Shown: one piece after another, positions 1 through 64,000 of the stretch
Position numbering within the stretch: position 1 is the stretch's first letter
How the letters are laid out: each line of letters opens with the position of its first letter
Assembly: GCA_043808095.1 (NCBI GenBank)
Contig: JAZDFF010000015.1
Coordinates: 2,015 to 66,014 of the forward strand
Length of the DNA stretch: 64,000 nucleotides
Source: Candidatus Omnitrophota bacterium
GTDB taxonomy: Bacteria > Omnitrophota > Gorgyraeia > JAZDFF01
Reading direction: 5' to 3'
Position numbers and translations under genes: made by a program
The notes under the pieces: generated by a model
Told to the model about the DNA's origin: nothing
Database searches by the model: none
Seen by the model: the letters and a program-made list of their open reading frames with translations, nothing else

Positions 1-161
1 CGAATATTATCTTATTAATGCCTTTTAAGTTAACTTTAAGATTAATCCTTTTAGCTAAATCCAAGGCATCGAGACATTGCCGAGGAAATCCATTTAGAGA
101 CTCGAGCATCCCTGATTTATCTAATGCGCGAATTTTCTTAATATTATCGAGGATTTTTGTG

Positions 162-1904
162 CTAAGCATGATTTAATAATTCTTTAAGCCTCTTACGCGT
201 GTATTCCTCAACTTCCGTACCGGTGGACAGGGTAAGCGCCTGTTTTGCAATTCCCTGGGCCTCTTTCATGGTTACTGATCTAACCACGTGTTTAATCTTG
301 GGAACTAAAGAAGGTGAGACGCTAAACTCATCCAGTCCTAGCCCTAAAAGCAAAAGCGCCAACTCCGGTTCACCGGCCATCTCTCCGCACATCCCTACGC
401 AAACTCCTGCCTGGTGGCCTGCATCAATAATATTTTTGATCAGTCTTAAAACTGCCGGATGGGCCGGCTCATAAAGATAGGCGATTTTTTCGTTGGTGCG
501 GTCAACCGCAAGTGAATACTGAATAAGGTCATTTGTACCGATGCTGAAAAAATTCGCCTCTTCTGCCAGGATATCACAGATCATTGCCGCCGAAGGCACC
601 TCGATCATCGCCCCGACCTGGATATCTTCATCAAAGGGTTTGCCCTCTTTTCTTAATTCTCCCTTGGCCTCATCTAATAAGGCGTTTGCCTGCTGCAATT
701 CCTCTAATCCCGAAATCATCGGATACATTATCTTTATTTCTCCGGCTGCCGAGGCACGCAGTATAGCGCGCAGTTGCGTCTTAAAGATATCCGGACGTGC
801 TAAACAGAACCTGATTGCCCGCCAGCCTAAAAACGGCAACATATCCCGCGGCACACTGAGACTTGATAAGAATTTATCCCCTCCCAAATCGATAGTGCGG
901 ATAATAACAGAATGAGGGGAAATCTTCTCGATAACTGCCTTATAGGCAGCGAAATGTTCTTCTTCGCTGGGCAGATCCTTCCTATTCATATAAAAGTATT
1001 CCGTCCGATACAGGCCGATTCCTTCGGCACCGTATTCGATAACAGAAGGGATCTCCTCGGGTAATTCGATATTAGCCGCAAGTTTCACTTTCTTGCCGTC
1101 TTTAGTTTGGGCGGCTAAATCTTTTAGATTCGAATATATTTTAGAAAGATCCTGGAATTTGTATTCTTCCAGGCGGTAGGCCTCTACAGTATTTTCATCG
1201 GGATTAATAACTACTATGCCCTGGCTCCCGTCGACTATGAGTAAATCACCGGACCTGATTCTTACTGTGGCATTCTCAACACCTACCACTGCCGGGATTT
1301 CAAGGCTCTTGGCCATAATCGCCGTATGCGAAGTCCGACCGCCGATGTCCGTAGCAAAGGCAAGAACACTTTTCTTATACATCGATGCTGTATCCGACGG
1401 AGAAAGATCATGGGCGACTATGATTATCCCCTCGCCTAAGGCCTCAAATCCCTTAGGGGCCTTTCCTAAAAGATGCTGCAGGACGCGCCTTCCTACATCG
1501 CTAATATCTGCCACCCTTTCTCTTAAGTACTCGTCTTCTATTTTAGAAAATACCTGGATATATTTTTTAAGCGCCTCGGAAAATACATACTCCACAGACA
1601 ATCTTTCTCTTTTAATGCGCGAGATTATCTCATCGATGAGCATGCGGTCTTCAATAACCAATAAATGTGCTTCAAATATCTGGGCCTCATCAACGCCCAT
1701 CTCTTGCGAAATCTTTTTCTGGATTTCTAAAATCTCGTGGCGCGTATCGATTAAGGCCTCTTCAAGCCGTGCGATCTCAAGGGGTACCTGGTCGTCGGCG
1801 ATCTCCTTTCTGGGTACAATAAATTCCTCTTTTGGCTTTAAGACAAAGGCCTTGCCAATTGCTACGCCTGGAGCCGCCGGTATCCCTTTTAATTGTTCGT
1901 TCAT
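162..1904 (-). CDS. ptsI: Phosphoenolpyruvate-protein phosphotransferase (PTS Enzyme I)
   Basis: 580 aa. Has the PEP-utilising enzyme signature GGRTSHTAIMAKSLEIPAVVGV, an N-terminal HPr-binding domain and a C-terminal PEP-binding TIM barrel (MCGEMAG). Confidence 0.9.
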   Translation of the reverse strand: MNEQLKGIPAAPGVAIGKAFVLKPKEEFIVPRKEIADDQVPLEIARLEEALIDTRHEILEIQKKISQEMGVDEAQIFEAHLLVIEDRMLIDEIISRIKRERLSVEYVFSEALKKYIQVFSKIEDEYLRERVADISDVGRRVLQHLLGKAPKGFEALGEGIIIVAHDLSPSDTASMYKKSVLAFATDIGGRTSHTAIMAKSLEIPAVVGVENATVRIRSGDLLIVDGSQGIVVINPDENTVEAYRLEEYKFQDLSKIYSNLKDLAAQTKDGKKVKLAANIELPEEIPSVIEYGAEGIGLYRTEYFYMNRKDLPSEEEHFAAYKAVIEKISPHSVIIRTIDLGGDKFLSSLSVPRDMLPFLGWRAIRFCLARPDIFKTQLRAILRASAAGEIKIMYPMISGLEELQQANALLDEAKGELRKEGKPFDEDIQVGAMIEVPSAAMICDILAEEANFFSIGTNDLIQYSLAVDRTNEKIAYLYEPAHPAVLRLIKNIIDAGHQAGVCVGMCGEMAGEPELALLLLGLGLDEFSVSPSLVPKIKHVVRSVTMKEAQGIAKQALTLSTGTEVEEYTRKRLKELLNHA

Positions 1905-1953
1905 ATCTTTATGGGTTTAAAAAACTATTTTTTAGCACAAATTCTCACGAATC

Positions 1954-1973
1954 CCTGCCTGCCGGCAGGCAGG
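1954..1973. repeat. 20-bp perfect palindrome cctgcctgccggcaggcagg (copy 1 of 3, inverted relative to the other two; flanked by cggatttt / gattcg)
   Basis: Read directly in the sequence. Lies in the ptsH-ptsI intergenic leader. Confidence 0.7.
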
Positions 1974-2074
1974 AAAATCCGAATTTACACAGATTATTCA
2001 CAGACGCAATTCGTGCAGATTCGATAAAAATTCGTGTGGATTTGTGTGAAATTATGTCTTTTCCAGAAATTTCT

Positions 2075-2341
2075 CTATAATTCCTCTTTACTGACTAAAT
2101 TCTCTAATTCTTTGACCGCCTCGTCAGCATCCTCGCCTTGGGCTATAATTTGAATGTAACTGCCTTTTTCTACAGCAAGCATCAATATGCCCATAATAGA
2201 TTTGCCATTTACTTCCTCATTGTCTTTTTTTACCGCTATGGCAGAGTCAAATTTATTGGCCAGTTGTACAAACAAGGCCGCGGGCCTGGCATGTAAACCC
2301 TGTTTATTTTTTATAATGACTTTTTTGCTAAGTGTTGGCAT
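2075..2341 (-). CDS. ptsH: Phosphocarrier protein HPr
   Basis: MPTLSKKVIIKNKQGLHARPAA... has the His15 region GLHARPA. The true start is probably the internal Met giving ~88 aa, since the ORF-track 5' extension is Cys/Ile-rich junk. Confidence 0.85.
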   Translation of the reverse strand: MPTLSKKVIIKNKQGLHARPAALFVQLANKFDSAIAVKKDNEEVNGKSIMGILMLAVEKGSYIQIIAQGEDADEAVKELENLVSKEEL

Positions 2342-2572
2342 TTTATTGATAATGGCAAAACTAATGGAACACAAATGAACACTGATTACACACAAATAAA
2401 CACGAATTTATCGTTGGAATTTATTCGTGAGAATTCGTGTGTCCCGAATGAAGCAATTGCTTATGTTTAGCTTCAGGATCCCGAAGTGATTCTTAAGAAA
2501 TCACTACATTCGGGGCAATTTGTGAGAATTCGTGCATTGGTTATGCAAAGATTAATAGTTAACTGAAAAATA

Positions 2573-3043
2573 TTAAATCTTTCTCTCGTCTTCCTGGGTG
2601 ATAATCTTAATGATAGCCTTATCGTCTTTTGCGCCTTTTAGGCTTTCCCTGAAATATCTATCCTTTAAAAGGCGGGATATGCGTGCCAACGCCTTTAAAT
2701 GAGGCCCTGCAGAATCTGTGGACGCCAACAAAAGAAAAAAGATGTATACGGGCTCTCCATCTAAGGAATCGAAGTCAACCCCCTTCTGAGATATACCGCA
2801 TGCGCCCACCAGCTTCTGGACGCAATCAGTCTTGCCGTGGGGAATGCCTACGCCTTGTCCTATGGCCGTAGAGCCTAGCGCCTCTCGCGCAAGAAGGGTA
2901 TCGACGATTTTAGCCTTATCTCTTTTTTCGATCTCACCGGCATTGATAAGAAGATCTGCGAGTTCTCTGATTATCTCTTCTTTATTTGTGCCTTTTAGAT
3001 CTGCAGATATTGCCTTTTTACTCAAGAAATCCATCATCAACAT
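2573..3043 (-). CDS. ptsN: PTS EIIA, fructose/nitrogen-regulatory type (EIIA-Ntr-like)
   Basis: 156 aa with a GQGVGIPHGK active-site His motif typical of the EIIA(Fru/Ntr) family. No EIIB/C permease is nearby, so this is a regulatory PTS. Confidence 0.75.
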   Translation of the reverse strand: MLMMDFLSKKAISADLKGTNKEEIIRELADLLINAGEIEKRDKAKIVDTLLAREALGSTAIGQGVGIPHGKTDCVQKLVGACGISQKGVDFDSLDGEPVYIFFLLLASTDSAGPHLKALARISRLLKDRYFRESLKGAKDDKAIIKIITQEDERKI

Positions 3044-3100
3044 TTGCTGCCTCCCCTTTGTTTTATGATAAACATGCTTAAATTTTATTTGATTCTAAAG

Positions 3101-3173
3101 AGCGGCGGATGGGATTTGAACCCACGCCATCCTGCTTGGCAAGCAGGCATTCTAGCCACTGAATTACCGCCGC
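3101..3173 (-). tRNA. tRNA-Gly (anticodon GCC)
   Basis: Manual fold of the reverse complement gives GCGGCGG acceptor, AUUC/GAAU D-stem, CCUGC-UUGCCAA-GCAGG anticodon arm, GUGGG-UUCAAAU-CCCAU T-arm and discriminator U. CCA is not encoded. Confidence 0.8.
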
Positions 3174-3558
3174 ATGACTTCTATTGCCATATTGCTAAAT
3201 TGTCAACGCTTCGTATACCCCGATGGCAAGCATCGGGGCTTGTTTTCTGAATATTCAGTTCTTCTTGGGCATCCTCAGTGTTGACACTGAGAGCGACAAG
3301 CCCTTGCTTTTCTTTTGTGCCTTCGGCACATCGGCTCTTAAGTCCCCAAGGTCAAGCCTTGGGACTTGTCGCCGAATGTGTCAAATTGATAACTTTAAAC
3401 AATACAGCAGTTTAACAGTTTAACAATATGAAAATTCTTTATGGGCGGAAGAGGATTTTCCCGCTACAATAAGTTATTAGCTTGTTGGCGGGATCCCGAA
3501 GATATTCTTACGAAGTTTCTGCATTCGGGAGAACCTTCTTTCGCTATTTAGTCATTCT

Positions 3559-3640
3559 TGCGGACGGAGGGAATTGAACCCCCATGAGTTTCCCCATATG
3601 GTCCTAAGCCATACGCGTCTGCCAGTTCCGCCACGTCCGC
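3559..3640 (-). tRNA. tRNA-Leu (anticodon UAG), long variable arm
   Basis: Reverse complement folds with GCGGACG acceptor, 3-bp D-stem, UAUGG-CUUAGGA-CCAUA anticodon arm, long variable arm and GGGGG-UUCAAUU-CCCUC T-arm. 82 nt. Confidence 0.75.
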
Positions 3641-3717
3641 GCTAAATCTGCTGTCCCTCGCAGACAACTTTTGCACCGTCTCTACTCGGGATTAAAATTT
3701 TATTTCTAAAATTTTAA

Positions 3718-3790
3718 TGAGCCACCCGCGGCTCGAACGCGGCACACCCACCTTAAAAGGGTGGTGCTCTACCAGATGAGCTAGTGGCCC
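3718..3790 (-). tRNA. tRNA-Lys (anticodon UUU)
   Basis: Reverse complement gives GGGCCAC acceptor (one G-U pair), CCACC-CUUUUAA-GGUGG anticodon arm and GCCGCG-UUCGAGC-CGCGG T-arm. 73 nt. Confidence 0.75.
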
Positions 3791-3885
3791 TGAAATTTTA
3801 CAAAGTAAAATTTCACCCCGAGGCTCTGCATCTTATTCATTTGAGCCGAGGGGTAAATCTTAGTTTAAAGTTTTAAGTCAAAGGT

Positions 3886-4446
3886 TTAGAATTTAATTAT
3901 CTCTTCTTCTTTTTCTTTTAAAAGAGAATCAATCTTCTCAATGTACTTATCCGTAATCTTCTGGACCTCATCCTGATATCGGAAGCGGTCATCCTCGGTG
4001 ATCGCAGAGTCCTTCTCTAGTTTTCTTATTGCTTCAATAGCGTCCCGCCGGATCGTCCTTAAAGAGACCCTGCCTTCTTCGGCCATCTTATGCACAACTT
4101 TCACTAACTCCTCGCGTCTTTCTTTAGATAAAGGCGGCACTGCTAATCTTATCACTTTTCCGTCATTAGCGGGGTTTATGCCTAGATTAGAAGCCAGAAT
4201 CTTTTTTTCTATCTCGCCTAAGACTGTAACATCCCAGGGCTGGATTACAATGAGATGGGCATCTGGGGCAGAAATTGACGCTACCTGCTTTAAAGGAAGA
4301 TGCGAGCCGTAATACTCCACATGCAGGCCTTCTACAAGAGTAGGAGATGCCCGGCCAGTACGAATCTCCGAAAATTCCCTCCGAGTCGACTCCAAGGCCT
4401 TTTTCATATTTTCTTCTGAATGACTCATCAATTCTTTTATATTCAT
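3886..4446 (-). CDS. frr: Ribosome recycling factor
   Basis: 186 aa. ...EIRTGRASPTLVEGLHVEYYGSHLPLKQVASISAPD... is the canonical RRF sequence. Confidence 0.9.
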   Translation of the reverse strand: MNIKELMSHSEENMKKALESTRREFSEIRTGRASPTLVEGLHVEYYGSHLPLKQVASISAPDAHLIVIQPWDVTVLGEIEKKILASNLGINPANDGKVIRLAVPPLSKERREELVKVVHKMAEEGRVSLRTIRRDAIEAIRKLEKDSAITEDDRFRYQDEVQKITDKYIEKIDSLLKEKEEEIIKF

Positions 4447-4498
4447 TTTGGCACCTCAATTTTTTATTCTAAAAACCTGGAAAAAAGAATGATGGTTC

Positions 4499-5218
4499 TT
4501 ATTTTACTGTTGTCCCGATATGCTCTCCCAGGATGACCCGTTTGATATTTCCAGGTAGGTTGAGATTAAAGACAATTATAGGCAGACGATTATCCATACA
4601 AAGGCTAATCGACGTAGCATCCATTACCTTGAGGCCTTTTTTAAGCACCTCTATGTATCTAAGGCTATTAAATTTCTTGGCTGACCTATATTTAAGCGGG
4701 TCTCTAGAGTATACCCCGTCTACTTTGGTTGCCTTTAAAATAACATCTGCCTTTATCTCCATAGCCCTAAGGGCTGCAGCAGTATCCGTGGTAAAATAAG
4801 GATTACCTGTCCCGGCGACAAATATAACCACACGGCCTTTTTCTAAATGCCGAAGAGCCCTTCGCCTGATATATGGCTCAGCCACCTCATGCATCTCGAT
4901 GGCCGTCAGTACTCTTGTGGGAACACCAAGTCTCTCTAGTGTATCCTGTAGGGCCAGGCCATTTATTACTGTGGCCAGCATCCCCATATAGTCCGCAACA
5001 GAGCGGTCCATGCCTTCGTCGACTTCGCCTTCTTGACCGCGGAAGATATTGCCCCCTCCCACAACCACTGCCACCTGTACGCCTAAGTGGATTATCTCTT
5101 TAATCTGGGTGGCGATAGAACGGCAGGTCTTATAATCAATGCCGTAATTTTTCTCGCCCTGCAGCGCCTCGCCGCTCAACTTTAAGACAACTCTTTTATA
5201 TCTGGGTTTTTTTGTCAT
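4499..5218 (-). CDS. pyrH: UMP kinase
   Basis: 239 aa. VLKLSGEAL... and [11 protein letters not shown] are amino-acid kinase family motifs. Sits in the conserved rpsB-tsf-pyrH-frr order. Confidence 0.9.
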
Positions 5219-5364
5219 TATTAAAAATGATTCCTGAGATTAATTTAGATTACAGTGATTAAATACCTGTAATCGGTTTTTCCGCCATAATGCTTTGGCG
5301 GACCCGCCAATCTTTGTGGCGGGAAAAATCACTGTAATCAAATCCAATATTTTTTTCAACCAGA

Positions 5365-5892
5365 CTACTCCTGGCCTAATTGAAAACGAGCAAACCTTCT
5401 GATAACAATATTTTCTCCGGTTTTAGCGATTAAGGCATGCAGCCTGTCTCTTATCTTAAGACTCTGGTCTTTGATGAAAGGCTGCTCCAGTAAACAATGC
5501 GTCTGGTAAAATCTTTCGGCATCCGTCTCTTTGCCGAGCAGATCCTTCGGGACATCTTCTTGTTTTATATACTGGGGATTCATGGCAACTATCTGCATAA
5601 CCACTTCTTTGGCAAAATTGATAAATTCGTCCGTCTTAGCCACAAAATCAGTCTGGCAGTTAATCTCAACCATGGCGCCGAGTTTTGCGCCCATATGAAT
5701 ATAGGATTCGACTCTTCCTTGTTTAGCCACGAGATCCTGTTTCTTTTTCGCAGTCTCAAGGCCCTTTTTACGCAAAACCTCTATAGCCTTCTCAATATTT
5801 CCTTTTGTTTCCTTAAGGGCGCTGCGGCAATCATTCACCCCGACGCCAGTAAGATTGCGCAGTTCTTTAATTAATTCTACAGATATCTCCAT
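5365..5892 (-). CDS. tsf: Elongation factor Ts (short form)
   Basis: MEISVELIKELRNLTGVGVNDCRSALKETKG is the classic EF-Ts N-terminal UBA-like domain. The start is moved to the internal Met to remove a 41-nt overlap with rpsB. Confidence 0.85.
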   Translation of the reverse strand: MEISVELIKELRNLTGVGVNDCRSALKETKGNIEKAIEVLRKKGLETAKKKQDLVAKQGRVESYIHMGAKLGAMVEINCQTDFVAKTDEFINFAKEVVMQIVAMNPQYIKQEDVPKDLLGKETDAERFYQTHCLLEQPFIKDQSLKIRDRLHALIAKTGENIVIRRFARFQLGQE

Positions 5893-5896
5893 AGAT

Positions 5897-6775
5897 TCAA
5901 ACCTCTTCTTTGGATTTAGGATTGACTTTCTTGACATGAGGCTTTGCCTTTGCGGGTTTCGCCTCTTCCAATACCTCTGTTTCCAATTTCTCTAACTTAA
6001 CATCCAGTTCAATGGGCTTTAACTCTACTGCCCCTTCTTTTTCTTCTTGCGCCTTCACCCGGATCTCTTCTTTCACCTGCAGGTTATCAAGAAATCTTTT
6101 TCTTCCTGCAACAAGGCTGTCGCTTACCAAAGAGGTAATAGTCTGGATGGATTTTATGGCATCATCATTGCCGGGTATGGGATAGTCAATACCTTCAGGA
6201 TTACAATTGGTATCAATTAATGCCACAACCGGAATCTTAAGGCGCCTCGCCTCAAAGATCGCCGTCTTTTCTTTATTGGGATCAACGACATAAATGGCCG
6301 AAGGTAAATTCTCCATATCCAAGATACCAGCAAAACTCCTTCTTAGGCGTTCCATCTCTTTGGTCAGGCTGGAGACCTCTTTTTTAGCAAGAACCTCAAA
6401 TAGACCGTCCGCTTGCATCTTCTTAATCTCTTTGTAGCGATTGATAGATTTTTTTATGGTCTTAAAATTGGTCATCATCCCGCCAACCCATCTCTGGTCA
6501 ATATAAAACATATTTGCTTTTTTGGCAGCCTCTCTTATTATATCCTGGGCCTGTCTCTTGGTGCCTACTAATAATACCTTGCTCCCGCTTGCAGCTAAAT
6601 CCTCTAAGAAAACTCTCGCCTTGTTTAAAGATATCACGGTCTTTTCAAGATCTATGATATAAATCCCGCTTTTTTCCCCAAAAACATAGTCCTTCATCTT
6701 GGGATTCCAGCGTTTCTTTTGGTGTCCAAAGTGAACCCCTGCCGCCAGCAGTTGTTTTAGTAATTCTGTAGCCAA
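5897..6775 (-). CDS. rpsB: 30S ribosomal protein S2
   Basis: LLAAGVHFGHQKKRWNPKM motif. The likely true start is TTG (M-ATELLKQLL...) 5 nt downstream of a GGAGGTG Shine-Dalgarno. The ORF-track N-terminal extension is probably not translated. Confidence 0.85.
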   Translation of the reverse strand: MATELLKQLLAAGVHFGHQKKRWNPKMKDYVFGEKSGIYIIDLEKTVISLNKARVFLEDLAASGSKVLLVGTKRQAQDIIREAAKKANMFYIDQRWVGGMMTNFKTIKKSINRYKEIKKMQADGLFEVLAKKEVSSLTKEMERLRRSFAGILDMENLPSAIYVVDPNKEKTAIFEARRLKIPVVALIDTNCNPEGIDYPIPGNDDAIKSIQTITSLVSDSLVAGRKRFLDNLQVKEEIRVKAQEEKEGAVELKPIELDVKLEKLETEVLEEAKPAKAKPHVKKVNPKSKEEV

Positions 6776-7079
6776 ATTTACACCTCCAATGTAAAGACTG
6801 TTGAAAAATAACCTCTGATACCGCAAAGACGCAAAAATCCGCCAAGACGCAAAAATATTATTATCAACATATTCTTTGCGCTTTTGCGGTAATTTTGCGT
6901 TTTAGCGGTGTAAATTCAATTATAAACAGCCTTATGTTGTAAGTTTTAGTTGCTTAATCCAAAATTGCCGATTTTAGTAATATACCTTATTTTATTTGGC
7001 TTGGCAAGTAATTTTTTAACGCAAAGGCGCAAAAAACCATCAAAGCGCTAAAAATACCTTACCGCAAAGACGCCCACCT

Positions 7080-7320
7080 TCGCTAAAGCTTCGGTGGGCA
7101 GTCCGCTGTAGCTGAAGGCGAAAGCACTTCAGCGAAGGCGGACGCAAAAGTACAGAAATAAATTTGCAGTTTTGCTGACTTTTGCGGTTTTGCGGTAATT
7201 TTGCGTCCTTCGATTACACTCAGGACGCAATCCTGAGCCCTTCGACTCGCTCGCCTCTGGCGAGCTCGCTCAGGGCGAATACTGAGCTTGTCGAAGTAGA
7301 GCACAGTCGAATGGATTGCG
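7080..7320. repeat. GC-rich, stem-loop-dense intergenic element (family copy 1) flanked by ACCGCAAAGACGC / TTTGCGGTAATTTTGCG inverted words
   Basis: Local GC is far above the ~35% background. Several hairpins are readable: gcccacc...ggtgggc, gctgaag...cttcagc, gcgtcc...ggacgc, gctcgcc-tct-ggcgagc. It shares cttcgc / agcttcgg / gcgaaggcgga words with 62580-62900. Confidence 0.45.
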
Positions 7321-7321
7321 A

Positions 7322-9109
7322 TTATTGCTCTAATTGCAGCTGATAAAGCCGCTGGTACAGGCCGCCTTTTTTAAGGAGCTCTTCGTGACTGCCTATTTCC
7401 TTAATCCTGCCTTTATCCATGACCACGATGCGGGTAGCGTTCCTTACCGTAGAAAGCCTATGTGCCACAATAAATACTGTGCGATTGGCGATTAAGGAAT
7501 CCAGGGCCTGTTGTACTATCTTCTCTGAGGCGCTGTCTAGTTGAGAGGTCGCTTCATCGAGGATAAGTATGGAAGGATCTTTTAAAAGGGCGCGGGCAAT
7601 GGCTATACGCTGCCTTTCTCCTCCTGATAACTTCATTCCCCTGTCACCGATAAGGGTATCATAGCCAAGCGGTAACTTAGAAATAAACTCATGGGCATAG
7701 GCCTTTTGGGCTGCCTCCATTATCTTACCGATAGAAACCTGGGGATTTCCATAGGCGATATTTGCCTTTATGGTGTCATTAAAAAGGATGGTCTCCTGAG
7801 TGACTATGCCTATCTCTCGTCTCAGGGATTTTAAGGTTACCTCTTTAAGATTAAAACCGTTGATTAAAATCTCTCCTTTTTGCGGGTCGTAAAAACGCGG
7901 TATCAGATCTACTAACGTGCTTTTTCCGACTCCGCTTGGCCCCACAATAGCAACTACCTCGCCGGCGTGTATCTCTAGGTCAATATCAGAAAGGACTTCT
8001 TCCTGTTCGTACCTGAAGGATACCCCCTTAAAGACTATGTCCTTATCAAATTTAGGCAGGGTATCCTCCGCGCCGGTTTCTACAACCTTGGGCTGAGTAT
8101 CCAATACCTCGTGGATGCGCCTTGAGGCTGCCAGGGCCTGCTGATTAATGGAATTTACCTGGCTTAATTTCTTAAACGGCCGGATTAACATTAAAAGACA
8201 GGCCAAAAAGAAAGAAAATGTCCCGAACGACATCCTGCCGGCAATAACCTCTCTACCTCCCCAGTAAAGCAGGAATACACCTATTATTGCTCCGATAAAT
8301 TCAGTGAGAGGCCCTAAAAAGAGATTGCGTTTTATCGATTTAATAGCAATTTTATAATAATCCTGGTTATTCCTGCCGAATTTCTCTATCTCGTAGTTTT
8401 CCATAGAGAATGCCTTGACGATCCTAACCCCTAAAATAGTCTCATATAAAAGAGAGCTTATATCAGCCATTTTAATCTGGGCCTTCTCAGAGAGTTTCCT
8501 TAGGATCTTGCCTACTTTTATGATCGGGAAACTTATTAAAGGTAATAAGATAAAACTAATAGCCGCTATCTTCCAATTGATATAAAATGCCCAGAAAGTA
8601 TAGAGGACCACTAAGGAGGACTGATAAACCAGGTCGGTTATGCCGTAAGAAACCGCATTCTCGACGAGCCTCACGTCGTTGGTTATCCTTGACATAATCT
8701 CTCCGCCTCTTTTATGGGTGAAATATTCCAAAGACAAGGACTGTATCTTTTTATATAGGGAATTACGGATATCCCTTACTACAAGCTGGCCGATATCAGA
8801 CATAAAATAACTATGAAAATAGGTGACAACTCCCTTAATAAGGATTAAGACGGGGATTACTATGACCATCAGCTTAATCATTTCAAGTGGGGCCAGGCCG
8901 TTTAAAAAGACTATCAAATTATTTAAAAAATCGGGTAATTTAACCGATACGACTATTGACCTATTGGAAAAGACCTTATCCAGTATGGGGATCATCATGG
9001 CTAATTGGATATTTTCCAAAAAGGCCGATAAGACCATAAAGACAATGGCCAGGTTGAATTCCGCCCGATGCGGCTTTACGAACTTAAGTAACCGGGAAAA
9101 TTCACTCAT
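7322..9109 (-). CDS. ABC transporter permease/ATP-binding protein, MsbA-like (lipid/lipid A exporter family)
   Basis: 595 aa. N-terminal 6-TM exporter domain, then Walker A GPSGVGKST, ABC signature LSGGERQRIAIARAL and Walker B ILILDEATS. Confidence 0.8.
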   Translation of the reverse strand: MSEFSRLLKFVKPHRAEFNLAIVFMVLSAFLENIQLAMMIPILDKVFSNRSIVVSVKLPDFLNNLIVFLNGLAPLEMIKLMVIVIPVLILIKGVVTYFHSYFMSDIGQLVVRDIRNSLYKKIQSLSLEYFTHKRGGEIMSRITNDVRLVENAVSYGITDLVYQSSLVVLYTFWAFYINWKIAAISFILLPLISFPIIKVGKILRKLSEKAQIKMADISSLLYETILGVRIVKAFSMENYEIEKFGRNNQDYYKIAIKSIKRNLFLGPLTEFIGAIIGVFLLYWGGREVIAGRMSFGTFSFFLACLLMLIRPFKKLSQVNSINQQALAASRRIHEVLDTQPKVVETGAEDTLPKFDKDIVFKGVSFRYEQEEVLSDIDLEIHAGEVVAIVGPSGVGKSTLVDLIPRFYDPQKGEILINGFNLKEVTLKSLRREIGIVTQETILFNDTIKANIAYGNPQVSIGKIMEAAQKAYAHEFISKLPLGYDTLIGDRGMKLSGGERQRIAIARALLKDPSILILDEATSQLDSASEKIVQQALDSLIANRTVFIVAHRLSTVRNATRIVVMDKGRIKEIGSHEELLKKGGLYQRLYQLQLEQ

Positions 9110-9287
9110 CCTCTTATAGCTCCTTTTAATATCCTAGCAATATTAAGCCTTATAATACTATCATATGCATTGACTTTTGTCTAATGTTTTGATACTATTA
9201 AACGCGAATACACGCGAATCTAACGCTAATGGTCGCGAATTTAGATATTAGCGTTAATTCGCGAAAGATCTAGCGAAAATTAGCGTT

Positions 9288-10232
9288 ATGGTAAAAAAAA
9301 TCCCAGTTGGAGTTATCGGAGTAGGCTATTTAGGGCTTCGGCATGCCCAGACTTATAAACAACTGCCCCAGGCCGAGCTTGTGGCTATCTCGGATATTGA
9401 TGAACATAGGCTTAAGGAGGCATCTTCAACTCTAAATGTAAATAGCATTAGCCAATACCGAACGCTATTTAGCAAGGTAAAGGCAGTCAGTATCGCCACC
9501 CCCACCATCACCCATTATGAAATCGCCAAAGACTGCCTTAGGCACGGAATTGACGTCCTCATTGAAAAACCCATTACCACTGGCCTTGTTGATGCTGCCT
9601 CATTAATCAAACTCGCCCAAAAAAACAAGCTCATCTTACAAGTCGGCCATGTTGAGAGATTTAACAGCGCTTTTTTGGCGGTCTCAAAAATAGCCAAACA
9701 CCCCCGTTTTATCGAATGTCACCGCTTAAGCCCGTTTCCCGGCAGGTCCCTGGATATCGGCGTGGTCGAAGACCTGATGATCCATGATATCGATATTATC
9801 CTGGGCCTGGTAAAATCCGAAATTAAAGAAATCTCTGCTGTGGGCGTAAATGTCCTGACGCCTTTTGAAGATATTGCCAATGCCCGGCTGGTCTTTAAGG
9901 ACGGCTGTGTCTGTAATCTGACCGCCAGCCGTATCAGCGACGAACCCATGCGTAAATTCAGGATTTTTTTAGAAGATACCTATATATCTTTGGATTACAA
10001 AAACCAGGCGGCGGATGTCTATAAAAAGATAGGCGGTAAAATTCATAAAACCCAGCTTCCTGTTGAAAAAGACCAGCACCCTCTGAAAAGAGAACTGCAT
10101 TCCTTTCTCGACTGTGTCGCCAGCCGTCAATGCCCCACGGTTTCCGGCATCGAGGCCTTTAAAGCGCTATCTGTAGCCTTAAAGATTAAAGAGAAGATCC
10201 GTCGGAATATCGAGAAATCTGGTAGAAAATAA
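9288..10232 (+). CDS. Gfo/Idh/MocA family NAD(P)-dependent oxidoreductase
   Basis: 314 aa with an N-terminal Rossmann fold (IPVGVIGVGYLGLRHA) and the family's EKP motif. Transcribed divergently from the MsbA-like gene and immediately upstream of lpxB. Confidence 0.75.
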   Translation: MVKKIPVGVIGVGYLGLRHAQTYKQLPQAELVAISDIDEHRLKEASSTLNVNSISQYRTLFSKVKAVSIATPTITHYEIAKDCLRHGIDVLIEKPITTGLVDAASLIKLAQKNKLILQVGHVERFNSAFLAVSKIAKHPRFIECHRLSPFPGRSLDIGVVEDLMIHDIDIILGLVKSEIKEISAVGVNVLTPFEDIANARLVFKDGCVCNLTASRISDEPMRKFRIFLEDTYISLDYKNQAADVYKKIGGKIHKTQLPVEKDQHPLKRELHSFLDCVASRQCPTVSGIEAFKALSVALKIKEKIRRNIEKSGRK

Positions 10233-10466
10233 GGATGAAATAACTGATCAAAATTTCTAATTCCTAATGCCGAATGCCTAATGAATGCTTAAATTCTTAA
10301 ATGAATAATTTCGCATTAGACATTTAGACATTAAAAAATTAATTAGAAATTAGCCTGCTTGCCCCGAGAAATTCGTAGAATTTCCGGGACTAAAGTCTTT
10401 AGGAATTTTACAAAGTAAAATTCCTAAGGTCCGTCAGGCAGGGATTTAGTAATTAGTCATTAAAAT

Positions 10467-11612
10467 ATGTCTAAGAAAATTATTATAGTGGCCGGTGAGG
10501 CCTCCGGGGATTTACACGCCAGCCTCCTGGTCAAATCCCTAAAAAGCGCTAGCAACGTCAATATGGAATTCTTTGGTCTGGGTGGGACTAAGATGCAGGA
10601 GGCAGGCGTCCATATCTATTACAACACCATCGACCTTGCGGTAGTAGGAATCTTTGAGGTCTTAAAAAATCTCGCTAAGTTCAAGGAGATCTTCCGGCAA
10701 CTGCTTTATAAGATCGATGAAATAAAACCTGACCTGGTTATCCTCGTGGACTACCCCGGATTTAACCTTCGCCTGGCCAAAGAGGTCAAAAAAAGAAATA
10801 TCCCTCTAATCTACTACATCTCTCCGCAGGTCTGGGCCTGGGGAAGGTCGCGCATAAAACAGATTAAAAAATATGTTGATAAGATGATCGTTATCCTGAG
10901 GTTTGAGGAGACCTTTTATCAGTCTTACGGGGTTGATGCCGTATTCGTCGGCCATCCGCTTCTAGATATTGTTAAAACTAATTTTAATAAAGATGAGTTA
11001 TTAAACTCACTTTTACTTGATAAAAAAAATACCACCATTTCTATGCTGCCCGGCTCAAGAGAAACAGAGGTAAGGACGCTGCTTCCGATAATGCTTGAGA
11101 CAGCCAGGCTTATCTCTAAAAAATTACCCGAAAGTCAATTTCTGATTTTAAAATCCGCCTCTTTAAAAGAAGGGTTGTTTCAGGCCATTATGGCAAGATA
11201 CCCCCAGATTAATACGAAGCTCATCAACAACCTGACCTATGAAGGGATAAATGCATCAAACCTGGCCATTGTCGCCTCGGGAACCGCCACACTTGAGACG
11301 GCAATACTGGAAAAACCTATGGTTATTGTCTATAAGGTAAATTTTTTAACCGGATTATACTTAAGGTGGGCAATTAAAATTCCCTACGTAGGATTAGTAA
11401 ATGTAATTATGGGAAGGAAATTTATCCCTGAATTTATCCAGTACCAGGCAAGGCCCGGTAAAATCGCCAGGGAAGTTTTATCCATTCTTGGGGATTCAGA
11501 AAGAATCGCGGCTTTAAAAAGGGAACTCCGTTTCTTAAAAAGCCAACTGGGTTCTTCAGGAGCTACCGAGCGCGCAGCCAAAGAAATATTAAAATTTCTC
11601 GCCAAAAATTAG
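10467..11612 (+). CDS. lpxB: Lipid-A-disaccharide synthase
   Basis: 381 aa. IIIVAGEASGDLHASLL N-terminus and overall GT19 architecture. Confidence 0.85.
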   Translation: MSKKIIIVAGEASGDLHASLLVKSLKSASNVNMEFFGLGGTKMQEAGVHIYYNTIDLAVVGIFEVLKNLAKFKEIFRQLLYKIDEIKPDLVILVDYPGFNLRLAKEVKKRNIPLIYYISPQVWAWGRSRIKQIKKYVDKMIVILRFEETFYQSYGVDAVFVGHPLLDIVKTNFNKDELLNSLLLDKKNTTISMLPGSRETEVRTLLPIMLETARLISKKLPESQFLILKSASLKEGLFQAIMARYPQINTKLINNLTYEGINASNLAIVASGTATLETAILEKPMVIVYKVNFLTGLYLRWAIKIPYVGLVNVIMGRKFIPEFIQYQARPGKIAREVLSILGDSERIAALKRELRFLKSQLGSSGATERAAKEILKFLAKN

Positions 11613-11616
11613 TCTC

Positions 11617-12771
11617 TTAAAATTTTCCGACAAACCTCTTCATCCTCTCCAAGGCCTCTTTAAGACTATCTAAACTTGAGGCATAAGAGATACGGATGTA
11701 GCCTTCTGCGCAGGCCCCGAATGCGACTCCGGGCACAACCGCAACACTCTCCTCTTTAAGAAGGCGTCTGGAAAACTCTAAAGAACTCAAGTTGGTGGAT
11801 TTCATAGAAGGGAATATATAAAAAGCACCTTGGGGCTTGGTGCACTTCAGGCCGATTTTATTTAAGCCCTGCCAGATGAATTCCCGGCGTCTCAGGTACT
11901 CCTTTTTCATTTCCTCGACGGATTTTCTTCCGCTGACCAGCGCCTCACATGCAGCCATCTGGCTGGTTATCGGAACGCACATTATGGTATATTGATGGAT
12001 CTTGGTCATTGCGCTAATTACGTCTGAGGACCCGCAGGCAAAACCAACGCGCCATCCGGTCATAGCATAACCTTTGGAAAAACCGTTAAGACAAATAGTG
12101 TTTTTCTTTGCGCCGGGTAAAACCGCAAAAGGCACATGTTCAAAATCGTAAGTAAGGTCCCCATAGATCTCATCAGAAATACAGAGTATTTTATTCTTAA
12201 GTAATATTTTATTAAGCTGGCCTAATTCTTTCCTAGTGTAAGAAACTCCTGTGGGATTTGTGGGATAATTTAAGATAATGGCCTTGGGCTTTGGGCCGAC
12301 AAATTTTTCCAATAGTCTTGGCGTAAGTTTAAAACCGGTCTTTGTGGTATCAATATAAACAGGTACGCCACCTGCGAGCTCTGTAAGCGGACCATAAGAA
12401 ACATAGCTTGGAACAGGAATCAGGATTTCATCGCCTGGATTAATTAGTGCCCTTAAAGCAAGGTCCAGACCTTCGCTTGCTCCTACGGTAATCAGGATAT
12501 CATCTTCCGGGCTATAATTAAGGCTGTATCTGTTTTTTAGATAACGACTGATGCTTAGCCTTAACTTATAAAGCCCTTTATTTGAGGTATAACTAGTGTA
12601 GCCCTGCTCCAGGGAATAAATCCCGGCCTCGCGGATCTGCCAGGGCGTGACAAAATCAGGCTCACCGACCCCCAGAGAGATAACATCCTTCATCCCCAGG
12701 ACCAAATCAAAGAATGCCCGGATACCCGAGGGTTGCATCTCTTGAACTTTTTTAGAAATAATCATTTTCAT
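11617..12771 (-). CDS. Pyridoxal-phosphate-dependent aminotransferase, class I/II (AspAT-like)
   Basis: 384 aa. Carries the SFSKGYAMTGWRVGF Schiff-base lysine motif of class I aminotransferases. Confidence 0.8.
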   Translation of the reverse strand: MKMIISKKVQEMQPSGIRAFFDLVLGMKDVISLGVGEPDFVTPWQIREAGIYSLEQGYTSYTSNKGLYKLRLSISRYLKNRYSLNYSPEDDILITVGASEGLDLALRALINPGDEILIPVPSYVSYGPLTELAGGVPVYIDTTKTGFKLTPRLLEKFVGPKPKAIILNYPTNPTGVSYTRKELGQLNKILLKNKILCISDEIYGDLTYDFEHVPFAVLPGAKKNTICLNGFSKGYAMTGWRVGFACGSSDVISAMTKIHQYTIMCVPITSQMAACEALVSGRKSVEEMKKEYLRRREFIWQGLNKIGLKCTKPQGAFYIFPSMKSTNLSSLEFSRRLLKEESVAVVPGVAFGACAEGYIRISYASSLDSLKEALERMKRFVGKF

Positions 12772-12901
12772 TTTTGTTACTATTGGTTACTATGGATTAC
12801 TAAATGCCGGCTTAAAAAAGTCTTGTTACTAAGGGTTACGTAACTTTTGGTAACAGCGAAGCGTAGTAACTTTCAGTAACCTTTAGTAACTTTTCTTAAA
12901 C

Positions 12902-13387
12902 TCAATACGATATTGCTATTCTTTTATTTTCTTCTTTTCTCTTTAGAATTACTCCGTCTTCTTTATATTTCTTTAATAAAAAGTGCGTCACGGTACCGCG
13001 TACATTTTCCATGGGCGAAAGTTTCTCGGCTACAAAACTAGCTACGGTGTGAATATCACGACCCTCAACCACTAAAAGCAGATCATAGGTCCCTGAGAGG
13101 AGATAACAACTGGTTACCTCAGGAAACTGATAAATACGCTCTGCCAAATGGTCGAACCCTAAGTCTTTCTGAGGCACGACATTTACCTCAATAAGCGCTC
13201 TAACGCCAGAATCGCGATCGCGCATCAATTCTTTATTGATTACGGTCTTATACTTTAAAATGACCCCGTCCTTCTCGTATTTCTTTATCGCCTCTCTTAC
13301 CTTATTTGTTTTTTTCTTGGTGAGTCCGGCAATCTCTTCGGGGCTAATACGCGCATCGTTTTCTAATAATTCTAATATCTTGTCCAT
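12902..13387 (-). CDS. Lrp/AsnC-family transcriptional regulator
   Basis: MDKILELLENDARISPEEIAGLTKK... is a HTH-AsnC N-terminus followed by a RAM domain. The ORF-track 25-codon hydrophobic extension was trimmed. Confidence 0.7.
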   Translation of the reverse strand: MDKILELLENDARISPEEIAGLTKKKTNKVREAIKKYEKDGVILKYKTVINKELMRDRDSGVRALIEVNVVPQKDLGFDHLAERIYQFPEVTSCYLLSGTYDLLLVVEGRDIHTVASFVAEKLSPMENVRGTVTHFLLKKYKEDGVILKRKEENKRIAISY

Positions 13388-13501
13388 CTTTCCCTCCCTT
13401 GCAACCGCAAAAAAAAAACGCAAAATAATCCCTAAAATAAGCGCTCTTTGCAAATAACGCAAAATTTTTGCGGATTTTGCGGAAAATTATTCATTTATAA
13501 C

Positions 13502-13924
13502 TTAAAGATTATTTACAATTCTTTTTATATCCAGTCTTTTCTTAGCAAAATTTAATATCAGCCCTAGCCTCTTATTTGTTGTTTTAAGATAAGATATCAT
13601 TTGCGCCTCATGTATTTCATTTATTTCCGATACAGATTTTAACTCTATCATAACTTCATTTTCTATCATAAAATCTATACGTTGATACCCCAATTCTAAG
13701 TTTTTATAATGAACTCCTATATTTGCTTCTTCTACAAAATTAATCCCATTCTTTTTTAATTCATAGACAAGGGCTTTCTGATATATCTTCTCTACAAAAC
13801 CCGGGCCTAGATTCTTATGGACTTCAATTGTCAAACCAATTATCTTTTTACTGAGAGTATTGATTTCATCCTCAGTCATCCTGGTCATCTTTGCGATCTT
13901 TGCGGTTGCAATCTTTTTATACAT
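13502..13924 (-). CDS. GxxExxY family protein (PD-(D/E)XK-like)
   Basis: 140 aa. Signature LGPGFVEKIYQKAL (G-x-x-E-x-x-Y). A paralog lies at 61028..61402. Confidence 0.7.
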   Translation of the reverse strand: MYKKIATAKIAKMTRMTEDEINTLSKKIIGLTIEVHKNLGPGFVEKIYQKALVYELKKNGINFVEEANIGVHYKNLELGYQRIDFMIENEVMIELKSVSEINEIHEAQMISYLKTTNKRLGLILNFAKKRLDIKRIVNNL

Positions 13925-14636
13925 AACATATTCCCGGCCCCTGCCTTTTGTGCTCGGAGCCTTTAATAATCCTATTTACTTTACTTACCTTTTCTCTTGA
14001 AATAACCTGTTTCTTTTTATTTTCTAGCCGACTTAGGATATCATCCAATTCACTATAACTTATCCCCATCTCTGCCTCATCAGTCTGGCCAGGCCAAAGC
14101 CCGGCTGTAGGAAGTCTGTCGATAATGCGTCTGGGTATCCCCAATTCCCTGGCTAAATTAACCACCTGGCCTTTTAACAAATCTCCTAATGGTATAATAT
14201 CCGAGGCCCCGTCTCCGTGTTTAGTAAAATAACCTGTCATAAGTTCAACCTTATTGCTCGTTCCGCAGACAAGATAATTCATCTTATTAGCGAAATAATA
14301 TAAGACTAACATGCGTAGCCGTGGCTTGAGATTGCTCTTGGCTAGTTTATTTGCCGACGGCAAAACTCGAATCAGGGCATCATAAATCTTTGATACGTTG
14401 ACTTCCTTTGTCTTTATCCTGATTTTTTTCGCCAGAAACCTTGCATCATCCAGGTCTTGCCTTTGGCTATGACAGGGCAGAATCAATCCCAGGACTTTAG
14501 TACCTGCAGCAAGTTTGCATAAAAAGGCACTAACGCTTGAATCCAGGCCTCCGCTTAAGCCCACAACAAAGCCATTTCTACCTGAATCTTTTAACTGTTT
14601 TCTTAGCCAATTAATGATTTTCTTTTTTATAACCAT
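13917..14636 (-). CDS. nadE: NH3-dependent NAD+ synthetase
   Basis: 239 aa. Has the PP-loop FVVGLSGGLDSSV. Confidence 0.85.
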   Translation of the reverse strand: MVIKKKIINWLRKQLKDSGRNGFVVGLSGGLDSSVSAFLCKLAAGTKVLGLILPCHSQRQDLDDARFLAKKIRIKTKEVNVSKIYDALIRVLPSANKLAKSNLKPRLRMLVLYYFANKMNYLVCGTSNKVELMTGYFTKHGDGASDIIPLGDLLKGQVVNLARELGIPRRIIDRLPTAGLWPGQTDEAEMGISYSELDDILSRLENKKKQVISREKVSKVNRIIKGSEHKRQGPGICYV

Positions 14637-14646
14637 ATATAAATAA

Positions 14647-14678
14647 TGATGCCCGTCTTATTAAACGGGCATCTTCGC
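14647..14678 (-). terminator. Possible hairpin terminator (gatgcccgtttaataagacgggcatc) after the small ORF at 14803..14985
   Basis: 8-bp GC-containing inverted repeat followed by an A/T-rich tract on the minus strand. The U-tract is not clean. Confidence 0.3.
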
Positions 14679-14802
14679 CCCACTTGAAAGCCTATTCATA
14701 AGGGGCGCATCTATTTACGTTGCTGCCTGACGGTGAGACAGGCATATATTCTTTTATTCTTATGTATTTAAAATATGAAATAATCTAAACCAGGATAGAC
14801 TG

Positions 14803-14985
14803 CTATTTCTTCTTCTGTCCTTCTAATAGCATCATAGTTATGCCCAACAGGAGAAAGGTATTGGTCAGAATTAAAAGCGATTGCGACGCTACCCCATAGA
14901 CCGGATTCATAGTCACGCGAGAAATCGCTGCCACTAGAAGTAAAATCATCGCTGCTACTACAAATAGATTAGAAATTCCTTTCAT
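14803..14985 (-). CDS. Small hydrophobic (2-TM) protein, hypothetical
   Basis: 60 aa, two predicted TM helices and a lysine tail. No recognisable family. Confidence 0.3.
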   Translation of the reverse strand: MKGISNLFVVAAMILLLVAAISRVTMNPVYGVASQSLLILTNTFLLLGITMMLLEGQKKK

Positions 14986-15194
14986 ATCTAATCCTCCTTT
15001 CCTTTATAAATAGGGCTTCACAAAAATCGTTCAGCCCTTGATTACAGAGATTAAGAATAGATTCCAAAGATTAGTATTCGAAGATAAATCGCTGTAATCT
15101 TTTTTAAAATCACTGGAATCATAGGCTGGAACGACTTTCATGACAGCCTATTATAAACCTACTTTAGTTATTATATAAATATATATAGCCTGTG

Positions 15195-17024
15195 TCAATT
15201 GTTTTCTTTATGGACCTTATCCTCATTTGAGGCGGTATTTAGCCTGGCCCCAGAAGCAGCGGTCGCAGATTCTATATAAAGATTGGGGTAGTCAAAAAGA
15301 TCAACTGGGCGGCCTTTTTCCAATTTACTTCCAGAAGGGCTATAAAGGATATTTAAAAAGCGCGGAAAACCGCTTTCAACATCAACTACTTCAGCAATCT
15401 CCTGGTTATTGAGCTTGACCAGACTTCCTATAGGATAAACAGAAATTTTTTCCACTAAGGCCTTTACTATATTGGGATCAAATAATCTAACTGTCTCATT
15501 TTTAATCACCTTCATTGCCTCATAAGGGCTAACCGCTTCTTTCCAAGGCCGAAGATGGGTCATCTCCTCAAAGGCGTCGCACACAGAAACAATTTTTACC
15601 GAATCCTGTAATTGGTCTGCCTTAAGCCCTTCTGGATAACCGCTGCCGTCCAGGCGCTCATGATGGGAAAAAGCAATACTCCTTACTATTTCAGGAAGAA
15701 ATTTTGCCTGCTCCAAAATTTGCTTTGAATAAACGGGATGCTTCTTAAGTTCTTCATGTTCGTGCTGGAGTAATATAGCGGACTTTAAAATAATGCCTTT
15801 AAATCTAACAAACCCGATATCATGCAGGAACGTACCCCTTCCTAAATCAGTGAGTTCCTGAAGATCAAACCCCAGCTTTATTCCAACTATAAGGGAAAGT
15901 ATAGTCACATTTAATATATGGCAATATAAATACGCCTGTTCGTTATCCTTGTTGGCCAATTTTATTAAATTGCGATCGTCTTTTTTTAGCGCCTCGATTA
16001 ATTGCTCGATAAAAAGATCAACGGCCTTATAATCCAATAACTCATCTTTTTCTGCGCGATTAAATATGTTTTCTGCCAAAACAAGGCCATTGTGATAAAA
16101 CTGCTCAGCCTCCTTTTCATTTCCTTGCGCCTTAAGAGGTTGTTTTGCTATCTCCTCCTGCCTGGGGGTAGATATCTTTTTATCTTGGCCGTGCCTGGTA
16201 ATTTCAACGCCTAAAGTCGAGGTCTGGGCCTGGATAATGCCAACATCGATTATCGTGGCTTTGTGAGTGAATCCTGTCAGGAGGCTTAACTCACAAATAC
16301 GATTTATGCGCCGAGGAATCCCGCCGCTAGATTCATAAATAACAGAGACAGCCTCGGGTGTAAAAATAGGCTCTTTTCTTCCAGCAACAGCCAAGCGGTG
16401 ATCAATGTAATTTTTTGTCTCATCATAATTTAAGGCATCGAGATGGCTTTTTACGGCAATCCTCTGTTCAAATTGTTTTATGCCATCGATCTTTTGTCTT
16501 AAATCGGATTGACCAACCAATATCAACGTTAGCAGGAATTTATCCATAAGTTGAAAATTTAAAAGCATGCGTAACTGTTCAAAAATCTTAGGATCATCTA
16601 TGATATGGGCCTCATCAATAATTACAATGGTATTTTTACCATCATCATGGTTGTTGTATAAAATATTCTTGATGCTCTCAAGGGCCAGGGATTCCGCAAA
16701 AGAGGATGCCCCGGACTTATGAATCAGGTCTTTATCGCCAAGGCTCATTCCAATATTAACTAAATTTTCTGCAGAGGTTGAGCGGGGATGGGTAATAAAG
16801 GCAACCCTGAATTTCTCGGGGTTCAATTCCTTTAAAAGGGCATTGGCAATAACCGTCTTACCGCAACCAAATATCCCGGTAAGCATGGCCGCGCCCAACA
16901 TCTCCTGCGCGCAATAGGTCAATTTTAATAAGGCATCCTTGTGCTGGGGAGAGTAATAAAGAAACTTGGGATCCGGGCTGTTACGGAAAGGTTTCTCGGT
17001 TAGGCCCCAATATGCTTCATACAT
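15195..17024 (-). CDS. ExeA/GspA-like AAA ATPase (PEP-CTERM/EPS-locus type) fused to a C-terminal HD-GYP c-di-GMP phosphodiesterase domain
   Basis: 609 aa. The N-terminus MYEAYWGLTEKPF...GIFGCGKTV (Walker A) matches the three shorter paralogs in the window. The C-terminus carries FLHDIGF ... HHERLDGSGYPEGL ... VCDAFEEMTHLRPWK, i.e. the HD and GYP motifs. Confidence 0.8.
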   Translation of the reverse strand: MYEAYWGLTEKPFRNSPDPKFLYYSPQHKDALLKLTYCAQEMLGAAMLTGIFGCGKTVIANALLKELNPEKFRVAFITHPRSTSAENLVNIGMSLGDKDLIHKSGASSFAESLALESIKNILYNNHDDGKNTIVIIDEAHIIDDPKIFEQLRMLLNFQLMDKFLLTLILVGQSDLRQKIDGIKQFEQRIAVKSHLDALNYDETKNYIDHRLAVAGRKEPIFTPEAVSVIYESSGGIPRRINRICELSLLTGFTHKATIIDVGIIQAQTSTLGVEITRHGQDKKISTPRQEEIAKQPLKAQGNEKEAEQFYHNGLVLAENIFNRAEKDELLDYKAVDLFIEQLIEALKKDDRNLIKLANKDNEQAYLYCHILNVTILSLIVGIKLGFDLQELTDLGRGTFLHDIGFVRFKGIILKSAILLQHEHEELKKHPVYSKQILEQAKFLPEIVRSIAFSHHERLDGSGYPEGLKADQLQDSVKIVSVCDAFEEMTHLRPWKEAVSPYEAMKVIKNETVRLFDPNIVKALVEKISVYPIGSLVKLNNQEIAEVVDVESGFPRFLNILYSPSGSKLEKGRPVDLFDYPNLYIESATAASGARLNTASNEDKVHKENN

Positions 17025-17240
17025 TTGTAAATTCCTTTATCCAACTAATTTTTAGTATCGGATGCATACGGATTTTAGCGCCTGCCTGCCGGCAGGCAGG
17101 GATTCGGGCGGATAAATTCTTATCCGCGACATCCGTAACCATCCGTTTGAATCCGTGATAAAACATTTGAGTTATTAACTGGTCTGATGTATTTTCATAA
17201 GGTTGTTCGGTTAACCCCCAATATGCTTCATACATATTTA
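17025..17240. repeat. ~215-bp leader repeat (copy A): RBS + palindrome cctgcctgccggcaggcagg (17081..17100) + duplicated first ~20 codons of the ATPase gene (MYEAYWGLTEQPYENTSDQ)
   Basis: Near-identical to 19958..20172. The fragment ATG sits 2 nt after the Wzc stop codon. Confidence 0.7.
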
Positions 17241-19133
17241 TTTTTTGCCCTCTTTTTCTTTGCCATAATAGCGGTATTGATAATAGTAATAATGAGAATG
17301 GACCATCTCGGACTGCGGAGTAATACAATTTAAGACAACGCCTTTAACCTGGGCACCGGTAGATTCTAATTGTACCTTTGACCTTAGTAATGCACTCCTT
17401 GGAGTCCTGCCCACATGATAAACCAATATCACCATATCCGCCTTTTGCCCGATAATGGATGCATCAGTAACCGATAGAACAGGAGGAGAATCAAATAAGA
17501 TAATATCATAATTTGTCTTTAGTTCTTCAATTAAGTTATTCATTTGATTTGAGCTCAATAAAGTCGGCGGATGACCGTGTAATTGACCGGCTGTTAAGAT
17601 ATGTAATTTATTCAGGCCAGGAACTTTTAACGCCTTATCCCATTCCACAGAGCCCATAAGGATATCGGTAAAATTATTTACAGACTCGTTAAATTTTGCC
17701 TTTCCGCTTAAGATGTCGGTTAGGCCGGATCCGACTTTTAAACCAAAAAGATTATGTAAAATAGGCCGTCTTAAATCAGCATCTATGAGGATCACCCTCT
17801 TGCCTCTTTGGGCGATAGCCATGGCAAGATTAGCGACAGTCAGAGATTTTCCTTCTCGCGGAGCTGTCGAGGTAATAAGTATTGATTTTGCATTTTCTTT
17901 ATTTTGAAAAGTTGACCAGACATTAGTCTCTAAAATATTGTAGGCCTCGGCAAGGGTAGATTCTCTCGAAGTATTCATTAGCAATTTGTCCTTCATCTCT
18001 TTAACCTCTTGCGAATAGCTGATACGGCCATGGGGCCAAAACATTACCCGCGGCCTCTTAATATGCTCCAAAAAGGGGATTATTCCCAGTACAGGCAATT
18101 TTATAATATTTTCCACGTCCTCAATAGTGCCGATAGAGGTATCCAAGTTCTCAACTACGAAGGCAAGGATAAAACCAAGCATTAATCCCATTAACGAGCC
18201 TGCAGTAAGATTCAGGCGTTTGTTTGGACTGATAGGATGCTTGGGTTCAGTGGCCTGGCTTACCAGCGTAACATCTGAAGCCTTTTCTGCCTCAGCAATT
18301 CTGGCAGCTTCAAACTTTTCTCGCAGCATCCGGTAGGTCTGCTCACTTATCTGGGCATCTCGCTTCAGGCGGGCATATTCCAGTTCACTGGCGGGAAGAG
18401 TCTTGGTCTGTTCTTCTAACTGGCTAATCTCTTCTTTCAGGCGAATTATCTGAGGATGTTTCTCAGTAGCTTTGGTAATGAGTTCGCTAATCTGGCCTTT
18501 TAATTCGGCAATTCTTTTTTCAAGTTCGACGGCCACTCCTGTAACAGCCTCTTTTTCTTTAAAGACCTTTAACCTTTCTTCTGCCTGATTTAATTCCTTC
18601 TCTACTGCGGCGAGTCTTTCTTGAATGAACTGACGGGTTTCGCTTAACTCTTTGCGTTTTTGGTTTAAATTTTCCTCCATATAGACCTGGATAGTCATAT
18701 TGGCAATACGGGTTATCAGGCGAGGGTCGCTGCCCGTTACAGATATCCGGATAATATTGGTGTCTTTCATCTTATCGGCAGAAACACTCCTCTGAATATC
18801 TCCAATAATTGTCTCTTTATCCTTATCAGGCGTCTTTTCGCCAATCAAGCCGAGTTTTTTAGCCACATCTTCAGCCATCTTACGGCCTTCAATAACCTTT
18901 ATTTCAGTGTCTAAGGGGTCACCCCGTGTCCAGGAAACCCTTTCTAAAATAGTGCTAATAACTGTCTTTCGTTGCTCATACCTTACAGCTGCGGAAGTCT
19001 GAAATACAGTTGGCTGCGTCTTCGTATAAAACGCCGCTAATAAAAACGAGATAAGAAAAGCAGAGATAATAACGACCTTTCTTTTACGCAATATCCTTAG
19101 ATAATCCTGAAAATTTAATTCGTATTGGGGCAT
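17238..19133 (-). CDS. Polysaccharide co-polymerase / BY-kinase (Wzc-like chain-length determinant with C-terminal tyrosine autokinase)
   Basis: 631 aa. N-terminal Wzz domain with a coiled coil, P-loop ITSTAPREGKSLTVANLA, a DxD motif and a C-terminal tyrosine cluster HSHYYYYQYRYYG. Confidence 0.8.
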   Translation of the reverse strand: MPQYELNFQDYLRILRKRKVVIISAFLISFLLAAFYTKTQPTVFQTSAAVRYEQRKTVISTILERVSWTRGDPLDTEIKVIEGRKMAEDVAKKLGLIGEKTPDKDKETIIGDIQRSVSADKMKDTNIIRISVTGSDPRLITRIANMTIQVYMEENLNQKRKELSETRQFIQERLAAVEKELNQAEERLKVFKEKEAVTGVAVELEKRIAELKGQISELITKATEKHPQIIRLKEEISQLEEQTKTLPASELEYARLKRDAQISEQTYRMLREKFEAARIAEAEKASDVTLVSQATEPKHPISPNKRLNLTAGSLMGLMLGFILAFVVENLDTSIGTIEDVENIIKLPVLGIIPFLEHIKRPRVMFWPHGRISYSQEVKEMKDKLLMNTSRESTLAEAYNILETNVWSTFQNKENAKSILITSTAPREGKSLTVANLAMAIAQRGKRVILIDADLRRPILHNLFGLKVGSGLTDILSGKAKFNESVNNFTDILMGSVEWDKALKVPGLNKLHILTAGQLHGHPPTLLSSNQMNNLIEELKTNYDIILFDSPPVLSVTDASIIGQKADMVILVYHVGRTPRSALLRSKVQLESTGAQVKGVVLNCITPQSEMVHSHYYYYQYRYYGKEKEGKK

Positions 19134-19141
19134 ATCTTATC

Positions 19142-19957
19142 TTAGGCCTCTAAATCTGCAGCTGCCTCTTCAATAATAGGAGAATCGATTAGCGCCAGCT
19201 TCCTGCCAAATCCAGTAAGTAAAGCTAAATCACAGATATTGTTTATCCTGCGAGGTATTCCGCCTGATTTTTCATATATTGTATTAAGCGCTGAATCATT
19301 AAATAAAGGGGCGTGTCTTCCGGTAATCAATATACGGTGTAATATGTATTTGACTGTATCTTCGCGATTCAACTTATCTAAATAACAACGGATAGCGATC
19401 CTCTGGGCTAAGGGCTTATTGGCCTCAACAATCTCTTTTAATTCCGGTTGACCCAAAAGTAAAAGGGTAAGCAAAAACTTATCCTCCAGCTGGAAATTTA
19501 AAAGTAATCTCAGCGCTTCCCATACTTGTTCGTCACGGATAATATGCGCTTCATCAACAATAACTACCGTCCGCCTGCCGTCCTTGGCGTTATTGACCAA
19601 TATATTATTTAATGTATCTACTACTACGTTCGCCAGGACTTCAGTCTTTTTTGTAGGCAGGTCCTTTGCCCCAAGACCAGCAGCTATAGCCATCAGAAGT
19701 TCTATATAATCAAATTGGGGGTTAGCCACAAATGCAATCCTGTATACGTCCCTGCCCAGTTCTTTTAATAAGGTCCTGCCTAAAAGGGTCTTGCCGCAAC
19801 CAAAAACCCCGGTCATAATCGCCGACCCCTTTTGTTCTCTTACCGCATAAAGTAAACGCGATAGCCCTTCTTCATGTTGCTGCGAATGATACAAGAACCT
19901 GGGATCAGGCGTATTCTCAAAAGGTTTTTCTGTTAATCCCCAATACGATTCGTACAT
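19142..19957 (-). CDS. ExeA/GspA-like AAA ATPase (EPS-locus secretion ATPase family)
   Basis: 271 aa. MYESYWGLTEKPF... Walker A GVFGCGKT and Walker B VVIVDEAH. Confidence 0.75.
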   Translation of the reverse strand: MYESYWGLTEKPFENTPDPRFLYHSQQHEEGLSRLLYAVREQKGSAIMTGVFGCGKTLLGRTLLKELGRDVYRIAFVANPQFDYIELLMAIAAGLGAKDLPTKKTEVLANVVVDTLNNILVNNAKDGRRTVVIVDEAHIIRDEQVWEALRLLLNFQLEDKFLLTLLLLGQPELKEIVEANKPLAQRIAIRCYLDKLNREDTVKYILHRILITGRHAPLFNDSALNTIYEKSGGIPRRINNICDLALLTGFGRKLALIDSPIIEEAAADLEA

Positions 19958-20172
19958 CTACAAATTCCTTTATTCAACTTATTTTTAGTATCGGATGCAT
20001 ACGGATTTTAGCGCCTGCCTGCCGGCAGGCAGGGATTCAAGCGGATAAAATAACTTAATCGCGACATCCGTAGCCATCCGTTTGCATCCGTGATAAATAA
20101 CCCTTTAGTTATTAACTGGTGAGAGGTATTCTCAAAAGGCTTCTCAGTCAGGCCCCAATATTGTTCATACAT
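19958..20172. repeat. ~215-bp leader repeat (copy B) with palindrome at 20014..20033 and duplicated gene-start fragment (MYEQYWGLTEKPFENTSHQ)
   Basis: Aligns with 17025..17240 along its whole length. Differences in the coding-like part are mostly synonymous. Confidence 0.7.
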
Positions 20173-20232
20173 CTTTTAATACACGAATTCCACGAATTGC
20201 CACACTAATATTCACTTCCCCCATTCAGTGGA

Positions 20233-21087
20233 CTAATTGTTTAGAGAGAATAAAACATTGGTGGTCTTTTCCAGTTTAGTAATATCAATTCTTTTATTTG
20301 AATTATCCAATTCAAATGCAGCATAGTTAAATTTCTTCATGTATTCTGATAATTGGCTTAATTGATACCCAAGCAGGGGATAAGCAGTTGGAGCAATTTC
20401 ACAAATTATCGCTGGCAAGTTATCACAACATTCAAAATAGTTACTAAGACCTTTTAATACAGGAAACTCGAAACCCTCAGTGTCAATTTTTATCAATGTA
20501 ATGTTATCTAACGCTTTTTCTTTTATATAACTATCTAGCCTGTGAATAGGCACCTCCTTAATTTCCCTTATTGTATCATTAGACATAAAACCTGGAACAA
20601 TTGTATTCCAACCAATATTTTGAAGATTTGTAACAGCTATTTTTTCTATACCCTCCCTTTCGCCTAAAGCGCACTGGTTTACAATAAAGTTATATCCTGG
20701 ATTCAAGAAGGTAACATCTCTAAGTTTTGAAAAATATTCCTGAACAGGTTCAAAGCTATGCACATGACCAGACTTCCCAACAAGCCCCAAAGCAACCGTA
20801 GAAAGATAGCCGATATTTGCACCGACATCTATAAACGTATCCCCCTTCTTCAATATTTTATTCATAGCTTCGACAATCTCTATTTCATAAATTCCCAAAT
20901 ACATATTTTTAACAGCTGAATCGTAATTAAAATCAAATCTGAATACACTCCCACTTTTCAAAGCTTTATTAAAAGATGTTTTTCGAAAAATAAATAAAGA
21001 TCTTACTTTAGCATGGAAGCGTAAAAAGAATTCTTTGGGGTTACTTACTAGCATACAAACAATCCTTTGTAATCGATAAACATTCAT
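20233..21087 (-). CDS. FkbM-family SAM-dependent methyltransferase
   Basis: 284 aa. FIDVGANIGYLS motif of the FkbM methyltransferase domain. Confidence 0.7.
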   Translation of the reverse strand: MNVYRLQRIVCMLVSNPKEFFLRFHAKVRSLFIFRKTSFNKALKSGSVFRFDFNYDSAVKNMYLGIYEIEIVEAMNKILKKGDTFIDVGANIGYLSTVALGLVGKSGHVHSFEPVQEYFSKLRDVTFLNPGYNFIVNQCALGEREGIEKIAVTNLQNIGWNTIVPGFMSNDTIREIKEVPIHRLDSYIKEKALDNITLIKIDTEGFEFPVLKGLSNYFECCDNLPAIICEIAPTAYPLLGYQLSQLSEYMKKFNYAAFELDNSNKRIDITKLEKTTNVLFSLNN

Positions 21088-21138
21088 AATTTAAACCACG
21101 AATTTATCATCGTAAAATTAGTGTAAATTTGTGTGCAA

Positions 21139-22206
21139 TTAGTGTCTATTCGTGCCTCTATCTTCTATATCCCAAACGCTTTTTCTACGCTTTCCGATAA
21201 CCATTAAGACCGAGATAACCGCAAAAACTAGGCCCGCCTGGATAAGAAGCATTATTGCATCAAATCCAGGATCTTGCCAGAGCACAACTGCGCTTAAACC
21301 AAGTATCAAGGAAATGGAATAGATAAATAATACCGCTCCCCTAAAGTGCAACCCGAGCTCTACCAGGCGATGATGGAAGTGATCAAGCGCCGCGTACTCA
21401 AACCATTCTATAATATTCTTGATTTTTTTGGTATATACCCGCGCAATGGTAGTAAAAGTCATATCAAAAATCGGTACCCCCAAAATCAAAATGGGGACAG
21501 TTATGGCCACTACATTATCCTGGGCCCAGTTGCCCATTATAGCTATGCAGGCAAGGATAAAACCTAAGAAAGTACTGCCGCTATTTCCTAAGAAAATCTT
21601 CGCCGGGTGAAAATTATACCTTAATAACCCGAGACAACCGCCAGCTAAGGCAAGACAGATGGCCGCTAATTGTAATTGGCTGGTCAGATAACAAACGACA
21701 AAAAAACAAATACTGGTAATAACGGCAAGGCCGGTAGCCAAACCATCCAGACCATCCAGGCAATTCAAGGCATTGGTAATACCAATAATCCATATAATAG
21801 TCAAGATCCATTCACCCGATAGCCCCAGCCAGTTATTAGGGAGAAAAGTCAATACAATACCGAATTTAATAACCAAAATAGAGGCCAATAGCTGAATCAA
21901 TAACCTTAAAGTAGCTGATAACCCCTTTTTGTCGTCGATTAAACCAGTTATGAGAATAATAAGGCTACCAAGGAGTAACCCTTTTGCCGGTAACCTGAAA
22001 TCTCTGTCTTTAATCAATAATATCACACTTAAAAAGAAGGCAATCGATATAACCAAGCCACCTAAAATAGGCATGGGTCGCTTATGGATGCTGCGTTCCT
22101 TGGTTGGATAATCTAAGAAATTAAACCAGCCGGCAACCCTTATGAAGAGAGGGGTGGCAAGATACGATACTAAAAATGAAAAAAGAAATATTTTAAAAGA
22201 TGTCAT
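21139..22206 (-). CDS. Polyprenyl-phosphate N-acetylhexosamine-1-phosphate transferase (WecA/MraY family, priming enzyme)
   Basis: 355 aa, ~10 TM. Has GLIDDKKGL (DDxxG) and NALNCLDGLDGLA motifs. Confidence 0.8.
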   Translation of the reverse strand: MTSFKIFLFSFLVSYLATPLFIRVAGWFNFLDYPTKERSIHKRPMPILGGLVISIAFFLSVILLIKDRDFRLPAKGLLLGSLIILITGLIDDKKGLSATLRLLIQLLASILVIKFGIVLTFLPNNWLGLSGEWILTIIWIIGITNALNCLDGLDGLATGLAVITSICFFVVCYLTSQLQLAAICLALAGGCLGLLRYNFHPAKIFLGNSGSTFLGFILACIAIMGNWAQDNVVAITVPILILGVPIFDMTFTTIARVYTKKIKNIIEWFEYAALDHFHHRLVELGLHFRGAVLFIYSISLILGLSAVVLWQDPGFDAIMLLIQAGLVFAVISVLMVIGKRRKSVWDIEDRGTNRH

Positions 22207-22817
22207 ATTTGTAACATAAATCTCAAACTCTTGAAGCCTTCGGCATACTTGACTCTTCCCTGAAACCCTCTAAAATTTGCGCAAGAGGTGGCACTCTCTA
22301 TGATGCTTAAGCCAGGCACGCGCGTTTTATCTACTTGTGAATGATGGATCTTCAAAAGCTCCAATTTTTCTTCTAAAACATCCCCAATATCTGCAAATAC
22401 GTCTGGCTGAAAATCTTGTGTTGTCGGGACCTCATAAAATAAAACATTTTTAATATAGCGCGATGCTGAGATTGCTGCCTGGGCAAGTGCACGATGGTCC
22501 TGGTGGATATCATTAGAATAATTAAATAAAATCAAGTCTGGGTTTGTTTGGTTCATCACACCTTCTATTATTTGGATTAGGTCTCTACTTACAGTAATTT
22601 TGGTGTCTGGGAAACCTCCCCAGAATAGTCTCTTGACCTTTAAAAATCCGCAAGAAGCCTCCTGCTCTTTTCTTCTAAATTGTGCATCTGAACCCACTTC
22701 TCCTTCAGTCAAAACCAGCATATAAATGCTACAATTTTTCTTTGCATATTTTAGTAAAGTACCGCCGCAGCCGAATTCTATATCATCCGGATGCGCACCA
22801 ATGGCTAATATGTTCAT
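22203..22817 (-). CDS. PIG-L/LmbE-family N-acetylglucosaminyl deacetylase
   Basis: 204 aa. AIGAHPDDIEFGCGGTL (HPDDxE zinc-binding motif). Confidence 0.75.
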   Translation of the reverse strand: MNILAIGAHPDDIEFGCGGTLLKYAKKNCSIYMLVLTEGEVGSDAQFRRKEQEASCGFLKVKRLFWGGFPDTKITVSRDLIQIIEGVMNQTNPDLILFNYSNDIHQDHRALAQAAISASRYIKNVLFYEVPTTQDFQPDVFADIGDVLEEKLELLKIHHSQVDKTRVPGLSIIESATSCANFRGFQGRVKYAEGFKSLRFMLQI

Positions 22818-22981
22818 TTTTTCTCCTTATTTAGGGCTTTACAAAATTCGTTTCGCCCTTGATTACGGAGATTAGAAATTGATTCCAGAGATTAAAGCTC
22901 CACGAGAAATCGCTGTAATCATTCTAAAATCACTGTAATCAACAGCCCTCAGGTTAATTTCGTGAAGGGCTGATTATAATA

Positions 22982-24022
22982 TTAACATATCTTTTTAATT
23001 ACCTCAATAACTCTTTTTTGTTCATTGGGTTTAAGGGACGGATATATCGGTATAGAGACTGCCGAATTCCAGGCAGCCTCTGCTCGGGGGTAGCTGCGTT
23101 GGCCTAAATATTTATGCAAAAGTTTGTATACAGGTCTTTCGCAGATAACATTGTTTCTTTTTAGAAAATTTAATGCCTTCCTCAGGTCTTTTTTAATCCT
23201 AATTACATAACGGAAATAGATATGTCCTTTCGTAGATTTCGGTGAATCGAAATCACAATTAGAAAACGCCTTATTATACCTTCTAGCTAAATATCTTCTT
23301 TGGTTAATAAATTTATCTAATTTTTTAAGTTGGCTCATACCGAGTGCCGCCTGAATATCAGTCATCTTATAGTTGAACCTTAGCTTGAATGATTTTTTCT
23401 TATCGTAATCCCTGAGATCTCGGACTTTGTCTAATAAGCTTAAGTTGTTAGAAAATACCATCCCGCCTTCTCCTGTTGTAAGTAATTTGGTGGTATAGAA
23501 TGATGTCATGCTTAGATCCCCAAAGGTCCCAACCTTTCTACCAGAATATTCAGCTCCAATTGCCTGGGCACAATCTTCAATTACAGGTATTCCTAACTTT
23601 CTAAAAGGCAATATATCTACGGGTGAACCAAACATATGGCTGACGATTATCGCTTTAGTTTTTCTAGTCAGCTTCTTCTTGGTATCAATAAATGAAATAT
23701 TAAAATCGTCGGCGTCAATATCTGCAAATTTAGGTCTGGAACCTACATACAAAATAGCGTTTAAGACAGCGCTACATTGATAGGTAGACAAAATCACCTC
23801 ATCTTTTTCCTTTATACCAAGTGCGAGAAAGCAAAGATGTAAAGCGGATGTTCCAGAGTTAACTACCAACGCACCTTTAACATCCAGATATTTAGCAAAA
23901 CGCTTCTCAAACTCAAATACAAATTTCCCTTGACTTATATGTCCAGATTCTAAAACTGCTAAAACGCAATCAATATCATCTTTAGAAAGCGTAGGCCTAG
24001 AATGAGGAATCATTCTCTGCAT
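22982..24022 (-). CDS. DegT/DnrJ/EryC1/StrS-family sugar aminotransferase (PLP)
   Basis: 346 aa. Family-typical layout with SFYTTKLLTTGEGG (active-site Lys region). Confidence 0.8.
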   Translation of the reverse strand: MQRMIPHSRPTLSKDDIDCVLAVLESGHISQGKFVFEFEKRFAKYLDVKGALVVNSGTSALHLCFLALGIKEKDEVILSTYQCSAVLNAILYVGSRPKFADIDADDFNISFIDTKKKLTRKTKAIIVSHMFGSPVDILPFRKLGIPVIEDCAQAIGAEYSGRKVGTFGDLSMTSFYTTKLLTTGEGGMVFSNNLSLLDKVRDLRDYDKKKSFKLRFNYKMTDIQAALGMSQLKKLDKFINQRRYLARRYNKAFSNCDFDSPKSTKGHIYFRYVIRIKKDLRKALNFLKRNNVICERPVYKLLHKYLGQRSYPRAEAAWNSAVSIPIYPSLKPNEQKRVIEVIKKIC

Positions 24023-24708
24023 CTGGATTTCCTTAAAATAGAAAGGCTTTCTTTACCCTGATTAAACAACAGATCTACAATTGACAGGTTTTCTATGAAT
24101 GGCTGTTTTTTCTCATAAAGTTGTTTATATCTGGGGTGTCGGAAATCCTGGAAAATAAGCTCTATGCCTTGTTTCTTAAATTTCTCTGTCTCAAGATAGA
24201 GGCGGCCTCCTTCGCCAGAAAGATAGGTATCGGCACCCAAGTTCTTACAGATATTTATTAGATGTTCAGTTGCCAAGCCTGGTTGTTTTAGGTCGCAAGA
24301 TCTTACCAATTTAGTCTTTATCCCCAATATTTTGACAATACTTTTGATTATGCTGATATTTAATTCAGATAAATAAGTCCATCTTTCGCTATAGACCGTT
24401 TTAAAAAAATCAATGTAATCGCCAAAGTATGGCGCCTTATTATAATTTATAATAAGTGCATTGAGGTGCTGCCTTGGCCAATCAATATCGTTGTTTATTG
24501 TGACTGCTCTTATCTGTTGGGGAAATTTGTGCATTACGGGAACGCTGACCCATTGCCAATCCTTAGATGTCTTTATTTTATTGCGATTCTGCCATTCGTT
24601 TTTTTTGAATTGAACGTCATCCAGAAATACAAACATGTCCGACCTATCTATCTTGTCAAAATATCCTAACCAAGGAAGGTATTGGGGTTGATGAATAGAA
24701 ATAATCAT
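24010..24708 (-). CDS. WbqC-like family protein
   Basis: 232 aa. IHQPQYLPWLGYFDKI...FLDDVQF is characteristic of the WbqC-like family found in O-antigen clusters. Confidence 0.65.
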   Translation of the reverse strand: MIISIHQPQYLPWLGYFDKIDRSDMFVFLDDVQFKKNEWQNRNKIKTSKDWQWVSVPVMHKFPQQIRAVTINNDIDWPRQHLNALIINYNKAPYFGDYIDFFKTVYSERWTYLSELNISIIKSIVKILGIKTKLVRSCDLKQPGLATEHLINICKNLGADTYLSGEGGRLYLETEKFKKQGIELIFQDFRHPRYKQLYEKKQPFIENLSIVDLLFNQGKESLSILRKSRCRE

Positions 24709-26246
24709 TTTCTCTTAACAAAAATGGGGTTGGAAACTATCTCCGAGGGACTGTCTATCAATAATCTATAAAAACTTTTAATTCTATCTCTTGGCACATC
24801 ATCCCGAATCTGGAATTCAAATTTTTCCTCTCCAGTCTCGAATATCTTGAATAGCTGTCCGTTTTTAATCAACCTTATTTTAACCGGTGATCGATCAATA
24901 TTCGGTCGATAACCTTTTATATTGATATTAATATCGTTAAAAAGTTGATCGCTATTTATCAGGGAATTTTCCGCCGAATCTCTTGCCTTAACATCAACAT
25001 GTAATTCTCCGCCCATATATGCGATTTGGTTAGTTTTGTTATTTTTTATAGAGAATTCTGTTAATATAACTTCGTTTTTGTTGCCCCAGATGGCATATAG
25101 CCTGCCTTTTTTTAGCGCATCAAGAACTTCATTTTTATTAAATTCTTTTAGAAATAAAACATTATGGATATAATCTATTTCCCCTTCACCTTGGAAACCT
25201 GTCTCGCCGATTCCCCAAACGGCCCTATCTCGCTGGCCCAGACAATATTCATTTAGCAATTCATCCCATTCAGCACCCGCCTTATGCATTGTTCTAGAAT
25301 CTCCGTAAATAACGCTAAATCCCGTATAGCCAGAACTATCAAAAAGGTCTTCTTTATGGGAAAGCGTAGAAAAATGTATGCCTGCGATATTATTTTGAAC
25401 ACAAGATTCAACAGACAACCAGAAACTTAAGGCGTTATGAAGATTAGCATAATCGATTAGCCTTTGATAAGGCAAAATTTTCTTATCACCGTGGTAAGGA
25501 TCAAACTCAGCAGGAACCGTAAAAGGAAAATTATTTATTAAAGACATTGTGCTGATAATAATTACAATTATACTTGTACCCCTTGCCAGAAAATTTATAC
25601 AGGAAAAATCTCTTCCTAGGTCATCCACATATTCAAATTTCTTCTTGCGAAAAAGATAAATTCCTAAAAAAAGAGTAAATATCGGCCACAGCTGCACCAA
25701 ACTCTTAAAACCATACTTTAGTTTTTTATACTTATTGGATATTGTGGGTAAATTCCGGTAATCACTTGCATTATCTAGGCCTATAACGATTAATTGTTTA
25801 CTCCAATCATGTACTGTCAACTCTCCTTTTAAAAAAGAACATTTCCACCAATAGAAAGGCGCTACCTCGCATCCGGGTATAATCAGAACCTGAGGATTTT
25901 CTTTATTTGCCTTACCTATTAAATCTAAATATCTCTGTGCACCAAATTTAAGGATACTATCTTTCTCTCGGACTTTCCGTATAAGCATGCGAAACGGCCA
26001 AATACCAAATTCACCACGGGCTAAAGCCTGGTCTGTCAAAATTAAGACACTCACATTAGATTCTTTGGCATATTTAGCTAATTGGTCAATAGAACACGTA
26101 CCTGCGCTGACATTGGAGTTAACCCCAATAACTGCCTTTACCCTGATAAATTCTTCTGCAGAGGCATCATTGATTAGACAAAATAGAAAACAAAATAAAT
26201 AAGATAAAATTATGAGGCTATCTTTCTTGGGAAAGTAAGTCATCAT
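24705..26246 (-). CDS. Hypothetical exported/membrane-anchored protein
   Basis: 513 aa with an N-terminal signal-like segment and one internal hydrophobic segment. No confident family; possibly a metal-dependent (PHP-like) hydrolase. Confidence 0.35.
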   Translation of the reverse strand: MMTYFPKKDSLIILSYLFCFLFCLINDASAEEFIRVKAVIGVNSNVSAGTCSIDQLAKYAKESNVSVLILTDQALARGEFGIWPFRMLIRKVREKDSILKFGAQRYLDLIGKANKENPQVLIIPGCEVAPFYWWKCSFLKGELTVHDWSKQLIVIGLDNASDYRNLPTISNKYKKLKYGFKSLVQLWPIFTLFLGIYLFRKKKFEYVDDLGRDFSCINFLARGTSIIVIIISTMSLINNFPFTVPAEFDPYHGDKKILPYQRLIDYANLHNALSFWLSVESCVQNNIAGIHFSTLSHKEDLFDSSGYTGFSVIYGDSRTMHKAGAEWDELLNEYCLGQRDRAVWGIGETGFQGEGEIDYIHNVLFLKEFNKNEVLDALKKGRLYAIWGNKNEVILTEFSIKNNKTNQIAYMGGELHVDVKARDSAENSLINSDQLFNDININIKGYRPNIDRSPVKIRLIKNGQLFKIFETGEEKFEFQIRDDVPRDRIKSFYRLLIDSPSEIVSNPIFVKRK

Positions 26247-27390
26247 ACAGGTTTTTAAATTTACTTAACATTAAATCGGATGAAAAGTTTTCAAGAACCC
26301 ATTTTTTTGCTTCCTTTGCCATATCATTATATAATTCTCTATCTTTTAATAACCCGATTATCGCTTCGGCTAAGGCATAACTATCTTTTGGCGGCACTAA
26401 AATTCCTGTAATTTTATCTAAAACGACTTCTGGAATACCTCCTACCTTAGTAGCTACAACCGGCTTTCCTAAAATTCCTGCCTCAAGTAATACTAAGCCA
26501 AAACCCTCATTTAAAGATGGTAATGCAATTAAATCAGAAATAGAGATTATTTCTATGACATCCTCTCTTTCACCTAAAAAGTTAACTACATTAAAAATAT
26601 TTAATTTTCTGGCTGCATTCTCTAACTCTTTTTTTAACGACCCATCTCCCACAATTAATGCTTTAGCTTGCGGGAATTGTCTTATTATTTCTTTCATTGC
26701 TTCCCAAAAATAAATATGGCCTTTTACCGGCTCCAGTCGCCCTACCATAGTGACTAAATAATCTTCTTCCAAAAAATGTAGTTCTTCCCTCTTAGCTGAT
26801 TTATCTACTTTAATATTAAGGTTTTTATCCAATTCTATGCCATTATGGATGCTGATAAACTTATTATCTTTTGCTATACCGAATTTTATATGTTCGTTCT
26901 TGCCGATTTCTGTAAGGGTGACTATTTTATCTGTTATGTAAGCTGTCAACTTCTCCAAAAAGATAAAGAGATCCGTTTTTAATCTGCCGAAGTATCCGTA
27001 GAAAATATGTCCGTGCGGCATATGAACGACTATATGAACGCCGGCCAATCTTGCTGCCCATCGGCCAAGGATGCCTGCCTTTGAGGTGTGGGTATGCACA
27101 ATTTGAGGTCTTTCTTTTTTTAAAACAGAATATAATCTAAAAAAACTAATCAAATCCAAAAAAGGATTAGGATTGCGTCTAAGTTGATTTATAAAAATAA
27201 TCTGGATGCCTGTCTGACTTGAAAATCTATCCAAATCTTCTTGGGGATCTTTAGTAAGACCGCTGATAATCTTTACAAGGTAATCTTGCCTATTCAAGAA
27301 TTTAGCCAGCTCTAAAACAATCTTAGAAGATCCGCCTTTATCCAGGCGGGTGATAATCTGAATTATATTTATTTTTTCCATTTGACACAA
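26218..27390 (-). CDS. Glycosyltransferase family 4 (GT-B)
   Basis: 390 aa with the EGFGLVLLEAGILGKPVVAT motif (E-x7-E region). Confidence 0.75.
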   Translation of the reverse strand: MCQMEKINIIQIITRLDKGGSSKIVLELAKFLNRQDYLVKIISGLTKDPQEDLDRFSSQTGIQIIFINQLRRNPNPFLDLISFFRLYSVLKKERPQIVHTHTSKAGILGRWAARLAGVHIVVHMPHGHIFYGYFGRLKTDLFIFLEKLTAYITDKIVTLTEIGKNEHIKFGIAKDNKFISIHNGIELDKNLNIKVDKSAKREELHFLEEDYLVTMVGRLEPVKGHIYFWEAMKEIIRQFPQAKALIVGDGSLKKELENAARKLNIFNVVNFLGEREDVIEIISISDLIALPSLNEGFGLVLLEAGILGKPVVATKVGGIPEVVLDKITGILVPPKDSYALAEAIIGLLKDRELYNDMAKEAKKWVLENFSSDLMLSKFKNLYDDLLSQER

Positions 27391-27392
27391 AT

Positions 27393-28568
27393 CTACCTTG
27401 CTATAAAGTGATGCTTAAATAAGAATTCTTCAATGAGCCCTGCTAATGCCTTGTTGCCTTCCGGATTCAGATGTCTATCTATAGTAAAATATAGCCTCTT
27501 ATCTCTGAACTTTAGAGAGGTAAATTCCTCCAGAAGATTTATACAGGGTATTCTTTCTGATTCTAATTCTTTAGTTAACCAAAATATTGGTTCATATGTT
27601 CTATCTTTATAGTCAATAAAATTTTTCTTGATGGCTGTATCCACATGATATGTGTCCGGAATGAGAATAACAATGAAGTCTGAGTTATTGCTTTTGGCTT
27701 CTGTCTGAAATTTTTTGAGGATTTTTACCGTTATAAAAACATCTTCTTTAGTAGTTTTATGCATTCGTTGCTCAACTATAAATGCCCCACCCATTTTCCT
27801 CAAAAATGGTATAAATTGAGGGAAATTACTTAATCGTTCAAACAATAAATTCGATAATGCTGAGTGTGTCTGGATAATAAATCTTATATCATTAAGAAAA
27901 CCCCTTCGTCTTCCAAAATGTTCAAATTCCTCTTCAGTAAGAAGTGAGAATTCCCTTGGCTGAAAGTACAGTTCATCATTCTTCAATATGAAGTACGGTC
28001 CGTTTATATTATTTATATCTTCATCTGTGAGGTCAGGATATATATCATCTCCAATATAAAATAACAGAATGATTATATCAGGGGCATATTTAATGCCTTC
28101 GGTTTTATACATAAGGTATTCTTTAAGCAAATCGTAACCCGATACACTCAAATTAACCACTTCTAAAATTTTATCATGCTTGGATTGCAGTATAGATGAA
28201 TACATCTTGAGGTTGTCTACGCCAAATCCCCAACCAAAAGAATCCCCTAAAAATAGTATTCTCTTTTTGTTATTAGTTCTTTGGTAGGGAATTTCTTTAC
28301 CGCGAAAACCTTTGGAATTTGTCTGCCAGCGCATCTTGAATTCTCCCTGCCATTTCTGGAGTATTAGATCTAAGTTTGGTTTCGGCCGAAGTTTAAACGT
28401 CTTATCCTGATTAAAGAACCTCGCGAGATCATCATTATAGTAACCCCTCTTTACCCCTTCCCAGAGAGGGGATAACTTAAATATTCTAACAACCTCCTCC
28501 GCAAGAAGTATTGCAAATATAATACCCAAAAATGACAAGGAAAGATTAATGATTATTTTTTTCATCAT
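27393..28568 (-). CDS. SGNH/GDSL hydrolase-family protein (possible polysaccharide O-acyl esterase/acyltransferase, AlgX/AlgJ-like)
   Basis: 391 aa, N-terminal TM/signal. Block I ILFLGDSFGWG and block V DRHLNPEG. Confidence 0.6.
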   Translation of the reverse strand: MMKKIIINLSLSFLGIIFAILLAEEVVRIFKLSPLWEGVKRGYYNDDLARFFNQDKTFKLRPKPNLDLILQKWQGEFKMRWQTNSKGFRGKEIPYQRTNNKKRILFLGDSFGWGFGVDNLKMYSSILQSKHDKILEVVNLSVSGYDLLKEYLMYKTEGIKYAPDIIILLFYIGDDIYPDLTDEDINNINGPYFILKNDELYFQPREFSLLTEEEFEHFGRRRGFLNDIRFIIQTHSALSNLLFERLSNFPQFIPFLRKMGGAFIVEQRMHKTTKEDVFITVKILKKFQTEAKSNNSDFIVILIPDTYHVDTAIKKNFIDYKDRTYEPIFWLTKELESERIPCINLLEEFTSLKFRDKRLYFTIDRHLNPEGNKALAGLIEEFLFKHHFIAR

Positions 28569-28785
28569 AACTCCTTATAAAATTATTTAATCTTAAGATA
28601 AAAATCCTCACCATAAATTGCTACAGAGGACTAAAGTAATTTCTACATGAAAATAGTAAATACCCGAACTTTACGATAGAGTTAATTATTGAATTTAATA
28701 AGACTAAATACAGACAACGAAAAAAATTGATATGTTAAAGAACGGGTTAAAATTTAATTTTTAGCAATACTTTTTAAGGATGTCG

Positions 28786-30333
28786 TTAAAAATAACTAAC
28801 TTTTATTAAAACGAAGTTGTTATCGGAATATACGACATTTCCAAAGCGTTTAAATAAATCTATTTTAGTTCGCAAAATTTGACTTCTCTTTATATTTAAT
28901 AGCAAAAACCCAACTTTATATTTTCTAATTATATTTAATTGAGTATTGTAATAGGCATTATCTTTAAAGAAACGTTCCAAGTCTTCTATTCGTTCCTCGG
29001 CATCATTAACACCATAAAGCGTGGGTGGAGCTGCGACTACCTTGCCTCCAAAGACAGGTATTAATGCGCTAGTTTCTATATCTGATAATATTACGTCGTA
29101 TTGTTTAGTATACTTGGAAAGGAATAAATATGTTCCATAATCATTTTGACCTCCCAAAAAACAACGAATAAGTACTGGTAAAACTCTAATAACACAAATC
29201 AAAATTAAGATAATCATACCTCGATATGCTAATAATGAGACAGAATTACCTAACGTCAATTCAGATTCTATCCTGACAAACCAAACTGCAATAACTATAT
29301 CTAACATTAGCACAATGTAAAAAATTACACGTCCATAACTCCAATTTCGTGATATAGCACCATAAAAATAAATAAGGCATAGTCCGAAAAACATCAACGC
29401 TAAGGGATCCCGCCAATTTAACCTAATTCTAAGCATGAGCAACGGAAGACCGATGATAACAGGGAATATGCGCGTAAATGCACCGCTATAGAATGTATAA
29501 CTGTGCTCGAGAAATGTAGACGGCTGCGATAAGATGACATTCTGCCAAAAAGGATAACATGGCCAAGCAGCGGCGAACAAGAAAGACAGGAAAAAGACAC
29601 CCATAAGTAATGCGTAATTACGCCATCGACGAATTCCGCCTAAACTTATAGATAGCATTATCAAACATATACACATTACAACTGCAGTTGGTGGATGCGT
29701 CAGCAATACTAAAACTATCGCTATAAAAAGAGCAAAAAAACTTAATTGGCTTTTTCCTTTCAGAATCTGAATATAAATAGAAAATGATAAAAACATTAGA
29801 GCCGCTGCAAATGTAGATGGATAAGGTAAAACATAGCCTAAAGTCCATAGATGGAGAAATCCGCTCCAGGTCCATGGATTACGGCCCCATAAAATTAGCA
29901 TAAAAAGTAATGAATAGAATGAAATATTTTCACTATTTTTACCATCAAATAATAAAAAAATAAACAATCTAAACCATATTAAAAAAAGTATCAGATTAAT
30001 TATACCTACAATAGAAAGTGTCGCTATAGGAGTTAAGTTCGTAAGTCGCGAAATCCAAGCAACACCCAAAGCATATGGTGAGTAGAATGTATGTGGTGCA
30101 TCTAACAATACTTGAGGATGCTGAGGAAAAATGGGATGCGTAGCAAGCTCACGGATAACAGCACTGTGGATCCAGAAATCACCCCCCCACTGTCCATTTA
30201 CTGTATGGAAAACCATGAGCACTAAAACAAAAATAGATAAAATTAAATAACGGTATCTAGACAAATCACGCAAATTGTGTATTCTGTCAGTATAATTTTT
30301 GAACATCTCGGAATAAATTAAGTTTTCCTTCAT
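28786..30333 (-). CDS. Polytopic integral membrane protein (GT-C-like / polymerase-like), hypothetical
   Basis: 515 aa, >10 predicted TM helices. No soluble catalytic motif recognised. Confidence 0.45.
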   Translation of the reverse strand: MKENLIYSEMFKNYTDRIHNLRDLSRYRYLILSIFVLVLMVFHTVNGQWGGDFWIHSAVIRELATHPIFPQHPQVLLDAPHTFYSPYALGVAWISRLTNLTPIATLSIVGIINLILFLIWFRLFIFLLFDGKNSENISFYSLLFMLILWGRNPWTWSGFLHLWTLGYVLPYPSTFAAALMFLSFSIYIQILKGKSQLSFFALFIAIVLVLLTHPPTAVVMCICLIMLSISLGGIRRWRNYALLMGVFFLSFLFAAAWPCYPFWQNVILSQPSTFLEHSYTFYSGAFTRIFPVIIGLPLLMLRIRLNWRDPLALMFFGLCLIYFYGAISRNWSYGRVIFYIVLMLDIVIAVWFVRIESELTLGNSVSLLAYRGMIILILICVIRVLPVLIRCFLGGQNDYGTYLFLSKYTKQYDVILSDIETSALIPVFGGKVVAAPPTLYGVNDAEERIEDLERFFKDNAYYNTQLNIIRKYKVGFLLLNIKRSQILRTKIDLFKRFGNVVYSDNNFVLIKVSYF

Positions 30334-30356
30334 TCTTTAAGTTAATAATTTATTAA

Positions 30357-31511
30357 TTAAAACCTATATAGTTCGGTGCACTTCGAACACACAGGAAAAA
30401 CCTTTATTTTTTTAACAATTTTACGAAAATTTCTGTATGTGGCATTATTCCAGATCTGTCGAAAACTTTGTTCTTTCACATTACCACAGGAAAAATCTAA
30501 TTCCTCGCAAGGACGAACTGTTCCATCGGGAAATATATATGCTGTCATCCAAGGACTTAGACAGCGATTTTTATAACTGGAAGGGGTAAATTCAAAATCA
30601 GAATAATACCTCTTAATTTCATCATCACTAAAATTCGGATAGAAAAATACCCCAATAGGAAATTTTGATTTATCTATCCTTTTTATCTCTTCAATAAAAT
30701 ATTCTATGTCTATATTGGGCAGTTGGCCCCGCACAAATCCTGACCAGTCAGAAGATTTTATGTTAAAGTATTCCTTAAATATTTGGTTGTGCCTAGCTAA
30801 AATATCATTGTTAATAAAACAAAGGTGATGAAATGTTATGGAATCTGCTCCAATAGATGCTGCTATCTCTATAATCTCGTTAAGAAGCCTAAAATTATCT
30901 TCCGAGATAGTACAAGCTATATTTATGCGAGGCGATTTTATTGACCGCCTTTTCTTTTCTACATTAATCTGCCTCAAGCCCTCAATTGCCATGTCGAATG
31001 AACCGCTTACCTGGGTTATTTCATCATGGATATGCCGAGGTCCCTCTAAGGAAAAGATAATTTCATCAAGTCCCGAATTAATAACTTCAAGGGCTTTATC
31101 TTTTAGGATTGTGCCGTTGGTCACGACATTGCAACGTAGCCATTTTCCCTTGATATAACTAACCAAATCCGGCCAATGCCTATACAAAAGCGGCTCTCCT
31201 CCGAATAAAGTTATATTTGGCTTAAAGGCAGAAACCTCGGCTATAAGCTTCTCTAGTTCTGCCATACTTAATTCTTCTCTAAGAAATTCGGGGGATTCCT
31301 GCTTCATAGACCCGCACTTACCCCAATAGCCGCACATCCTACATCTTAGGTTACAATTATAAGTTAAAAATAAAGATAAGGTCTCGGGGTAGTTACTATA
31401 GCCATTAAAAAAATGATAACTGAGCTGAGAAAAAATTCTTTTTTTAAAAACGCTTATGGCATAAGCTGGCTCTTTCAATGATTTTTTTATAGTTCTTTTG
31501 GAAATAATCAT
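30357..31511 (-). CDS. Radical SAM protein with C-terminal SPASM/twitch Cys cluster
   Basis: 384 aa. CNLRCRMCGY (CxxxCxxC) near the N-terminus and C-terminal Cys motifs (CEELDFSCGN...CSKC). Confidence 0.75.
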   Translation of the reverse strand: MIISKRTIKKSLKEPAYAISVFKKRIFSQLSYHFFNGYSNYPETLSLFLTYNCNLRCRMCGYWGKCGSMKQESPEFLREELSMAELEKLIAEVSAFKPNITLFGGEPLLYRHWPDLVSYIKGKWLRCNVVTNGTILKDKALEVINSGLDEIIFSLEGPRHIHDEITQVSGSFDMAIEGLRQINVEKKRRSIKSPRINIACTISEDNFRLLNEIIEIAASIGADSITFHHLCFINNDILARHNQIFKEYFNIKSSDWSGFVRGQLPNIDIEYFIEEIKRIDKSKFPIGVFFYPNFSDDEIKRYYSDFEFTPSSYKNRCLSPWMTAYIFPDGTVRPCEELDFSCGNVKEQSFRQIWNNATYRNFRKIVKKIKVFPVCSKCTELYRF

Positions 31512-32692
31512 AGGGTTCTAAAGATACCAATGATCCTGTCTAGGGTGTCTAGACTTACTAAGGGATGAGCAGGCAAAAGCAAAAGTCTATGCGCCAAATA
31601 AGTGGCGTTAGGGAAAGGATCGGGAACAAGGCTATATCCTAAATTATGAATATGGTGTATGGGCTCTCGATATAAGGTAGTCGCTTCGATACCTACCCGT
31701 AGCAATTTATTTAGTATATTATCCCTCAAGTTACTGTCTCTGAATAACACTGGAAATTGATTATAAACTGGCAAACTGCCCGGAGGAAGTTGCGGCAGAA
31801 TTATCGCATCAATATCTTTTAGTACCTCATATAATCTTGAGCCGATATTATGTCGCTTTTCAACGATTAAATTCAGTCTCTTGAGCAAAGATAACCCCAC
31901 AGCTGCCTGAAAATCGGTGTAGCGCTTAACTTCAAAACTACTGTGAAGTGCCGTATCTTTAAACTTAGCTATTAGAGGATAGCATAAAGTATAAACCAAA
32001 GGCCTAACTGCTAAAGCCAGGGCTATAGTTTTAATTGGCATAAAAGCAATGTCTAAATTATTGGGCCTCCTTACCACTCCTGCTTCTTGCTCTATTGCTC
32101 GAGCAATATCCTGTGCATCCGTAGTTATGCAGCCTCCCGAAAACGTGCTCATATTCTTGCCGCGATTAAAACTAAAAATACTCACATCTCCTATGGAACC
32201 CACCTTTTTGCCAGAGAGCATCGCACCTAAGGCTGAGGCGCTATCTTCAAATACGAATATTCCTTTTTTTCTACCAATCTCCGTAATCTTATCCATCTGG
32301 CAGGGAATGCCGAACATATGCACAGGTACGATACAGAGAGTTTTATCAGTAATAACTTCGTATAATTTATCTATATCCAGATTAAACGTTGAACCAGATA
32401 TGTCACAAAGAATGGGCTTCAGGCCTGCCTGCCAAATAGGTAGAACCAAATGAGGAGCTGTATAAGCCGGCAGAATCACCTCTTCCTTTTCAGAGAGGCG
32501 CCTTAATGCTTTAAGTACGATATAGAAAGCAGCGGTTCCTGAACTAAAGGCAAAACAGTATTTTGTCCCAAAAATATTACAGATTTCCTGTTCAAACTGG
32601 GCAATATAGGATTTCTTTAAAAAAAATGAGCCAAACCCTATTTGTATATCCGTCCAACTAATCGGTGTTCCGGCCGAAGGTACTCTCATCAT
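31508..32692 (-). CDS. DegT/DnrJ/EryC1-family sugar aminotransferase (PLP)
   Basis: 394 aa. Layout and SFNRGKNMSTFSGG motif. Overlaps the rSAM/SPASM gene by 4 nt, suggesting translational coupling. Confidence 0.75.
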   Translation of the reverse strand: MMRVPSAGTPISWTDIQIGFGSFFLKKSYIAQFEQEICNIFGTKYCFAFSSGTAAFYIVLKALRRLSEKEEVILPAYTAPHLVLPIWQAGLKPILCDISGSTFNLDIDKLYEVITDKTLCIVPVHMFGIPCQMDKITEIGRKKGIFVFEDSASALGAMLSGKKVGSIGDVSIFSFNRGKNMSTFSGGCITTDAQDIARAIEQEAGVVRRPNNLDIAFMPIKTIALALAVRPLVYTLCYPLIAKFKDTALHSSFEVKRYTDFQAAVGLSLLKRLNLIVEKRHNIGSRLYEVLKDIDAIILPQLPPGSLPVYNQFPVLFRDSNLRDNILNKLLRVGIEATTLYREPIHHIHNLGYSLVPDPFPNATYLAHRLLLLPAHPLVSLDTLDRIIGIFRTL

Positions 32693-33354
32693 TCTTTAAC
32701 TACCTCAAAAAGGACAACCGGGGCAAGCCACTTCAAAGGGAACCCAATAGGTATCTTTCTGGCAACACGAAGGCTTAACTTCTTCAAAATCTCATCTATC
32801 TCTTTAAGCCGATATGTCTTCAAAGGCCAAGGACAAGAGGGATTATAATACTTTACCCATTTATATCCAAAGTAAAGCAGGGGATTGCATTTGTTGCGCA
32901 CATCAAAGATGATACTACCTTTCTGATTACACAAACGGACCATTTCTTTAATAATATCAACCATTTCTTTTTCGGAAGAAAGATTATAAAGCATATTAAT
33001 ACATATAACTATATCAAAATAATTATCTCTAAAAGGAGTAATTTTAGCCTCTGAACGAATTATTTTTATATTCTCCGGATTCCTGTTTTTAATATCTTTA
33101 GCCAATTCTTTCAGAACCATATTATCATAGTCTATTCCTATGAGTTGCGAATGAAAGATTTTGGGTCCCAAGGCTGTAAGAAATAGCCCTTCTCCACATC
33201 CAATTTCAAGCAAAAATCCTCTCTTATCTTCACATATTGTTAAAGCTGCCTGTCTCACTCTAGAAGGAAAATATCCCGATGAAGGCGTAACCTTTTTTTT
33301 GTTCCCTAAGATGAAATTACGAAACCAGATATATAACTTTTCTAAAAAATTCAT
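32689..33354 (-). CDS. Class I SAM-dependent methyltransferase
   Basis: 221 aa with motif I LEIGCGEGLF. Confidence 0.65.
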   Translation of the reverse strand: MNFLEKLYIWFRNFILGNKKKVTPSSGYFPSRVRQAALTICEDKRGFLLEIGCGEGLFLTALGPKIFHSQLIGIDYDNMVLKELAKDIKNRNPENIKIIRSEAKITPFRDNYFDIVICINMLYNLSSEKEMVDIIKEMVRLCNQKGSIIFDVRNKCNPLLYFGYKWVKYYNPSCPWPLKTYRLKEIDEILKKLSLRVARKIPIGFPLKWLAPVVLFEVVKE

Positions 33355-33363
33355 TGTTTGGTA

Positions 33364-34215
33364 TTATTTCTTTAATACAACAATAAATTCATCAAACCAT
33401 TCCTGGGGAATGATCCTGGAGAACATCTTATTATCTAATATATTTAATATACTAATTATTTTATTTATAAATAAATGGATAAGCTTATTGGTTGTTCTTT
33501 GTGCAATCGGATCTGTAAGCCAGTAAAATATTCGAGAACTAAAACCTGAAAATCTTTCAATTCTTACAGAGCTGAATCCTGCGTCATGACATTTTTCTTC
33601 CATCTCTCTAAAACCAAAGGTGCGGATATCAATTAATTTTTCTGATTCAGACTTTGAAAGTCTCTTATATAAGAGAAATACGGACCAGGTTATCCATCTT
33701 AAGATAGCTATAATCTTATTAGCTTTTAAACTTGGCTCAATAATTAGACAAAAGCCACCTATTTTTAATGACCTATAGCAATCACAAATACATTTTTCAT
33801 AGTTTGGCAGATGATGTAAAATGCCATGAACAATTATAAAGCCAAAGCTATTATCTTTATAGGGTAAATTTTCGGCATCACCTTTCACAAACCTCATATT
33901 TATTCCCAATCGTATGGCATTTTCTCTGCATTTTTCCAACATCCCTAAAGATATGTCTATTCCATACGGTTCTTTTATATCTCTATTTAAAACTAAATTA
34001 AGAACGACGCTGCCGGTACCACAACCAACTGATAAGAATCTCTGATTGTTTTGGTATTTATTTGTAAATAGAGAGCCGATCTTTGATAACTCCGATTTAA
34101 ATACATCTGTACTAAAGGTAACCCTGCGCAACCTATCATACTTACTGCACATTTCATCGAAGATGACTATATTTGCTTTCTTAACTTTATCAGCATCAAA
34201 TTTTTTCATAAACAT
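33364..34215 (-). CDS. Class I SAM-dependent methyltransferase
   Basis: 283 aa with motif I LSVGCGTGSV. Confidence 0.65.
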   Translation of the reverse strand: MFMKKFDADKVKKANIVIFDEMCSKYDRLRRVTFSTDVFKSELSKIGSLFTNKYQNNQRFLSVGCGTGSVVLNLVLNRDIKEPYGIDISLGMLEKCRENAIRLGINMRFVKGDAENLPYKDNSFGFIIVHGILHHLPNYEKCICDCYRSLKIGGFCLIIEPSLKANKIIAILRWITWSVFLLYKRLSKSESEKLIDIRTFGFREMEEKCHDAGFSSVRIERFSGFSSRIFYWLTDPIAQRTTNKLIHLFINKIISILNILDNKMFSRIIPQEWFDEFIVVLKK

Positions 34216-35354
34216 AGTAATTGTCTAAATTGATCAGCAACCCTTTGCCATGAAAAGTATCTTTCTACCCTATCCCTTCCATTTTTACCTAATCGCTGGG
34301 CATAATCGGTATCTGTAAAAAGCCCTATTATTGCATTGGCTATTTCATCGCAGCTATTAGGATTAACCAGAATTCCAGTTACGCCTTCTATAACCGCATC
34401 TCCCACTCCACCTGACCTACCTCCTATAACGGGTTTACCGCAGGCACTTGCTTCAATAAAAGAAATTCCAAAACCTTCGACTATCTCACTGCCACTAGTC
34501 TCCCTATTAGGCATAACATAAATATCGCATGCATTATAGAATGATTTAACCTCCCGATGGTCTATTTCGCCAATGAAGATTACATAATCCTCGAGATTAT
34601 ATTGTCTAACCAAACAATTTAGACTATCCTTCAAAGGGCCGTCACCAACAATAAGATAGACGACGTTAGGAATCTCAGATTTAACTTTGGCAAGACTTCT
34701 GATAACCATGTCCTGGCCCTTTCTTTCTACTAATCTTGCCACTGTCAATAAAACTTTCTTGCCCATAAGATTATACCTTTCCTTGATCTTGGTAGAATCT
34801 GATTGAGGATTGAAGGTTTCTAAATCTACGCCCGGGGGTATCTTAACAATATTATTTTTTTGATTATTCAAATTCAAATACTCTCGATAAGTATATTCAC
34901 TATCCACTATTATTAATTCGGCATTCCTAACAATCAATTTTAAAATTTTGCTAATCAATAACGAATACTTATATTTTTTTGATTCACCTCCCCAGCCATA
35001 AATAAGGTATCTCAGGCCAAATAATTTCCTAAATACCAGGCCAGAAAAACCGGAAGAGACAGGATGTGCACATATAAGAAGACTTATATTCTCTTTCTTT
35101 ATTAGCCGAAGAGCGTAAAATAAGAAAAAGATGGTCTTTCTAATCTGGGATAAGCGGCTACCTCCTGAGAGAAAGGGCAATCTGTATACCTTGTTTTTTT
35201 GTTCTCTATCAAAATCCCAGGCCCCCTTAACTTGTGGCGCCAGTATGATTATATGTTCTTCTGGTAAATTTCTGCAAATATTATAAAAAAATGTGGATAT
35301 GCCACTAACTATGGGAGGATAGTCACCTGTAATCAATAATATCTTTTTATCCAT
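34206..35354 (-). CDS. Glycosyltransferase family 4
   Basis: 382 aa with EGFGISFIEASACGKPVIG. Confidence 0.75.
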   Translation of the reverse strand: MDKKILLITGDYPPIVSGISTFFYNICRNLPEEHIIILAPQVKGAWDFDREQKNKVYRLPFLSGGSRLSQIRKTIFFLFYALRLIKKENISLLICAHPVSSGFSGLVFRKLFGLRYLIYGWGGESKKYKYSLLISKILKLIVRNAELIIVDSEYTYREYLNLNNQKNNIVKIPPGVDLETFNPQSDSTKIKERYNLMGKKVLLTVARLVERKGQDMVIRSLAKVKSEIPNVVYLIVGDGPLKDSLNCLVRQYNLEDYVIFIGEIDHREVKSFYNACDIYVMPNRETSGSEIVEGFGISFIEASACGKPVIGGRSGGVGDAVIEGVTGILVNPNSCDEIANAIIGLFTDTDYAQRLGKNGRDRVERYFSWQRVADQFRQLLCL

Positions 35355-35356
35355 TG

Positions 35357-36481
35357 TTAAACTTCGTTTAAAACCTCTTCCATAACCCCCAATATTCTTG
35401 AGGCAGATTTTTCAACTAAAAATTCTTTAGCCCTATTTAATCCAAGTTCTCTCATTTGAAGTCTGAGCTCACTATCATTAAGTAAATTATTTAATTCCGC
35501 AATTAATTCATCATTATTATTGGGATTTATCTTAATAGCTGCATTTCCGATTAACTCTGGAATAGCGGTTGTATTAGAGGCAATTACAGCTGTCCCACAG
35601 GCCATAGCTTCTAAAACTGGTAAACCAAAACCTTCATAGAATGAGGGTAATGCCAATAGCTCGGCAGCACTGTATAAAGCAGGAAGATCCTGCTCGTCTA
35701 CAAAATTAATAAATAAAACTTTTTGGGTAAGTTTTAATTTCTCAACTAAATTATGAATCTCTTTAAATAGACGGTTCTTATTTGCTACGATTACTAATTG
35801 AGTCTCATTTCTAAGCCTAACCGAAATTCTGGAATAAGCAGTTATTAATCCTTTTACATTTTTGTGCGGCAGGAAATTACCCAAGAAAAGAATATATTTT
35901 TTAATAATTCCGTATTTTTGCTTCATCGCCTCAAGGGCAATTGTATCGGTTATGGGTCTAAATTGCTTCTCTACACCATTTGGGATAACACTTATTTTTT
36001 CTTCAATAACATTAAATGTATTAATAATATCTCTTTTGGAGTAATTAGAAACGGCGATAATCCTATCTGACTTTTTGGTTAATATTTTCCCGAGTGTGGT
36101 AAAAAAAATAAATTTATTAATCTTATCGATACCTTTATAGAAAGGGAACTTAAGGAATAAAAGGTCATGTATAGTAATTACAAACTTGCAAGGACAATAA
36201 ATGGGCGCCTTCAGGTAAGGAGAAAAAAACAGGTCTATTTTCTGCTTCTTTAAAAAACGTGGTAACTGGATTTGGTCCCAGAAAAAGGAAGATTCAGAAG
36301 GAATAAATTCTTTTTTAAGATTTATATTAAATTCGGATATTTCATTTGTATCTGTTACGATTATAAATTCCCAATCCTTTTTAGAAAAGGTAGTGATATG
36401 TCTAAGAAAATTTAGCAGAAATCTTCCTATGCCGGTTATTCTATTGTAACGTAATTCTCGGACATCTACTGCTATCTTCAT
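35357..36481 (-). CDS. Glycosyltransferase family 4
   Basis: 374 aa with EGFGLPVLEAMACGTAVIAS. Confidence 0.75.
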   Translation of the reverse strand: MKIAVDVRELRYNRITGIGRFLLNFLRHITTFSKKDWEFIIVTDTNEISEFNINLKKEFIPSESSFFWDQIQLPRFLKKQKIDLFFSPYLKAPIYCPCKFVITIHDLLFLKFPFYKGIDKINKFIFFTTLGKILTKKSDRIIAVSNYSKRDIINTFNVIEEKISVIPNGVEKQFRPITDTIALEAMKQKYGIIKKYILFLGNFLPHKNVKGLITAYSRISVRLRNETQLVIVANKNRLFKEIHNLVEKLKLTQKVLFINFVDEQDLPALYSAAELLALPSFYEGFGLPVLEAMACGTAVIASNTTAIPELIGNAAIKINPNNNDELIAELNNLLNDSELRLQMRELGLNRAKEFLVEKSASRILGVMEEVLNEV

Positions 36482-37308
36482 TTAATTTTTTTAGCATAAA
36501 CCTCAAATGCTATACCAAAATTGACTTTCAAAATCTTATATAAAGCCCAGGCTGAAATATCGAGAATTCGTTCCCATAAAAAAGCTCTTTCTTTGTCTAT
36601 ATCGAATTTTATAGGAATAAGGCCGGCCTTTTCTAACATCTTCTTTAGAGTATCAGTAGAAAAATGATAAAGATGGATTTCTCTATCATTTAAAGATGTA
36701 AAAATTCTTGGTCTCCTTAATTTGACAATCATATAGGCAATTTTATAGATATAATTTTTAACATTTGGCACTGCAATAACCATTATTCCGCTTCGTCTTA
36801 AAATCCTTCTTGCTTCAATTAAATTACCCAAGGGATCTGTGGTATGTTCCAAGACATGCCAGAAAGTAACTACATCAAAAAAATTTTCTGGAAAATTGGC
36901 ATTTTCAAGCTTTCCTTTAAATACCTCTATACAAAATTCATCTTTAGCATAATTTAATGCATATTCAGATACTTCTGTTCCCCAAACTCGCCAGCCGTTA
37001 TTTTTTGCTTCATTTAAAAATTGGCCAGTGCCACACCCTACATCTAATAACCTTCCCGTATTTTTAAAAGGTTGAATCTTTTTTAACCTTCTTTTCCACA
37101 TCTTTCTTCTGACAGAAATCTGTTTTGTCAACCATGGAGTAAAATAACCTTGATCATAATTTGCTGCCAAACTACTCTCTTCAGGCTGCGGATTAATATA
37201 AATTAATCCGCATTTTTTACACTTAACCAATTTATAGGGATCACTATTCTGTAAAATATCAAAATTATTTTCTCCACATAAATTACAATCTACATATTTA
37301 AATTCCAT
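36478..37308 (-). CDS. Class I SAM-dependent methyltransferase with N-terminal Zn-ribbon
   Basis: 276 aa. CNLCGEN...CKKCGLIYINPQP then LDVGCGTGQF. Confidence 0.65.
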   Translation of the reverse strand: MEFKYVDCNLCGENNFDILQNSDPYKLVKCKKCGLIYINPQPEESSLAANYDQGYFTPWLTKQISVRRKMWKRRLKKIQPFKNTGRLLDVGCGTGQFLNEAKNNGWRVWGTEVSEYALNYAKDEFCIEVFKGKLENANFPENFFDVVTFWHVLEHTTDPLGNLIEARRILRRSGIMVIAVPNVKNYIYKIAYMIVKLRRPRIFTSLNDREIHLYHFSTDTLKKMLEKAGLIPIKFDIDKERAFLWERILDISAWALYKILKVNFGIAFEVYAKKIK

Positions 37309-38428
37309 TTCTTATTAAGCCTGAATATAAATCTTCTACTTTTTTAACATGGATCTTTATGTCAAATAATCCCTCTGCGCGTTTTCTCCCATTCTTACCA
37401 AATGTCTCTGCAACGACTCCATTTTCAAGAAGGTATTCTATCTTCTCAGCCATCCCCTTAAAATCCCTCGGAGTGAGTAAAAAACCCGTGATACCATCCT
37501 CTACTATCTCCGCTACCCCACCACCCCTAAAGGCAACTATAGCTCTTGCGCAAGCCATTGCTTCAATTAATACTCTCCCGAAAGGCTCACCTATAGAAGG
37601 AAGTACGAATAAATCTAAAGATGACATTATCTGAGGGGTATCCTCTCTATTTCCTAAAAATACAACTTTTTTTTCTATATTCAAATCTTTTGTTAATCTC
37701 CTTAGGTAATTCAAATATTTATTATCGTTAAAATAATCAATGCCTACGATTAAAAATTTCGTATTAGATATCTTTTGCGAAACTATCTTGGCCGATTTTA
37801 TAAAATATTCATAACCTTTCCAAGAAACAAATCTACCTACTGTACCTATTAAAAAATTATCTCCTCTATATCCTATCTCATTCCTAAAAGCCATTCTATC
37901 AATTTTCGTATTAAATCTATCTAAGTCTACGCCATTGTATATGAGAATAATCTTGTCCTTTGGAAATAACCACAAAAATCTATTTCTTACAGCCTTAGAT
38001 ATAATTATAATCCTGCTTGCTAATAGCCCAAGCATCAAATCTAGAATTCCTCCGGATTCGATATTCCTTACATGCCAAAAAAATGGAATTTTTGTAAACT
38101 TAGAACTAATGCCTCCTAAAAGAGTAATACCTGCTGTATAATTACAATGAATCAAATGTATATTATTCTGCCGTACAAATTCAATCAGGATTTTTATAGT
38201 TTTGATGGAATGGTAAATATTTAGCGGATTCTTTACTTTCTTTAAATTTATAATATTAATAGGGATGTTGAGGTTTTTAATCTTTTCTGTAAAATTTCCT
38301 TCAGAAGGTGCAACTACATAAGGTTTAAATTTAGTCCTATCCAAATTTTCTAAGAGATTAAGAAAACTTATTTCCCCACCGCCGATAATATTACCTGTGG
38401 TAACCAGATATAAAATATTCATAAACAT
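37298..38428 (-). CDS. Glycosyltransferase family 4
   Basis: 376 aa with EPFGRVLIEAMACARAIVA. Confidence 0.75.
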   Translation of the reverse strand: MFMNILYLVTTGNIIGGGEISFLNLLENLDRTKFKPYVVAPSEGNFTEKIKNLNIPINIINLKKVKNPLNIYHSIKTIKILIEFVRQNNIHLIHCNYTAGITLLGGISSKFTKIPFFWHVRNIESGGILDLMLGLLASRIIIISKAVRNRFLWLFPKDKIILIYNGVDLDRFNTKIDRMAFRNEIGYRGDNFLIGTVGRFVSWKGYEYFIKSAKIVSQKISNTKFLIVGIDYFNDNKYLNYLRRLTKDLNIEKKVVFLGNREDTPQIMSSLDLFVLPSIGEPFGRVLIEAMACARAIVAFRGGGVAEIVEDGITGFLLTPRDFKGMAEKIEYLLENGVVAETFGKNGRKRAEGLFDIKIHVKKVEDLYSGLIRNGI

Positions 38429-38451
38429 ATTTGATTTTTATTTTATAACAT

Positions 38452-39306
38452 TCATACTTTTCTTAAACTTATAATCACGTCCTCTGATAGATTCTTTAAA
38501 AAAAATAACTTATCTAATAAGATTTCTATCAAAAGGACTAATGCGAAAATGGTTCTTCTTTTATCCTGTTGTGGAGTACCAAATAGCAAAGCACCTCTTT
38601 TAATTTCCTCTACTTTGAATTTGCAATCACGAAAAATTCTTATCCATTCATTAAGGCTCCTTACGGAGATATGCCCATAGGCAATTTCTGAATGACTGTT
38701 ACCTAACAAACCAAAATTCGGATTTTCTATCTCTTTAGGGTAATCAGAATTTATTTTCCATGATTTCAGAAATAGAGGCCTTAATAACTTTTTCAGCCTT
38801 AAAATTAAAGTAGACTGATTAGGGGTAGTAATAATAGCCAACCCCTCCGGTTTAAGAATCCGATAAAACTCGTTTATTGCTCGCTCGGGGTTTCTTAAAT
38901 GCTCCAAAACTTCTATTGAAAGTAGAATATCAAAGTTGTTATTGGGAAAATTTAAACATTCTGCATTATCGATATTAAATATGGTATTTTTTGTTTGATA
39001 TTCTTCTTTTTTAAGATTACAGTAATATACCCTTGAGGGATCTAGATCAACTCCGTAAAATTCTAAATTATTTTCTTTGCCAAAATCTTGATTCAAATGA
39101 AAGATATTTGAGCCCAACCCACAGCCTATATCTATAATCCTGAGTGGCTCCTTTTTAATTTTAACCTCTTTTTGAAAGAGAGACGAGATCTTTTGAAATT
39201 TCTTCCACCAGAAATATGTTCTAGTATAGCTGATTGGCTTTTGAGCCTCTTTTATAAAATGCTTATTAATTGCTTCCAATGATAAACTTTCTTCTAATTT
39301 AGACAT
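38452..39306 (-). CDS. Class I SAM-dependent methyltransferase
   Basis: 284 aa with motif I IDIGCGLGSN. Confidence 0.65.
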   Translation of the reverse strand: MSKLEESLSLEAINKHFIKEAQKPISYTRTYFWWKKFQKISSLFQKEVKIKKEPLRIIDIGCGLGSNIFHLNQDFGKENNLEFYGVDLDPSRVYYCNLKKEEYQTKNTIFNIDNAECLNFPNNNFDILLSIEVLEHLRNPERAINEFYRILKPEGLAIITTPNQSTLILRLKKLLRPLFLKSWKINSDYPKEIENPNFGLLGNSHSEIAYGHISVRSLNEWIRIFRDCKFKVEEIKRGALLFGTPQQDKRRTIFALVLLIEILLDKLFFLKNLSEDVIISLRKV

Positions 39307-39341
39307 CTTAAAACTTTCAAAATAAGTTTTGGTTTTATGTT

Positions 39342-40430
39342 TTATTTAATGCTTCCAAGCAAATTGATATTCCTTTTATTGATAATATCTTCTAATACTA
39401 TTTTGAGTTGTTTACCAATAACCTCGGGAGTAAAATTTTGGATATATAATTGATAGCCAGCATCAGCTATGTTTTCAGCCAAACTTCTGTTATCTCTTAA
39501 AAGAAGTATAGCCCCTGCTAAGGCCTTAGAATCTGCTAAGGGGCAAAGAAGGGCATTCTGTCGGTCTGAAATTATCTCTCTGATAGCAAGGGTATCCCCA
39601 GTAATTAATGGCTTGCTCATCGCTAAAATCGAAATTACTCTATTAGAAATAATGCTATTGGCTTTTCTGGTATTTCCAAAGATACCTAAACAAATATCTG
39701 ATGCTGCAATATAATCGGGGACTTTGTTAAGCGGTACTTGATCTTCAAAAGAGATATTTTTAAATTCAGAACCCAGTTTTATAATCTCTTCGGGAATCTT
39801 ACCAACCAACTTGAATTTAATCTCAGGGTATGGTTGTAATAACTTAGCCGCCTCAATTACATACTCTAGGCCTACTTGCGGAGAGTAAGATCCAATACTC
39901 AAGACTAGAAAATCTTTATCGTTTCTATTGATTGCTTTAGGATAAAATAAGGAATTATCCGATCCTAAACGAACAACTTTAAACTTCTCTTCTCTTATTC
40001 CAAATTCTTGCTGAAAAAAGACTTTCTGGGCATAAGTATGTATAAATATAAAGTCGGCCAAAAAACAGCTAAATTTATCTAAAAAATGTAAATACTTTGC
40101 ATAGAAAGAACCTTCTTTTAGGGATTTTCTATCAAAGACTTCGGTATCATAGAAAGAAATAAAAGGATCAAAGATTAATGGTTTTCCTTGTATTAGCGTA
40201 AACAATCTCGCCAATGGAACGTTAGTTGCCCCAAACTCTGGAACAATAATAACATCGTAGTCTTTTCTAAACCTTAGATATTTGAAAATTAAACGTAAAT
40301 ACCTAATCCAAATCCTGCGTGAATTATCGTAACATTCGATAACTTCAACTCCATTTTCTCTAAGCCCTTTCCTTATAACTAAATTCCTTGGGTAATCTTC
40401 AGTATATGGCCCAAAATAACAAACCTTCAT
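39342..40430 (-). CDS. Glycosyltransferase (GT-B fold, GT1/GT4-like)
   Basis: 362 aa. Two-Rossmann layout but a weaker EX7E region. Confidence 0.5.
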   Translation of the reverse strand: MKVCYFGPYTEDYPRNLVIRKGLRENGVEVIECYDNSRRIWIRYLRLIFKYLRFRKDYDVIIVPEFGATNVPLARLFTLIQGKPLIFDPFISFYDTEVFDRKSLKEGSFYAKYLHFLDKFSCFLADFIFIHTYAQKVFFQQEFGIREEKFKVVRLGSDNSLFYPKAINRNDKDFLVLSIGSYSPQVGLEYVIEAAKLLQPYPEIKFKLVGKIPEEIIKLGSEFKNISFEDQVPLNKVPDYIAASDICLGIFGNTRKANSIISNRVISILAMSKPLITGDTLAIREIISDRQNALLCPLADSKALAGAILLLRDNRSLAENIADAGYQLYIQNFTPEVIGKQLKIVLEDIINKRNINLLGSIK

Positions 40431-40444
40431 AGTTTAACTTTAAA

Positions 40445-41509
40445 TTATAAGAAATTCTTATGCAACGCTTCCTTTTGTCCAAGAAAATGGATTAGTTCAT
40501 TATATTTGTTTAATCTACAAGGTGGGCATTTATGTAAATTAATCCGATTTATAATCTTTTCTCTTTTTTGACTATTCCATATCTGACTAAATGATTTTTC
40601 TTTCAGACTTCCAAAACTAAATCGAGGATCCCCCTTTAACTGACAGCACAAATATACTAGACAATCCGCGCCCACCGCGGCTATTAGATTGTGAGCCACG
40701 CAGCTACTATAGTTTCGTTCGAAAGCGCTCATCTCATCAAATCGATGCAACATAGGAATAACAGAAAAATTTTTATCTGAAAGCTTAAGTGATTTGAGTA
40801 CCAATCCTTCTATTTTAGGCATCATCCTCTCTAAGATTTTCTTGCCCGGTATATATACCGGCCTAATCTGAATATAATCTACCCCTACATCTTTGGCTAG
40901 TTTAGTTGCCTGATAGATTTGTGAATAATTCAAAGGGTGGACTAAAAAAGCTATGCCTATGGTAGGAGATTTCTTATCTTTTCTTAAACGGACTAGATAT
41001 TTTAAATTTTCGATGATTTTATCAAAATTATCTTGACTAAGATCTTTTGGTCTATGTAAAGAGGCATGACTCCTTCTATCTGTTGCATCTAAACTTATTC
41101 TTACAAAAGTACAATTTTTTATAATCTCTCTGCAGCATCCCTCTGTCATAAGTCCACCATTAGTTACTAGGCCAACTTCCATTTTCAATTCCTTTGCATA
41201 GCGTATAGCCCCTAAAGTTGCAGGATTCATTAAGGGCTCTCCACCTCCTGTAAAGATTATTGACTTTACATGCATCTGCCCTAACTCCCTAATTAGGTTA
41301 AACATAATTTTCCGAGGCATAAGTTTAGGTTTTTCCTTTTTAAAATTAGCATACATACACCAAATACAATTATGGTTACAGAGATTACTCGGGTCGAGCT
41401 CACAGGTTACAGGATAAATTTTTTTCCCCTTAGCTAATTTATTTAGAATAACTCGATGACTCAATATCTTTGCAGGATTAAATTGGTTAATATTCGTATT
41501 AGGTTTCAT
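40445..41509 (-). CDS. Radical SAM / SPASM-domain protein
   Basis: 354 aa. CNHNCIWCMY (CxxxCxxC) and C-terminal Cys-rich region (CLVYLCCQ...CPPCR). Confidence 0.75.
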   Translation of the reverse strand: MKPNTNINQFNPAKILSHRVILNKLAKGKKIYPVTCELDPSNLCNHNCIWCMYANFKKEKPKLMPRKIMFNLIRELGQMHVKSIIFTGGGEPLMNPATLGAIRYAKELKMEVGLVTNGGLMTEGCCREIIKNCTFVRISLDATDRRSHASLHRPKDLSQDNFDKIIENLKYLVRLRKDKKSPTIGIAFLVHPLNYSQIYQATKLAKDVGVDYIQIRPVYIPGKKILERMMPKIEGLVLKSLKLSDKNFSVIPMLHRFDEMSAFERNYSSCVAHNLIAAVGADCLVYLCCQLKGDPRFSFGSLKEKSFSQIWNSQKREKIINRINLHKCPPCRLNKYNELIHFLGQKEALHKNFL

Positions 41510-41513
41510 TAAA

Positions 41514-42947
41514 TTACTTTTTGAAAATTTTTCCCAACAATCTAATATCTCTAAAAGTAAGGGTTTTCAATAATATCAAAATAAAGAAATATACAAAAAT
41601 AGCAAGAATGATTAACAAAAATAAATTTATATTTTTAAATAACTGGATGAAACCTGCCATCAACAATGTCGCTAAAACTGGTCGAATACCAATCTTTATT
41701 AAGTTTAAGCGATGAATATTTTTAGATATTATATAGAAATACACTATAAAAAGTAAAATTATGGTTATTAATCTAGCTAAACTTGCCCCTAAGTAACTAA
41801 ACCGTGGTATCAATATAAGATTTAGGATAATATTTAAAATCAGCCCCCAGAAGATTACTATGGTGGCAGTTTTTTGTCTATTAGTAGTAGGTAAAAGTAT
41901 GGAGACTAAAGAAATTAGAAACATAAGCGCAAAACTCCAAGCCAAAATCTGTACACTGCCTGAAGATGCCAGGTACTTGTGGCCATACACTAAAAGAATT
42001 ATTCTGTCTGCGAGAAGACTCATGCCCATACCTAAAGGTAGTGCTAGAATCAAGAGGAATTGAAAAGACTTTTCATAATATTTGGCTAAAGACTCTCTGG
42101 AAGATTGATAAAGCCGGGAAAAAACTGGAAAAAGGGCAGTCGTTAAATTAACCGGGATAAATAAGAACACCGAAGTCAATGCTAAAGCAACTCCATAATA
42201 TGCAGTAGGAATGTCTCCTTTTATTGTTTTAAGTAAGGTTACGTCGATATTAAGAGCAAGGTTGGAAAATAAACCAAAAAAAGCAAAAGGAAGACTATCC
42301 TTCATCAGATTCTTCCAAAATACCAAATCAATCTCAAATTTGGGTCTGGCAAATTTTTTAATAATCAAACCAAAACTCAAAATAATATAGATTAGTGCCC
42401 CAACTAAGTAAGACAAAAGCACTTCTTTCAATCCGCCCTTTAAAATAATTGCTACAACGACTCCTATTAGGATACTAAGCGTTAATAAAAAATTTAATAA
42501 AGCAACAAATCCCATTTTTTCATATGCCATAAAGATAGAAATAAAATAACTCCCGAATGATTTTAATATAATATATAATGCCAAAATATAAACTGCTATT
42601 TTAACTATCTGGGCATAATTAATAATATTTACCATCATAAAGATTAAGATAAACGTAAATACCGATAAAGCAGCTTTAATAATGACCGCGCTGCTTAGAT
42701 ATTTACTTGTTATTTTTTTATCTCGGGCTACTTCTCTTACTACCAAATTACTTAAACCTAGATCAGGAAGTACTAAGAATAGACATGTAAAATAAATGGC
42801 AAAGGTATATTGACCAAACTCTACCTTTCCTAAATATTTAGCAAGGGTTACGGAGAGAATAAAAGCTAAAATACTGGAGGCGATGGTGGAAATATTTAAG
42901 AAAAGGGTATTTCTGGTTATTTTAGACGCATCATCTATTTCTATCAT
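41514..42947 (-). CDS. Wzx-like oligosaccharide flippase (MOP/polysaccharide biosynthesis protein family)
   Basis: 477 aa, ~12-14 TM helices. Typical of the polysaccharide-biosynthesis flippase family. Confidence 0.7.
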   Translation of the reverse strand: MIEIDDASKITRNTLFLNISTIASSILAFILSVTLAKYLGKVEFGQYTFAIYFTCLFLVLPDLGLSNLVVREVARDKKITSKYLSSAVIIKAALSVFTFILIFMMVNIINYAQIVKIAVYILALYIILKSFGSYFISIFMAYEKMGFVALLNFLLTLSILIGVVVAIILKGGLKEVLLSYLVGALIYIILSFGLIIKKFARPKFEIDLVFWKNLMKDSLPFAFFGLFSNLALNIDVTLLKTIKGDIPTAYYGVALALTSVFLFIPVNLTTALFPVFSRLYQSSRESLAKYYEKSFQFLLILALPLGMGMSLLADRIILLVYGHKYLASSGSVQILAWSFALMFLISLVSILLPTTNRQKTATIVIFWGLILNIILNLILIPRFSYLGASLARLITIILLFIVYFYIISKNIHRLNLIKIGIRPVLATLLMAGFIQLFKNINLFLLIILAIFVYFFILILLKTLTFRDIRLLGKIFKK

Positions 42948-43014
42948 TTAGGTCTCTATTTTGAGAAAAGTCATCGATAACAGATAATACATTCTTAATA
43001 CTTTCTGTTTTGCT

Positions 43015-43842
43015 TCATTTATATCTCTTAAACAGTCCGATACTAAATCCGATTGCATAACTGAGATTTGCCAAAAAGCCGATTAATTGAAAAGTCAACA
43101 GTAGTCGTATCAGCCTAACAATAAACCGAATAATTCTAAATGGCAAACTTCTTCTTGGTACAAAGTCTGTAACGTCCGGGGGAGGAACCTCAAAGATCAA
43201 ATTAGGGAAGTATCTACTATCGTGGGCTGCCCCTACCCCATGTTGAAACCTAGCCTTTAATAACTCACCTAAATTTCTATACATAGGATGGAAAACCCAG
43301 GTGTTGGGAACTACAACTATCCTGTGTCCAGACTGCCGCACCCTATATCGAAACTCTGGGTCATCTCCTCTAATCAAATTTCCGTTTTCTCCGCCTAATT
43401 CTAAATAAAGTTTCTTTAAAATAGCCATCCCTGCATGAGTGACCATATCCGTTTCAGTGATCTTATTTACTATCGGGAATTGAGAACGATATAGTATCTT
43501 AACACAATGCTTTTGAAATTCATTAGAATCAGGCGGTATTAATTGGGAGGCGCCGGTTATGCCTATAGTTTTATCTTCAATCAATGGCTTAATTAAGTTC
43601 TCGACTACCTTCTCTGTCCCCAGGCGTACATCATCATCAAAAAAGACTAAAATTTCGCCCTTTGCTAGTTTGGCTCCCACATTATGCGCCTTGCTACATG
43701 GACTTATGCCCTTTACCACATGAACCTCAAAGTCCTGAAAGCTCTGTTTTGAGAGGTCTTCTAATAACTTCGGAACATTTCCCTGGCGATACCCATCTAA
43801 TGAAGGTATTATAACGGAAACTAAAGGATTACGGACTGACAA
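43015..43842 (-). CDS. Glycosyltransferase family 2
   Basis: 275 aa. VSVIIPSLDG...FFDDD (DxD) in a GT-A fold. Confidence 0.75.
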   Translation of the reverse strand: MSVRNPLVSVIIPSLDGYRQGNVPKLLEDLSKQSFQDFEVHVVKGISPCSKAHNVGAKLAKGEILVFFDDDVRLGTEKVVENLIKPLIEDKTIGITGASQLIPPDSNEFQKHCVKILYRSQFPIVNKITETDMVTHAGMAILKKLYLELGGENGNLIRGDDPEFRYRVRQSGHRIVVVPNTWVFHPMYRNLGELLKARFQHGVGAAHDSRYFPNLIFEVPPPDVTDFVPRRSLPFRIIRFIVRLIRLLLTFQLIGFLANLSYAIGFSIGLFKRYK

Positions 43843-45238
43843 TATGTATCCCCTTTCTGGTTATGCGTAAGCGCGTTTTATCCTCTATTGACCAACGCAG
43901 ATACCTAATAAGATTCTCCCACTTAGGTGCCCCCACCTGCATCAATTCATCGGCCCATCGCCGGAGTTGACTCCGGCTCCTTTCGGCAGTATAGTAGGGC
44001 TGGGGTAAATCCGTCAGCCAATATTCGTCATTAATCATTCTTTTGGTCTTAGCTAATTCATATAAGGCGGTCCCTGGAAAAACCATGGTTAGTTGAACTG
44101 CGCGAAAATCTGGCTTCAACCTTTCCAAAAGCCGAACCGTCTCGGAAATAGTCTCCTCAGATTCGTTAGGATTTCCAACCATCAAAAGGATTTTAGTCTT
44201 TATACCAGCTTCCCTAGTCAACTCGAAGGCATTTAAGATTTGGCCCACTGTTGTCTTTTTGTTTATAGTATCTAAGATAGTGGCAGAAGCAGATTCTACG
44301 CCGTAGGCAATAGAAAAACATCCAGCTTGCTTCATCCATCCTAACATCTCCGCAGATACAAAATCGACATGGGTCTCGCAGTCCCAAATAAGGTCTAACT
44401 TCCTTGATAATATTCCTTTGCAAATTTCAATTACCCTGTTTTGATCAACGGTGAAGGTATCATCTCCAAAATTGATATAGCCGCAACTGTATTTTTTAGA
44501 TAAAATCTCTAAATCGTCGATGACTTTTCGAGCCGATTGTTTTCGCCATTTACAACCCCAGAAAATATTGGTCGAACAGAATTGGCATCTATTAATGCAG
44601 CCTCGTGAAGTGACTACCGTAGCAAACCTTAACTTTTCAAGTCTTTTACCCCGGTAGTTGATTCCTCTAAGAATGCCATATCTTTGATATCTATCTAAAT
44701 CAAATAAATGATAGGCTGCGGGAGGAAGTAAATCTAAATCTTCTATCAACTCCACATCTTCATTCTTTATAACCTCTTGATCTTCTTTAAAAGCTATGCC
44801 TTTAATTTCTGCAAGCGAAATTCCCTTCTCCCAAGCGCGAATTAAATTTAAAAAAGTCCTCTCTCCTTCACCTAATACTACTACGTCTACAGGTAAATTT
44901 TTTAATATTTGCTTATACATAAAGAAAGGGTGTACTCCCCCTAAAACAACCTTGATAGCAGGATTTATCTCTTTTATAATACGGCTCAAGCGATAAACAC
45001 TAGCCCTCCGTTCGGTCAAACAGGTGATACCTACAACCTGAGGACTCTTTTCTTCAATAATTCTTCTTACCTTGTTCCATTGGCAGAATAGAAGATCTGC
45101 TACCTCAATGTCAAAACCTTCTCGTAATAAGACCGCAGCCAGAGAGGCAATACCAAGGGGCGGAGTATAGGAAGGCATAGAAGGCTTATCGTACCTACTC
45201 GTATTAAATTCAGGAGGATTAACTAATAATATTTTCAC
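43829..45238 (-). CDS. B12-binding-domain radical SAM protein (class B rSAM, probable methyltransferase or rearrangement enzyme)
   Basis: 469 aa. N-terminal cobalamin-binding Rossmann-like domain and an rSAM core with RGCINRCQFCS (CxxxCxxC). Confidence 0.75.
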   Translation of the reverse strand: MKILLVNPPEFNTSRYDKPSMPSYTPPLGIASLAAVLLREGFDIEVADLLFCQWNKVRRIIEEKSPQVVGITCLTERRASVYRLSRIIKEINPAIKVVLGGVHPFFMYKQILKNLPVDVVVLGEGERTFLNLIRAWEKGISLAEIKGIAFKEDQEVIKNEDVELIEDLDLLPPAAYHLFDLDRYQRYGILRGINYRGKRLEKLRFATVVTSRGCINRCQFCSTNIFWGCKWRKQSARKVIDDLEILSKKYSCGYINFGDDTFTVDQNRVIEICKGILSRKLDLIWDCETHVDFVSAEMLGWMKQAGCFSIAYGVESASATILDTINKKTTVGQILNAFELTREAGIKTKILLMVGNPNESEETISETVRLLERLKPDFRAVQLTMVFPGTALYELAKTKRMINDEYWLTDLPQPYYTAERSRSQLRRWADELMQVGAPKWENLIRYLRWSIEDKTRLRITRKGIHIVSP

Positions 45239-45262
45239 TACACAATGCCTTTTTGGTGGGTT

Positions 45263-46423
45263 TTAACTTTTAGTAAGTTCTCTCAAAATTGCTTCAACCT
45301 TCCTTGCGGATATTATCCAGGTACGTTGTTCTAATATTGCCTCTCTGCCATGCTTACCTATTTTTTCTCTAAGTCCTTCATCTTTAAGCAATCTAACAAT
45401 CGCCCCTGTTAACTTCTGCGCATCACTTGCTTCTGTCCAAACTACACCATCGACTCTGTCTAAAAAATCTTTACACCATTCTAAACCGCTGACTACTACT
45501 GGCTTAGCACAGGCCAAATATTCATAGAGCTTAATTGGATCTGCTGTATAGGGTATAACCGGTTTAAAGAAAACTGCGCAGATATCAAATGCATTTATGT
45601 ATTTAGGAACATCCTCATAGGGAATCTCTCCAGAAAAAAATATCTTATCGTCTAAACCCAAATCTGTAACCAGCTTAATTAACTCTTTTTTCATAATACC
45701 TTCACCCACAATGATAAACTTAGTATTAGGCAGTTCCTTAAGAATAAAGGGTGTGCTATTTATTAGATAATCCACCCCTTGATGGGGATAGAGTGAACCA
45801 ACCATCCCAACGTAATAACAATCTTGCCTGAGATTTAATTGCGTTCTGACCTCTTTAGTATTCATAGGACGAAATAATTCTGCATCTGCACCGCAGGGCA
45901 CCACGATTATCTTATGGGAAGGTAAATTCAGGAATTTGCTTAGGCGTTGTTTAGTGAGGTTAGTTGTGGTTACTACCCTATCCGAAAAAATTAGAGAAAC
46001 TGCTGAAATGAAATAAAGTATCTTATACTTGATAAGCTCGAATCCTCTTTTTTTTATCTCTGGAATCGAGATAAAAATTTGCACTTCTATAACCAGGGGA
46101 CGGCTTACTAATTTAGCAAACAAAAAACTCGTCAGCGACCAACCGTCTCGAGAATATATGATATTCGGCCTTTTTCTAAGGCTATGAAACATAAGATAAA
46201 CCAATAATAACAAACTGTAGCTTATGATATTCAATATAGGTACTTCTATTAAAGGCACATAGACAACCTGGGCTTGCGTTTTCTGCTTATACTTGCCCCG
46301 ACGGGGAGCAAAAACTAATATGTCGTGTCCTAACTCTTTTAGATTCTGAGCTATCTCCATAATATGTCTTACATCCCCGGCCTGTCTGCTCAGGTCATTA
46401 TAACAGGTATAAAATATTCTCAT
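45263..46423 (-). CDS. Glycosyltransferase family 4
   Basis: 386 aa, GT-B fold, with a C-terminal EYLACAKPVVVS region. Confidence 0.7.
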   Translation of the reverse strand: MRIFYTCYNDLSRQAGDVRHIMEIAQNLKELGHDILVFAPRRGKYKQKTQAQVVYVPLIEVPILNIISYSLLLLVYLMFHSLRKRPNIIYSRDGWSLTSFLFAKLVSRPLVIEVQIFISIPEIKKRGFELIKYKILYFISAVSLIFSDRVVTTTNLTKQRLSKFLNLPSHKIIVVPCGADAELFRPMNTKEVRTQLNLRQDCYYVGMVGSLYPHQGVDYLINSTPFILKELPNTKFIIVGEGIMKKELIKLVTDLGLDDKIFFSGEIPYEDVPKYINAFDICAVFFKPVIPYTADPIKLYEYLACAKPVVVSGLEWCKDFLDRVDGVVWTEASDAQKLTGAIVRLLKDEGLREKIGKHGREAILEQRTWIISARKVEAILRELTKS

Positions 46424-46508
46424 AACTATGGCATGGCTCCTAAAAAGATAGGAATAAATATAGAAATATTGAAGGAATCAAAAAAATGTTGGGTAATTCT
46501 CATTCTAA

Positions 46509-47282
46509 TTATTTTGTGCAAACTGCTATCAAGTTTGTGCTATTTTTAAAATTAAATTTTGATATTTCAAAGTCTGCCTCGGTTATATCATCTCGGGAAA
46601 CAGCACCTGTAAAAGGAGCAATTTTAGCCTGAACTCTTCCAAGAACCCAATCCCTTGTCTTAATAGGAACTAGATATCTAAGACCCAAAAAATCCATCTT
46701 GGCAGCAAATCGCTTCACCTGTTCAAATTTACCAACTACATCGACCTTTAAGCTCTGGCCATAAATATCTACCTGGGTAAAATAACTACTCAACAACTGA
46801 CGATACTCTTCAATGGTTAATTCATTAATATGATTGGGGTTAAAGATTTGACCCCGTCTCAATGATGGGGGTTTTTTGTTTGGCGTAGAACCAATATAAA
46901 GACCACCTGGCTTTAAGACTCTGAGCATCTCGGATAGATATTTCTTTTGGTCTTGGATATGTTCAATGACCTCAAGAGAAACTACCGTATCAAAAGTATT
47001 ATCCGAAAGGCCCAAGTTACAACAATCCATAACTTTATATTCTACGTTAACCTTGGAAAAATGCCTCCTAACATAATCTATTGCTTTAACTGAATAATCC
47101 ACGCCTATTACTTTCTCTGCTGTCTGTGCCAGGAGCCATGGCCCTCTTCTGGCGCCGCAACCGGCATCCAGAACTAATTTACCAGAAACAAATTGCTGGA
47201 CAAGCTCATATCTAGCTAAACTTGTCCTAAGATTCAGATTATCCCTTGAATCATAAAATGCCTTTTTAGCAATGCGGCTCAT
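46509..47282 (-). CDS. Class I SAM-dependent methyltransferase
   Basis: 257 aa with motif I LDAGCGARRG. Confidence 0.7.
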   Translation of the reverse strand: MSRIAKKAFYDSRDNLNLRTSLARYELVQQFVSGKLVLDAGCGARRGPWLLAQTAEKVIGVDYSVKAIDYVRRHFSKVNVEYKVMDCCNLGLSDNTFDTVVSLEVIEHIQDQKKYLSEMLRVLKPGGLYIGSTPNKKPPSLRRGQIFNPNHINELTIEEYRQLLSSYFTQVDIYGQSLKVDVVGKFEQVKRFAAKMDFLGLRYLVPIKTRDWVLGRVQAKIAPFTGAVSRDDITEADFEISKFNFKNSTNLIAVCTK

Positions 47283-48790
47283 CTTATAACTTTTTCCCTT
47301 AAGACCGCCCGCTTTACCATATCCAGTTCATCCATTCTCAAAATTAAGGCGGCAACCAAAAATACAGCTGCCCCTATAAGTATGGTAATTAATACGGGCA
47401 AGCGAATAATACACAGGATAATAACCATTATAGAAGAGGCCACGGCGGTTTTAGCAAAGGTTATAAAAATAGGCCTTTTTTCTTTTATTCCCATTTTCTT
47501 CGCCAGGGACCCTGCCAACAGCAAACAGATAACCGTTCCGTAAATGGAAAAAGCCAAAGCCAGGCCCCCTACTCCTAAGATATCTTTTAAGATTAGCCCT
47601 AAGATTATATTAATTATTATCCCGATTAGGCCTATTTTAAGCGGAGTAACCATATCCTGGAGAGAATAGAATGCGCGTATCAAAATTACATTAGCGCAAA
47701 ATCCAAGTAGTCCCCAGGAATAATAAAAAAGGGCATCTGCCGTCATCCCAACAGCCTGCGGGCCAAATTCTCCCCGCGCAAATAGTAGTTCAATGATTGG
47801 CCTGGCTAATATCATCAGTGCAGCTGATAAAGGAATTCCGATAAAAATTATTATCCTCAAAGAAGCGAAAAAAGTCTCTTTTAGATTAATCCAATCTCTG
47901 TCGACTTTCTGCTGCGCCATTACGGGAAAGGCAACTGTTCCTATAGTGGCACCTATAAAATCTACTACCAGATTTATCGGGTAGCGCGCGAAATTTAGCG
48001 CAGCGATGCTTCCTTCTGTGAGCGTAGAGGCAAAAATCCGTATGAAGACGTAGTTAATCTGAAATAGAATATTAACCGCCAAGACGGGAAGCGCCAGTCT
48101 GATTACTTTCTTAAGGGCCGGGTGATTGGCGTTAAAATAAAAAATGTTTCCGGTTTTAATTTTCCTGATAGCTATCCACTGTATAAAAAGCTGAAGCCCG
48201 CCGCCTGCTATTGCTCCAAAAGCTAATGAATAAATGCCTATCTGTTTCGATAAAAGCAAAATCACTGTAATTACACCTAAAGGAAAGACGAAAGATGCAA
48301 TTGCCGGAGTTACAAAACGCCGGTGAGCATTAAGCACGGCATTGGAAATGATTACGAGGCTCAAGATAATCACTAAGGGAGAGGTTATGCGGCTAAGTTT
48401 TGTTGACAACTGCGCTGTAGAAATAGGAAATCCGGGGGCTAAGAGTTTAATTAAACCGGGTGAGAAAACAAAATAAAAAAAGGTAACTACGGCAAGGCTT
48501 ATTACTGAAATGCCAATCAAACTGCTGACCAAATTCCAGGCCTGCCTCTTGTCTTCAATAGTCAATAATTCCGTTAATATGGGAATTAAAACAAAAAATA
48601 TTACGCCTCCGAACATAAAATCGCTGACAAAGGCAGGGATGGTTAAAGCAACGAGATAGGCATCCACTCCGGTAGTTGCTCCAAACTTTGCAGCAATGAG
48701 CATCTGAGTTGCTAAACCAAGAAAGGAGCGTATAAGATTGGCAGCTAATAAAATACTGATTGCTTGAGATAGTTTTTGCGTAAAGGACAT
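47279..48790 (-). CDS. MurJ/MviN-family flippase (MOP superfamily)
   Basis: 503 aa, 14 TM helices, with a MurJ-like N-terminus (ISILLAANLIRSFLGLATQMLIAAKFGA). Confidence 0.7.
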   Translation of the reverse strand: MSFTQKLSQAISILLAANLIRSFLGLATQMLIAAKFGATTGVDAYLVALTIPAFVSDFMFGGVIFFVLIPILTELLTIEDKRQAWNLVSSLIGISVISLAVVTFFYFVFSPGLIKLLAPGFPISTAQLSTKLSRITSPLVIILSLVIISNAVLNAHRRFVTPAIASFVFPLGVITVILLLSKQIGIYSLAFGAIAGGGLQLFIQWIAIRKIKTGNIFYFNANHPALKKVIRLALPVLAVNILFQINYVFIRIFASTLTEGSIAALNFARYPINLVVDFIGATIGTVAFPVMAQQKVDRDWINLKETFFASLRIIIFIGIPLSAALMILARPIIELLFARGEFGPQAVGMTADALFYYSWGLLGFCANVILIRAFYSLQDMVTPLKIGLIGIIINIILGLILKDILGVGGLALAFSIYGTVICLLLAGSLAKKMGIKEKRPIFITFAKTAVASSIMVIILCIIRLPVLITILIGAAVFLVAALILRMDELDMVKRAVLREKVIR

Positions 48791-48836
48791 CTCTGTTCTC
48801 TGTATAGGGCTTTGTCTCTATATAGAGATTTATCAA

Positions 48837-50102
48837 TTATTCCAAAAACTTCAATAGTCTGGATTCCGGATAATATTTTTTGATTAAACTTATTAATCCG
48901 TAGGCCACGAATATACTCAAAAATGGCTCCAAAGGCACTCGATATCGTGTGCCACTCGAACCATCGGACCCAAAAAAAATGAGACTAACAATAGTAAAAT
49001 AGATGGCTAATAGATGGATAATCCAAGTTTGCCTTGAATGTTTCAAAGAAAGAAAAAATCCTAAGACCATAAACGGAAAAAATAATATTCCATAAAGAAA
49101 AGTTATTATTGTATTCCTTAATGTGCTTGAATACCCCCATTGCCAGAATTTCAGGAATTTAAAATAGAGCAGTATTAAAAATTGTTTTGGATTTTCTTTG
49201 ATGAATTCCAAGGCCAACTTAGTATATCTTCGGTCTAAATCTATTTCAGATAAATTAGTTTTTATCCTGATACTATCAGGCATATACCATGTCCCACGCT
49301 TATCTACTTTCTTGAAGACCTCAGGATTATTACCCCCCCACAGGTTACGTCCTAAACCAATGTAAACAGGGATAAACTTGTGAAATACTCTGTAATTTCT
49401 ATAGGCCCAAGGGGTAATCACTAATGACATAAAAGAAATAATTAATAAAGTCATCCTAAGGACATCTTTTTTTGTGCGTAAATTTAACCAAAACCAAAGA
49501 AATATAAAAAATGGAAAGGCCAGTGCAATGGGTCTGGTAAGATTAGCCACACCCAGCCAAAGTCCGGCTCCCAAACACTGCTTCCAAGACGGCTTATCAA
49601 TAAATTTAACGACCCAGAGGACCGCTAAGAGAAGCAACAAGGTAAACAACGTCTCAGTTAACAAATATCCTGTAAGCAAGCAAAGATAGGGATGACCTGC
49701 CATAATTAATGCTGATAATAATCCTACGGCCTTACTAAATAGCCTGGCCCCAATAAGGTATCCTACAAGACAACTTAGAGAACCAATAAATATTTGTATC
49801 AGTTGAGCAATCCAATGCCTATAACCAAAAACCTTATATATTGCCGCTAAAAATAAAGGATAAAAAGGTCCGCGGTAGGCAAGGGCTGTCCCATCGATGG
49901 TAAAACCCTTTCCTTCGATTAAACTGTAGGCAATCTTATCATCTCCGCTGGCGTCGGCAGTATAAATCCCATCCCATCCCACAACTAAATATATGGTGGC
50001 TAATCTTGCCAGAAGAGCAACTACAAATATTATGCCCAATATACATCTAATTTTACTCTCAAAAAAATGATAAAAAAATTTATGTAGTTTCACGGCGGTC
50101 AA
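48837..50102 (-). CDS. GT-C membrane glycosyltransferase (ArnT/PMT, GT39/GT83-like), putative
   Basis: 421 aa polytopic protein. A DG-containing first periplasmic loop follows the first TM helix, as in the ArnT/PMT family. Confidence 0.5.
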   Translation of the reverse strand: MTAVKLHKFFYHFFESKIRCILGIIFVVALLARLATIYLVVGWDGIYTADASGDDKIAYSLIEGKGFTIDGTALAYRGPFYPLFLAAIYKVFGYRHWIAQLIQIFIGSLSCLVGYLIGARLFSKAVGLLSALIMAGHPYLCLLTGYLLTETLFTLLLLLAVLWVVKFIDKPSWKQCLGAGLWLGVANLTRPIALAFPFFIFLWFWLNLRTKKDVLRMTLLIISFMSLVITPWAYRNYRVFHKFIPVYIGLGRNLWGGNNPEVFKKVDKRGTWYMPDSIRIKTNLSEIDLDRRYTKLALEFIKENPKQFLILLYFKFLKFWQWGYSSTLRNTIITFLYGILFFPFMVLGFFLSLKHSRQTWIIHLLAIYFTIVSLIFFGSDGSSGTRYRVPLEPFLSIFVAYGLISLIKKYYPESRLLKFLE

Positions 50103-50173
50103 ATAGCATAAAACTTATAATCTTACTTTCTTTGTTCATTTCATAATGGAGAAACAAAAAGAAGAACTGCGCA

Positions 50174-51481
50174 TTATGCAAGGGCTTGCCTCTCTGTCCC
50201 CTCTTCAGCGGAAGAAGAGAGCTGTGGTATCATCACTATGATAGCAGTCAAAAACCAGAAAGGCTCCATAATCCGAACAACAATAAATGTCTGAGAGGAA
50301 AAGGAATGGAAAAATAGGCCAATAAAACCAGCCAAAAATCCTAAAGCCAATCCCTGGCTCCAATCATCTCTTATATTCCTGAGGGTCCATAAACCATTTC
50401 GAAAAATATTTATCAAAAGCCAGATAAATACCCAAAGCCCGATGATTCCTGTCTCTGCGAGTACGTAAGGCAATTGTGTATCCAAGACCGGCACACCGCC
50501 TACTCCGAAACCTAAAATTGGGCTTTCTTTTAACACCTTAAATATAAATTTCCAACTTTCAACTCGATGGGCTGCAGATTCATCTAATACGATACGTGCT
50601 CCTAATGCTTCATATTCCACCCCCGGAATAAATGTTGACTTTATCCGCTCAATTACGCTATTTGGTAAAAGAAATGGAGCGAGCATTACAAATAATAATA
50701 ATATAATAATGAGCGGCCATCTCATTCTATTGGTTAAAATTATAAAAGCCAAATACATAAAAATAAATCCCAAGTAACTACCTCTGGATAGGGTGAACAA
50801 AAAAGAGGGGAAGATAAAAAGACAAAGCCAACCTGCAAAAAACTTCCAGATGCCGGATTTGCTATATAAAAAAACCCCTAAGCTGACCGCAAATAGTAAT
50901 AGTAAATATCCGCCTAAGGTGTTCGGCTCACCACCGATTTCCTTTTCAAAGGGCGCACTAAGTCTTCCCTCTATTCCCAATTCGCCGATCTTAGTTGAAG
51001 TATAGACACAGACGAGAAAACATGTAATCAATAAAAAAGCTATAAATCTTTTTGCTTGTTTCATATTATCAAGATTGTTAATTACAAGAAAATAAATCAT
51101 AAAGTACTCAATATATTTCAAGACATGAAATAAACCAGAAAAAGGCGTAACCGCCCCCTTTATAATACCAAAGAGCGTAGAAAGAATACTTATAGATATA
51201 AAGACCGTGATTGGTAAATTCAAAGGAGATTTCTTTAATAGACCAAATTCCTTATTAACAGCCATCTTTACTAGCCAAGTAAAGAAAACTACCAAAACTA
51301 AAATATCATCTATTCTTACTACTACTGCCCTTTCCCCAAGCTGAGCAACTGATAACTCCGGAGAAAATAACATTGAGAAGATTAATACAATAATCCCAAA
51401 GTCAGTTTTTACTAATGTAATGAGACAAACAAACAGTCCGCTTAGTAAAATAATTGGTAAAAACTCATGCAAACCAATCAT
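50174..51481 (-). CDS. O-antigen ligase / Wzy-like polymerase family membrane protein
   Basis: 435 aa, ~10-12 TM, with the Wzy_C-type loop motif FTLSRGSYLGF. Confidence 0.7.
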   Translation of the reverse strand: MIGLHEFLPIILLSGLFVCLITLVKTDFGIIVLIFSMLFSPELSVAQLGERAVVVRIDDILVLVVFFTWLVKMAVNKEFGLLKKSPLNLPITVFISISILSTLFGIIKGAVTPFSGLFHVLKYIEYFMIYFLVINNLDNMKQAKRFIAFLLITCFLVCVYTSTKIGELGIEGRLSAPFEKEIGGEPNTLGGYLLLLFAVSLGVFLYSKSGIWKFFAGWLCLFIFPSFLFTLSRGSYLGFIFMYLAFIILTNRMRWPLIIILLLFVMLAPFLLPNSVIERIKSTFIPGVEYEALGARIVLDESAAHRVESWKFIFKVLKESPILGFGVGGVPVLDTQLPYVLAETGIIGLWVFIWLLINIFRNGLWTLRNIRDDWSQGLALGFLAGFIGLFFHSFSSQTFIVVRIMEPFWFLTAIIVMIPQLSSSAEEGTERQALA

Positions 51482-51663
51482 TTGATTCTCCGCATTCTAA
51501 GAGTAAAGACTATTACTAAAATAAATATTAAGATTAAAAAAATGGTAGGGCTATATTCTTGATAAATATTAACAAAGAGGCAAAGCAGACTGACTAATAA
51601 AATACAAATAACAACACATAACATAAATAGTTTCCCTTTGGATATCGGCTTTATGACAGCCAA
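51478..51663 (-). CDS. Small membrane protein, hypothetical (4-nt overlap with the Wzy-like gene)
   Basis: 61 aa, two hydrophobic helices. ATGA overlap with the downstream gene. Confidence 0.3.
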   Translation of the reverse strand: MAVIKPISKGKLFMLCVVICILLVSLLCLFVNIYQEYSPTIFLILIFILVIVFTLRMRRIK

Positions 51664-51788
51664 GCCTACAAAGGTAATTAAAACTGATAAGAGAATAAAG
51701 AATAGTATATCCGTTAGATTACCTCTCTAATAAAAAAGGGCTATTTAGCCCTTTTCCTATTCCTAGAGATTAAATATGATTATTATCA

Positions 51789-53726
51789 TTAAGTATCGGT
51801 GAGTCTCTTACCCGAATCTTCAGAGTCTTCACTGGAATAATAGTATTTATATTTATAATGATAATATGGATAATAGCTGCTTTGGATTTCTGTCTCGGGC
51901 TGGGTATGATTTAAGACCACGCCTAACATCTTTGCACCCGCCGACTCTAGTTGTACCTTTGTGCGTAAAAGTGCTGCCCTGGCAGTACGGCCAACCTCAT
52001 AGACTAAAACCACCCCGTCTAACTTTGGCGAAAGAATTACTGCATCGCTGATAGATAGGGCAGGAGGAGAGTCAAAAAGCACCAGATCAAAATCGCTTTT
52101 TAGTTCCCTAATTATATCGGACATTACAGTAGAACCTAATAGTTCGGCCGGGTTAAGAGGAATATGGCCCGAACTTAAAATCTTCAGATTATCCAATCCG
52201 GGCGTCTTTAGCGCCTCGCTAATGTCAACCTTGCCAACTAAGATATCAGATAGGCCCCTTAGCGCCTCCTTTAATTTTAATGTTCCCGAGATGACTTCCG
52301 ATAAACCGGGATCGCGCTCTACTCCAAATACCCTTGCTATCGTAGGTCTCCTTAAGTCCGTATCTACGATAACTACCTTTGTGCCCATTTGAGCAAAGAT
52401 AAGACCTAGACTCACCAAGACAGTGGTTTTTCCTTCCCTAGGACCGGTGGAGGAAAAAAGTATTGTCTTTTGACTAGGGTTTATCTTAAGATTAGTTCTT
52501 AAGATACGGTAGGCCTCAGAAACCGGAAGATGAGGATGGTATTGAACAGTTAAACAAGTGGCAGAGAAATCTAATGTCTGGCTTGTTTCTTTTTTCCTAA
52601 ATCTTAAACTAAAAAAATGCCCTTTCTGTCTCTTTTTTAAATTCTCCCTCTCTTGTAATCTTACGGAAGGAATAATTCCCAATACAGGCAAGTTTATAAG
52701 TTTTTCTACATCTTCGATTGTGCCGATAGAGGTATCTAAACTTTCTGTCACAAAGGTAAAAATTAGTCCAAGCATAATTCCCATCAAAGAACCCACAATT
52801 AAATTTAGGCCTTTATTTGGCTTAATAGGATAAGATGGTTCGATAGCCTGATTTATAGGCGTAACATCCGGGGTTTTTTCAGCCTCAGCAATACGGGAGG
52901 CTTCAAATTTTTCTCTGAGCATCCTGTATGTCTGTTCATTTATTTCCTTATCTCGATTTAGACGTGCATATTCAAGTTCACTGGCAGGCAAAGTCTTGTT
53001 CTGTTCTTCTAATTGACTAATCTCTTCTCTAAGCCGGATTATCTGAGGATGTTTTTCGGTAGCCTTGGTAAGGAGTTCGCTGGCCCGGCCTTTTAATTCT
53101 ACCAATCTTCTTTCGAGTTCAATGGCTACTCCTGTAACGGACTCTCTCTCTTTAAAGGCCTTTAATTTCTCTTCTGCCTGATTCAGCTCCTTCTCTACTG
53201 CAGCAAGCCTCTCTTGGACAAATTGGCGGGTCTCTGTTGCCTCTCTGCGTTTCTGGTTCAAATTTTCATCTATATAGACCTGCACAGCCATATTGGCAAT
53301 ACGGGTTATCTTTTTCGGGTCACTACCAGTTACAGATATATTAATTATATTGGTATCCTTTAGCTTCTCAGCAAAGATGCTTCCCTGAATATCGCTAATA
53401 ACTGCCTTTTTTTCATTATCAGACATTTTCTCATCAACAAAACCCAGCCTTTTAGCCGCCTTTTCTGCAACTTTACGGCTCTGAATGACATTTATCTCGG
53501 TATCTAAAGGGTTTCCCGGTCGAAAGTACATCTCCTCCACAAGGGCACCAATTACGGTCTTTTTTTGTTCATACCTTACGGTTGCAGAGGTCTGAAATAC
53601 GACGGGCTGCATCTTTGTATAAAATACTGTCAATACAAGCGAAATAAGAAAAGCGGAGCCAATGAGAATCCTTCTTTTTCGAAATATCCTAAGATAATCC
53701 TGGAAATTTAATTCGTATTGGGGCAT
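51789..53726 (-). CDS. Polysaccharide co-polymerase / BY-kinase (Wzc-like), paralog of 17238..19133
   Basis: 645 aa. Identical N-terminus MPQYELNFQDYLRI, P-loop FSSTGPREGKTTVL and C-terminal Tyr cluster YYPYYHYKYKYYY. Confidence 0.8.
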   Translation of the reverse strand: MPQYELNFQDYLRIFRKRRILIGSAFLISLVLTVFYTKMQPVVFQTSATVRYEQKKTVIGALVEEMYFRPGNPLDTEINVIQSRKVAEKAAKRLGFVDEKMSDNEKKAVISDIQGSIFAEKLKDTNIINISVTGSDPKKITRIANMAVQVYIDENLNQKRREATETRQFVQERLAAVEKELNQAEEKLKAFKERESVTGVAIELERRLVELKGRASELLTKATEKHPQIIRLREEISQLEEQNKTLPASELEYARLNRDKEINEQTYRMLREKFEASRIAEAEKTPDVTPINQAIEPSYPIKPNKGLNLIVGSLMGIMLGLIFTFVTESLDTSIGTIEDVEKLINLPVLGIIPSVRLQERENLKKRQKGHFFSLRFRKKETSQTLDFSATCLTVQYHPHLPVSEAYRILRTNLKINPSQKTILFSSTGPREGKTTVLVSLGLIFAQMGTKVVIVDTDLRRPTIARVFGVERDPGLSEVISGTLKLKEALRGLSDILVGKVDISEALKTPGLDNLKILSSGHIPLNPAELLGSTVMSDIIRELKSDFDLVLFDSPPALSISDAVILSPKLDGVVLVYEVGRTARAALLRTKVQLESAGAKMLGVVLNHTQPETEIQSSYYPYYHYKYKYYYSSEDSEDSGKRLTDT

Positions 53727-53738
53727 ATTGGAATGGTA

Positions 53739-54773
53739 TTAAAATCCCAAAGTCTGAAGCTGGGTCGCAACAGAGGAGGCTTTGTATATAGGATCGATTA
53801 GTTGTGTAAGGAAGTAATTTAGATTAGCAATAAATTTTTTAGGCACATAGATTATGTCTTCGGGCTGGGTTAAAAGGTCACTACTCACCTGGCCTTTATC
53901 AATGGCCCTGGTTAGATTAACACGTCGTATCTCTGGATTAAATGGGGCCCCTCGGATAATAATTACGCTATTTAAAACTGCATGCTCAGAAAAACCGCCG
54001 GCTAAGGCAATCGCCTCTAAGATATTGGCTATACCTGTTGGCTTGTATACACCGGGATTTTTTACTTCACCCAAGACAATGATCTTTTTGCCTCCTATCT
54101 GTTTTAATGATATGGAAACTTTGGGGGATGAGAGCAAATCTTTTAATTTTTCTGTTAAAGTACCGGAAAGTTCATTAAGGCTGAGGCCCTCGGCTTGAAC
54201 ATCGCCTAATAGGGGAAGGCTTATTTTACCATCGGGACGCACCATTAATTCTTTGGATAAATCCTCAACTTTTTCAAATCCCACCCTTCTTTTACCAAAT
54301 TCCTGTACCATTACCGAAACCTCAGGCGACTTAATAAACTCCTTAAGTTTTTCTGTTAAAATCCCGTCTAATTCGGTTAAGGTAAGGCCCTCTGCATAGA
54401 TATCATCTACGAGAGGAAAAGAAATCTTGCCGTCTGGCCGGACAATCACAATCTTGGCTAAATCTGGCCACTGCCAGACAGATATATCTAAGACATCTCC
54501 GGTTGAAATAGTATATTCATTTTCAGGCCCCTTTTCTTTTGCCTTCTCCAATCGACCAAACCCCTGCCAGACACCAACCTCTAAAATATCCTCCGGGCCA
54601 ATTTTATATTCGAAAGGTTTAGGCTGTTCTTCCTGAGACTGAGACAATTCTGTTTCTATCTTCTTAATCTCGGATTCAATCTCGGACTCTAAGACGGGAT
54701 TAGCAGTAACGCAGCCTAAAAATGATAGGGCAAAAATTATTAAAAGACAGGATTTATATTTATTTTTATACAT
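53739..54773 (-). CDS. Polysaccharide export outer-membrane lipoprotein (Wza/Poly_export + SLBB family)
   Basis: 344 aa. Lipobox LSFLGC, Poly_export motif YKIGPEDILEVGVWQ and two SLBB-like repeats (VRPDGKISFPL / VRPDGKISLPL). Confidence 0.75.
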   Translation of the reverse strand: MYKNKYKSCLLIIFALSFLGCVTANPVLESEIESEIKKIETELSQSQEEQPKPFEYKIGPEDILEVGVWQGFGRLEKAKEKGPENEYTISTGDVLDISVWQWPDLAKIVIVRPDGKISFPLVDDIYAEGLTLTELDGILTEKLKEFIKSPEVSVMVQEFGKRRVGFEKVEDLSKELMVRPDGKISLPLLGDVQAEGLSLNELSGTLTEKLKDLLSSPKVSISLKQIGGKKIIVLGEVKNPGVYKPTGIANILEAIALAGGFSEHAVLNSVIIIRGAPFNPEIRRVNLTRAIDKGQVSSDLLTQPEDIIYVPKKFIANLNYFLTQLIDPIYKASSVATQLQTLGF

Positions 54774-54857
54774 TATTTATTTAACTATAATATACACAAT
54801 CACTTAGGCCCTGTCAAGCAAAATGAAATTCAAAATACGACGAGCCTTAGTGAGCAA

Positions 54858-55670
54858 TTAGGTAAAGCTTTCTATCTCATCTTTTATGATTATTTCATCA
54901 ACAACAGAGGCCTTTTCTATAAATCCGGTTAAAAGACCAAGATCGCAGATACGGTTAATCCTGCGCGGTATACCTCCAGAGAAATCAAAAATAGTTTTTA
55001 ATGCTTCTTCTGTAAAAATTGGAGCGTCTCTTCTACTTACTTTAAGTCGATGAAGAACGTAGTTCTTTGTCTCTTCTTGGTTTAAGGCGTTTAAATAACA
55101 TTTTATCGCTATCCTTTGTTCAAAAGGTTTATTGTCTTCGATCTTTTGCCTCAATTCTGGCTGGCCGAATAACAACAGGGTTAAAAGAAATCTATTCTGT
55201 TGGTGAAAGTTTAAAAGAAGCCTCAATTCATTAAAAACCTGGTCATCCTGAATGATATGCGCCTCATCAACAATAATCACGGTATCTTTACCTTCCCGGT
55301 AATTTGCCATGAGGATATTTTCTAAAACCTCGTGTAGATAATCCGTAGAGATTTCTGTTTTTTTAGTGGGCAGTTCTATCTCTTTTAAGTTCCTTACAAT
55401 TGCCCTAAGTAGATCGACATACTCCAATTGGGGATTGGTAATGGATGCTACTTGGTAATGCTCTTTCTTGAGTTCATCAAAGATAGCCTCGGCCAAAACA
55501 GTCTTTCCGCAACCAAAAATTCCGGTTAGCATAGCTGCCCCCACTCGTTCCTTAATAGCATAAAGCATGCGCGATAAGGCCTCTTGGTGCTGATTAGAAT
55601 AGTAAAGAAAACGCGGGTCAGGGGTATTTTGAAATGGCTTCTGATTTAGGCCCCAATATTCTTCGTACAT
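54858..55670 (-). CDS. ExeA/GspA-like AAA ATPase (EPS-locus type)
   Basis: 270 aa. MYEEYWGLNQKPFQNTPDPRFLYY, GIFGCGKT and IIVDEAH. Confidence 0.75.
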   Translation of the reverse strand: MYEEYWGLNQKPFQNTPDPRFLYYSNQHQEALSRMLYAIKERVGAAMLTGIFGCGKTVLAEAIFDELKKEHYQVASITNPQLEYVDLLRAIVRNLKEIELPTKKTEISTDYLHEVLENILMANYREGKDTVIIVDEAHIIQDDQVFNELRLLLNFHQQNRFLLTLLLFGQPELRQKIEDNKPFEQRIAIKCYLNALNQEETKNYVLHRLKVSRRDAPIFTEEALKTIFDFSGGIPRRINRICDLGLLTGFIEKASVVDEIIIKDEIESFT

Positions 55671-55744
55671 ATTATTTTAACTTACTCACTTACTCATTAT
55701 AATAAAGATTAACGAAATTGTCGAATAAAACAATCATTTAGATT

Positions 55745-56539
55745 CTATTCAAAACCTTTTATCTCTTCTTGAACAATATCATCGTCTATAAGGTCAAACT
55801 TTTTGATAAATCCTGCCAAGAGGCACATATCGCATAGACGGTTAATTCTACGTGGTATACCGCCAGAATAATTGTAGATTGAACGAAGGGCTCTTTCAGA
55901 AAAAATCGCGGCTGTGCGATTGGCAACCTGCAAGCGGTGAACAATATATTTTATGGAATCTTCCGGGGTTAAGCCGTCTAAATGGGCCTTTACATTAATC
56001 CTCTGCTCTAATTGTATATTCTCTTCAATTTTCTGCTTTAATTCTGGCTGGCCCAAAAGCAATAATGTTAAAAGAAATCTGTCTTGCAGTTGAAAATTTA
56101 AAAGCAGCCTTATTTCTTCAAAGACATTCTCGTCATTTATGGCGTGTGCCTCATCAATAATAACTACGGTTTGTTTACCGTTTCGCATATTGTTTAATAA
56201 CGCGTCATTAAGAATGTTCAAAACATCTGCTTTTCTTAGGGGGGCAGGATTGCCTAATTGATAAAGAATCATCCTTAAAAGCTCGATATCATCGAGCTTG
56301 GGATTAGCTATAAAGGCAGTTTTATACTGCTCGCTGCTGAGTTCCTTTAATACTGCTTGAGCAAGCATAGTCTTACCACAGCCAAATACACCCGTAAGCA
56401 TAGCTGCGCCCATCTTCTCTCTTACGGTATAGATAAGACGCATTAATGATTCCTCGTGTTGACTTGAACGATAAAGAAAACGCGGGTCAGGGGTATTTTG
56501 AAATGGCTTCTGATTTAGGCCCCAATATGCTTCGTACAT
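55745..56539 (-). CDS. ExeA/GspA-like AAA ATPase (EPS-locus type)
   Basis: 264 aa. MYEAYWGLNQKPFQNTPDPRFLY, GVFGCGKT and VIIDEAH. Confidence 0.75.
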   Translation of the reverse strand: MYEAYWGLNQKPFQNTPDPRFLYRSSQHEESLMRLIYTVREKMGAAMLTGVFGCGKTMLAQAVLKELSSEQYKTAFIANPKLDDIELLRMILYQLGNPAPLRKADVLNILNDALLNNMRNGKQTVVIIDEAHAINDENVFEEIRLLLNFQLQDRFLLTLLLLGQPELKQKIEENIQLEQRINVKAHLDGLTPEDSIKYIVHRLQVANRTAAIFSERALRSIYNYSGGIPRRINRLCDMCLLAGFIKKFDLIDDDIVQEEIKGFE

Positions 56540-56675
56540 AGTTTAAAAGACTGCTGAAAAATACTTTTTAACGCGAATAATCGCTAATCTAACGCGAATT
56601 CTCGCTAATTCTATTTGCGAAAACTAGCGTTTGATTCGCGTAAATTAGCATTTAAACCATTATTCAACACTCCCT

Positions 56676-57581
56676 TTGACAATAAACCCTAACCCTGCTA
56701 TTATAAGCTCAATGATGGATTTATCTATTATCATCGTCAATTATAATGCCAAAGATGTTTTAAGTCAATGTCTAAATTCAATTTACGACAATACCAAAGA
56801 CGTTGATTTCCAGATAACTGTTATTGACAATGCTTCAGGAGATGGCAGTCCGCAAATAATAAGGCAAAGATTCCCTCGCGTAAAATTAATCCAAAATAAT
56901 GTAAATTCGGGCCTGACCCAAGCGCAAAACCAGGGTTTAAAGCTGGCACAAGGTAAATATCTTCTGCTCCTGAATAACGACACCTACTTACAACCTCAAG
57001 CCATAAATAAACTGATAGAATTTATGGACCAAAACCCCGACGGAGGGATTGCCGGGCCAAGAATTTATACTAATGCAAATATACAAATTTCATTTGCCTG
57101 GATGCCGAAAAATCCCCATTTATTTCTGCCCTATATTTTGTTCAAGAAGCTGTTTCTAAATTACGAATTGAGAAGGCATAACTACAATCTAAATAACAAC
57201 CTAGAGGTAGACTATGTTTCAGGCGCTTGTCTAATGATACGCAAGACAATTATGGAAAATATTGGCTATATGGACGAGGGCTATTTTGTCTATAACGAAG
57301 ATGATGACTTATGCCTGCGCGTAAGACAAAAAGGTTATAAGATTTATTACCTACCTGAAGCAAAAGTGATTCATCTGCGAGGAAAAGGCGGCGGTGGGTT
57401 ACACCCCTACAGGATGATCCTTGAAATTCATAAGGGGATATTTAGACTGTATAGAAAATTTTATCCTAAGCCAAATTTTCTTCTGGACACTCTTATTTTG
57501 GGGATGTTAACACTTAGGCTGGGGTTAGCGATTATTATTCAATCCGTACGCTCTCTCAAGAGACTGTTTTTCCGTTCCTAG
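56676..57581 (+). CDS. Glycosyltransferase family 2
   Basis: 301 aa. LSIIIVNYNAKDVL...LLNNDT (DxD-like) in a GT-A fold. The only plus-strand gene in the right half. Confidence 0.75.
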   Translation: MTINPNPAIISSMMDLSIIIVNYNAKDVLSQCLNSIYDNTKDVDFQITVIDNASGDGSPQIIRQRFPRVKLIQNNVNSGLTQAQNQGLKLAQGKYLLLLNNDTYLQPQAINKLIEFMDQNPDGGIAGPRIYTNANIQISFAWMPKNPHLFLPYILFKKLFLNYELRRHNYNLNNNLEVDYVSGACLMIRKTIMENIGYMDEGYFVYNEDDDLCLRVRQKGYKIYYLPEAKVIHLRGKGGGGLHPYRMILEIHKGIFRLYRKFYPKPNFLLDTLILGMLTLRLGLAIIIQSVRSLKRLFFRS

Positions 57582-58710
57582 ATAAATTCAAAAAAATTTT
57601 AAAAGGCCGCAGGATATAACTGATATATGCCTTTAAATAAGATTTCGCAGGATAACGATATCTGAGTAATCCCTTATCCGGAAAAATATTGCTAATGAGC
57701 AATTTAATCAGGCTACCTGTTGTATCAAACATCAGGAATTGAACAAGATAGCTGACCTTGCCTAAATCTTCTTCCTGCCAGATATAGTCTTTTTTTAGAA
57801 TGCGGGAAATGACTTTCTTTTTTAACTTAGAGGGTGAGAATTTTTGTATAATTTCACCCTCTATCGGCGCACCTAAGATATCTTTACAATAACTCAGGCA
57901 ATAATAAATCATATTCTTTGTTCCCGATTCATTGGCGGTCTTTAATAATTTATCCCACGAAATGCTCTCTTTATAGACCTCAAGTATTCTTTTGATATCA
58001 TACAGCCAGATAATATTTTCGAAAAAATGAATCATGGTTAAATGCAAGGACAAATACAGGATATTATCTTCGACTGATAAACCCAGACAATCTAGACCTT
58101 CAATCTTAAAATTTACTGCTCGTCTGTAAAACATAATTTCGTCGATATTCAAAACTCTATTAAATTTATTATGTAGAACTTGCCAATGTATTTCTATAAG
58201 CAACTTGGCCGATAAAGTAAGACTGTCATCCCCATTTCGGCTATAAATGATAGAACCGAAGTCCCGTGTACTTATTTTATAACCCAGCCCTTCAAGACAT
58301 TTTTCAGTAATATCCAATTGCCCCGGCAATATCAGTATATCAATATCAATCATTGGCCTTAAACCGGGATTGTCCCCGTATACGCTATTTATAAGAGCTG
58401 TCCCTTTTAGAATAATTGACCTTATGCCTAATTTGTCTAGCGCCTTGAGTATTTTTGCCAATTCTCTAAGCGCAAGGGTATTTTGGGTTAGGACGCAATA
58501 ATAGTTGTTTTCGAGATCTTTCCTGATTAAATCAGGGACCGAAAGAAGCAAATTTGCCTTTTTTAAATTATAAAAGATAACAGTAGCTATGCCTTTCTTC
58601 TTAGCCAATCCCACAAGATAAGACCAATCTTCGTCTTTAACATTAGCTAAGGTATCTGGGTTTATTTTGCCGTTTAAAAGTTCTAAGATGATTTTTTTGG
58701 GAAGGTCCAT
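57556..58710 (-). CDS. Nucleotidyltransferase-family protein (PF14907-like)
   Basis: 384 aa. Helical N-terminal region followed by a GTALINSVYGDNPGLRPMIDIDILI (G...D.D) nucleotidyltransferase-fold motif. Assigned by pattern memory only. Confidence 0.45.
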   Translation of the reverse strand: MDLPKKIILELLNGKINPDTLANVKDEDWSYLVGLAKKKGIATVIFYNLKKANLLLSVPDLIRKDLENNYYCVLTQNTLALRELAKILKALDKLGIRSIILKGTALINSVYGDNPGLRPMIDIDILILPGQLDITEKCLEGLGYKISTRDFGSIIYSRNGDDSLTLSAKLLIEIHWQVLHNKFNRVLNIDEIMFYRRAVNFKIEGLDCLGLSVEDNILYLSLHLTMIHFFENIIWLYDIKRILEVYKESISWDKLLKTANESGTKNMIYYCLSYCKDILGAPIEGEIIQKFSPSKLKKKVISRILKKDYIWQEEDLGKVSYLVQFLMFDTTGSLIKLLISNIFPDKGLLRYRYPAKSYLKAYISYILRPFKIFLNLSRNGKTVS

Positions 58711-58765
58711 TTATGGGATGATTTTAATAAACCTGAAAAGGCATTTTAAACGCTAATTTTCGCGA

Positions 58766-58781
58766 ATCTAACGCTAATATT
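58766..58781. promoter_or_regulatory. 16-bp perfect palindrome AATATTCGCGAATATT within a CGCGAAT-word promoter-region repeat
   Basis: Read directly. Lies upstream of the nucleotidyltransferase-like gene start (58710). The same region carries GAATCTAACGCTAAT, which is also present at 9216..9230. Confidence 0.5.
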
Positions 58782-58851
58782 CGCGAATATTCACTCTATT
58801 ATTAGCGTAAATTCGCGTTTGATTAGCGAGAATTCGCGTTCAAGAAGGTTT

Positions 58852-60600
58852 TTAGAGATCTCTTTGTAATTTTGCAAATTCTAAGTTTTTATATTCTAAC
58901 GAGTCGAGGAATTCTTTAGTGCTACTTATTATAATTTCATTCTGGCTTTTTAAGAAATAAACCCGATCAACAAAATTTAACATACTTAACCGATGCGAAA
59001 TAATTATGCAGGTAAGATTTTTTCTTTTGCCTAACAACTCTTCCAGTATCCTTGTCTCTGAGCTGACATCTAATGAAGAAAGTGCTTCATCAAGGATAAG
59101 TATGGCCGGCTTTTTGATGACCGCCCTGGCAATAGCAATACGTTGCTTCTGGCCTTCAGAAAGTAGAGTAGCATTCTCTCCTATCTTAGTATCATATTTC
59201 TGAGGCAATTCATTAATAAAACTATCGATACCGGTTAATTGTGCCACGCTCATTATTTCATCTTGCGTTGCATTCGGTTTTCCATATTTAATATTGTTTT
59301 CAACTGTATCGTTCCACAAAAATGGCTCCTGGAGGGCAATTCCAATCTGCTCGTAGAGCGCCTCAAACTTTATTTTTTCTAGATTATTGCCGTCAATAAA
59401 AATCTCGCCATTCTGTGGCTCAAATAACCTTAAAATTAGATTTATGATAGTGGTCTTACCGCATCCAGATGGCCCGATAAGGGCAATATGAGTCCCTGGC
59501 TCTATCCTAAAATTCATATTTTCCAGGATAGGCTTTTTATCGCCGTAGGCAAATCTAACCTCTTTAAAGACAATCTCGCCTTTAGTAAACTTAACCAGCG
59601 AGGCATCGGGACTTGCCTTTATCTGCGGCTCTTGACTTAAGATCTCATCTATCCTTGAACAAGAAAGTGTCCCCATAGCTACTTGCTGGAAAAAGTTGGC
59701 AAATCGTGATTGCAGGCCAAATAGTTGGTTGATATAAAGCATTATGGCGGTCAGGCTGCCGAAAGTTAGCCGGCCTTTAATCACCCAGTATCCTCCATAG
59801 AAAAAGATTATTCCGCTAACCAGGCGGGACATAACATTACCGCTAAAACTACTCATCGCCCCTAACTTCGTAGTCTTTTTGGATAATTTTAGATTAATGA
59901 TTAGTTGTCTTAAATAGGCCCTGAATTCATTTATCTCTTTTCCAAAAGCCTTGACTAACTGGATATGCGAAAAGACCTCAGCCAGGCGTTCGTATATGTC
60001 TTGAGAATTTTTAAAGAGTTCCTCATAGAGGGTTTTTAGCCTCTGCATAAAATAATAAGGCACAAAATATAAAAATGGAATCAAAAATAAAGATAATAGA
60101 GCGAGTTGCCTGTCCAGATAAAAGATAATTGCGAAGATAAACAAGGTGCGCGGCAAGATGGTTAAAATCTCTGAGAGCGATGAAGTAATAAAACTAATTA
60201 CCCTGTCTATATCATAACTAATCCTGTAGATATGCCCTCCGGTAGATTTTTCCTGGAAGAAGGAAAAGGAAAGTTTAGTTAAATGACCAAAGACCTTTTT
60301 ATGTAAGTCGAATCTTAACTTTAAATTCAGATAACTGCTAAGGTAGGTGGTTGCGGCATTGAGCAGTCCCGTCAATATAAACAATCCGCCCATGGATAAG
60401 CCGATAATGATAAAAAAGGTCGGGTCTTTGGCTAAGAGACCTTTATCAATAAGCAATTTGCTTAAATACGGGTTCGCCAGGCCAAAGACAACAGCTACTT
60501 CCCCTAAGACAATTACCAGAAGTTCTGTCTTCCAGTAAGGTAAGAGGAACTTGGCAAATTTTAGAAAAAGCCTGAGATCTTCTTTTTTAAGTTGCTGCAT
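58852..60600 (-). CDS. ABC exporter, fused permease/ATP-binding protein
   Basis: 582 aa. 6-TM exporter domain, Walker A GPSGCGKTT, signature LSEGQKQRIAIARA and Walker B ILILDEALS. No C39 peptidase domain. Confidence 0.8.
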   Translation of the reverse strand: MQQLKKEDLRLFLKFAKFLLPYWKTELLVIVLGEVAVVFGLANPYLSKLLIDKGLLAKDPTFFIIIGLSMGGLFILTGLLNAATTYLSSYLNLKLRFDLHKKVFGHLTKLSFSFFQEKSTGGHIYRISYDIDRVISFITSSLSEILTILPRTLFIFAIIFYLDRQLALLSLFLIPFLYFVPYYFMQRLKTLYEELFKNSQDIYERLAEVFSHIQLVKAFGKEINEFRAYLRQLIINLKLSKKTTKLGAMSSFSGNVMSRLVSGIIFFYGGYWVIKGRLTFGSLTAIMLYINQLFGLQSRFANFFQQVAMGTLSCSRIDEILSQEPQIKASPDASLVKFTKGEIVFKEVRFAYGDKKPILENMNFRIEPGTHIALIGPSGCGKTTIINLILRLFEPQNGEIFIDGNNLEKIKFEALYEQIGIALQEPFLWNDTVENNIKYGKPNATQDEIMSVAQLTGIDSFINELPQKYDTKIGENATLLSEGQKQRIAIARAVIKKPAILILDEALSSLDVSSETRILEELLGKRKNLTCIIISHRLSMLNFVDRVYFLKSQNEIIISSTKEFLDSLEYKNLEFAKLQRDL

Positions 60601-60697
60601 TTCGTCTATTTTATTAACGGATGCATACGCCTACCAACAAGGCAGACAGGGATTTCTGCGAATTCGCTTGTTTGACTATCTGATAAAGTTAAAGGGC

Positions 60698-60937
60698 TTA
60701 AGAAGATGCAAAGCCTGAGAACGTGGACTCGCCGTAATCACCGCGTGCCGCAGTGTCTACTCCGTACTTCCCCTTGATCAGTAAATCGCCCTGACACAAC
60801 GTCCTCAGCGAACTTAGCGCGAACACGCCTTCGACTATGAATCCGACCCCTGTATAGCACTGGCAGCTCAACACTGCCTGCTCAGGGTTAAGTTTTACCC
60901 GGGTGATTTCGGGTCTGAATTTAGGTCGTCTGGACAT
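60698..60937 (-). CDS. Small GC-rich ORF (79 aa, Cys-containing) of unknown function; candidate precursor peptide or small protein
   Basis: Strong SD GGAGGTGA 4 nt upstream of ATG (MSRRPKFRPEITRVKLNPEQAVLSCQCYTGVG...). Local GC ~50% versus ~35% in neighbours. Sits between the GxxExxY/rSAM-SPASM genes and the ABC exporter. Confidence 0.4.
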   Translation of the reverse strand: MSRRPKFRPEITRVKLNPEQAVLSCQCYTGVGFIVEGVFALSSLRTLCQGDLLIKGKYGVDTAARGDYGESTFSGFASS

Positions 60938-61027
60938 TGGTTCACCTCCATTTTTGAACACAAATTTTCACGAATTAATATACGAAAATTCTAAGATTTA
61001 TCGAATTTACACGAATAATTTTTGTTT

Positions 61028-61402
61028 TCAAAAGATGTGTCGTTTTATTTCTATTTTGTCTGACCCAAGGTTAACTAAGTAACCTAACTTATATTCAGAA
61101 CCCTTTAGATAATGATAAAGTTGTAACTCAAAAACTTTAGGCATATGCAAAACCGATTTCAACTCGACAACAATCTTATCCTCTATAATAAAATCGGGTT
61201 CATAAAAGCCAACTTCTTTACCTTCGTATTCAACCTTTAACCTTCTCTTTGAATTATATCTTATCTTTTGCTTATCAAACTCTATTTTTAACGCTTTATG
61301 ATAAATCTCTTCTTTATGTCCCGGTCCGAGTGTATTATAAACTTTATAAAAACAACCAACTAACTTGTACGATAATTCCTTATATAGTATTTTCTCGGGC
61401 AT
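61028..61402 (-). CDS. GxxExxY family protein (PD-(D/E)XK-like), paralog of 13502..13924
   Basis: 124 aa with signature LGPGHKEEIYHKAL. Confidence 0.7.
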   Translation of the reverse strand: MPEKILYKELSYKLVGCFYKVYNTLGPGHKEEIYHKALKIEFDKQKIRYNSKRRLKVEYEGKEVGFYEPDFIIEDKIVVELKSVLHMPKVFELQLYHYLKGSEYKLGYLVNLGSDKIEIKRHIF

Positions 61403-61469
61403 ATATTCGTGTTAATTCGGCTTTTTATTCGTGTTAATTCGTGTCCAGATTCGTATTCATTCGAAAAAA

Positions 61470-62543
61470 TTAGTGAATATTCGTGCTTAAATGCGCCAAC
61501 TCGCAAAACCACTCCACCGGTTTCTCTAAACTGCCGGTTTCAAGATACGCTCTTCCAGGACAACTGAAACACATCTTTCTCAGGGAACAACTGCTACACC
61601 TTCCATTACTAGATGATCTCTGTATCCATACCCAGTCTAAAATCTGTTTTTGGGCCTCCTTGACTTCTTCTTTTAGCAAATTTATCTTCGGTTTTCTGAT
61701 ACAACTGCAAGGAAAGATATTGCCATAGGGATCGATGCTGATGCCATCGCCTCCTCCTATGGCACAACGGAACAACTTGGTATTTGGCCTGGGGTTTTTA
61801 TCATAAAGCCTGCGACCTGTTCCATCAGTTAATTTTTCACAATCCTCATCTCGTAACTTTTTTCTTCCATCCAAACTAAAAACCTCTTCTGGCTTTATGC
61901 GCAAATCACAGGGTGTTAACTCCTGGTTTAAACGGGCATGGATATAAGGACTGGGACGAAATTTTATCCCCAAATTCCTTATGAATCTTTTTACCTTTGG
62001 CATCTGGCCCAAATTCTCATTTATCACCATGGTCTTAATCTTGAGAGGAATATTTCGCTTCTTTATCATCTTTATACCTTCAATCGCCTTTTTAAATGAG
62101 CCTCTAACCTGTGTAATCTGCTCATAGACATTTTTTGTTATCGCATTTAGAGTAATTTCAATGACAAAGGGAGGCGATTTTGCTAAATAGTCGGCTATTT
62201 CTCTAGTCATAGAAAAGCCATTAGTAAAGATAGTGATGATAAAACCCTTATCTTTTGCGTAAGAGTAGATTTCTAAAAAGTCTTTTCTGGTCAAAGGGTC
62301 GCCTCCGGTAAAACAAAGCCAGATAATCCCATAATCTCTTACCTTATCCAACAAAGATTTTACCTGGCCAGTGGTCAGCTCCTTTTTTAAATATCGGGGT
62401 TTATTGTAACAATCACAGTAGCAATAGTTACAATGGAGCCCGCAGCCGAAGGTCAATTCAAACTGGCAGACATTGATGCGCTTTATGCGCCAATTAATCT
62501 TATGCGTCTTGAGACTAAAGTTCTTATACCGGATTTCTCTCAT
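61470..62543 (-). CDS. Radical SAM / SPASM-domain maturase-like protein
   Basis: 357 aa. CGLHCNYCYCDC (CxxxCxxC) and C-terminal SPASM Cys cluster CSSCSLRKMCFSCPGRAY. Confidence 0.75.
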   Translation of the reverse strand: MREIRYKNFSLKTHKINWRIKRINVCQFELTFGCGLHCNYCYCDCYNKPRYLKKELTTGQVKSLLDKVRDYGIIWLCFTGGDPLTRKDFLEIYSYAKDKGFIITIFTNGFSMTREIADYLAKSPPFVIEITLNAITKNVYEQITQVRGSFKKAIEGIKMIKKRNIPLKIKTMVINENLGQMPKVKRFIRNLGIKFRPSPYIHARLNQELTPCDLRIKPEEVFSLDGRKKLRDEDCEKLTDGTGRRLYDKNPRPNTKLFRCAIGGGDGISIDPYGNIFPCSCIRKPKINLLKEEVKEAQKQILDWVWIQRSSSNGRCSSCSLRKMCFSCPGRAYLETGSLEKPVEWFCELAHLSTNIH

Positions 62544-62579
62544 TTTGTATCGCTATAAATCATAGGTTAAGAATTTACC

Positions 62580-62900
62580 CTTAGCATTTTAAATTTACCC
62601 GCCTTCGCAGAAAGCTACGACCGTAAGGCCATAGATGAATGCCAAGCGGGTAATCCGCCGAAGTCCGTCTTCGCTCAATTGCTTTCGCATTGAGCTTCGC
62701 CGAGATCCCGCCGAAGTCAAACACGTTAAGCGTTTGACGTAGGCGGACCAAAAACGAAAGTATTTTGGCGAAGGCGGATACTGCTTCGGCGGGTTTCGCC
62801 GAAGTTCTCCTTCGCTCTTTGAGCTTCGGAGAAATCTTGCCGAAGCCTTGGCGTAGGCAGACATGTGAAGATGCTATGGCCGTTAGGCCATAGAGCTTCA
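62580..62900. repeat. GC-rich degenerate tandem-repeat / stem-loop element (family copy 2) bounded by inverted ggccatag words
   Basis: Internal ~40-50-bp degenerate repeats (ccgccgaagtc...cttcgctc...agcttcg..gagat). Hairpin gtcaaac-acgttaagc-gtttgac. Shares cttcgc / agcttcgg / gcgaaggcgga words with 7080..7320. The ORFs called inside it (106 and 89 aa) look spurious. Confidence 0.45.
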
Positions 62901-64000
62901 CTAAATATCTTTAATCTCTAAAGCATGTTTTTTAAATAATTTTTCTCTATCTTCTTTTATGAGAGATAAAATACTGCCGGGAACGATGGAATGATCATAT
63001 TTTTTATATAGATATTGGGCAAGACTTAACCAAGAATTAGCGAGTTTTGCCAAAATTACCATAATTTTAATGCTACCATTCTCTATCTTTTTTATTTTAT
63101 CAAAAGATAGCCCTTGTTCCTCTGTCACTTTTAACCAACTTTCTAATATTCCTGTGGGGGATATATCCAAATCTTTGACTATGCCATAAAACGATTCCTT
63201 AAATAACCCGCGGTTTATGAGGATGCTGACGGTCTGTTCTAATTTCATAGTCTTTTTTAAATCTTTAGCTGAATAAGTATCACTTTTATACGCATAATAA
63301 GGAGGATTTCTATCGTATCTGATTTTAAACCGTGCTGCTAATGGACGCAGATTTGTTCCCGGTAACATCATAAGCCTTTCTATCTGAAAATTCGGCGGAC
63401 GCAACCTAAATAAAAAGTCTAAAGAGGTAGAGAATGTACGGTAATTATCCTGCGGTAGGCTCGCTATGAGCTGGATCTGATAAAATAGACGCTTTTTATT
63501 TAAGAGTAAAATATTATTTCTAAATAAACTGGGGCTGAAACTTCTGTTCATCAATTTTAATGCCTCTTTGTTAGTGGACTGGACCCCTATTTCGATAAAA
63601 TTTGCCCTGGCTTTATGCAATAGCTCTACCATTTGTCTATCCAATAATTCTGCCCTCAGTTCAACGTGTAACCTTGAATTTTTATTATGCCTTATGAAGA
63701 TTTTAAGAATCTCTTTTGCCCTTTTCCTATCAAAATTAAAGGTCGGGTCCATCAGATAAATAGTGCCAGGGTCTTTTTTAAGTATAAATTCAAATTCTTC
63801 CTCTATTCTTTCTAAGGAAAAATAACGTAAATTTTTAAAACCTTTATGATAATAGCAATAATTACATTTAAAGGCGCATCCTCTCATTGTCTCAACGGGA
63901 TATTCATCTTTTGGCACTATGTCTATTAACCTTTCTAAATACGGGGAAGGGATAATATTTAAATTAGATAAATCCTGCCCTTGTTTATTAAAAATTATTC
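62901..64000 (-). CDS. Radical SAM protein, probably B12-binding class (5'-truncated by the window edge)
   Basis: CAFKCNYC (CxxxCxxC) lies ~15 aa from the listed GTG start. The reading frame stays open upstream to position 64000 (…NKQGQDLSNLNIIPSPYLERLIDIVPKDEY…), so the N-terminal (B12-binding) domain is expected beyond the window. Confidence 0.6.
   Translation of the reverse strand, partial: IIFNKQGQDLSNLNIIPSPYLERLIDIVPKDEYPVETMRGCAFKCNYCYYHKGFKNLRYFSLERIEEEFEFILKKDPGTIYLMDPTFNFDRKRAKEILKIFIRHNKNSRLHVELRAELLDRQMVELLHKARANFIEIGVQSTNKEALKLMNRSFSPSLFRNNILLLNKKRLFYQIQLIASLPQDNYRTFSTSLDFLFRLRPPNFQIERLMMLPGTNLRPLAARFKIRYDRNPPYYAYKSDTYSAKDLKKTMKLEQTVSILINRGLFKESFYGIVKDLDISPTGILESWLKVTEEQGLSFDKIKKIENGSIKIMVILAKLANSWLSLAQYLYKKYDHSIVPGSILSLIKEDREKLFKKHALEIKDI

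Follow-up and report, generated by a model that had tools for sequence, protein, structure and literature searches.

We analysed a 64-kb window (64,000 nucleotides, the whole stretch of DNA under study) from a Candidatus Omnitrophota bacterium, using Pfam and NCBIfam scans for annotation. On the minus strand the window carries one unbroken open reading frame of 609 amino acids, as given in the open reading frame list, in which an ExeA/GspA-like AAA+ module is followed by an HD-GYP module (Table 1); this architecture, put forward in the original prediction, is borne out by both scans and by the in-frame motifs of both halves. NCBI holds exactly this protein under the name 'MAG: HD domain-containing phosphohydrolase [Candidatus Omnitrophota bacterium]', and a look-up by exact sequence, made for the NCBI protein and three proteins of the window, returned no record. 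The product has no predicted transmembrane segment, as a cytoplasmic two-module protein. The gene had also been placed in a polysaccharide locus, and it does lie in one, with a Wzc-like gene directly upstream and the head of the same Wza-Wzc island elsewhere in the window.

Table 1. Features of the fusion gene and its surroundings, in positions of the window
Feature	Positions	Strand	Evidence
Complete fusion gene, 609 aa and stop codon	15195..17024	-	Open reading frame list; 100% match to NCBI protein P0001
ExeA/GspA-like AAA+ module, residues 1-268	16221..17024	-	AAA_22 and TIGR03015 matches
Walker A GIFGCGKT, residues 50-57	16854..16877	-	G53, C54, G55, K56 and T57 invariant in alignment A1
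Walker B IDEAH, residues 135-140	16605..16622	-	D137, E138, A139 and H140 invariant in alignment A1
Disordered, poorly conserved linker, residues 269-302	16119..16220	-	pLDDT <50 for residues 269-300
Helical stalk ahead of the HD-GYP core, residues 303-357	15954..16118	-	Predicted helices 303-325, 332-347 and 351-357
HD-GYP core, residues 358-519	15468..15953	-	HD_5 and HD matches; alignment to PmGH, V-cGAP3 and PA4781; residue tables
SH3-like small beta-barrel tail, residues 520-590	15255..15467	-	
Structured leader preceding the fusion gene	17025..17237	-	Sequence; repeat families D1-D3; RNA fold
Wzc-like co-polymerase/tyrosine autokinase, directly upstream of the fusion	17238..19133	-	Wzz, GNVR, AAA_31; C-terminal Tyr cluster
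Stand-alone ExeA-like paralogue, 271 aa, upstream of the Wzc-like gene	19142..19957	-	TIGR03015, 211 bits
Head of the same polysaccharide island: two tandem ExeA-like genes, Wza, second Wzc	51789..56539	-	
Tandem ExeA-like genes of the island head	55745-56539, 54858-55670	-	
Wza of the island head	53739-54773	-	TIGR03027, 183.1 against a cut-off of 180, passed
Second Wzc of the island head	51789-53726	-	

The leader that precedes the fusion gene contains a decoy that repeats the first 15 codons of the gene and, after it, a hairpin containing CCTGCCTGCCGGCAGGCAGG; its RNA fold has a z-score of -3.6, and the repeat families D1-D3 are common to the leader and to positions 19958-20176. It was tested as a c-di-GMP or other known riboswitch, and no Rfam match falls at the leader; across the window, the Rfam matches reaching the gathering score are three tRNAs and nothing else.

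The N-terminal module matches AAA_22 of Pfam at residues 45-178 (E 5e-15) and the NCBIfam model TIGR03015, 'XrtA/PEP-CTERM system-associated ATPase', at residues 1-260 (E 1.1e-56). TIGR03015 is the best family match of this module and of the three stand-alone paralogues in the window (E 1e-56 to 3e-66), with scores of 192.3 bits for the fusion and 211-224 bits for the paralogues, all under the curated cut-off of 324.5. The paralogy to these three locus ATPases holds as originally claimed, with 50-53% identity over ~270 amino acids (50% for the paralogue nearest to the fusion), and identity to the stand-alone ExeA-like gene of another locus, L090, is 56%. Within the fusion protein, MYEAYWGLTEKPF, GCGKT (53-57) and DEAH (137-140) are all in frame, and the ExeA/GspA motif [YF]xxxxGLxxxPF and both Walker motifs, present as MYEAYWGLTEKPF, GIFGCGKT and IDEAH, are invariant across the family alignment. 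All 30 fusion representatives keep GK[T/S] of Walker A, nearly all retain D[E/D] of Walker B, and the GIPRR motif is nearly invariant among them; the alignment indicates that the ATPase motifs of the fusion family are under constraint. The fold of the module resembles those of ORC/Cdc6, MuB and TnsC.

ExeA/GspA of Aeromonas hydrophila and MshM of Vibrio cholerae are accessory ATPases of type II secretion and of the MSHA pilus. Like the fusion, they combine the YxxxWGLxxxPF motif with an AAA_22 core bearing Walker A, Walker B and GIPRR, and they too are encoded with outer-membrane multimeric channel systems. In contrast to ExeA, the window protein has neither a transmembrane segment nor a periplasmic peptidoglycan-binding domain and ends in an HD-GYP module instead, and it has Wzc and Wza as neighbours in place of GspB or a secretin; PF01471 has no match in the fusion protein, PF01471 or SPOR domains are present in some database relatives, and the secretin and GspB families have no match among the window reading frames scanned, which took in nearly every frame of 120 amino acids or more. 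The XrtA/PEP-CTERM system resembles the window in its ATPase-Wza-Wzc operon layout, and the Wza of the window passes the sister model TIGR03027; TIGR03015 itself, however, is a model of 269 positions that covers ~260-270 residues and includes no HD-GYP. The Wzc-like genes of the window match TIGR03007 and TIGR03018, both below the cut-offs, and exosortase families have no match among the reading frames of the 64-kb window that were scanned, again nearly every one with 120 amino acids or more.

The fusion is confirmed as a real gene, neither a chance reading frame nor an assembly or frameshift artefact, because homologues of the same architecture come from independent assemblies. Fourteen further full-length, co-linear homologues (41-65% identity, 96-97% coverage) were found in ENA, JGI, Logan and NCBI. 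In addition, when 1.84 billion representatives were searched exhaustively by HMM, both modules were recovered together in at least 19 clusters at 50% identity, so that the fusion is not unique. Three fusion members bear NCBI names, all from Omnitrophota. The fusion is absent from the best 80 loci listed in a scan of GTDB species genomes, and one long match in that scan, L081, was rejected as a fusion and consists of tandem HD-GYP genes. An anti-phage defence ATPase/HD identity was likewise rejected, the sole PADLOC match being mad8 at 22.7 bits, at the level of the P-loop. No description of the architecture was found in the literature searched (TIGR03015; ExeA/GspA/MshM/AAA_22 with HD-GYP; Omnitrophota with c-di-GMP), as the original prediction had supposed, but its novelty is qualified by the automatic annotation of JGI, which already names both halves.

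Relatives with split genes place the fusion in a wider setting. In L090, just 2 nt separate the end of the ExeA-like gene, 271 amino acids long, from a stand-alone HD-GYP gene that belongs to the same subfamily as the fused module; of 80 metagenome loci, 13 carry co-oriented ExeA-like/HD-GYP pairs, many of them with stop and start codons that overlap, and a pair or a fusion is present in 10 of 38 informative loci. The split gene pair is commoner than the fusion, and all 17 ExeA-adjacent HD-GYPs examined belong to the same subfamily. Genes this close, only 2 nt apart or overlapping, lend some colour to the idea that a sequencing or assembly error deleted a stop codon and merged two neighbours, yet this has a negligible probability: 15 close and at least 19 diverged fused forms, with co-linear linkers, come from independent samples and assemblers, and the fused proteins lack the MVRMSDILKK N-terminus that is typical of stand-alone HD-GYP genes. 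The comparison of gene arrangements indicates that the window protein represents, in fused read-through form, a translationally coupled pair of genes that recurs.

The C-terminal module was originally taken to be ~200 amino acids long; it in fact spans ~300 and has the make-up of a complete stand-alone-type protein, with stalk, core and SH3-like tail. The stalk region is also found in stand-alone HD-GYP relatives, and a PilZ identity for the tail, which would call for a PilZ beta-barrel with RxxxR and [D/N]xSxxG motifs, was looked into and rejected. Pfam places HD_5 at residues 359-519 (E 1.9e-20) and also matches HD (E 4.9e-13), and the predicted hallmarks LHDIGF (400-405), HHERLDGSGYP (454-464) and VCDAFEEMTHLRPWK (481-495) are all present in frame. 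We assigned residue positions by alignment to PmGH (4mcw), V-cGAP3 (5z7c) and PA4781 (4r8z), and counted conservation in 30 fusion representatives, 51 stand-alone relatives (alignment-based) and 17 ExeA-adjacent genes. The HD dyad and the HHExxDGxGYP motif are present (H401-D402, H454-H455-E456, G462-Y463-P464), and the seven core metal ligands are kept at H369, H401, D402, H429, H454, H455 and D483 (H189, H221, D222, H250, H276, H277 and D305 in PmGH numbering); the alignment thus contradicts, for the window protein, the substitution of metal-binding His/Asp residues or of GYP that the original prediction had envisaged. Among the fusions, H369 is conserved in 30/30, HD in 26/30, GYP in 29/30 and D483 in 29/30; among the stand-alone relatives, in PmGH numbering, D222, H250 and H277 occur in 51/51 and H189 in 48/51, and the GYP tyrosine is invariant (51/51).

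PmGH of Persephonella marina, a GAF-HD-GYP protein, is the structural reference c-di-GMP phosphodiesterase. It is also the best solved sequence match (PDB 4MCW, E 1.5e-19), sharing with the window protein the seven ligands, the GYP tyrosine and R314/K317, but its E185, K225 and D308 are replaced by Tyr, Phe and Glu, its N-terminal partner is a GAF sensor and not an ATPase, and the SH3-like tail is an addition of the window protein. At the third-metal Glu position (E185) stands Tyr365, within Y-L-Y, and the acidic ligand is missing; the module is therefore assigned to the Y/F subfamily, with a predicted binuclear, not trinuclear, site. PA4781 and this 'Y/F' HD-GYP subfamily, reportedly described by Bellini et al. 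in 2014 and Rinaldo et al. in 2015, resemble the window protein in that Tyr stands at the E185 position and that, of the eight ligands, seven are retained. PA4781, however, has an HDIGK lysine and REC regulation, whereas the subfamily of the window protein never has the lysine: the HDxGK position (K225) is Phe405 in the fusion protein, all 30 fusions and all 51 stand-alone relatives have Met, Leu, Ile or Phe there, and the 17 ExeA-adjacent genes without exception encode Met, Ile or Thr. A further key core residue, E486, lies at the D308 position. As judged from these alignments, the HD-GYP module is a member of a distinct subfamily marked by the missing HDxGK lysine, Tyr for the third-metal Glu and the SH3-like tail.

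The guanine-recognition motif RxY[K/R], a c-di-GMP specificity motif (10.1101/2021.11.05.467447), is present as R492-P-W-K495, and RxxK/R persists in 28/30 fusions and in about 50/51 of the stand-alone relatives (the R position in 28/30 and 51/51, the K/R position in 30/30 and 49/51). These residues bear on whether the HD-GYP-like module instead acts on 3'3'-cGAMP, pGpG or another phosphoester, or serves as a protein scaffold for the ATPase. Some HD-GYPs are indeed cGAMP-specific, and V-cGAP3 (5z7c) ranks second by sequence match among the solved structures; PA4781 and other binuclear Y/F-class enzymes handle substrate differently, the subfamily has its own signature of Met for Lys, Glu for D308 and an extra SH3-like tail, and P0125 and the L165 gene lack even GYP. 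We nevertheless regard such a role as very improbable, given the retention of RxxK/R, the non-occurrence of the cGAMP-associated Gln/Asn variants and the invariance, in the stand-alone relatives, of the GYP tyrosine that hydrogen-bonds c-di-GMP. Binding of c-di-GMP by the HD-GYP module is likely on these sequence grounds.

Hydrolysis of c-di-GMP is uncertain, and may be weak or absent, because the lysine is absent, the third-metal Glu is Tyr and HD or HH is lost in several lineages. In PmGH, the K225A mutation abolishes activity (PMC4159591). HD, HH or even GYP is gone in P0014/15, P0122, P0125, P0127 and P0144 (GYP in P0125, as in the L165 gene), and for this reason catalysis would be dispensable at least in these proteins. 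The original notion of a c-di-GMP-hydrolysing or -sensing domain is thus favoured by the metal ligands, GYP and RxxK and weakened by the lysine that is never present and by the Tyr at the third-metal position. A module without turnover could act as a pure receptor, in which a c-di-GMP-induced change of stalk or dimer switches ExeA oligomerization or ATPase activity and so gates export. The loss of the lysine from all members of the three sets would agree with this, as would the independent loss of HD or HH in several lineages in which GYP, RxxR, the fold and the tail persist. There is also a precedent in DvhD (PDB 9RBZ, among the structural matches), an HD-GYP protein that binds c-di-GMP without hydrolysis, with rearrangement of its stalk helices as the switch of an envelope process (PMC13090378). 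DvhD, however, is a transmembrane dCache-PAS protein with HD changed to SQ and HH to MN; because it has lost its metal ligands, their retention in the window protein, together with HD and HH, and in most relatives is unexpected for a pure binder. The long disordered linker is moreover ill suited to passing an allosteric signal to the ATPase, and on balance we consider a receptor without turnover unlikely.

Fused or split, the pair often lies beside Wzc or Wza polysaccharide-export genes. Wzc adjoins the fusion in the window and in L001/L002, L003, L004/L005, L091 and L092, and the distant fusions P0127 and P0133 show the gene order fusion, Wza, Wzc, Wzy, Wzx. Another distant fusion, P0277 (L089), lies in a Tad-pilus locus containing a secretin, and none of these envelope machines is among the neighbours of the fusion in L088. 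The label 'EPS-export ATPase' that had been given to the N-terminal part is accordingly one of gene context, which the window supports and the distant fusions of L089 and L088 do not. Searches by tblastn with crude consensus queries found no GGDEF, EAL or PilZ sequence in the window and nine related loci (~116 kb of related DNA), a weak negative. In Sphingomonas, a Wzy-dependent EPS needs PrmE, an AAA+ ATPase of the promonan cluster whose gene lies between those for Wza and Wzz (PMC11340318). PrmE is like the stand-alone paralogues described here in position and differs in that no HD-GYP partner has been reported for it. In V. cholerae, insertions in mshM, an ExeA homologue, suppress the phenotype of a c-di-GMP phosphodiesterase mutant (PMC4624765). 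Direct reading of c-di-GMP by a secretion or pilus ATPase is known from MshE/GspE-type ATPases with MshEN (PMC4624765), but these belong to an unrelated ATPase family (PilB/GspE hexamers) with an unrelated c-di-GMP-binding domain, MshEN being a pure receptor without a hydrolase fold, unlike HD-GYP.

Our data suggest a model, to which we assign a probability of about 0.5, in which the ATPase anchors the HD-GYP module, as a c-di-GMP phosphodiesterase or sensor, at an export machine and thereby couples local c-di-GMP to polymer export. The findings from Sphingomonas and from mshM of V. cholerae lend this model indirect support. For the binding partner, the ligand, its turnover and the direction of signalling, we infer the following scheme. 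The first module is an ExeA/GspA AAA+ NTPase of the kind that also stands alone at the head of the Wza-Wzc export operons of this lineage, and the second a complete member of the HD-GYP subfamily, with stalk helices, a binuclear-type metal site, RxxK/R and the SH3-like tail. Upon ATP binding, the ATPase module would oligomerize at, or assist the assembly of, the Wzc/Wza machine as putative partner; in one distant relative, the machine served would be the secretin-based Tad pilus. The HD-GYP modules would thereby be tethered and clustered at the machine, favouring the dimer that HD-GYP domains need, and c-di-GMP would be bound at the HD-GYP metal site and probably hydrolysed slowly. Local c-di-GMP would in this way be coupled with the state of the accessory ATPase, and polymer export would be tuned. 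Inter-module spacing ranges from ~36 to ~363 amino acids in the family, and because the linker is disordered and so variable in length, tethering fits better than rigid allosteric coupling.

The flow of information might also run the other way, with the AAA+ module sensing ATP/ADP or machine assembly and the HD-GYP phosphodiesterase lowering cell-wide c-di-GMP as feedback. It is generally held that the N-terminal domains of HD-GYP proteins act as inputs and modulate the enzyme at the C-terminus (10.1101/2021.11.05.467447). Conservation extends to the metal ligands and GYP, and AAA+ oligomerization could drive the HD-GYP dimerization needed for activity. Such an arrangement nevertheless seems improbable, since many relatives have the two modules as separate polypeptides, the linker between them is disordered and varies, there is no HDxGK lysine, and the repeated loss of catalytic residues argues against a dedicated enzyme output. 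There is also a broader and more tentative scheme, which we hold to be somewhat doubtful: ExeA-type AAA+ proteins would be general cytoplasmic assembly or activation factors for outer-membrane multimeric channels, both Wza and secretins, and HD-GYPs with HDxGM and an SH3-like tail would serve them as a dedicated partner subunit whose active site does not depend on the lysine.

The main census of HD-GYP domain architectures lists no ATPase partner, and here the HD-GYP module is paired with an AAA+ protein of effector type that belongs to envelope export machines. The recurring, tightly coupled two-gene module offers a testable hypothesis for two open questions, as it suggests a role for the enigmatic ExeA-like ATPases of Wza-Wzc/PEP-CTERM-type polysaccharide loci and a route for post-translational action of c-di-GMP on Wzx/Wzy-dependent export. 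In addition, a sizeable HD-GYP subfamily without the supposedly essential lysine offers a natural way to test the catalytic mechanism that has been proposed. If the reading of ExeA-like and HD-GYP proteins as partners is true, they would make up a new class of c-di-GMP trigger enzymes or receptors that are bound to a machine, and the Omnitrophota fusion would reveal an unrecognized post-translational c-di-GMP checkpoint in Wzx/Wzy-dependent export and Tad pili.

The ExeA-like AAA+ and HD-GYP domains are both well known, and HD-GYP domains are notoriously promiscuous in their N-terminal partners. What appears to be new here, judged from sequence, is the combination of an ExeA-like ATPase with an HD-GYP domain, which rests on a conserved pair of genes and on a defined HD-GYP subfamily that lacks the lysine. 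In agreement with the original prediction, which knew of no description of this architecture, a census of HD-GYP architectures lists no ATPase partner (it nowhere uses the words AAA, ATPase, ExeA, GspA or P-loop), and no paper tying ExeA, GspA or MshM to an HD-GYP protein was found in the literature searched. All of the motifs first quoted for the protein are present, in frame, in a single open reading frame, and its Pfam matches are AAA_22 (residues 45-178) and HD_5/HD (residues 359-519). The XrtA/PEP-CTERM-locus ATPase model TIGR03015 (NCBIfam) matches residues 1-260 (E 1.1e-56) with 192 bits, below its curated cut-off of 324.5. BLASTP over all window ORFs bore out the proposed paralogy of the N-terminal part with three stand-alone ATPases (50-53% identity) and returned no second HD-GYP in the window. 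An identical protein is on deposit as 'MAG: HD domain-containing phosphohydrolase [Candidatus Omnitrophota bacterium]', and the same Pfam pair occurs in 14 more full-length fused homologues (586-617 aa, 41-65% identity, 96-97% of length), found in assemblies of ENA, JGI, Logan and NCBI. Their occurrence in independent assemblies and the co-linear alignment across the ATPase/HD-GYP junction rule out an assembly or frameshift artefact, which had been raised as a possible objection. When 1.84 billion cluster representatives were searched exhaustively with a profile, more diverged fusions came to light, down to 24% identity, and at least 19 clusters at 50% identity had both modules. All organism-named members belong to Candidatus Omnitrophota, and some fusions bear the JGI pipeline label 'HD-GYP domain-containing protein.../type II secretory...'.

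The two modules also occur as separate neighbours. At the related locus L090, an ExeA-like gene of 271 aa is followed by a stand-alone HD-GYP gene whose product falls in the subfamily of the fusion's HD-GYP module; 5 nt (TAA + AA) separate the final coding codon of the first from the ATG of the second. This ExeA-like protein is 56% identical to the window N-terminal module, above the window's own paralogues. A metagenome scan seeded on the family gave 80 loci of ExeA-like relatives, classified by ORF calling and phmmer; the fusion was found in two and adjacent, co-oriented ExeA-like and HD-GYP genes in 13, commonly with stop/start codon overlap. Where at least 1.1 kb was available on both sides of an ExeA-like gene, 10 of 38 loci had the pair or the fusion, and Wza or Wzc was also present in several of the metagenome loci. 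The window gene is a fusion of what recurs elsewhere as a two-gene module, and occurrence in both fused and split form is classical evidence for joint action of the two proteins.

Tandem ExeA-ExeA duplication is also very frequent (window 54858-56539; 18 gene pairs in L091-L170), which suggests hetero-oligomers or subfunctionalisation. A PqqD/ScmC/radical-SAM-SPASM cassette, in places with Transglut_core3 or Peptidase_S24, recurs in several related contigs beside genes of the ExeA-like, HD-GYP and Wzc types and is a putative third partner of the module.

Features of the fusion protein, the window and related loci
Feature	Position	Strand	Basis or remark
Fusion ORF	15195-17024	-	ORF list; 609 codons; last island gene
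AAA+ alpha/beta core and lid	residues 1-268		AlphaFold
Low-confidence segment	residues 269-300		AlphaFold; pLDDT <50
Three stalk helices	residues 303-357		AlphaFold
HD-GYP helical core	to about residue 527		AlphaFold
Five beta strands	residues 535-588		AlphaFold
ExeA-like paralogue	54858-55670	-	53% identity to fusion N-terminal part, BLASTP
ExeA-like paralogue	55745-56539	-	51%, likewise
ExeA-like paralogue	19142-19957	-	50%, likewise
Leader element, fusion gene	17025-17237	-	
Leader element, ExeA-like gene	19958-20176	-	
Further palindrome copy	1954-1973		50 nt upstream of ptsI-like gene
Sigma-70 promoter	15170-15198	-	TTGACA-17-TATAAT, 12/12
Small hydrophobic ORF (~60 aa) and terminator-like hairpin	14803-14985; 14648-14673		downstream of promoter
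Three tRNA genes	3101-3790	-	between PTS EIIA gene and frr/pyrH/tsf/rpsB housekeeping block
Island core	24000-44000		G+C 0.32-0.37 vs 0.42-0.45 in flanks
Two radical-SAM genes	61470-63917		upstream of island
PDDEXK_3 paralogues	13502-13924; 61028-61402		38% identity
PqqD/ScmC/radical-SAM-SPASM cassette	L001 4110-8042; L004 13722-16509; L005; L090 6376-9011		
Tad/Flp cluster ending in P0277	L089 4017-9791		

The fusion gene closes a polysaccharide island of ~42 kb on the minus strand. In transcription order, the island begins with two tandem ExeA-like genes, Wza (which passes TIGR03027), Wzc and Wzy, continues with two Wzx flippases, many GT4 and GT2 glycosyltransferases, methyltransferases, radical-SAM enzymes and aminotransferases, and runs toward its end through an initiating GT4-family transferase, the third ExeA-like gene and a second Wzc-like autokinase. 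A fusion adjoins a Wzc-like gene again in L001/L002, L003, L004/L005, L091 and L092. The distant fusions P0127 and P0133 are followed by Wza, Wzc, Wzy and Wzx, and occupy the slot of the stand-alone ExeA-like genes heading the window island. Two other distant fusions lie elsewhere: P0281 is surrounded by carbohydrate-metabolism genes, and P0277 is the final gene of a Tad/Flp pilus cluster (Flp, secretin, TadE, RcpC), an envelope machine other than Wza/Wzc. The window island core is markedly lower in G+C than its flanks and contains three radical-SAM genes, of which two encode SPASM domains and the other a B12-binding domain; two PD-(D/E)XK ('GxxExxY') paralogues sit near the two island ends.

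The same ~215-nt element precedes the fusion gene and one stand-alone ExeA-like gene. A decoy copy of the opening ~15 codons (MYEAYWGLTEQPYEN / MYEQYWGLTEKPFEN), after which the frame is not conserved, is followed by a conserved hairpin-rich stretch, including the perfect 20-nt palindrome CCTGCCTGCCGGCAGGCAGG, and then by the real start. The element has an RNA fold z-score of -3.6 and no Rfam match, and the palindrome occurs once more in the window. At the other end of the fusion gene, a perfect sigma-70 consensus promoter overlaps the stop codon.

The HD-GYP core was aligned to the reference phosphodiesterase PmGH (4mcw) and interpreted with the mutational results of Bellini et al. (PMC4159591). 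Of the eight metal ligands, seven are kept (H369, H401, D402, H429, H454, H455, D483), as is the GYP tyrosine, whereas PmGH E185 is replaced by Tyr365, which puts the protein in the 'Y/F', predicted binuclear, subfamily, and PmGH K225, the HDxGK lysine whose alanine mutant is inactive (PMC4159591), by Phe405. The missing lysine is shared across the family and is no peculiarity of this protein: its place is taken by Met, Leu, Phe or Ile in all 30 fusion representatives, Met, Leu or Ile in all 51 closest stand-alone HD-GYP relatives, and Met, Ile or Thr in all 17 ExeA-adjacent HD-GYP genes. Glu at the D308 position, RxxR and an SH3-like tail are likewise common to these relatives, which therefore form a coherent HD-GYP subfamily. 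In several lineages further ligands are gone, with HD changed to RD in P0014 and P0015, HS in P0122 and EN in P0127, HH changed to EH in 11 fusions, and GYP lost as well in P0125. Nucleotide and metal binding by the window module is likely on these residues, and efficient hydrolysis is uncertain; a rival model makes the module a receptor only, for which DvhD is a precedent (PMC13090378). Another gives it a different substrate or a scaffold role; the motif that makes HD-GYP domains specific for c-di-GMP, RxY[K/R] (10.1101/2021.11.05.467447), is kept as R492/K495.

On the ATPase side, Walker A GK[T/S] is present in all 30 representatives, and Walker B D[E/D] and the GIPRR motif vary hardly at all. 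In an AlphaFold model built on a 14-sequence alignment (mean pLDDT 78.6), Foldseek matched the N-terminal module to the AAA+ proteins ORC/Cdc6, MuB and TnsC and the C-terminal part to PmGH and the DvhD HD-GYP domain (9rbz). The linker is poorly conserved, and module spacing ranges from ~36 aa in the window protein to ~363 aa in P0129. Linkers of ~240-360 aa are seen in the distant fusions P0129 (839 aa) and P0132 (779 aa), that of P0129 being E/K/A/R-rich, highly charged and a predicted coiled coil. In P0124 (408 aa), the first ~90 residues resemble the Wzc N-terminus (MPQYELNLRDYWQI...) and run straight on into the linker and HD-GYP module of a fusion relative; the protein is a deletion variant, or else its assembly is chimeric.

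Because the linker is variable and disordered, the halves also exist as separate, translationally coupled genes and the ATPase motifs are conserved, a tethering model fits best. The ExeA-like module, ATP-bound and probably oligomeric like its structural relatives, would associate with the Wzc/Wza machine and carry the HD-GYP module along; clustering there would favour the HD-GYP dimer, and the module would then bind c-di-GMP, and may hydrolyse it slowly, linking the local second-messenger level to export. Which partner and ligand are involved, and which way the signal runs, is inferred, and a rival model keeps the canonical direction, from sensor to HD-GYP enzyme. Tethering is consistent with the need for an AAA+ ATPase encoded between Wza and Wzz, a putative counterpart of the ExeA-like ATPases, in Wzy-dependent EPS production in Sphingomonas (PMC11340318), and with the V. 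cholerae insertions in mshM, an ExeA homologue, that suppress a c-di-GMP phosphodiesterase-mutant phenotype (PMC4624765). The mechanism is a proposal, and the fusion gives a testable way into what ExeA-like ATPases do in polysaccharide loci.

Follow-up and report, generated by a model that had tools for sequence, protein, structure and literature searches.

Introduction

REP and BIME sequences of enterobacteria and pseudomonads are short GC-rich palindromes or composite hairpins that are intercistronic, multi-copy, dispensable and variable between relatives, and effects on mRNA stability and on how strongly neighbouring cistrons are expressed relative to one another are known for them. MITEs, such as the Correia elements of Neisseria, ERIC, RUP and BOX, are small structured non-coding repeats near start codons, which may supply promoters, ribosome-binding sites (RBS) or processing sites and show presence/absence polymorphism. 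Rickettsia palindromic elements and yeast mitochondrial GC clusters are small palindromic insertions that occur in spacers and tRNA genes and also lie in frame within coding sequences; both empty and filled sites are seen between relatives. Finally, leader-peptide attenuators and uORF coupling (trp, erm and cat leaders; termination-reinitiation) involve a short ORF before a structured leader with a Shine-Dalgarno sequence, the ORF crossing one arm of the main stem.

The cassettes described here precede two ATPase genes in a 64-kb stretch of an Omnitrophota genome (the window), and they contain a core segment (C) and a 20-nt palindrome (PAL). As in REP/BIME systems, a short palindrome is present in multiple copies (three PAL copies in 64 kb), and C lies between a Wzc gene and an ATPase gene. 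However, PAL has no GTAG/CGTC tag or conserved flank and has the same sequence in many phyla, REPs being species-specific by contrast, and C is longer, consists of phased hexamers with an element-specific "code" and is located inside the coding 5' end, with the N-terminus duplicated. Unlike those of MITEs, the two ends of C, CCAGTTAATAACT... and ...ATAAAGGAATTT, lack complementarity, its inverted arms being internal; there is no short identical target duplication, the flanking N-terminal copies being about 47 nt long and 77-79% identical; and the spread of C appears to be driven by homology among paralogs and not by a transposase. The likeness to the Rickettsia elements and GC clusters concerns PAL only, which differs from them in being just 20 nt long, in making no target duplication and in being identical across phyla and phage contigs. 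The cassettes share with attenuators the short ORF that crosses one arm of the main stem ahead of a structured leader and Shine-Dalgarno sequence, but they have no conserved regulatory codons, uORF end, alternative hairpins or terminator, and their uORF copies the N-terminus of the regulated gene, which known attenuators do not do.

The reading that we prefer, with a probability of roughly 0.55, is that a conserved leader module recombined into the 5' ends of the ATPase genes via N-terminal homology, leaving a pseudo-start, or uORF, as a scar.

Architecture of the two cassettes

Both ATPase loci have the same order: a native ATG, then a hairpin leader segment, then a second gene beginning. In particular, upstream of the two ExeA/GspA-like ATPase genes (17024..15195 at locus A and 19957..19142 at locus B; minus strand) there are an ATG with about 16-20 codons of the ATPase N-terminus, the core C of about 155 nt, and a Shine-Dalgarno sequence. 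An earlier note on this DNA had described two regions of about 215 bp as alignable end to end, and indeed 17025..17240 and 19958..20172 align with 84% mean column identity and two small indels. The elements listed there were recovered as well, namely an AAGGA Shine-Dalgarno motif 8 nt ahead of each real ATG (17037-17033 and 19970-19966), the perfect palindrome CCTGCCTGCCGGCAGGCAGG in both cassettes (by sequence scan at 17081-17100 in copy A, and 20014-20033 in copy B), and ATG-initiated fragments, MYEAYWGLTEQPYENTSDQLIT... at 17235..17017 (72 aa) and MYEQYWGLTEKPFENTSHQLIT... at 20172..20008 (54 aa), both on the minus strand. At locus A the fragment ATG lies 2 nt past the Wzc stop codon (17240-17238), as had been noted, and the reported divergence of the two frames past codon ~22 is caused by a 2-nt indel. 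Fragment A has its ATG at the native start position and ends in a TGA that shares nucleotides with codons 2-3 of the real gene. The first ~59 nt of fragment B constitute the displaced native ATPase N-terminus, and its remaining codons run across the 5' arm of C and then the palindrome.

Copy A of C (17029..17182, minus strand) has ACGGAT units at 17156-17151, 17146-17141 and 17136-17131, GCGGAT at 17127-17122, a hairpin at 17127-17108 and inverted units at 17073-17058. Copy B (19962..20119, minus strand) comprises CCAGTTAATAACT, three to four phased ACGGAT units, a small hairpin, the palindrome, inverted ATCCGT/ATCCGA units, CTAAAAATAAGTT and the Shine-Dalgarno sequence. As had been proposed, the cassette has a structured, non-random make-up. 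The palindrome and the phased hexamers are above chance (ACGGAT-N4-ACGGAT units with the inverted ATCCGTATGCATCCGA block give 6 matches, 0.12 being expected), and C is 87-92% identical in a relative with saturated synonymous sites. An upstream copy of a gene's own first 60 nt is found only for ATPase genes (2 of the 56 genes in the window).

The gene at locus A, ATPase609, encodes a fusion of an ExeA-like AAA domain with an HD/HD-GYP-type domain, with 63-65% identity to its orthologs P0123 and P0124. It follows a gene for a Wzc-like chain-length determinant/tyrosine autokinase (17238..19133, minus strand), whose stop abuts or overlaps the start of the ATPase-HD gene in relatives. The product of the locus-B gene, ATPase271, is an ExeA/GspA-like AAA ATPase, 79% identical to P0002. 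The protein identity of the two gene bodies is only 50%. Two other paralogs (56539..55745 and 55670..54858, minus strand) have no cassette, and their first ~68 nt are homogenised. The four paralogs score 192-224 bits with TIGR03015 (XrtA/PEP-CTERM system-associated ATPase; 211 bits for ATPase271), under the curated cutoff of 324.5 bits, and they are ExeA/GspA-like AAA_22 ATPases of an EPS locus and at most putative members of this equivalog.

An assembly artefact, that is, a collapsed or chimeric repeat in the MAG, has a negligible probability. The source is a metagenome-assembled contig, but the copies differ by 8-25% depending on the segment, their flanks are unrelated and the gene bodies diverge as stated above; moreover, the same architecture recurs in L244 and L245, two contigs of a relative that come from other sequencing runs and were assembled independently. 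The assembly collapse that the earlier note had named as a refuting outcome can thus be dismissed.

Origin of the upstream fragments

Comparison with related loci indicates that the upstream ATGs are displaced native starts. Fragment B and the DNA upstream of it correspond to the one start that the closest ortholog (L001) has; the native N-terminus of this ortholog is the best match of the fragment (42 of 48 nt). The native spacer upstream of fragment B (20173..20232, minus strand) retains the native start context and vestiges of phased ATTCGTG units, and resembles the region upstream of the L001 ortholog ('gtgtattaaaagATGTATGAACAATATTGGGG' vs 'gtgtatgaaaaaATGTATGAACAATATTGGGG'). In L244 the first 39 nt of the fragment coincide with the native N-terminus of the related locus L242 at 36 positions, and the 'real' L244 N-terminus does so at only 31 of 39. 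The distance between the Wzc stop and the ATPase-HD ATG is 6 nt in L242 and L243, and the two genes overlap in L246.

The sample comprises three independent cassettes from two lineages, and all three retain the ATG and the first ~22 codons of the fragment, with ORF lengths of 72, 54 and 52 aa; the frame and the stop position vary. The three fragment tails share the same indels and the same junction CCAGTTAATA. The excess of synonymous changes between the fragments, pointed out in the earlier note, is real (pS 0.96, pN 0.10 over 16 codons), but it is no evidence of selection on a leader peptide, because it equals the bias between the functional N-termini of the paralogs (pS 1.04, pN 0.13). When compared with 5.8e9 and 1.84e9 proteins, uORF A and uORF B matched only themselves; fragment A is carried in the source MAG annotation as a hypothetical protein. 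A search of 86 related ATPase loci and of L247 and L248 revealed no N-terminal fragments.

Conservation and structure of the core

The length of C, its own Shine-Dalgarno sequence included, is about 135 nt, or 155 nt with the palindrome insert. Pairwise identities of the copies are 143/155, 117/134 and 125/136, with copy B being 92% identical both to copy A and to the L244 copy. The flanking genes of the window and L244 lineages have pS of 0.72-0.77, and the neighbouring spacers of these lineages align no better than shuffled sequence. By this comparison, C is much more conserved than neutral DNA across the two lineages. Its hexamer units and stems are invariant, and variation is seen in loops, spacers and the 4 nt before the ATG; three of the four stem substitutions yield G.U on the sense strand.

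In the consensus fold, C forms a single multi-branch stem, a small loop of which holds the Shine-Dalgarno sequence. The fold z-scores are -3.8 for copy A and -3.1 for copy B, the covariance model of C scores them at 186 and 190 bits, respectively, and 86.6% of stem cells are paired, versus 20-43% with slid partners. Relative to the leader of ptsI (see below), three stem pairs are altered on both sides, a result that shuffles leave non-significant with only five sequences. Judged by its conservation above the neutral rate and its maintained pairing, C qualifies as a conserved structured RNA or DNA element. The mutually exclusive hairpins with the RBS that the earlier note had proposed to look for did not materialise, the consensus fold containing neither a covariation-supported alternative pairing nor conserved Shine-Dalgarno sequestration. 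Scanning of the cassettes for intrinsic terminators and sigma-70 promoters found none, and Rfam 15 gave no match for positions 14000-23000 at E up to 1 (a spurious miRNA match was seen elsewhere). ACGGAUG resembles the consensus of CsrA, yet the motifs are engaged in base pairing, and the hexamers differ in other family members.

These data bear on the possibility of a functional translated leader or decoy start, in which translation of the fragment, or a peptide mimicking the N-terminus, would control the ATPase via ribosome-dependent remodelling of C (attenuation or termination-reinitiation coupling). In all three cassettes the ATG is retained with an open frame of 52 codons or more, as are the family-conserved residues; every uORF spans the 5' arm of the main stem and ends 0-50 nt short of the real ATG; and the uORF of locus A starts at the native coupling position behind Wzc. 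The strong constraint on C and the compatibility of stem substitutions with G.U pairs on the mRNA strand point in the same direction. Still, we consider this explanation unlikely: the copies disagree in the frame past codon 22, in the length of the uORF and in where it stops; the substitution pattern is indistinguishable from that of functional N-termini, and there is documented gene conversion; the folds and scans gave neither mutually exclusive hairpins or a terminator nor a conserved sequestration of the Shine-Dalgarno sequence; the cassette is missing from a close relative and ~90 homologous loci; and other members of the leader scaffold have no such uORF.

The 20-nt palindrome

The third copy of PAL in the 64 kb is located at 1954-1973, with 0 copies expected by chance. 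PAL occupies the same site in both window cassettes, while L244 has an empty site, lacking exactly the 20 nt of copy B, with no target duplication. Since the two window copies share the PAL site and L244 has no PAL, the copying between loci A and B should be later than the PAL insertion.

The identical sequence occurs in Patescibacteria, Bacteroidota, Omnitrophota, Planctomycetota, Proteobacteria and phage contigs. Sites of its insertion are spacers, short-repeat arrays, the D and variable loops of tRNAs and, in frame, genes. There are 35 matches to PAL in viral contigs versus 0 for three control palindromes, so a generic effect of GC-rich palindromes was rejected as the cause of its abundance. 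A general location of PAL at the tip of longer hairpins was rejected as well, its flanks being no more self-complementary than random positions. PAL begins with CCTG, and the flanks of 121 copies show no conserved tag and a weak preference for A/T at positions -1 and +1. A metagenome scan with the palindrome and its local flanks gave 0 matches, and no match to the palindrome sequence was found in the literature. Tentatively, and with more doubt than confidence, PAL may be regarded as an ultra-small mobile insertion across bacterial phyla and phages, and C as part of an undescribed modular class of "coded" leader hairpins in Omnitrophota. In such a class the phased-hexamer arms would be element-specific but complementary between arms, and the modules may be exchanged between genes as cis-regulatory units.

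Distribution of the cassette and related leaders

At locus A, one relative (L244/L245) has the same arrangement of the fragment and C, with no 20-nt palindrome, in two independently assembled contigs; conservation in a related genome, which the earlier note had proposed as a test, is thus observed. L242 has no cassette despite its nucleotide identity to L244 of 94% (Wzc) and 88% (ATPase-HD), and none was found in L001 or in ~90 other ATPase loci. The presence of the cassette therefore varies between close relatives. In this genome it also occupies a second paralog (locus B), the closest ortholog of which has no cassette.

The RBS, palindrome and 'cggatgcatacgg' block listed in the earlier note do not form a device peculiar to ATPase genes; they belong to a broader leader scaffold, which precedes ptsI and an ABC-transporter gene as well. 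The distant member upstream of ptsI (1905..2073, minus strand) contains the third PAL copy, has CACGAAT/ATTCGTG units in place of ACGGAT/ATCCGT and no N-terminal duplicate, and scores 25 bits with the covariance model (E 0.058 over the full model). A degenerate 3' half of C with a decayed palindrome and TATGCATCCGTTAATAAAA lies directly upstream of the ABC-transporter gene (60601..60700, minus strand). In this sense C is a general leader scaffold. The genome is rich in related hairpin repeats.

C could also be an autonomous or non-autonomous mobile element (MITE/REP-like), inserted site-specifically after codon ~16 of ExeA-like ATPase genes with a target duplication of about 50 bp. It has one insertion point in two paralogs and a relative, clean boundaries, high conservation and presence/absence variation between close relatives, in a genome full of related hairpin repeats. 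On the other hand, the within-locus N-terminal copies (~77-79% identical) are no closer than the cross-locus ones, so simple target-site duplication was rejected; the right-hand copy in L244 is clearly no duplicate of the native sequence (31/39 vs 36/39), the ends of C have no terminal inverted repeats, and other family members have no duplication. To our knowledge, no mechanism of bacterial transposition with a ~50-bp target duplication has been described, and we regard this explanation as quite improbable.

Of low probability, too, is an old partial tandem duplication of the gene 5' end, inherited vertically, selected at each locus and lost independently, with no transfer between paralogs. 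It would agree with the orthologous position (Wzc-ATPase-HD) in the window and L244, and loss by recombination between direct repeats is easy and would yield exactly the L242 state. It is at odds with the 50% identity of the A and B gene bodies as against 92% for the copies of C, which have a common derived PAL insertion, with the absence of the cassette from the closest ortholog of B, and with the fragment tails at locus A, which resemble the 'ENTPDPRF' paralog type and not the A type 'RSTPDPKF'. Two further candidates were rejected. One was a tandem ATPase pair at locus B whose first gene had been deleted, but fragment and gene body alike are orthologous to one gene, P0002. The other was an intron or translational bypass, but no intron family matches, the distance amounts to ~210 nt, and the real gene starts at an ATG with a Shine-Dalgarno sequence of its own.

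Proposed recombination between paralogs

The earlier note had offered two readings, a recombination footprint between ATPase paralogs and a leader, decoy or attenuator. The former is better supported, because the fragments are displaced native starts, the cassette is variable among close relatives and N-terminal gene conversion is seen, while for the latter the frame, length and stop of the uORF are not conserved. In particular, the paralogs starting at 56539 and 55670 are identical in 47 of their first 48 nt, their proteins being 55% identical, a direct instance of N-terminal gene conversion between paralogs in this genome.

In the recombination reading, C would have entered through the coding sequence of the N-terminus, which is strongly conserved, when ATPase paralogs underwent gene conversion or homologous recombination with each other. 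The homology arms of the donor would be the N-terminal fragment to the left of C and the full N-terminus to the right of it, both mapping to the same ~50 nt of the recipient, so that the product would be the native start with ~16-20 native codons, C, and the Shine-Dalgarno sequence and ATG of the complete gene. The upstream 'MYE.YWGL...' ORF would then be a scar, comprising the displaced original start codon and a frameshifted tail. At locus A, the native translational coupling to Wzc would be replaced by a start driven by the Shine-Dalgarno sequence of C behind a stable multi-branch stem, and C would behave as a structured leader or in the manner of intercistronic hairpins of the REP/BIME type. 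Translation of the scar ORF, coupled to Wzc at locus A, likely persists. The translating ribosomes would open the 5' arm of C and stop 0-50 nt short of the real ATG, so this translation may help to expose the real start, the sequence of the scar peptide being probably irrelevant.

Several observations weigh against recombination. The contrast between L242 and L244 fits equally a gain in L244 and a loss in L242 by direct-repeat deletion, and no donor locus for C was identified. The right-hand N-terminus is ~79% identical between cassettes, whereas it would be expected to be about as conserved as C if the two had moved together. If the locus-A cassette was inherited vertically in the window and L244 lineages, the retention of the ATG, open frame and family residues in the fragments, over a period long enough to saturate synonymous sites, requires repeated gene conversion or selection on the uORF. 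Moreover, a pure scar model leaves the very strong conservation of C unexplained.

Implications

PAL raises a broader question, that of how one and the same 20-mer came to be a discrete insertion in hundreds of unrelated genomes and in phages. Being more conserved than the neighbouring proteins in an uncultured phylum, C is a candidate new cis-regulatory element. Under the recombination reading, the cassettes would be a case of a non-coding leader module moved between paralogs through the homology of coding 5' ends. Such a move would rewire translational coupling in a polysaccharide-export operon and leave a decoy start codon, and scars of this kind may be taken for regulatory leader peptides or mis-annotated as genes.

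Organization of the two loci

The genes concerned all lie on the minus strand. The 5'-most gene in the layout encodes an FkbM-type methyltransferase (21087..20233). It is followed, at locus B, by a 60-nt spacer, the ATG at 20172 of a 54-codon fragment ORF copying an ATPase N-terminus (fragment B), the core cassette C-B (20119..19962) and the gene ATPase271 (19957..19142). Next comes Wzc (19133..17238), and 2 nt past it, at locus A, the ATG at 17235 opens the 72-codon fragment ORF A, followed by C-A (17182..17029) and ATPase609, an ATPase-HD fusion (17024..15195).

Each core (C) begins with CCAGTTAATAACT, followed by three perfect ACGGAT units and a fourth, G/CGGAT-like one, with 10-nt phasing. 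Then come a small hairpin and the perfect 20-nt palindrome CCTGCCTGCCGGCAGGCAGG (PAL), after which the inverted units ATCCGT-ATGC-ATCCGA, then CTAAAAATWAGTT and an AAGGA Shine-Dalgarno sequence (SD) complete the module, the distance from the SD to the real ATG being 8 nt at both loci. The two ~215-nt regions could be aligned from end to end, and in both the predicted fold is more stable than that of shuffles (z-scores of -3.8 and -3.1). The observation of the earlier note is thereby confirmed in every detail.

Four ExeA/GspA-like ATPase paralogs are encoded in the window, all resembling TIGR03015 but with scores under its cutoff. The ATPase domain of ATPase609 has only 50% identity to ATPase271, while C-A and C-B are 92% identical (143/155), and hence the common history of the cores is much more recent than that of the genes. 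The tandem paralogs starting at 56539 and 55670 encode proteins with 55% identity, yet are identical in 47/48 nt at the start, and ~68 nt there (55603-55670 and 56472-56539) differ by a single base. Such near-identity marks a short tract of gene conversion at the N-terminus; conversion of ATPase N-termini can be seen directly in this genome.

The neighborhood has further features of its own. In the window (15195-19957) Wzc directly follows ATPase271, without the block of five genes (ATPase-like, PqqD, radical SAM, ScmC, methyltransferase) that in relatives (loci L001 and L242) separates the B-type ATPase from Wzc. Directly 3' of Wzc, the joining of an ExeA-like AAA ATPase to an HD/HD-GYP-type domain in one protein (15195-17024) is kept in several Omnitrophota lineages, with identity of 41-65% across L242, L244, L246 and L248, which suggests that polysaccharide export is linked to a nucleotide second messenger. 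The 60-aa ORF between ATPase609 and nadE (14803-14985) is 68% identical to a 59-aa ORF of a relative (L244, 3314-3493), with nonsynonymous difference (pN) 0.20 and synonymous difference (pS) 0.62, and probably encodes a real small hydrophobic protein.

The cassette in related genomes

An ATPase609 ortholog with 65% identity (P0124) is encoded by L244 and L245, two Logan contigs assembled independently of each other, with downstream synteny as in the window (the 59-aa ORF, then NadE, then AsnC). In L244, the Wzc stop is followed, after 5 nt, by an ATG fragment (MYNEYWGLTEKPFKNTPGQLIA..., a 52-aa ORF), C, the SD and the real ATG, in the same position as at locus A of the window. The identity of this C is 87% with C-A and 92% with C-B, and precisely the 20 nt of PAL are missing from it. 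Synonymous sites are saturated between the two lineages (pS 0.72 for ATPase-HD, 0.77 for NadE, 0.72 for Wzc), and neighboring spacers align no better than shuffled sequences, while C scores 0.88-0.91. Neither hexamer units nor stems vary across the three copies, the differences being confined to spacers, the small-hairpin loop, the junction patch behind the fragment and the 4 nt preceding the ATG. Three of the four stem substitutions yield G.U when the sense strand is read, and the three copies contain no compensatory pair.

The cassette is absent from L242, a locus close to L244 (nucleotide identity 94% in Wzc and 88% in ATPase-HD). Over the first 39 nt, the native N-terminus of L242 matches the L244 fragment in 36 positions and the real L244 N-terminus in only 31, and the ATPase-HD genes are nearly identical again from codon 14 on. 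Two scenarios could account for this contrast: either a donor bearing the cassette took part in gene conversion, with crossovers in the N-terminal homology, or L242 lost the cassette by direct-repeat recombination. Neither fragment nor cassette was found in the 86 other related loci, in L247 or in L248.

Native arrangements of the start are seen in several relatives. In L242 and L243, 6 nt separate the Wzc stop from the ATPase-HD start, and in L246 the two genes overlap. The closest ATPase271 ortholog (P0002 in L001, 79% identical) has one start only and no cassette; upstream of this start there are a phased CACGAAT/ATTTGTG hairpin and gtgtatgaaaaaATGTATGAACAATATTGGGG, where fragment B of the window has gtgtattaaaagATGTATGAACAATATTGGGG. 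Compared with ten N-termini at the nucleotide level, fragment B fits that of P0002 best (42/48). On these comparisons, the upstream ATGs of both loci are best described as displaced native starts.

Fragments as candidate leader peptides

The earlier note had seen mainly synonymous differences between the fragments and considered a translated leader. The bias is real (pS 0.96, pN 0.10), but the two real N-termini behave likewise (pS 1.04, pN 0.13), and between locus A and L244 the values are pS 0.48 and pN 0.15 for the fragments, and pS 0.63 and pN 0.14 for the real N-termini. As the bias equals that of functional paralog N-termini, it is inherited and gives no evidence of selection on the fragments. 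Past codon 22, the three upstream ORFs (uORFs) all differ in frame, length and stop: uORF A overlaps the real start, uORF B ends 50 nt and that of L244 33 nt upstream of it. The main rival explanation, with three copies to judge by, holds that selection maintains the uORF for the ribosome relay described below; we consider this rival unlikely.

All pairs of the four window N-termini are 71-81% identical (34-39/48 nt), and pairs from one locus are no more alike than the others, which speaks against plain duplication of a target site. The tails of the fragments have common indels and are of the 'ENTPDPRF' paralog type even at locus A, and therefore the tails travel with C.

C-like scaffolds and other phased hairpins

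The window spacers are rich in hairpins with arms of phased short units. Such hairpins, with ~10-nt-phased or tandem units, occur in nearly every sizeable spacer (2400-2560, 5215-5370, 6825-7230, 9198-9290, 10240-10470, 12777-12890, 13460-13500, 56567-56660, 58746-58855, 61427-61454), and the same style is seen in relatives, e.g. in L001 5' of P0002. The unit sequence is element-specific (CACGAAT, CGCGAAT, GATTACAG, GACGCAAAA, GTTACTA or CTAATGC).

The spacer upstream of ptsI (1905-2073) has the C scaffold with PAL, CTAAAAAATAGTT and ATAAAG, and carries CACGAAT/ATTCGTG units instead, three stem pairs being altered on both sides relative to C. With the covariance model of C it scores 25 bits over the full length (E 0.058). 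A decayed 3' half of C is located directly 5' of an ABC-transporter gene, at 60600. Judging from these copies, C is not ATPase-specific. An upstream copy of the gene's own first 60 nt is found for 2 of the 56 genes tested, only the two ATPase genes.

Another leader module is present in two 111-nt copies (14998-15108 and 22819-22929, 77% identical), directly 5' of two unrelated genes, one a 60-aa ORF and the other encoding a PIG-L-type deacetylase. It consists of GATTACAG/CTGTAATC arms, AAGGGC..GCCC and a ribosome-binding site, and its hairpin accounts for a weak Rfam MIR9563 match at 15013-15149.

The palindrome

PAL occurs three times in the window (17081-17100, 20014-20033, 1954-1973). Compared with the otherwise ~90% identical L244 cassette, whose empty site is at 1335-1350, it is a clean, discrete 20-nt insertion with no target duplication. 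In 185,579 species-representative genomes, PAL is found with identical sequence in at least 120 stretches, with ~0.5 expected; the matches listed come from Patescibacteria, Bacteroidota (cultured strains included), Omnitrophota, Planctomycetota, Proteobacteria and others. IMG/VR viral contigs contain it in 35 stretches, and three control palindromes yielded no matches there. Among the matches listed, no conserved flanks were found, and 37% of PAL copies are next to short repeat arrays, compared to 15% of control positions (p = 2e-9). Some copies reside in tRNA D and variable loops, including a 92-nt phage tRNA-Met predicted by ARAGORN whose variable arm is PAL, and some inside long ORFs, with the frame remaining open across PAL. 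No preference for the tips of longer hairpins was found, and the literature search retrieved no publication containing the sequence. Though a side finding, PAL may be the most unusual item here.

Some genomes (L034, L024, L027, L048, L074) have either variant palindromes, e.g. CCTGCCTGCGGTAGGCAGG in several closely spaced copies, or PAL nested in, or extended by, extra CCTG/CAGG repeats, which points to local families and perhaps to slippage of the tetranucleotide arms.

Possible origin and action of the cassette

We interpret C, with a probability of roughly 0.55, as a structured module, conserved and of leader or intercistronic type, that entered the 5' ends of ATPase genes by recombination via the conserved N-terminal coding sequence, the upstream ORF being the displaced native start. 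The module would supply the SD to the ATPase gene and would separate this gene from Wzc by a stable multi-branch stem. From the leftover start, at locus A still coupled to Wzc, ribosomes may be routed across the 5' arm of this stem, and would be released just short of the real start.

Follow-up and report, generated by a model that had tools for sequence, protein, structure and literature searches.

To our knowledge, the sugar chemistry of radical SAM enzymes is known almost only from antibiotic pathways, namely those of butirosin, blasticidin, desosamine and apramycin. In butirosin biosynthesis BtrN is accompanied by BtrS, and in blasticidin S biosynthesis BlsE is accompanied by BlsH, the keto product of BlsE being handed to a PLP enzyme. 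SPASM domains are defined by a seven-Cys motif (CX9-15GX4C ... CX2CX5CX3C ... C) which ligates two auxiliary [4Fe-4S] clusters. DesII is not known to have an auxiliary cluster.

The reaction of BtrN, the 2-deoxy-scyllo-inosamine dehydrogenase of the butirosin pathway, has been confirmed (PMC13598754). This protein consists of a radical SAM core and a C-terminal four-Cys twitch domain with one auxiliary [4Fe-4S] cluster, an architecture predicted also for the radical SAM protein described here (rSAM), and each of the two has a DegT-family aminotransferase as neighbour. BlsE [PDB 7VOB] acts on a sugar, cytosylglucuronic acid, which is a free nucleoside sugar of an antibiotic pathway. SkfB, also a twitch-domain enzyme, and CteB are sactipeptide thioether synthases with precursor peptides as substrates and an RRE at the N-terminus.

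The large cell-surface polysaccharide locus studied here lies in a window of 64,000 nucleotides, the whole stretch of DNA that was analysed, from an uncultured Candidatus Omnitrophota bacterium. Its features are collected in Table 1.

Table 1. Genes and other features of the locus and its surroundings
Feature	Position	Strand	Basis or remark
Radical SAM enzyme (rSAM), 384 aa	30357..31511	-	Pfam, family alignments, AF2 model
DegT-family PLP aminotransferase (DegTa), 394 aa	31508..32692	-	Pfam, PDB matches, orthologue alignments, AF2 model
Class I SAM methyltransferase (MT221), 221 aa	32689..33354	-	Pfam, neighbourhood in related loci
ATGA overlap, DegTa stop and rSAM start	31508..31511	-	Sequence
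GT4 glycosyltransferase (GT4b)	34206..35354	-	Conserved cassette member, upstream end
515-aa hydrophobic protein, probably polytopic membrane protein	28786..30333	-	Pfam/NCBIfam: no match
SGNH/GDSL-like esterase	27393..28568	-	Weak matches
GT4 glycosyltransferase (GT4a), BshA/stp2-like	26218..27390	-	Conserved cassette member downstream of rSAM
513-aa protein, weak PHP / CehA-McbA metallohydrolase match	24705..26246	-	Conserved cassette member
WbqC-family protein	24010..24708	-	Conserved cassette member
Second DegT aminotransferase (DegTb), 346 aa	22982..24022	-	PseC-like, 262 bits, below cutoff
PIG-L/LmbE-family de-N-acetylase	22203..22817	-	BshB1-like, 98 bits
WecA/MraY-family polyprenyl-phosphate HexNAc-1-P transferase, initiating enzyme	21139..22206	-	Overlaps PIG-L gene
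Gfo/Idh/MocA oxidoreductase	9288..10232	+	Adjoins lpxB, outside locus

The original prediction, made from the DNA of this stretch, took the rSAM and DegT genes for a pair overlapping by 4 nt, in which a BtrN-like enzyme could supply the ketone that the aminotransferase needs. The overlap is confirmed. Both genes lie on the minus strand; the plus-strand "tcat" reads ATGA on the coding strand and combines the TGA stop of DegTa with the ATG start of rSAM, so that DegTa is the upstream and rSAM the downstream gene. A second ATGA, at 32689-32692, likewise combines the stop of MT221 with the start of DegTa, and we are therefore dealing with three coupled genes, not two. Among 66 related loci from other genomes and metagenomes which have DegTa and rSAM orthologues together on one strand, the identical 4-nt overlap occurs in 14, other overlaps in three and gaps of 30 nt or less in five, that is, far more often than by chance. 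At least 51 of the 64 related loci compared show MT221 upstream of DegTa.

The rSAM protein possesses Pfam Radical_SAM [PF04055; 1.2e-19, 71.5 bits against a cutoff of 29.5] and SPASM [PF13186; 6.1e-16, 58.9 bits] motifs. Its cluster motif CX3CX2C (C53, C57, C60) is 98–99% conserved, the SAM-binding motif G104-G105-E106-P107 is likewise conserved, and the AF2 model (pLDDT 90.9) contains the partial TIM barrel of the radical SAM superfamily. The family assignment of the protein was thus correct, but the C-terminal domain retains four Cys (C317, C335, C375 and C378; 96–98% conserved among 130 representatives of the wider family) and not the seven of a full SPASM protein, a candidate which we accordingly rejected. 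Judged by this pattern the domain is really a truncated SPASM, i.e. a twitch domain of the BtrN type, and would hold one auxiliary cluster. In the alignment C317 and C335 correspond to C169 and C188 of BtrN; C375xxC378, which lies six residues before the end of the protein, is placed at C232xxC235 by spacing only. The three cluster and four twitch Cys are the only ones conserved family-wide.

How close rSAM stands to BtrN, anSME and DesII was judged by profile and fold scores, the identities being 12–21%. The presumed likeness to BtrN survives for the twitch Cys but does not extend to membership of the BtrN clade. The match to BtrN covers residues 314–382 of rSAM only (E 1e-5 with the protein, 5e-9 with the family profile), whereas in sequence, profile and fold the catalytic core is at least as near to SkfB, BlsE and CteB. 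BtrN is absent from the 50 best Foldseek matches of the model. BtrN is also shorter, about 250 aa as against 384, and the conserved N-terminal amphipathic helix pair of about 40 residues, after which the core begins at about residue 42, is an addition of rSAM. In fold, rSAM overlaps best with BlsE (TM 0.64/0.74), which is also second among the profile matches (3e-15), at an identity of just 17%; conservation of the four twitch Cys marks the present family. In E-value, SkfB and CteB rank first in the PDB by both sequence and fold. NCBIfam has no family above its cutoff for rSAM, DegTa, MT221 or the WbqC and PHP-like proteins; the highest rSAM scores, all far under cutoff, are for the tungsten-cofactor maturase, AhbD and NirJ.

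The DegT assignment of DegTa is borne out by Pfam [DegT_DnrJ_EryC1, PF01041; 9.4e-69, 232.8 bits]. In keeping with the DegT/DnrJ/EryC1/StrS family, the protein has fold type I, the Lys of the SFxxxK motif (Lys179 in SFNRGK, invariant) and the Asp which binds the pyridine nitrogen (Asp150, nearly invariant, being kept in at least 90% of the orthologues). Its AF2 model (pLDDT 95) shares the fold (Foldseek TM 0.75–0.87) and the catalytic Lys and Asp with GDP-perosamine synthase, WecE, ArnB and WbpE. Unlike the solved NDP-sugar aminotransferases and DegTb, DegTa possesses a family-specific helical and hydrophobic insertion of about 38 aa at about residues 205–250, and it scores below every NCBIfam equivalog cutoff.

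No SDR dehydratase or dehydrogenase gene was detected by domain searches of the 15–64 kb region of the window, and the polysaccharide locus contains neither a GFO nor a nucleotidyltransferase gene. The original statement that the locus lacks an SDR thus holds for this region, but about 20 kb from the pair there is a Gfo/Idh/MocA gene, the sole conventional sugar-dehydrogenase candidate in the window, with UDP-GlcNAc 3-dehydrogenase as its top NCBIfam match (220 bits against a cutoff of 450). A keto-sugar-forming enzyme hidden among the methyltransferase ORFs, which the original prediction had considered, is not to be found there, all six being clear class I or FkbM methyltransferases. The 515-aa ORF was also looked at as a hidden oxidoreductase, and rejected as a hydrophobic protein with no domain match. 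It was rejected as a conserved partner as well, for its sequence is not conserved in other cassettes and shows no homology to the 512-aa protein found in the same position of a Nitrospirota cassette. From the absence of a dehydrogenase it had been argued that rSAM could provide the ketone. Since DegTb of the same cassette is likewise without a linked oxidoreductase, this argument is not specific to rSAM; evidently the cassette receives its ketones from elsewhere.

The three coupled genes belong to a cassette of about ten genes, GT4–MT–DegT–rSAM–GT4–PHP–WbqC–PIG-L–DegT–WecA, which is common to at least eight phyla and is syntenic in Omnitrophota, anammox Planctomycetes, Nitrospirota, KSB1, Latescibacterota and others. 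None of the cassettes inspected, including those of four other phyla, has a conventional keto-sugar-forming gene (SDR, GFO or dehydratase). A PDB sequence search with the WbqC and PHP-like proteins gave no matches. GT4 and PIG-L deacetylase are also the families of BtrM and BtrD of the butirosin pathway. That pathway produces an aminocyclitol, whereas rSAM is part of a WecA/Wzx/Wzy/Wza surface-glycan locus without a DOI synthase.

Adjacency and translational coupling to DegTa is the commonest state of the rSAM family, and the expected co-occurrence of the two genes was indeed seen in many phyla; they nevertheless proved separable in both directions. DegTa is present in 45 of 82 rSAM loci, and in 34 of the 82 no orthologue of DegTa precedes rSAM on its strand. 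Conversely, 43 of 66 informative DegTa loci contain rSAM and 23 do not, the related loci having been seen with flanks of 6–10 kb. At least eight otherwise identical cassettes (GT4b-MT221-DegTa-GT4a-PHP-WbqC-PIGL-DegTb-WecA) are without rSAM, and in five of these the genes abut or overlap. We found no substitute gene in the rSAM-less cassettes; the candidates for a replacement in rSAM-less loci were rejected, what follows DegTa being either a glycosyltransferase gene or cinA, a housekeeping gene. Twelve DegTa loci of a different type, most of them GT9 operons, retain an intact MT221-DegTa without rSAM; the two genes stand at the end of the GT9-containing operons, with no oxidoreductase there either. 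Among the 34 rSAM loci without an upstream DegTa is an entire Marinimicrobia clade, in which rSAM orthologues of 47–50% identity head Wza-Wzz-Wzy operons; the ORFs scanned there, to a distance of about 9 kb, gave no DegT match. In Scalindua, DegTa and rSAM are separated by inserted genes for a deacetylase and a carbamoyltransferase, as is to be expected of a block of independent tailoring genes.

Because each gene also occurs without the other, rSAM is likelier to perform an optional tailoring step than to be an obligatory supplier of keto-sugar. We tentatively suggest a facultative, sugar-directed oxidative tailoring role for rSAM, which fits the observations better than ketone supply of the BtrN kind. 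A difference from BtrN is that the pairing of rSAM with DegT is facultative. MT221, DegTa and the twitch rSAM would form a modular tailoring block within a cassette which, to judge from the WecA-type transferase, the PIG-L deacetylase, the two GT4 enzymes, the WbqC and PHP-like proteins and DegTb, probably assembles a glycan which is lipid-linked and contains GlcN(Ac). MT221 and DegTa would constitute an amino-sugar unit: the keto-sugar which DegTa transaminates would come from outside the cassette, and the aminated product would probably be methylated by MT221. Separately from this unit, rSAM would act as a facultative, carbohydrate-directed enzyme. Its CX3CX2C cluster would cleave SAM, the 5'-deoxyadenosyl radical would take a hydrogen off a sugar carbon, and the electron would pass most probably to the single, fully Cys-ligated auxiliary [4Fe-4S] cluster of the BtrN type. 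The net result, predicted from the Cys pattern and the analogy with BtrN, would be a two-electron oxidation, to an ulose or by some related oxidative reaction, of a sugar in the nascent, probably lipid-linked glycan, presumably close to the membrane. Co-translation would then mean that rSAM and DegTa serve the same glycan, without DegTa depending on rSAM. Several points weigh against facultative tailoring. Frequent adjacency and coupling to DegTa is also what one would expect of a direct metabolic hand-off, no cassette examined has another enzyme making keto-sugars, and a stand-alone ulose would be unusual in a surface glycan. Furthermore, beyond the 6–10 kb seen, the rSAM-less genomes could encode rSAM or an NAD-dependent analogue elsewhere.

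Direct supply of the ketone to DegTa, the substance of the original prediction, is possible but, in view of the separability of the two genes, not favoured. Here rSAM would be an oxygen-independent enzyme which either oxidises a sugar C-OH, as does BtrN, or dehydrates a vicinal diol in the manner of BlsE and AprD4; DegTa would aminate the carbonyl and MT221 N-methylate the amine, and lineages without rSAM would use an unlinked NAD-dependent enzyme. The ATGA overlaps joining all three genes, their recurrence in related loci and the DegTa-rSAM neighbourhood kept across phyla are consistent with such a hand-off, as is the absence of SDR, GFO and dehydratase genes from every cassette inspected. 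So are the intact Lys/Asp set and canonical NDP-sugar aminotransferase fold of DegTa, the alignment of the twitch with the auxiliary-cluster ligands of BtrN, again with no extra conserved Cys, and the fold matches, where the sugar-acting BlsE ranks first by TM-score and DesII is also high; BtrN with BtrS and BlsE with BlsH are the precedents. On the other side stand the rSAM-less cassettes and GT9-type loci which keep MT221-DegTa with no replacement, the rSAM loci without an upstream DegTa, the unaccompanied DegTb, the candidate UDP-GlcNAc 3-dehydrogenase in the same window, and the absence of BtrN from the 50 best fold matches. A broader form of the proposal, that the family is an oxygen- and NAD-independent stand-in for SDR/Gfo-type sugar dehydrogenases and dehydratases acting on NDP- or undecaprenyl-linked sugars while the envelope glycan is assembled in anaerobic and for the most part uncultured phyla such as Omnitrophota, Latescibacterota, Nitrospirota and anammox Planctomycetes, and feeding DegTa in the present case, we consider unlikely. 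If it is true, amino sugars would here arise by radical chemistry in the primary biosynthesis of the envelope and not in antibiotic pathways.

Known radical sugar epimerases of the NeoN class are twitch-domain radical SAM proteins, and a conserved Cys serves them as hydrogen donor. An enzyme of the NeoN (for context see PMC10991966), HygY or AviX12 type, inverting one stereocentre of a glycan sugar in a redox-neutral reaction with no need of a partner, would explain both the presence or absence of rSAM as a single gene and its occurrence without DegT. The hallmark Cys was looked for among the 130 family representatives and was not found; C127, the only other frequent Cys, is kept in 51% of them, and the AF2 model puts it at the N-terminal tip of one barrel strand, a position probably remote from the active site. 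Judged by its Cys pattern, the family would have to use Tyr or another donor, and epimerisation seems to us improbable.

The gene order, DegT followed by rSAM, recalls DesI and DesII; DegTa would install an amine, and rSAM would then take it off in a radical deamination or dehydration that leaves a deoxy-keto sugar. Among the fold matches DesII is one of the better ones (E 2.5e-12, TM of up to 0.61), and an optional downstream step would suit the rSAM-less cassettes. The family profile, however, matches DesII with an E-value of only about 1e-3, TIGR04426, the DesII family, is not among the 25 best NCBIfam matches and rSAM does not belong to it, and the four twitch Cys are conserved here whereas DesII is not known to have an auxiliary cluster. 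Moreover, subsequent removal of the amine would leave the tightly linked MT221 without a purpose, and those rSAM clades without a nearby DegT would have no substrate. We regard this scheme as very doubtful.

That rSAM is a peptide or protein maturase (a sactisynthase or anSME-like enzyme) merely located in a glycan locus, an outcome which would have refuted the original prediction and which the E-values of SkfB and CteB and some deltaproteobacterial orthologues beside other rSAM genes and NTP_transf_5 might suggest, is hardly credible, since Pfam and the AF2 model reveal no RRE/PqqD domain, there is neither an ORF nor intergenic room for a precursor peptide beside the gene (an overlap upstream, a 24 bp gap downstream), identity to peptide maturases is just 12–21%, almost all of about 150 loci are surrounded by glycan genes, and some relatives are fused to GT2.

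The rSAM family occurs in 129 GTDB species and comprises 736 clusters (50% identity, E ≤ 1e-30). It is uncurated, and in the literature searched we found neither a characterised member nor a description of the cassette. We have here, then, a twitch-domain family of surface-polysaccharide loci, carried in a cassette of many uncultured anaerobic phyla including the anammox bacteria. Knowledge of its reaction would establish a new tailoring step for the glycans of the envelope, would explain how these organisms make or modify amino sugars when the locus lacks the usual NAD-dependent enzymes, and would give a name to several hundred entries annotated as "radical SAM protein". Four or five cluster representatives of the wider family are GT2-rSAM fusions. 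Three further members (32–37% identity) have no DegT nearby; two are located in Wza/Wzz/Wzy/flippase/GT/B12-rSAM loci and one lies among other rSAM genes.

Every gene in the region of the pair is carried on the minus strand (ORF listing). At 31508–31511 the plus strand reads tcat, that is, ATGA on the coding strand, in which the stop of the DegT aminotransferase gene (DegTa) overlaps the start of the radical SAM gene (rSAM); DegTa is therefore the upstream gene of the pair. A second ATGA junction (32689–32692) joins the methyltransferase gene MT221 to the DegTa start, so that the coupled unit has three genes, MT221-DegTa-rSAM. The 4-nt overlap of the original prediction was thus confirmed, and it is strongly conserved. 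Among 66 loci from both scans with DegTa and rSAM on one strand, the same overlap occurs in 14, and in a further eight the two genes overlap otherwise or stand no more than 30 nt apart, ORF starts in the other loci being assigned by a simple rule. An identical rSAM protein is on record as “radical SAM protein” of a Candidatus Omnitrophota bacterium (MAG contig of 87.6 kb).

Genes and features of the window discussed in the text
Feature	Positions	Strand	Description
Gfo/Idh/MocA oxidoreductase	9288..10232	+	Best match UDP-GlcNAc 3-dehydrogenase, 220 bits (cutoff 450)
lpxB	10467..11612		
AAA_22-HD fusion	15195..17024		
Wzz/GNVR/P-loop proteins	17238..19133 and 51789..53726		
AAA_22 ATPases	19142..19957, 54858..55670, 55745..56539		
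DegTb	22982..24022	-	Second DegT
WbqC	24010..24708	-	
PHP-like	24705..26246	-	
GT4a	26218..27390	-	GT4 glycosyltransferase
rSAM	30357..31511	-	384 aa; Radical_SAM 1.2e-19 and SPASM 6.1e-16 (Pfam)
DegTa	31508..32692	-	394 aa; DegT/DnrJ/EryC1/StrS, PF01041, 9.4e-69
MT221	32689..33354	-	221-aa class I methyltransferase
GT4b	34206..35354	-	GT4 glycosyltransferase
Second twitch-like rSAM	40445..41509	-	354 aa, end ...CPPC...
B12-binding rSAM	43829..45238	-	469 aa; BchE, HpnJ and P-methyltransferase-like matches, all below cutoff
Full SPASM-type rSAM	61470..62543		
Further rSAM	62901..63917		Runs close to window end

The rSAM protein possesses CX3CX2C (C53, C57, C60) and GGEP (104–107) motifs, and C317, C335 and C375xxC378 lie in its C-terminal domain, with only six residues to follow. 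These seven are the only cysteines conserved (96–99%) among 130 wider-family representatives, of which 51% keep C127; the placement of C127 and other conserved residues relative to SAM was judged from the secondary-structure topology of the model. The isolated C-terminus aligned best with BtrN, C317 falling on BtrN C169 and C335 on C188, and the spacing of C375xxC378 matches that of BtrN C232xxC235. Because of this correspondence and the four conserved C-terminal cysteines, the Pfam “SPASM” match is a twitch domain, whose single auxiliary cluster would be ligated entirely by Cys. In the AF2 model, which has high confidence (pLDDT 90.9), some 40 N-terminal residues form two helices ahead of the barrel and there is no RRE. 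The HDxIR motif of the wider family has an Arg (95% conserved) at residue 166 (about 31014..31016); in the window protein, as in its nearest relatives (P0002, P0007 and P0016), this residue is Thr (HD.IT), which may reflect a subclade substrate difference.

None of the known enzymes is clearly the closest to rSAM. Its sequence retrieved SkfB (1e-14), CteB (6e-10), BlsE (3e-7) and BtrN (1e-5, twitch domain only) from the PDB, and the family profile SkfB (2e-18), BlsE (3e-15), CteB (8e-15), BtrN (5e-9) and anSME (1e-8). By fold, SkfB ranked first, then BlsE, SuiB, DesII, MoaA, PqqE, CteB and anSME, the best TM being that of BlsE (0.64/0.74). The top NCBIfam matches, a tungsten-cofactor maturase (109 bits, cutoff 380), AhbD and NirJ, were not near their cutoffs. 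Although rSAM shares its auxiliary-domain architecture with BtrN it lies outside the BtrN clade, and membership of that family is not upheld, since SkfB, CteB and BlsE outscore BtrN, which is absent from the best 50 fold matches.

Orthologues of rSAM form a tight family (384–396 aa, 46–67% identity) in 129 GTDB species of Omnitrophota, Scalindua, Brocadiaceae, Thermodesulfovibrionia and other Nitrospirota, KSB1, Latescibacterota, Marinimicrobia and Thermodesulfobacteriota. Searching the ORFs of 82 distinct loci (flanks 6–10 kb) with every window protein revealed a conserved cassette, (GT9 x2)-GT4b-MT221-DegTa-rSAM-GT4a-PHP-like-WbqC-PIG-L-DegTb-WecA; the four cassettes with precomputed Pfam annotation contain no SDR or Gfo enzyme. 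DegTa lies immediately upstream of rSAM in 30 loci and 0.4–3.7 kb upstream in 15, mostly from Scalindua (2.5–3 kb), where a Polysacc_deac_1 deacetylase and a NodU/CmcH-type carbamoyltransferase intervene (L003 4198..9164 and other Scalindua loci). GT9 (heptosyltransferase-family) genes just upstream in these anammox bacteria suggest a link to an LPS-core-like structure. Nineteen loci, a separate Marinimicrobia clade in the NJ tree, have a regulator followed by rSAM-Wza-Wzz-Wzy, with no DegT match in scanned ORFs within ~9 kb. The other 18 either show different surroundings or end too soon upstream; among them are deltaproteobacterial loci beside other rSAM genes. In a lineage labelled Gemmatimonas-like (L052, L110) a weak Gfo/Idh/MocA-like ORF (38 bits against the protein of window 9288..10232) is divergent just upstream of DegTa-rSAM; no other conventional oxidoreductase was seen beside the pair.

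Scanning metagenomes with the DegTa alignment retrieved 80 loci, of which 66 extend far enough downstream to be scored. rSAM follows DegTa in 43 of these and is missing from the cassette in 11, eight of them unambiguous (L130, L134, L139, L140, L153, L155, L163, L164); five of these (L130, L134, L139, L153, L163) have DegTa abutting or overlapping GT4a with nothing between. The other 12 are mostly GT4-MT-(kinase-like)-GT9-GT9-MT221-DegTa operons followed by the housekeeping gene cinA, and these cinA-flanked operons hold neither rSAM nor an oxidoreductase. At least 51 of 64 loci have MT221 ahead of DegTa. Three metagenome contigs (L094, L095, L096) have a shortened DegTa ORF and an rSAM apparently in two pieces (93 and 145 bits), which may be pseudogenes or assembly frameshifts.

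DegTa keeps its catalytic Lys (SFNRGK179) and Asp150, and superposition of its AF2 model (pLDDT 95) gave TM 0.75–0.87 with GDP-perosamine synthase, WecE, ArnB and WbpE. A hydrophobic helical insertion of ~38 aa (residues about 205–250, window 31940..32080; ...LALAVRPxxYT...FKYTxLHxDF), absent from DegTb and from the solved enzymes, is common to DegTa and its orthologues and might be a membrane-facing or partner-binding element.

An exhaustive phmmer search of 1.84 billion cluster representatives placed 736 clusters in the wider rSAM family (E <= 1e-30). Among the best 150 representatives, five (P0288, P0308, P0326, P0332 and P0343) have the rSAM/twitch module preceded by an N-terminal extension of ~430–480 aa, matched by GT2 glycosyltransferase models in all except P0326. 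Of three wider members examined (32–37% identity), two have Wza, Wzz, Wzy, flippase, glycosyltransferase and B12-rSAM genes around them and one, a GT2 fusion, lies among other rSAM genes; no DegT is near any of the three. Given the GT2 fusions and the surface-glycan loci without DegT nearby, the family is directed at glycans, and its partner is not universally DegT. P0288 (L167) adjoins a PqqD-containing rSAM and a B12-rSAM, and another wider-family protein, P0294, has four rSAM domains in 1324 aa.

In the window, 17–55 kb is a single large polysaccharide locus with two Wzz/GNVR proteins, Wza (Poly_export), Wzy_C, two flippases, many GT4 glycosyltransferases, six methyltransferases and a PHP-like protein; the WecA-type initiating transferase gene overlaps that of a PIG-L deacetylase, and DegTb overlaps WbqC. 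The original prediction saw no SDR dehydratase or dehydrogenase in the locus, and this holds for 15–64 kb, which contains no SDR, Gfo/Idh/MocA or nucleotidyltransferase gene and no intergenic gap big enough to conceal one.

As the most economical reading we tentatively favor a block of independent tailoring genes (methyltransferase, aminotransferase and rSAM, plus deacetylase and carbamoyltransferase in Scalindua) which would serve one lipid-linked glycan, probably GlcN(Ac)-containing since WecA, the BshB-like PIG-L and the BshA-like GT4 point there. rSAM would then be a facultative enzyme, its putative sugar-oxidising chemistry being suggested by the Cys pattern. Sugar-directed twitch rSAM enzymes are a known kind, represented in these uncultured phyla within envelope-glycan cassettes.

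The BtrN reaction is an oxidation, from 2-deoxy-scyllo-inosamine to amino-dideoxy-scyllo-inosose (PMC13598754). By the same logic the original prediction suggested that rSAM could supply the ketone which DegTa aminates. The precedents are real, the BtrN product being aminated by the DegT enzyme BtrS and BlsE/BlsH forming a second such pair, and the cassette is without a conventional oxidoreductase in several phyla, which agrees with the proposal. Against this, within the 6–10 kb flanks covered, MT221-DegTa stays intact without rSAM in otherwise identical cassettes and other operons, and whole rSAM clades, like the wider family, have no DegT alongside; an rSAM, a DegT or a dehydrogenase may be encoded elsewhere in these genomes. 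DegTb is likewise unaccompanied by any ketone-forming enzyme in the cassette, so keto-sugars evidently come from outside it. As an analogy the BtrN-like reading has partial support, and comparative genomics makes obligatory coupling unlikely. An epimerase is improbable, the conserved hydrogen-donor Cys of known twitch epimerases being missing from rSAM; a DesII-like deaminase, DesII scoring 1e-3 with the family profile, is decidedly so. A peptide maturase, one outcome that would have overturned the prediction, is scarcely credible, as rSAM has neither RRE nor precursor peptide, the hallmarks of RiPP maturases.

The window's only conventional sugar-dehydrogenase candidate, the Gfo/Idh/MocA gene directly upstream of lpxB, resembles GnnA and hints at lipid A of the GlcN3N type, although it has no GnnB-like DegT beside it. 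A second twitch-like rSAM, adjoining a Polysacc_synt flippase, and a B12-binding rSAM bring the radical enzymes of the polysaccharide locus to three, and the same pairing of rSAM, B12-rSAM and flippase occurs in wider-family loci such as L168. At 57556..63917 an NTP_transf_5 protein, an ABC exporter and two rSAMs resemble a module of RiPP or SynChlorMet type that borders the glycan locus; the equivalent position in L085 has ScmC, PqqD and NTP_transf_5, and in deltaproteobacterial loci the rSAM orthologue adjoins homologues of the 61470 gene. Duplicated modules (15195..19957 and 51789..56539), each a Wzz/GNVR/P-loop protein accompanied by AAA_22 ATPases, with an AAA_22-HD fusion in the first, bracket the locus, and in other Omnitrophota cassettes (L001, L016) an AAA_22 orthologue also comes after WecA.
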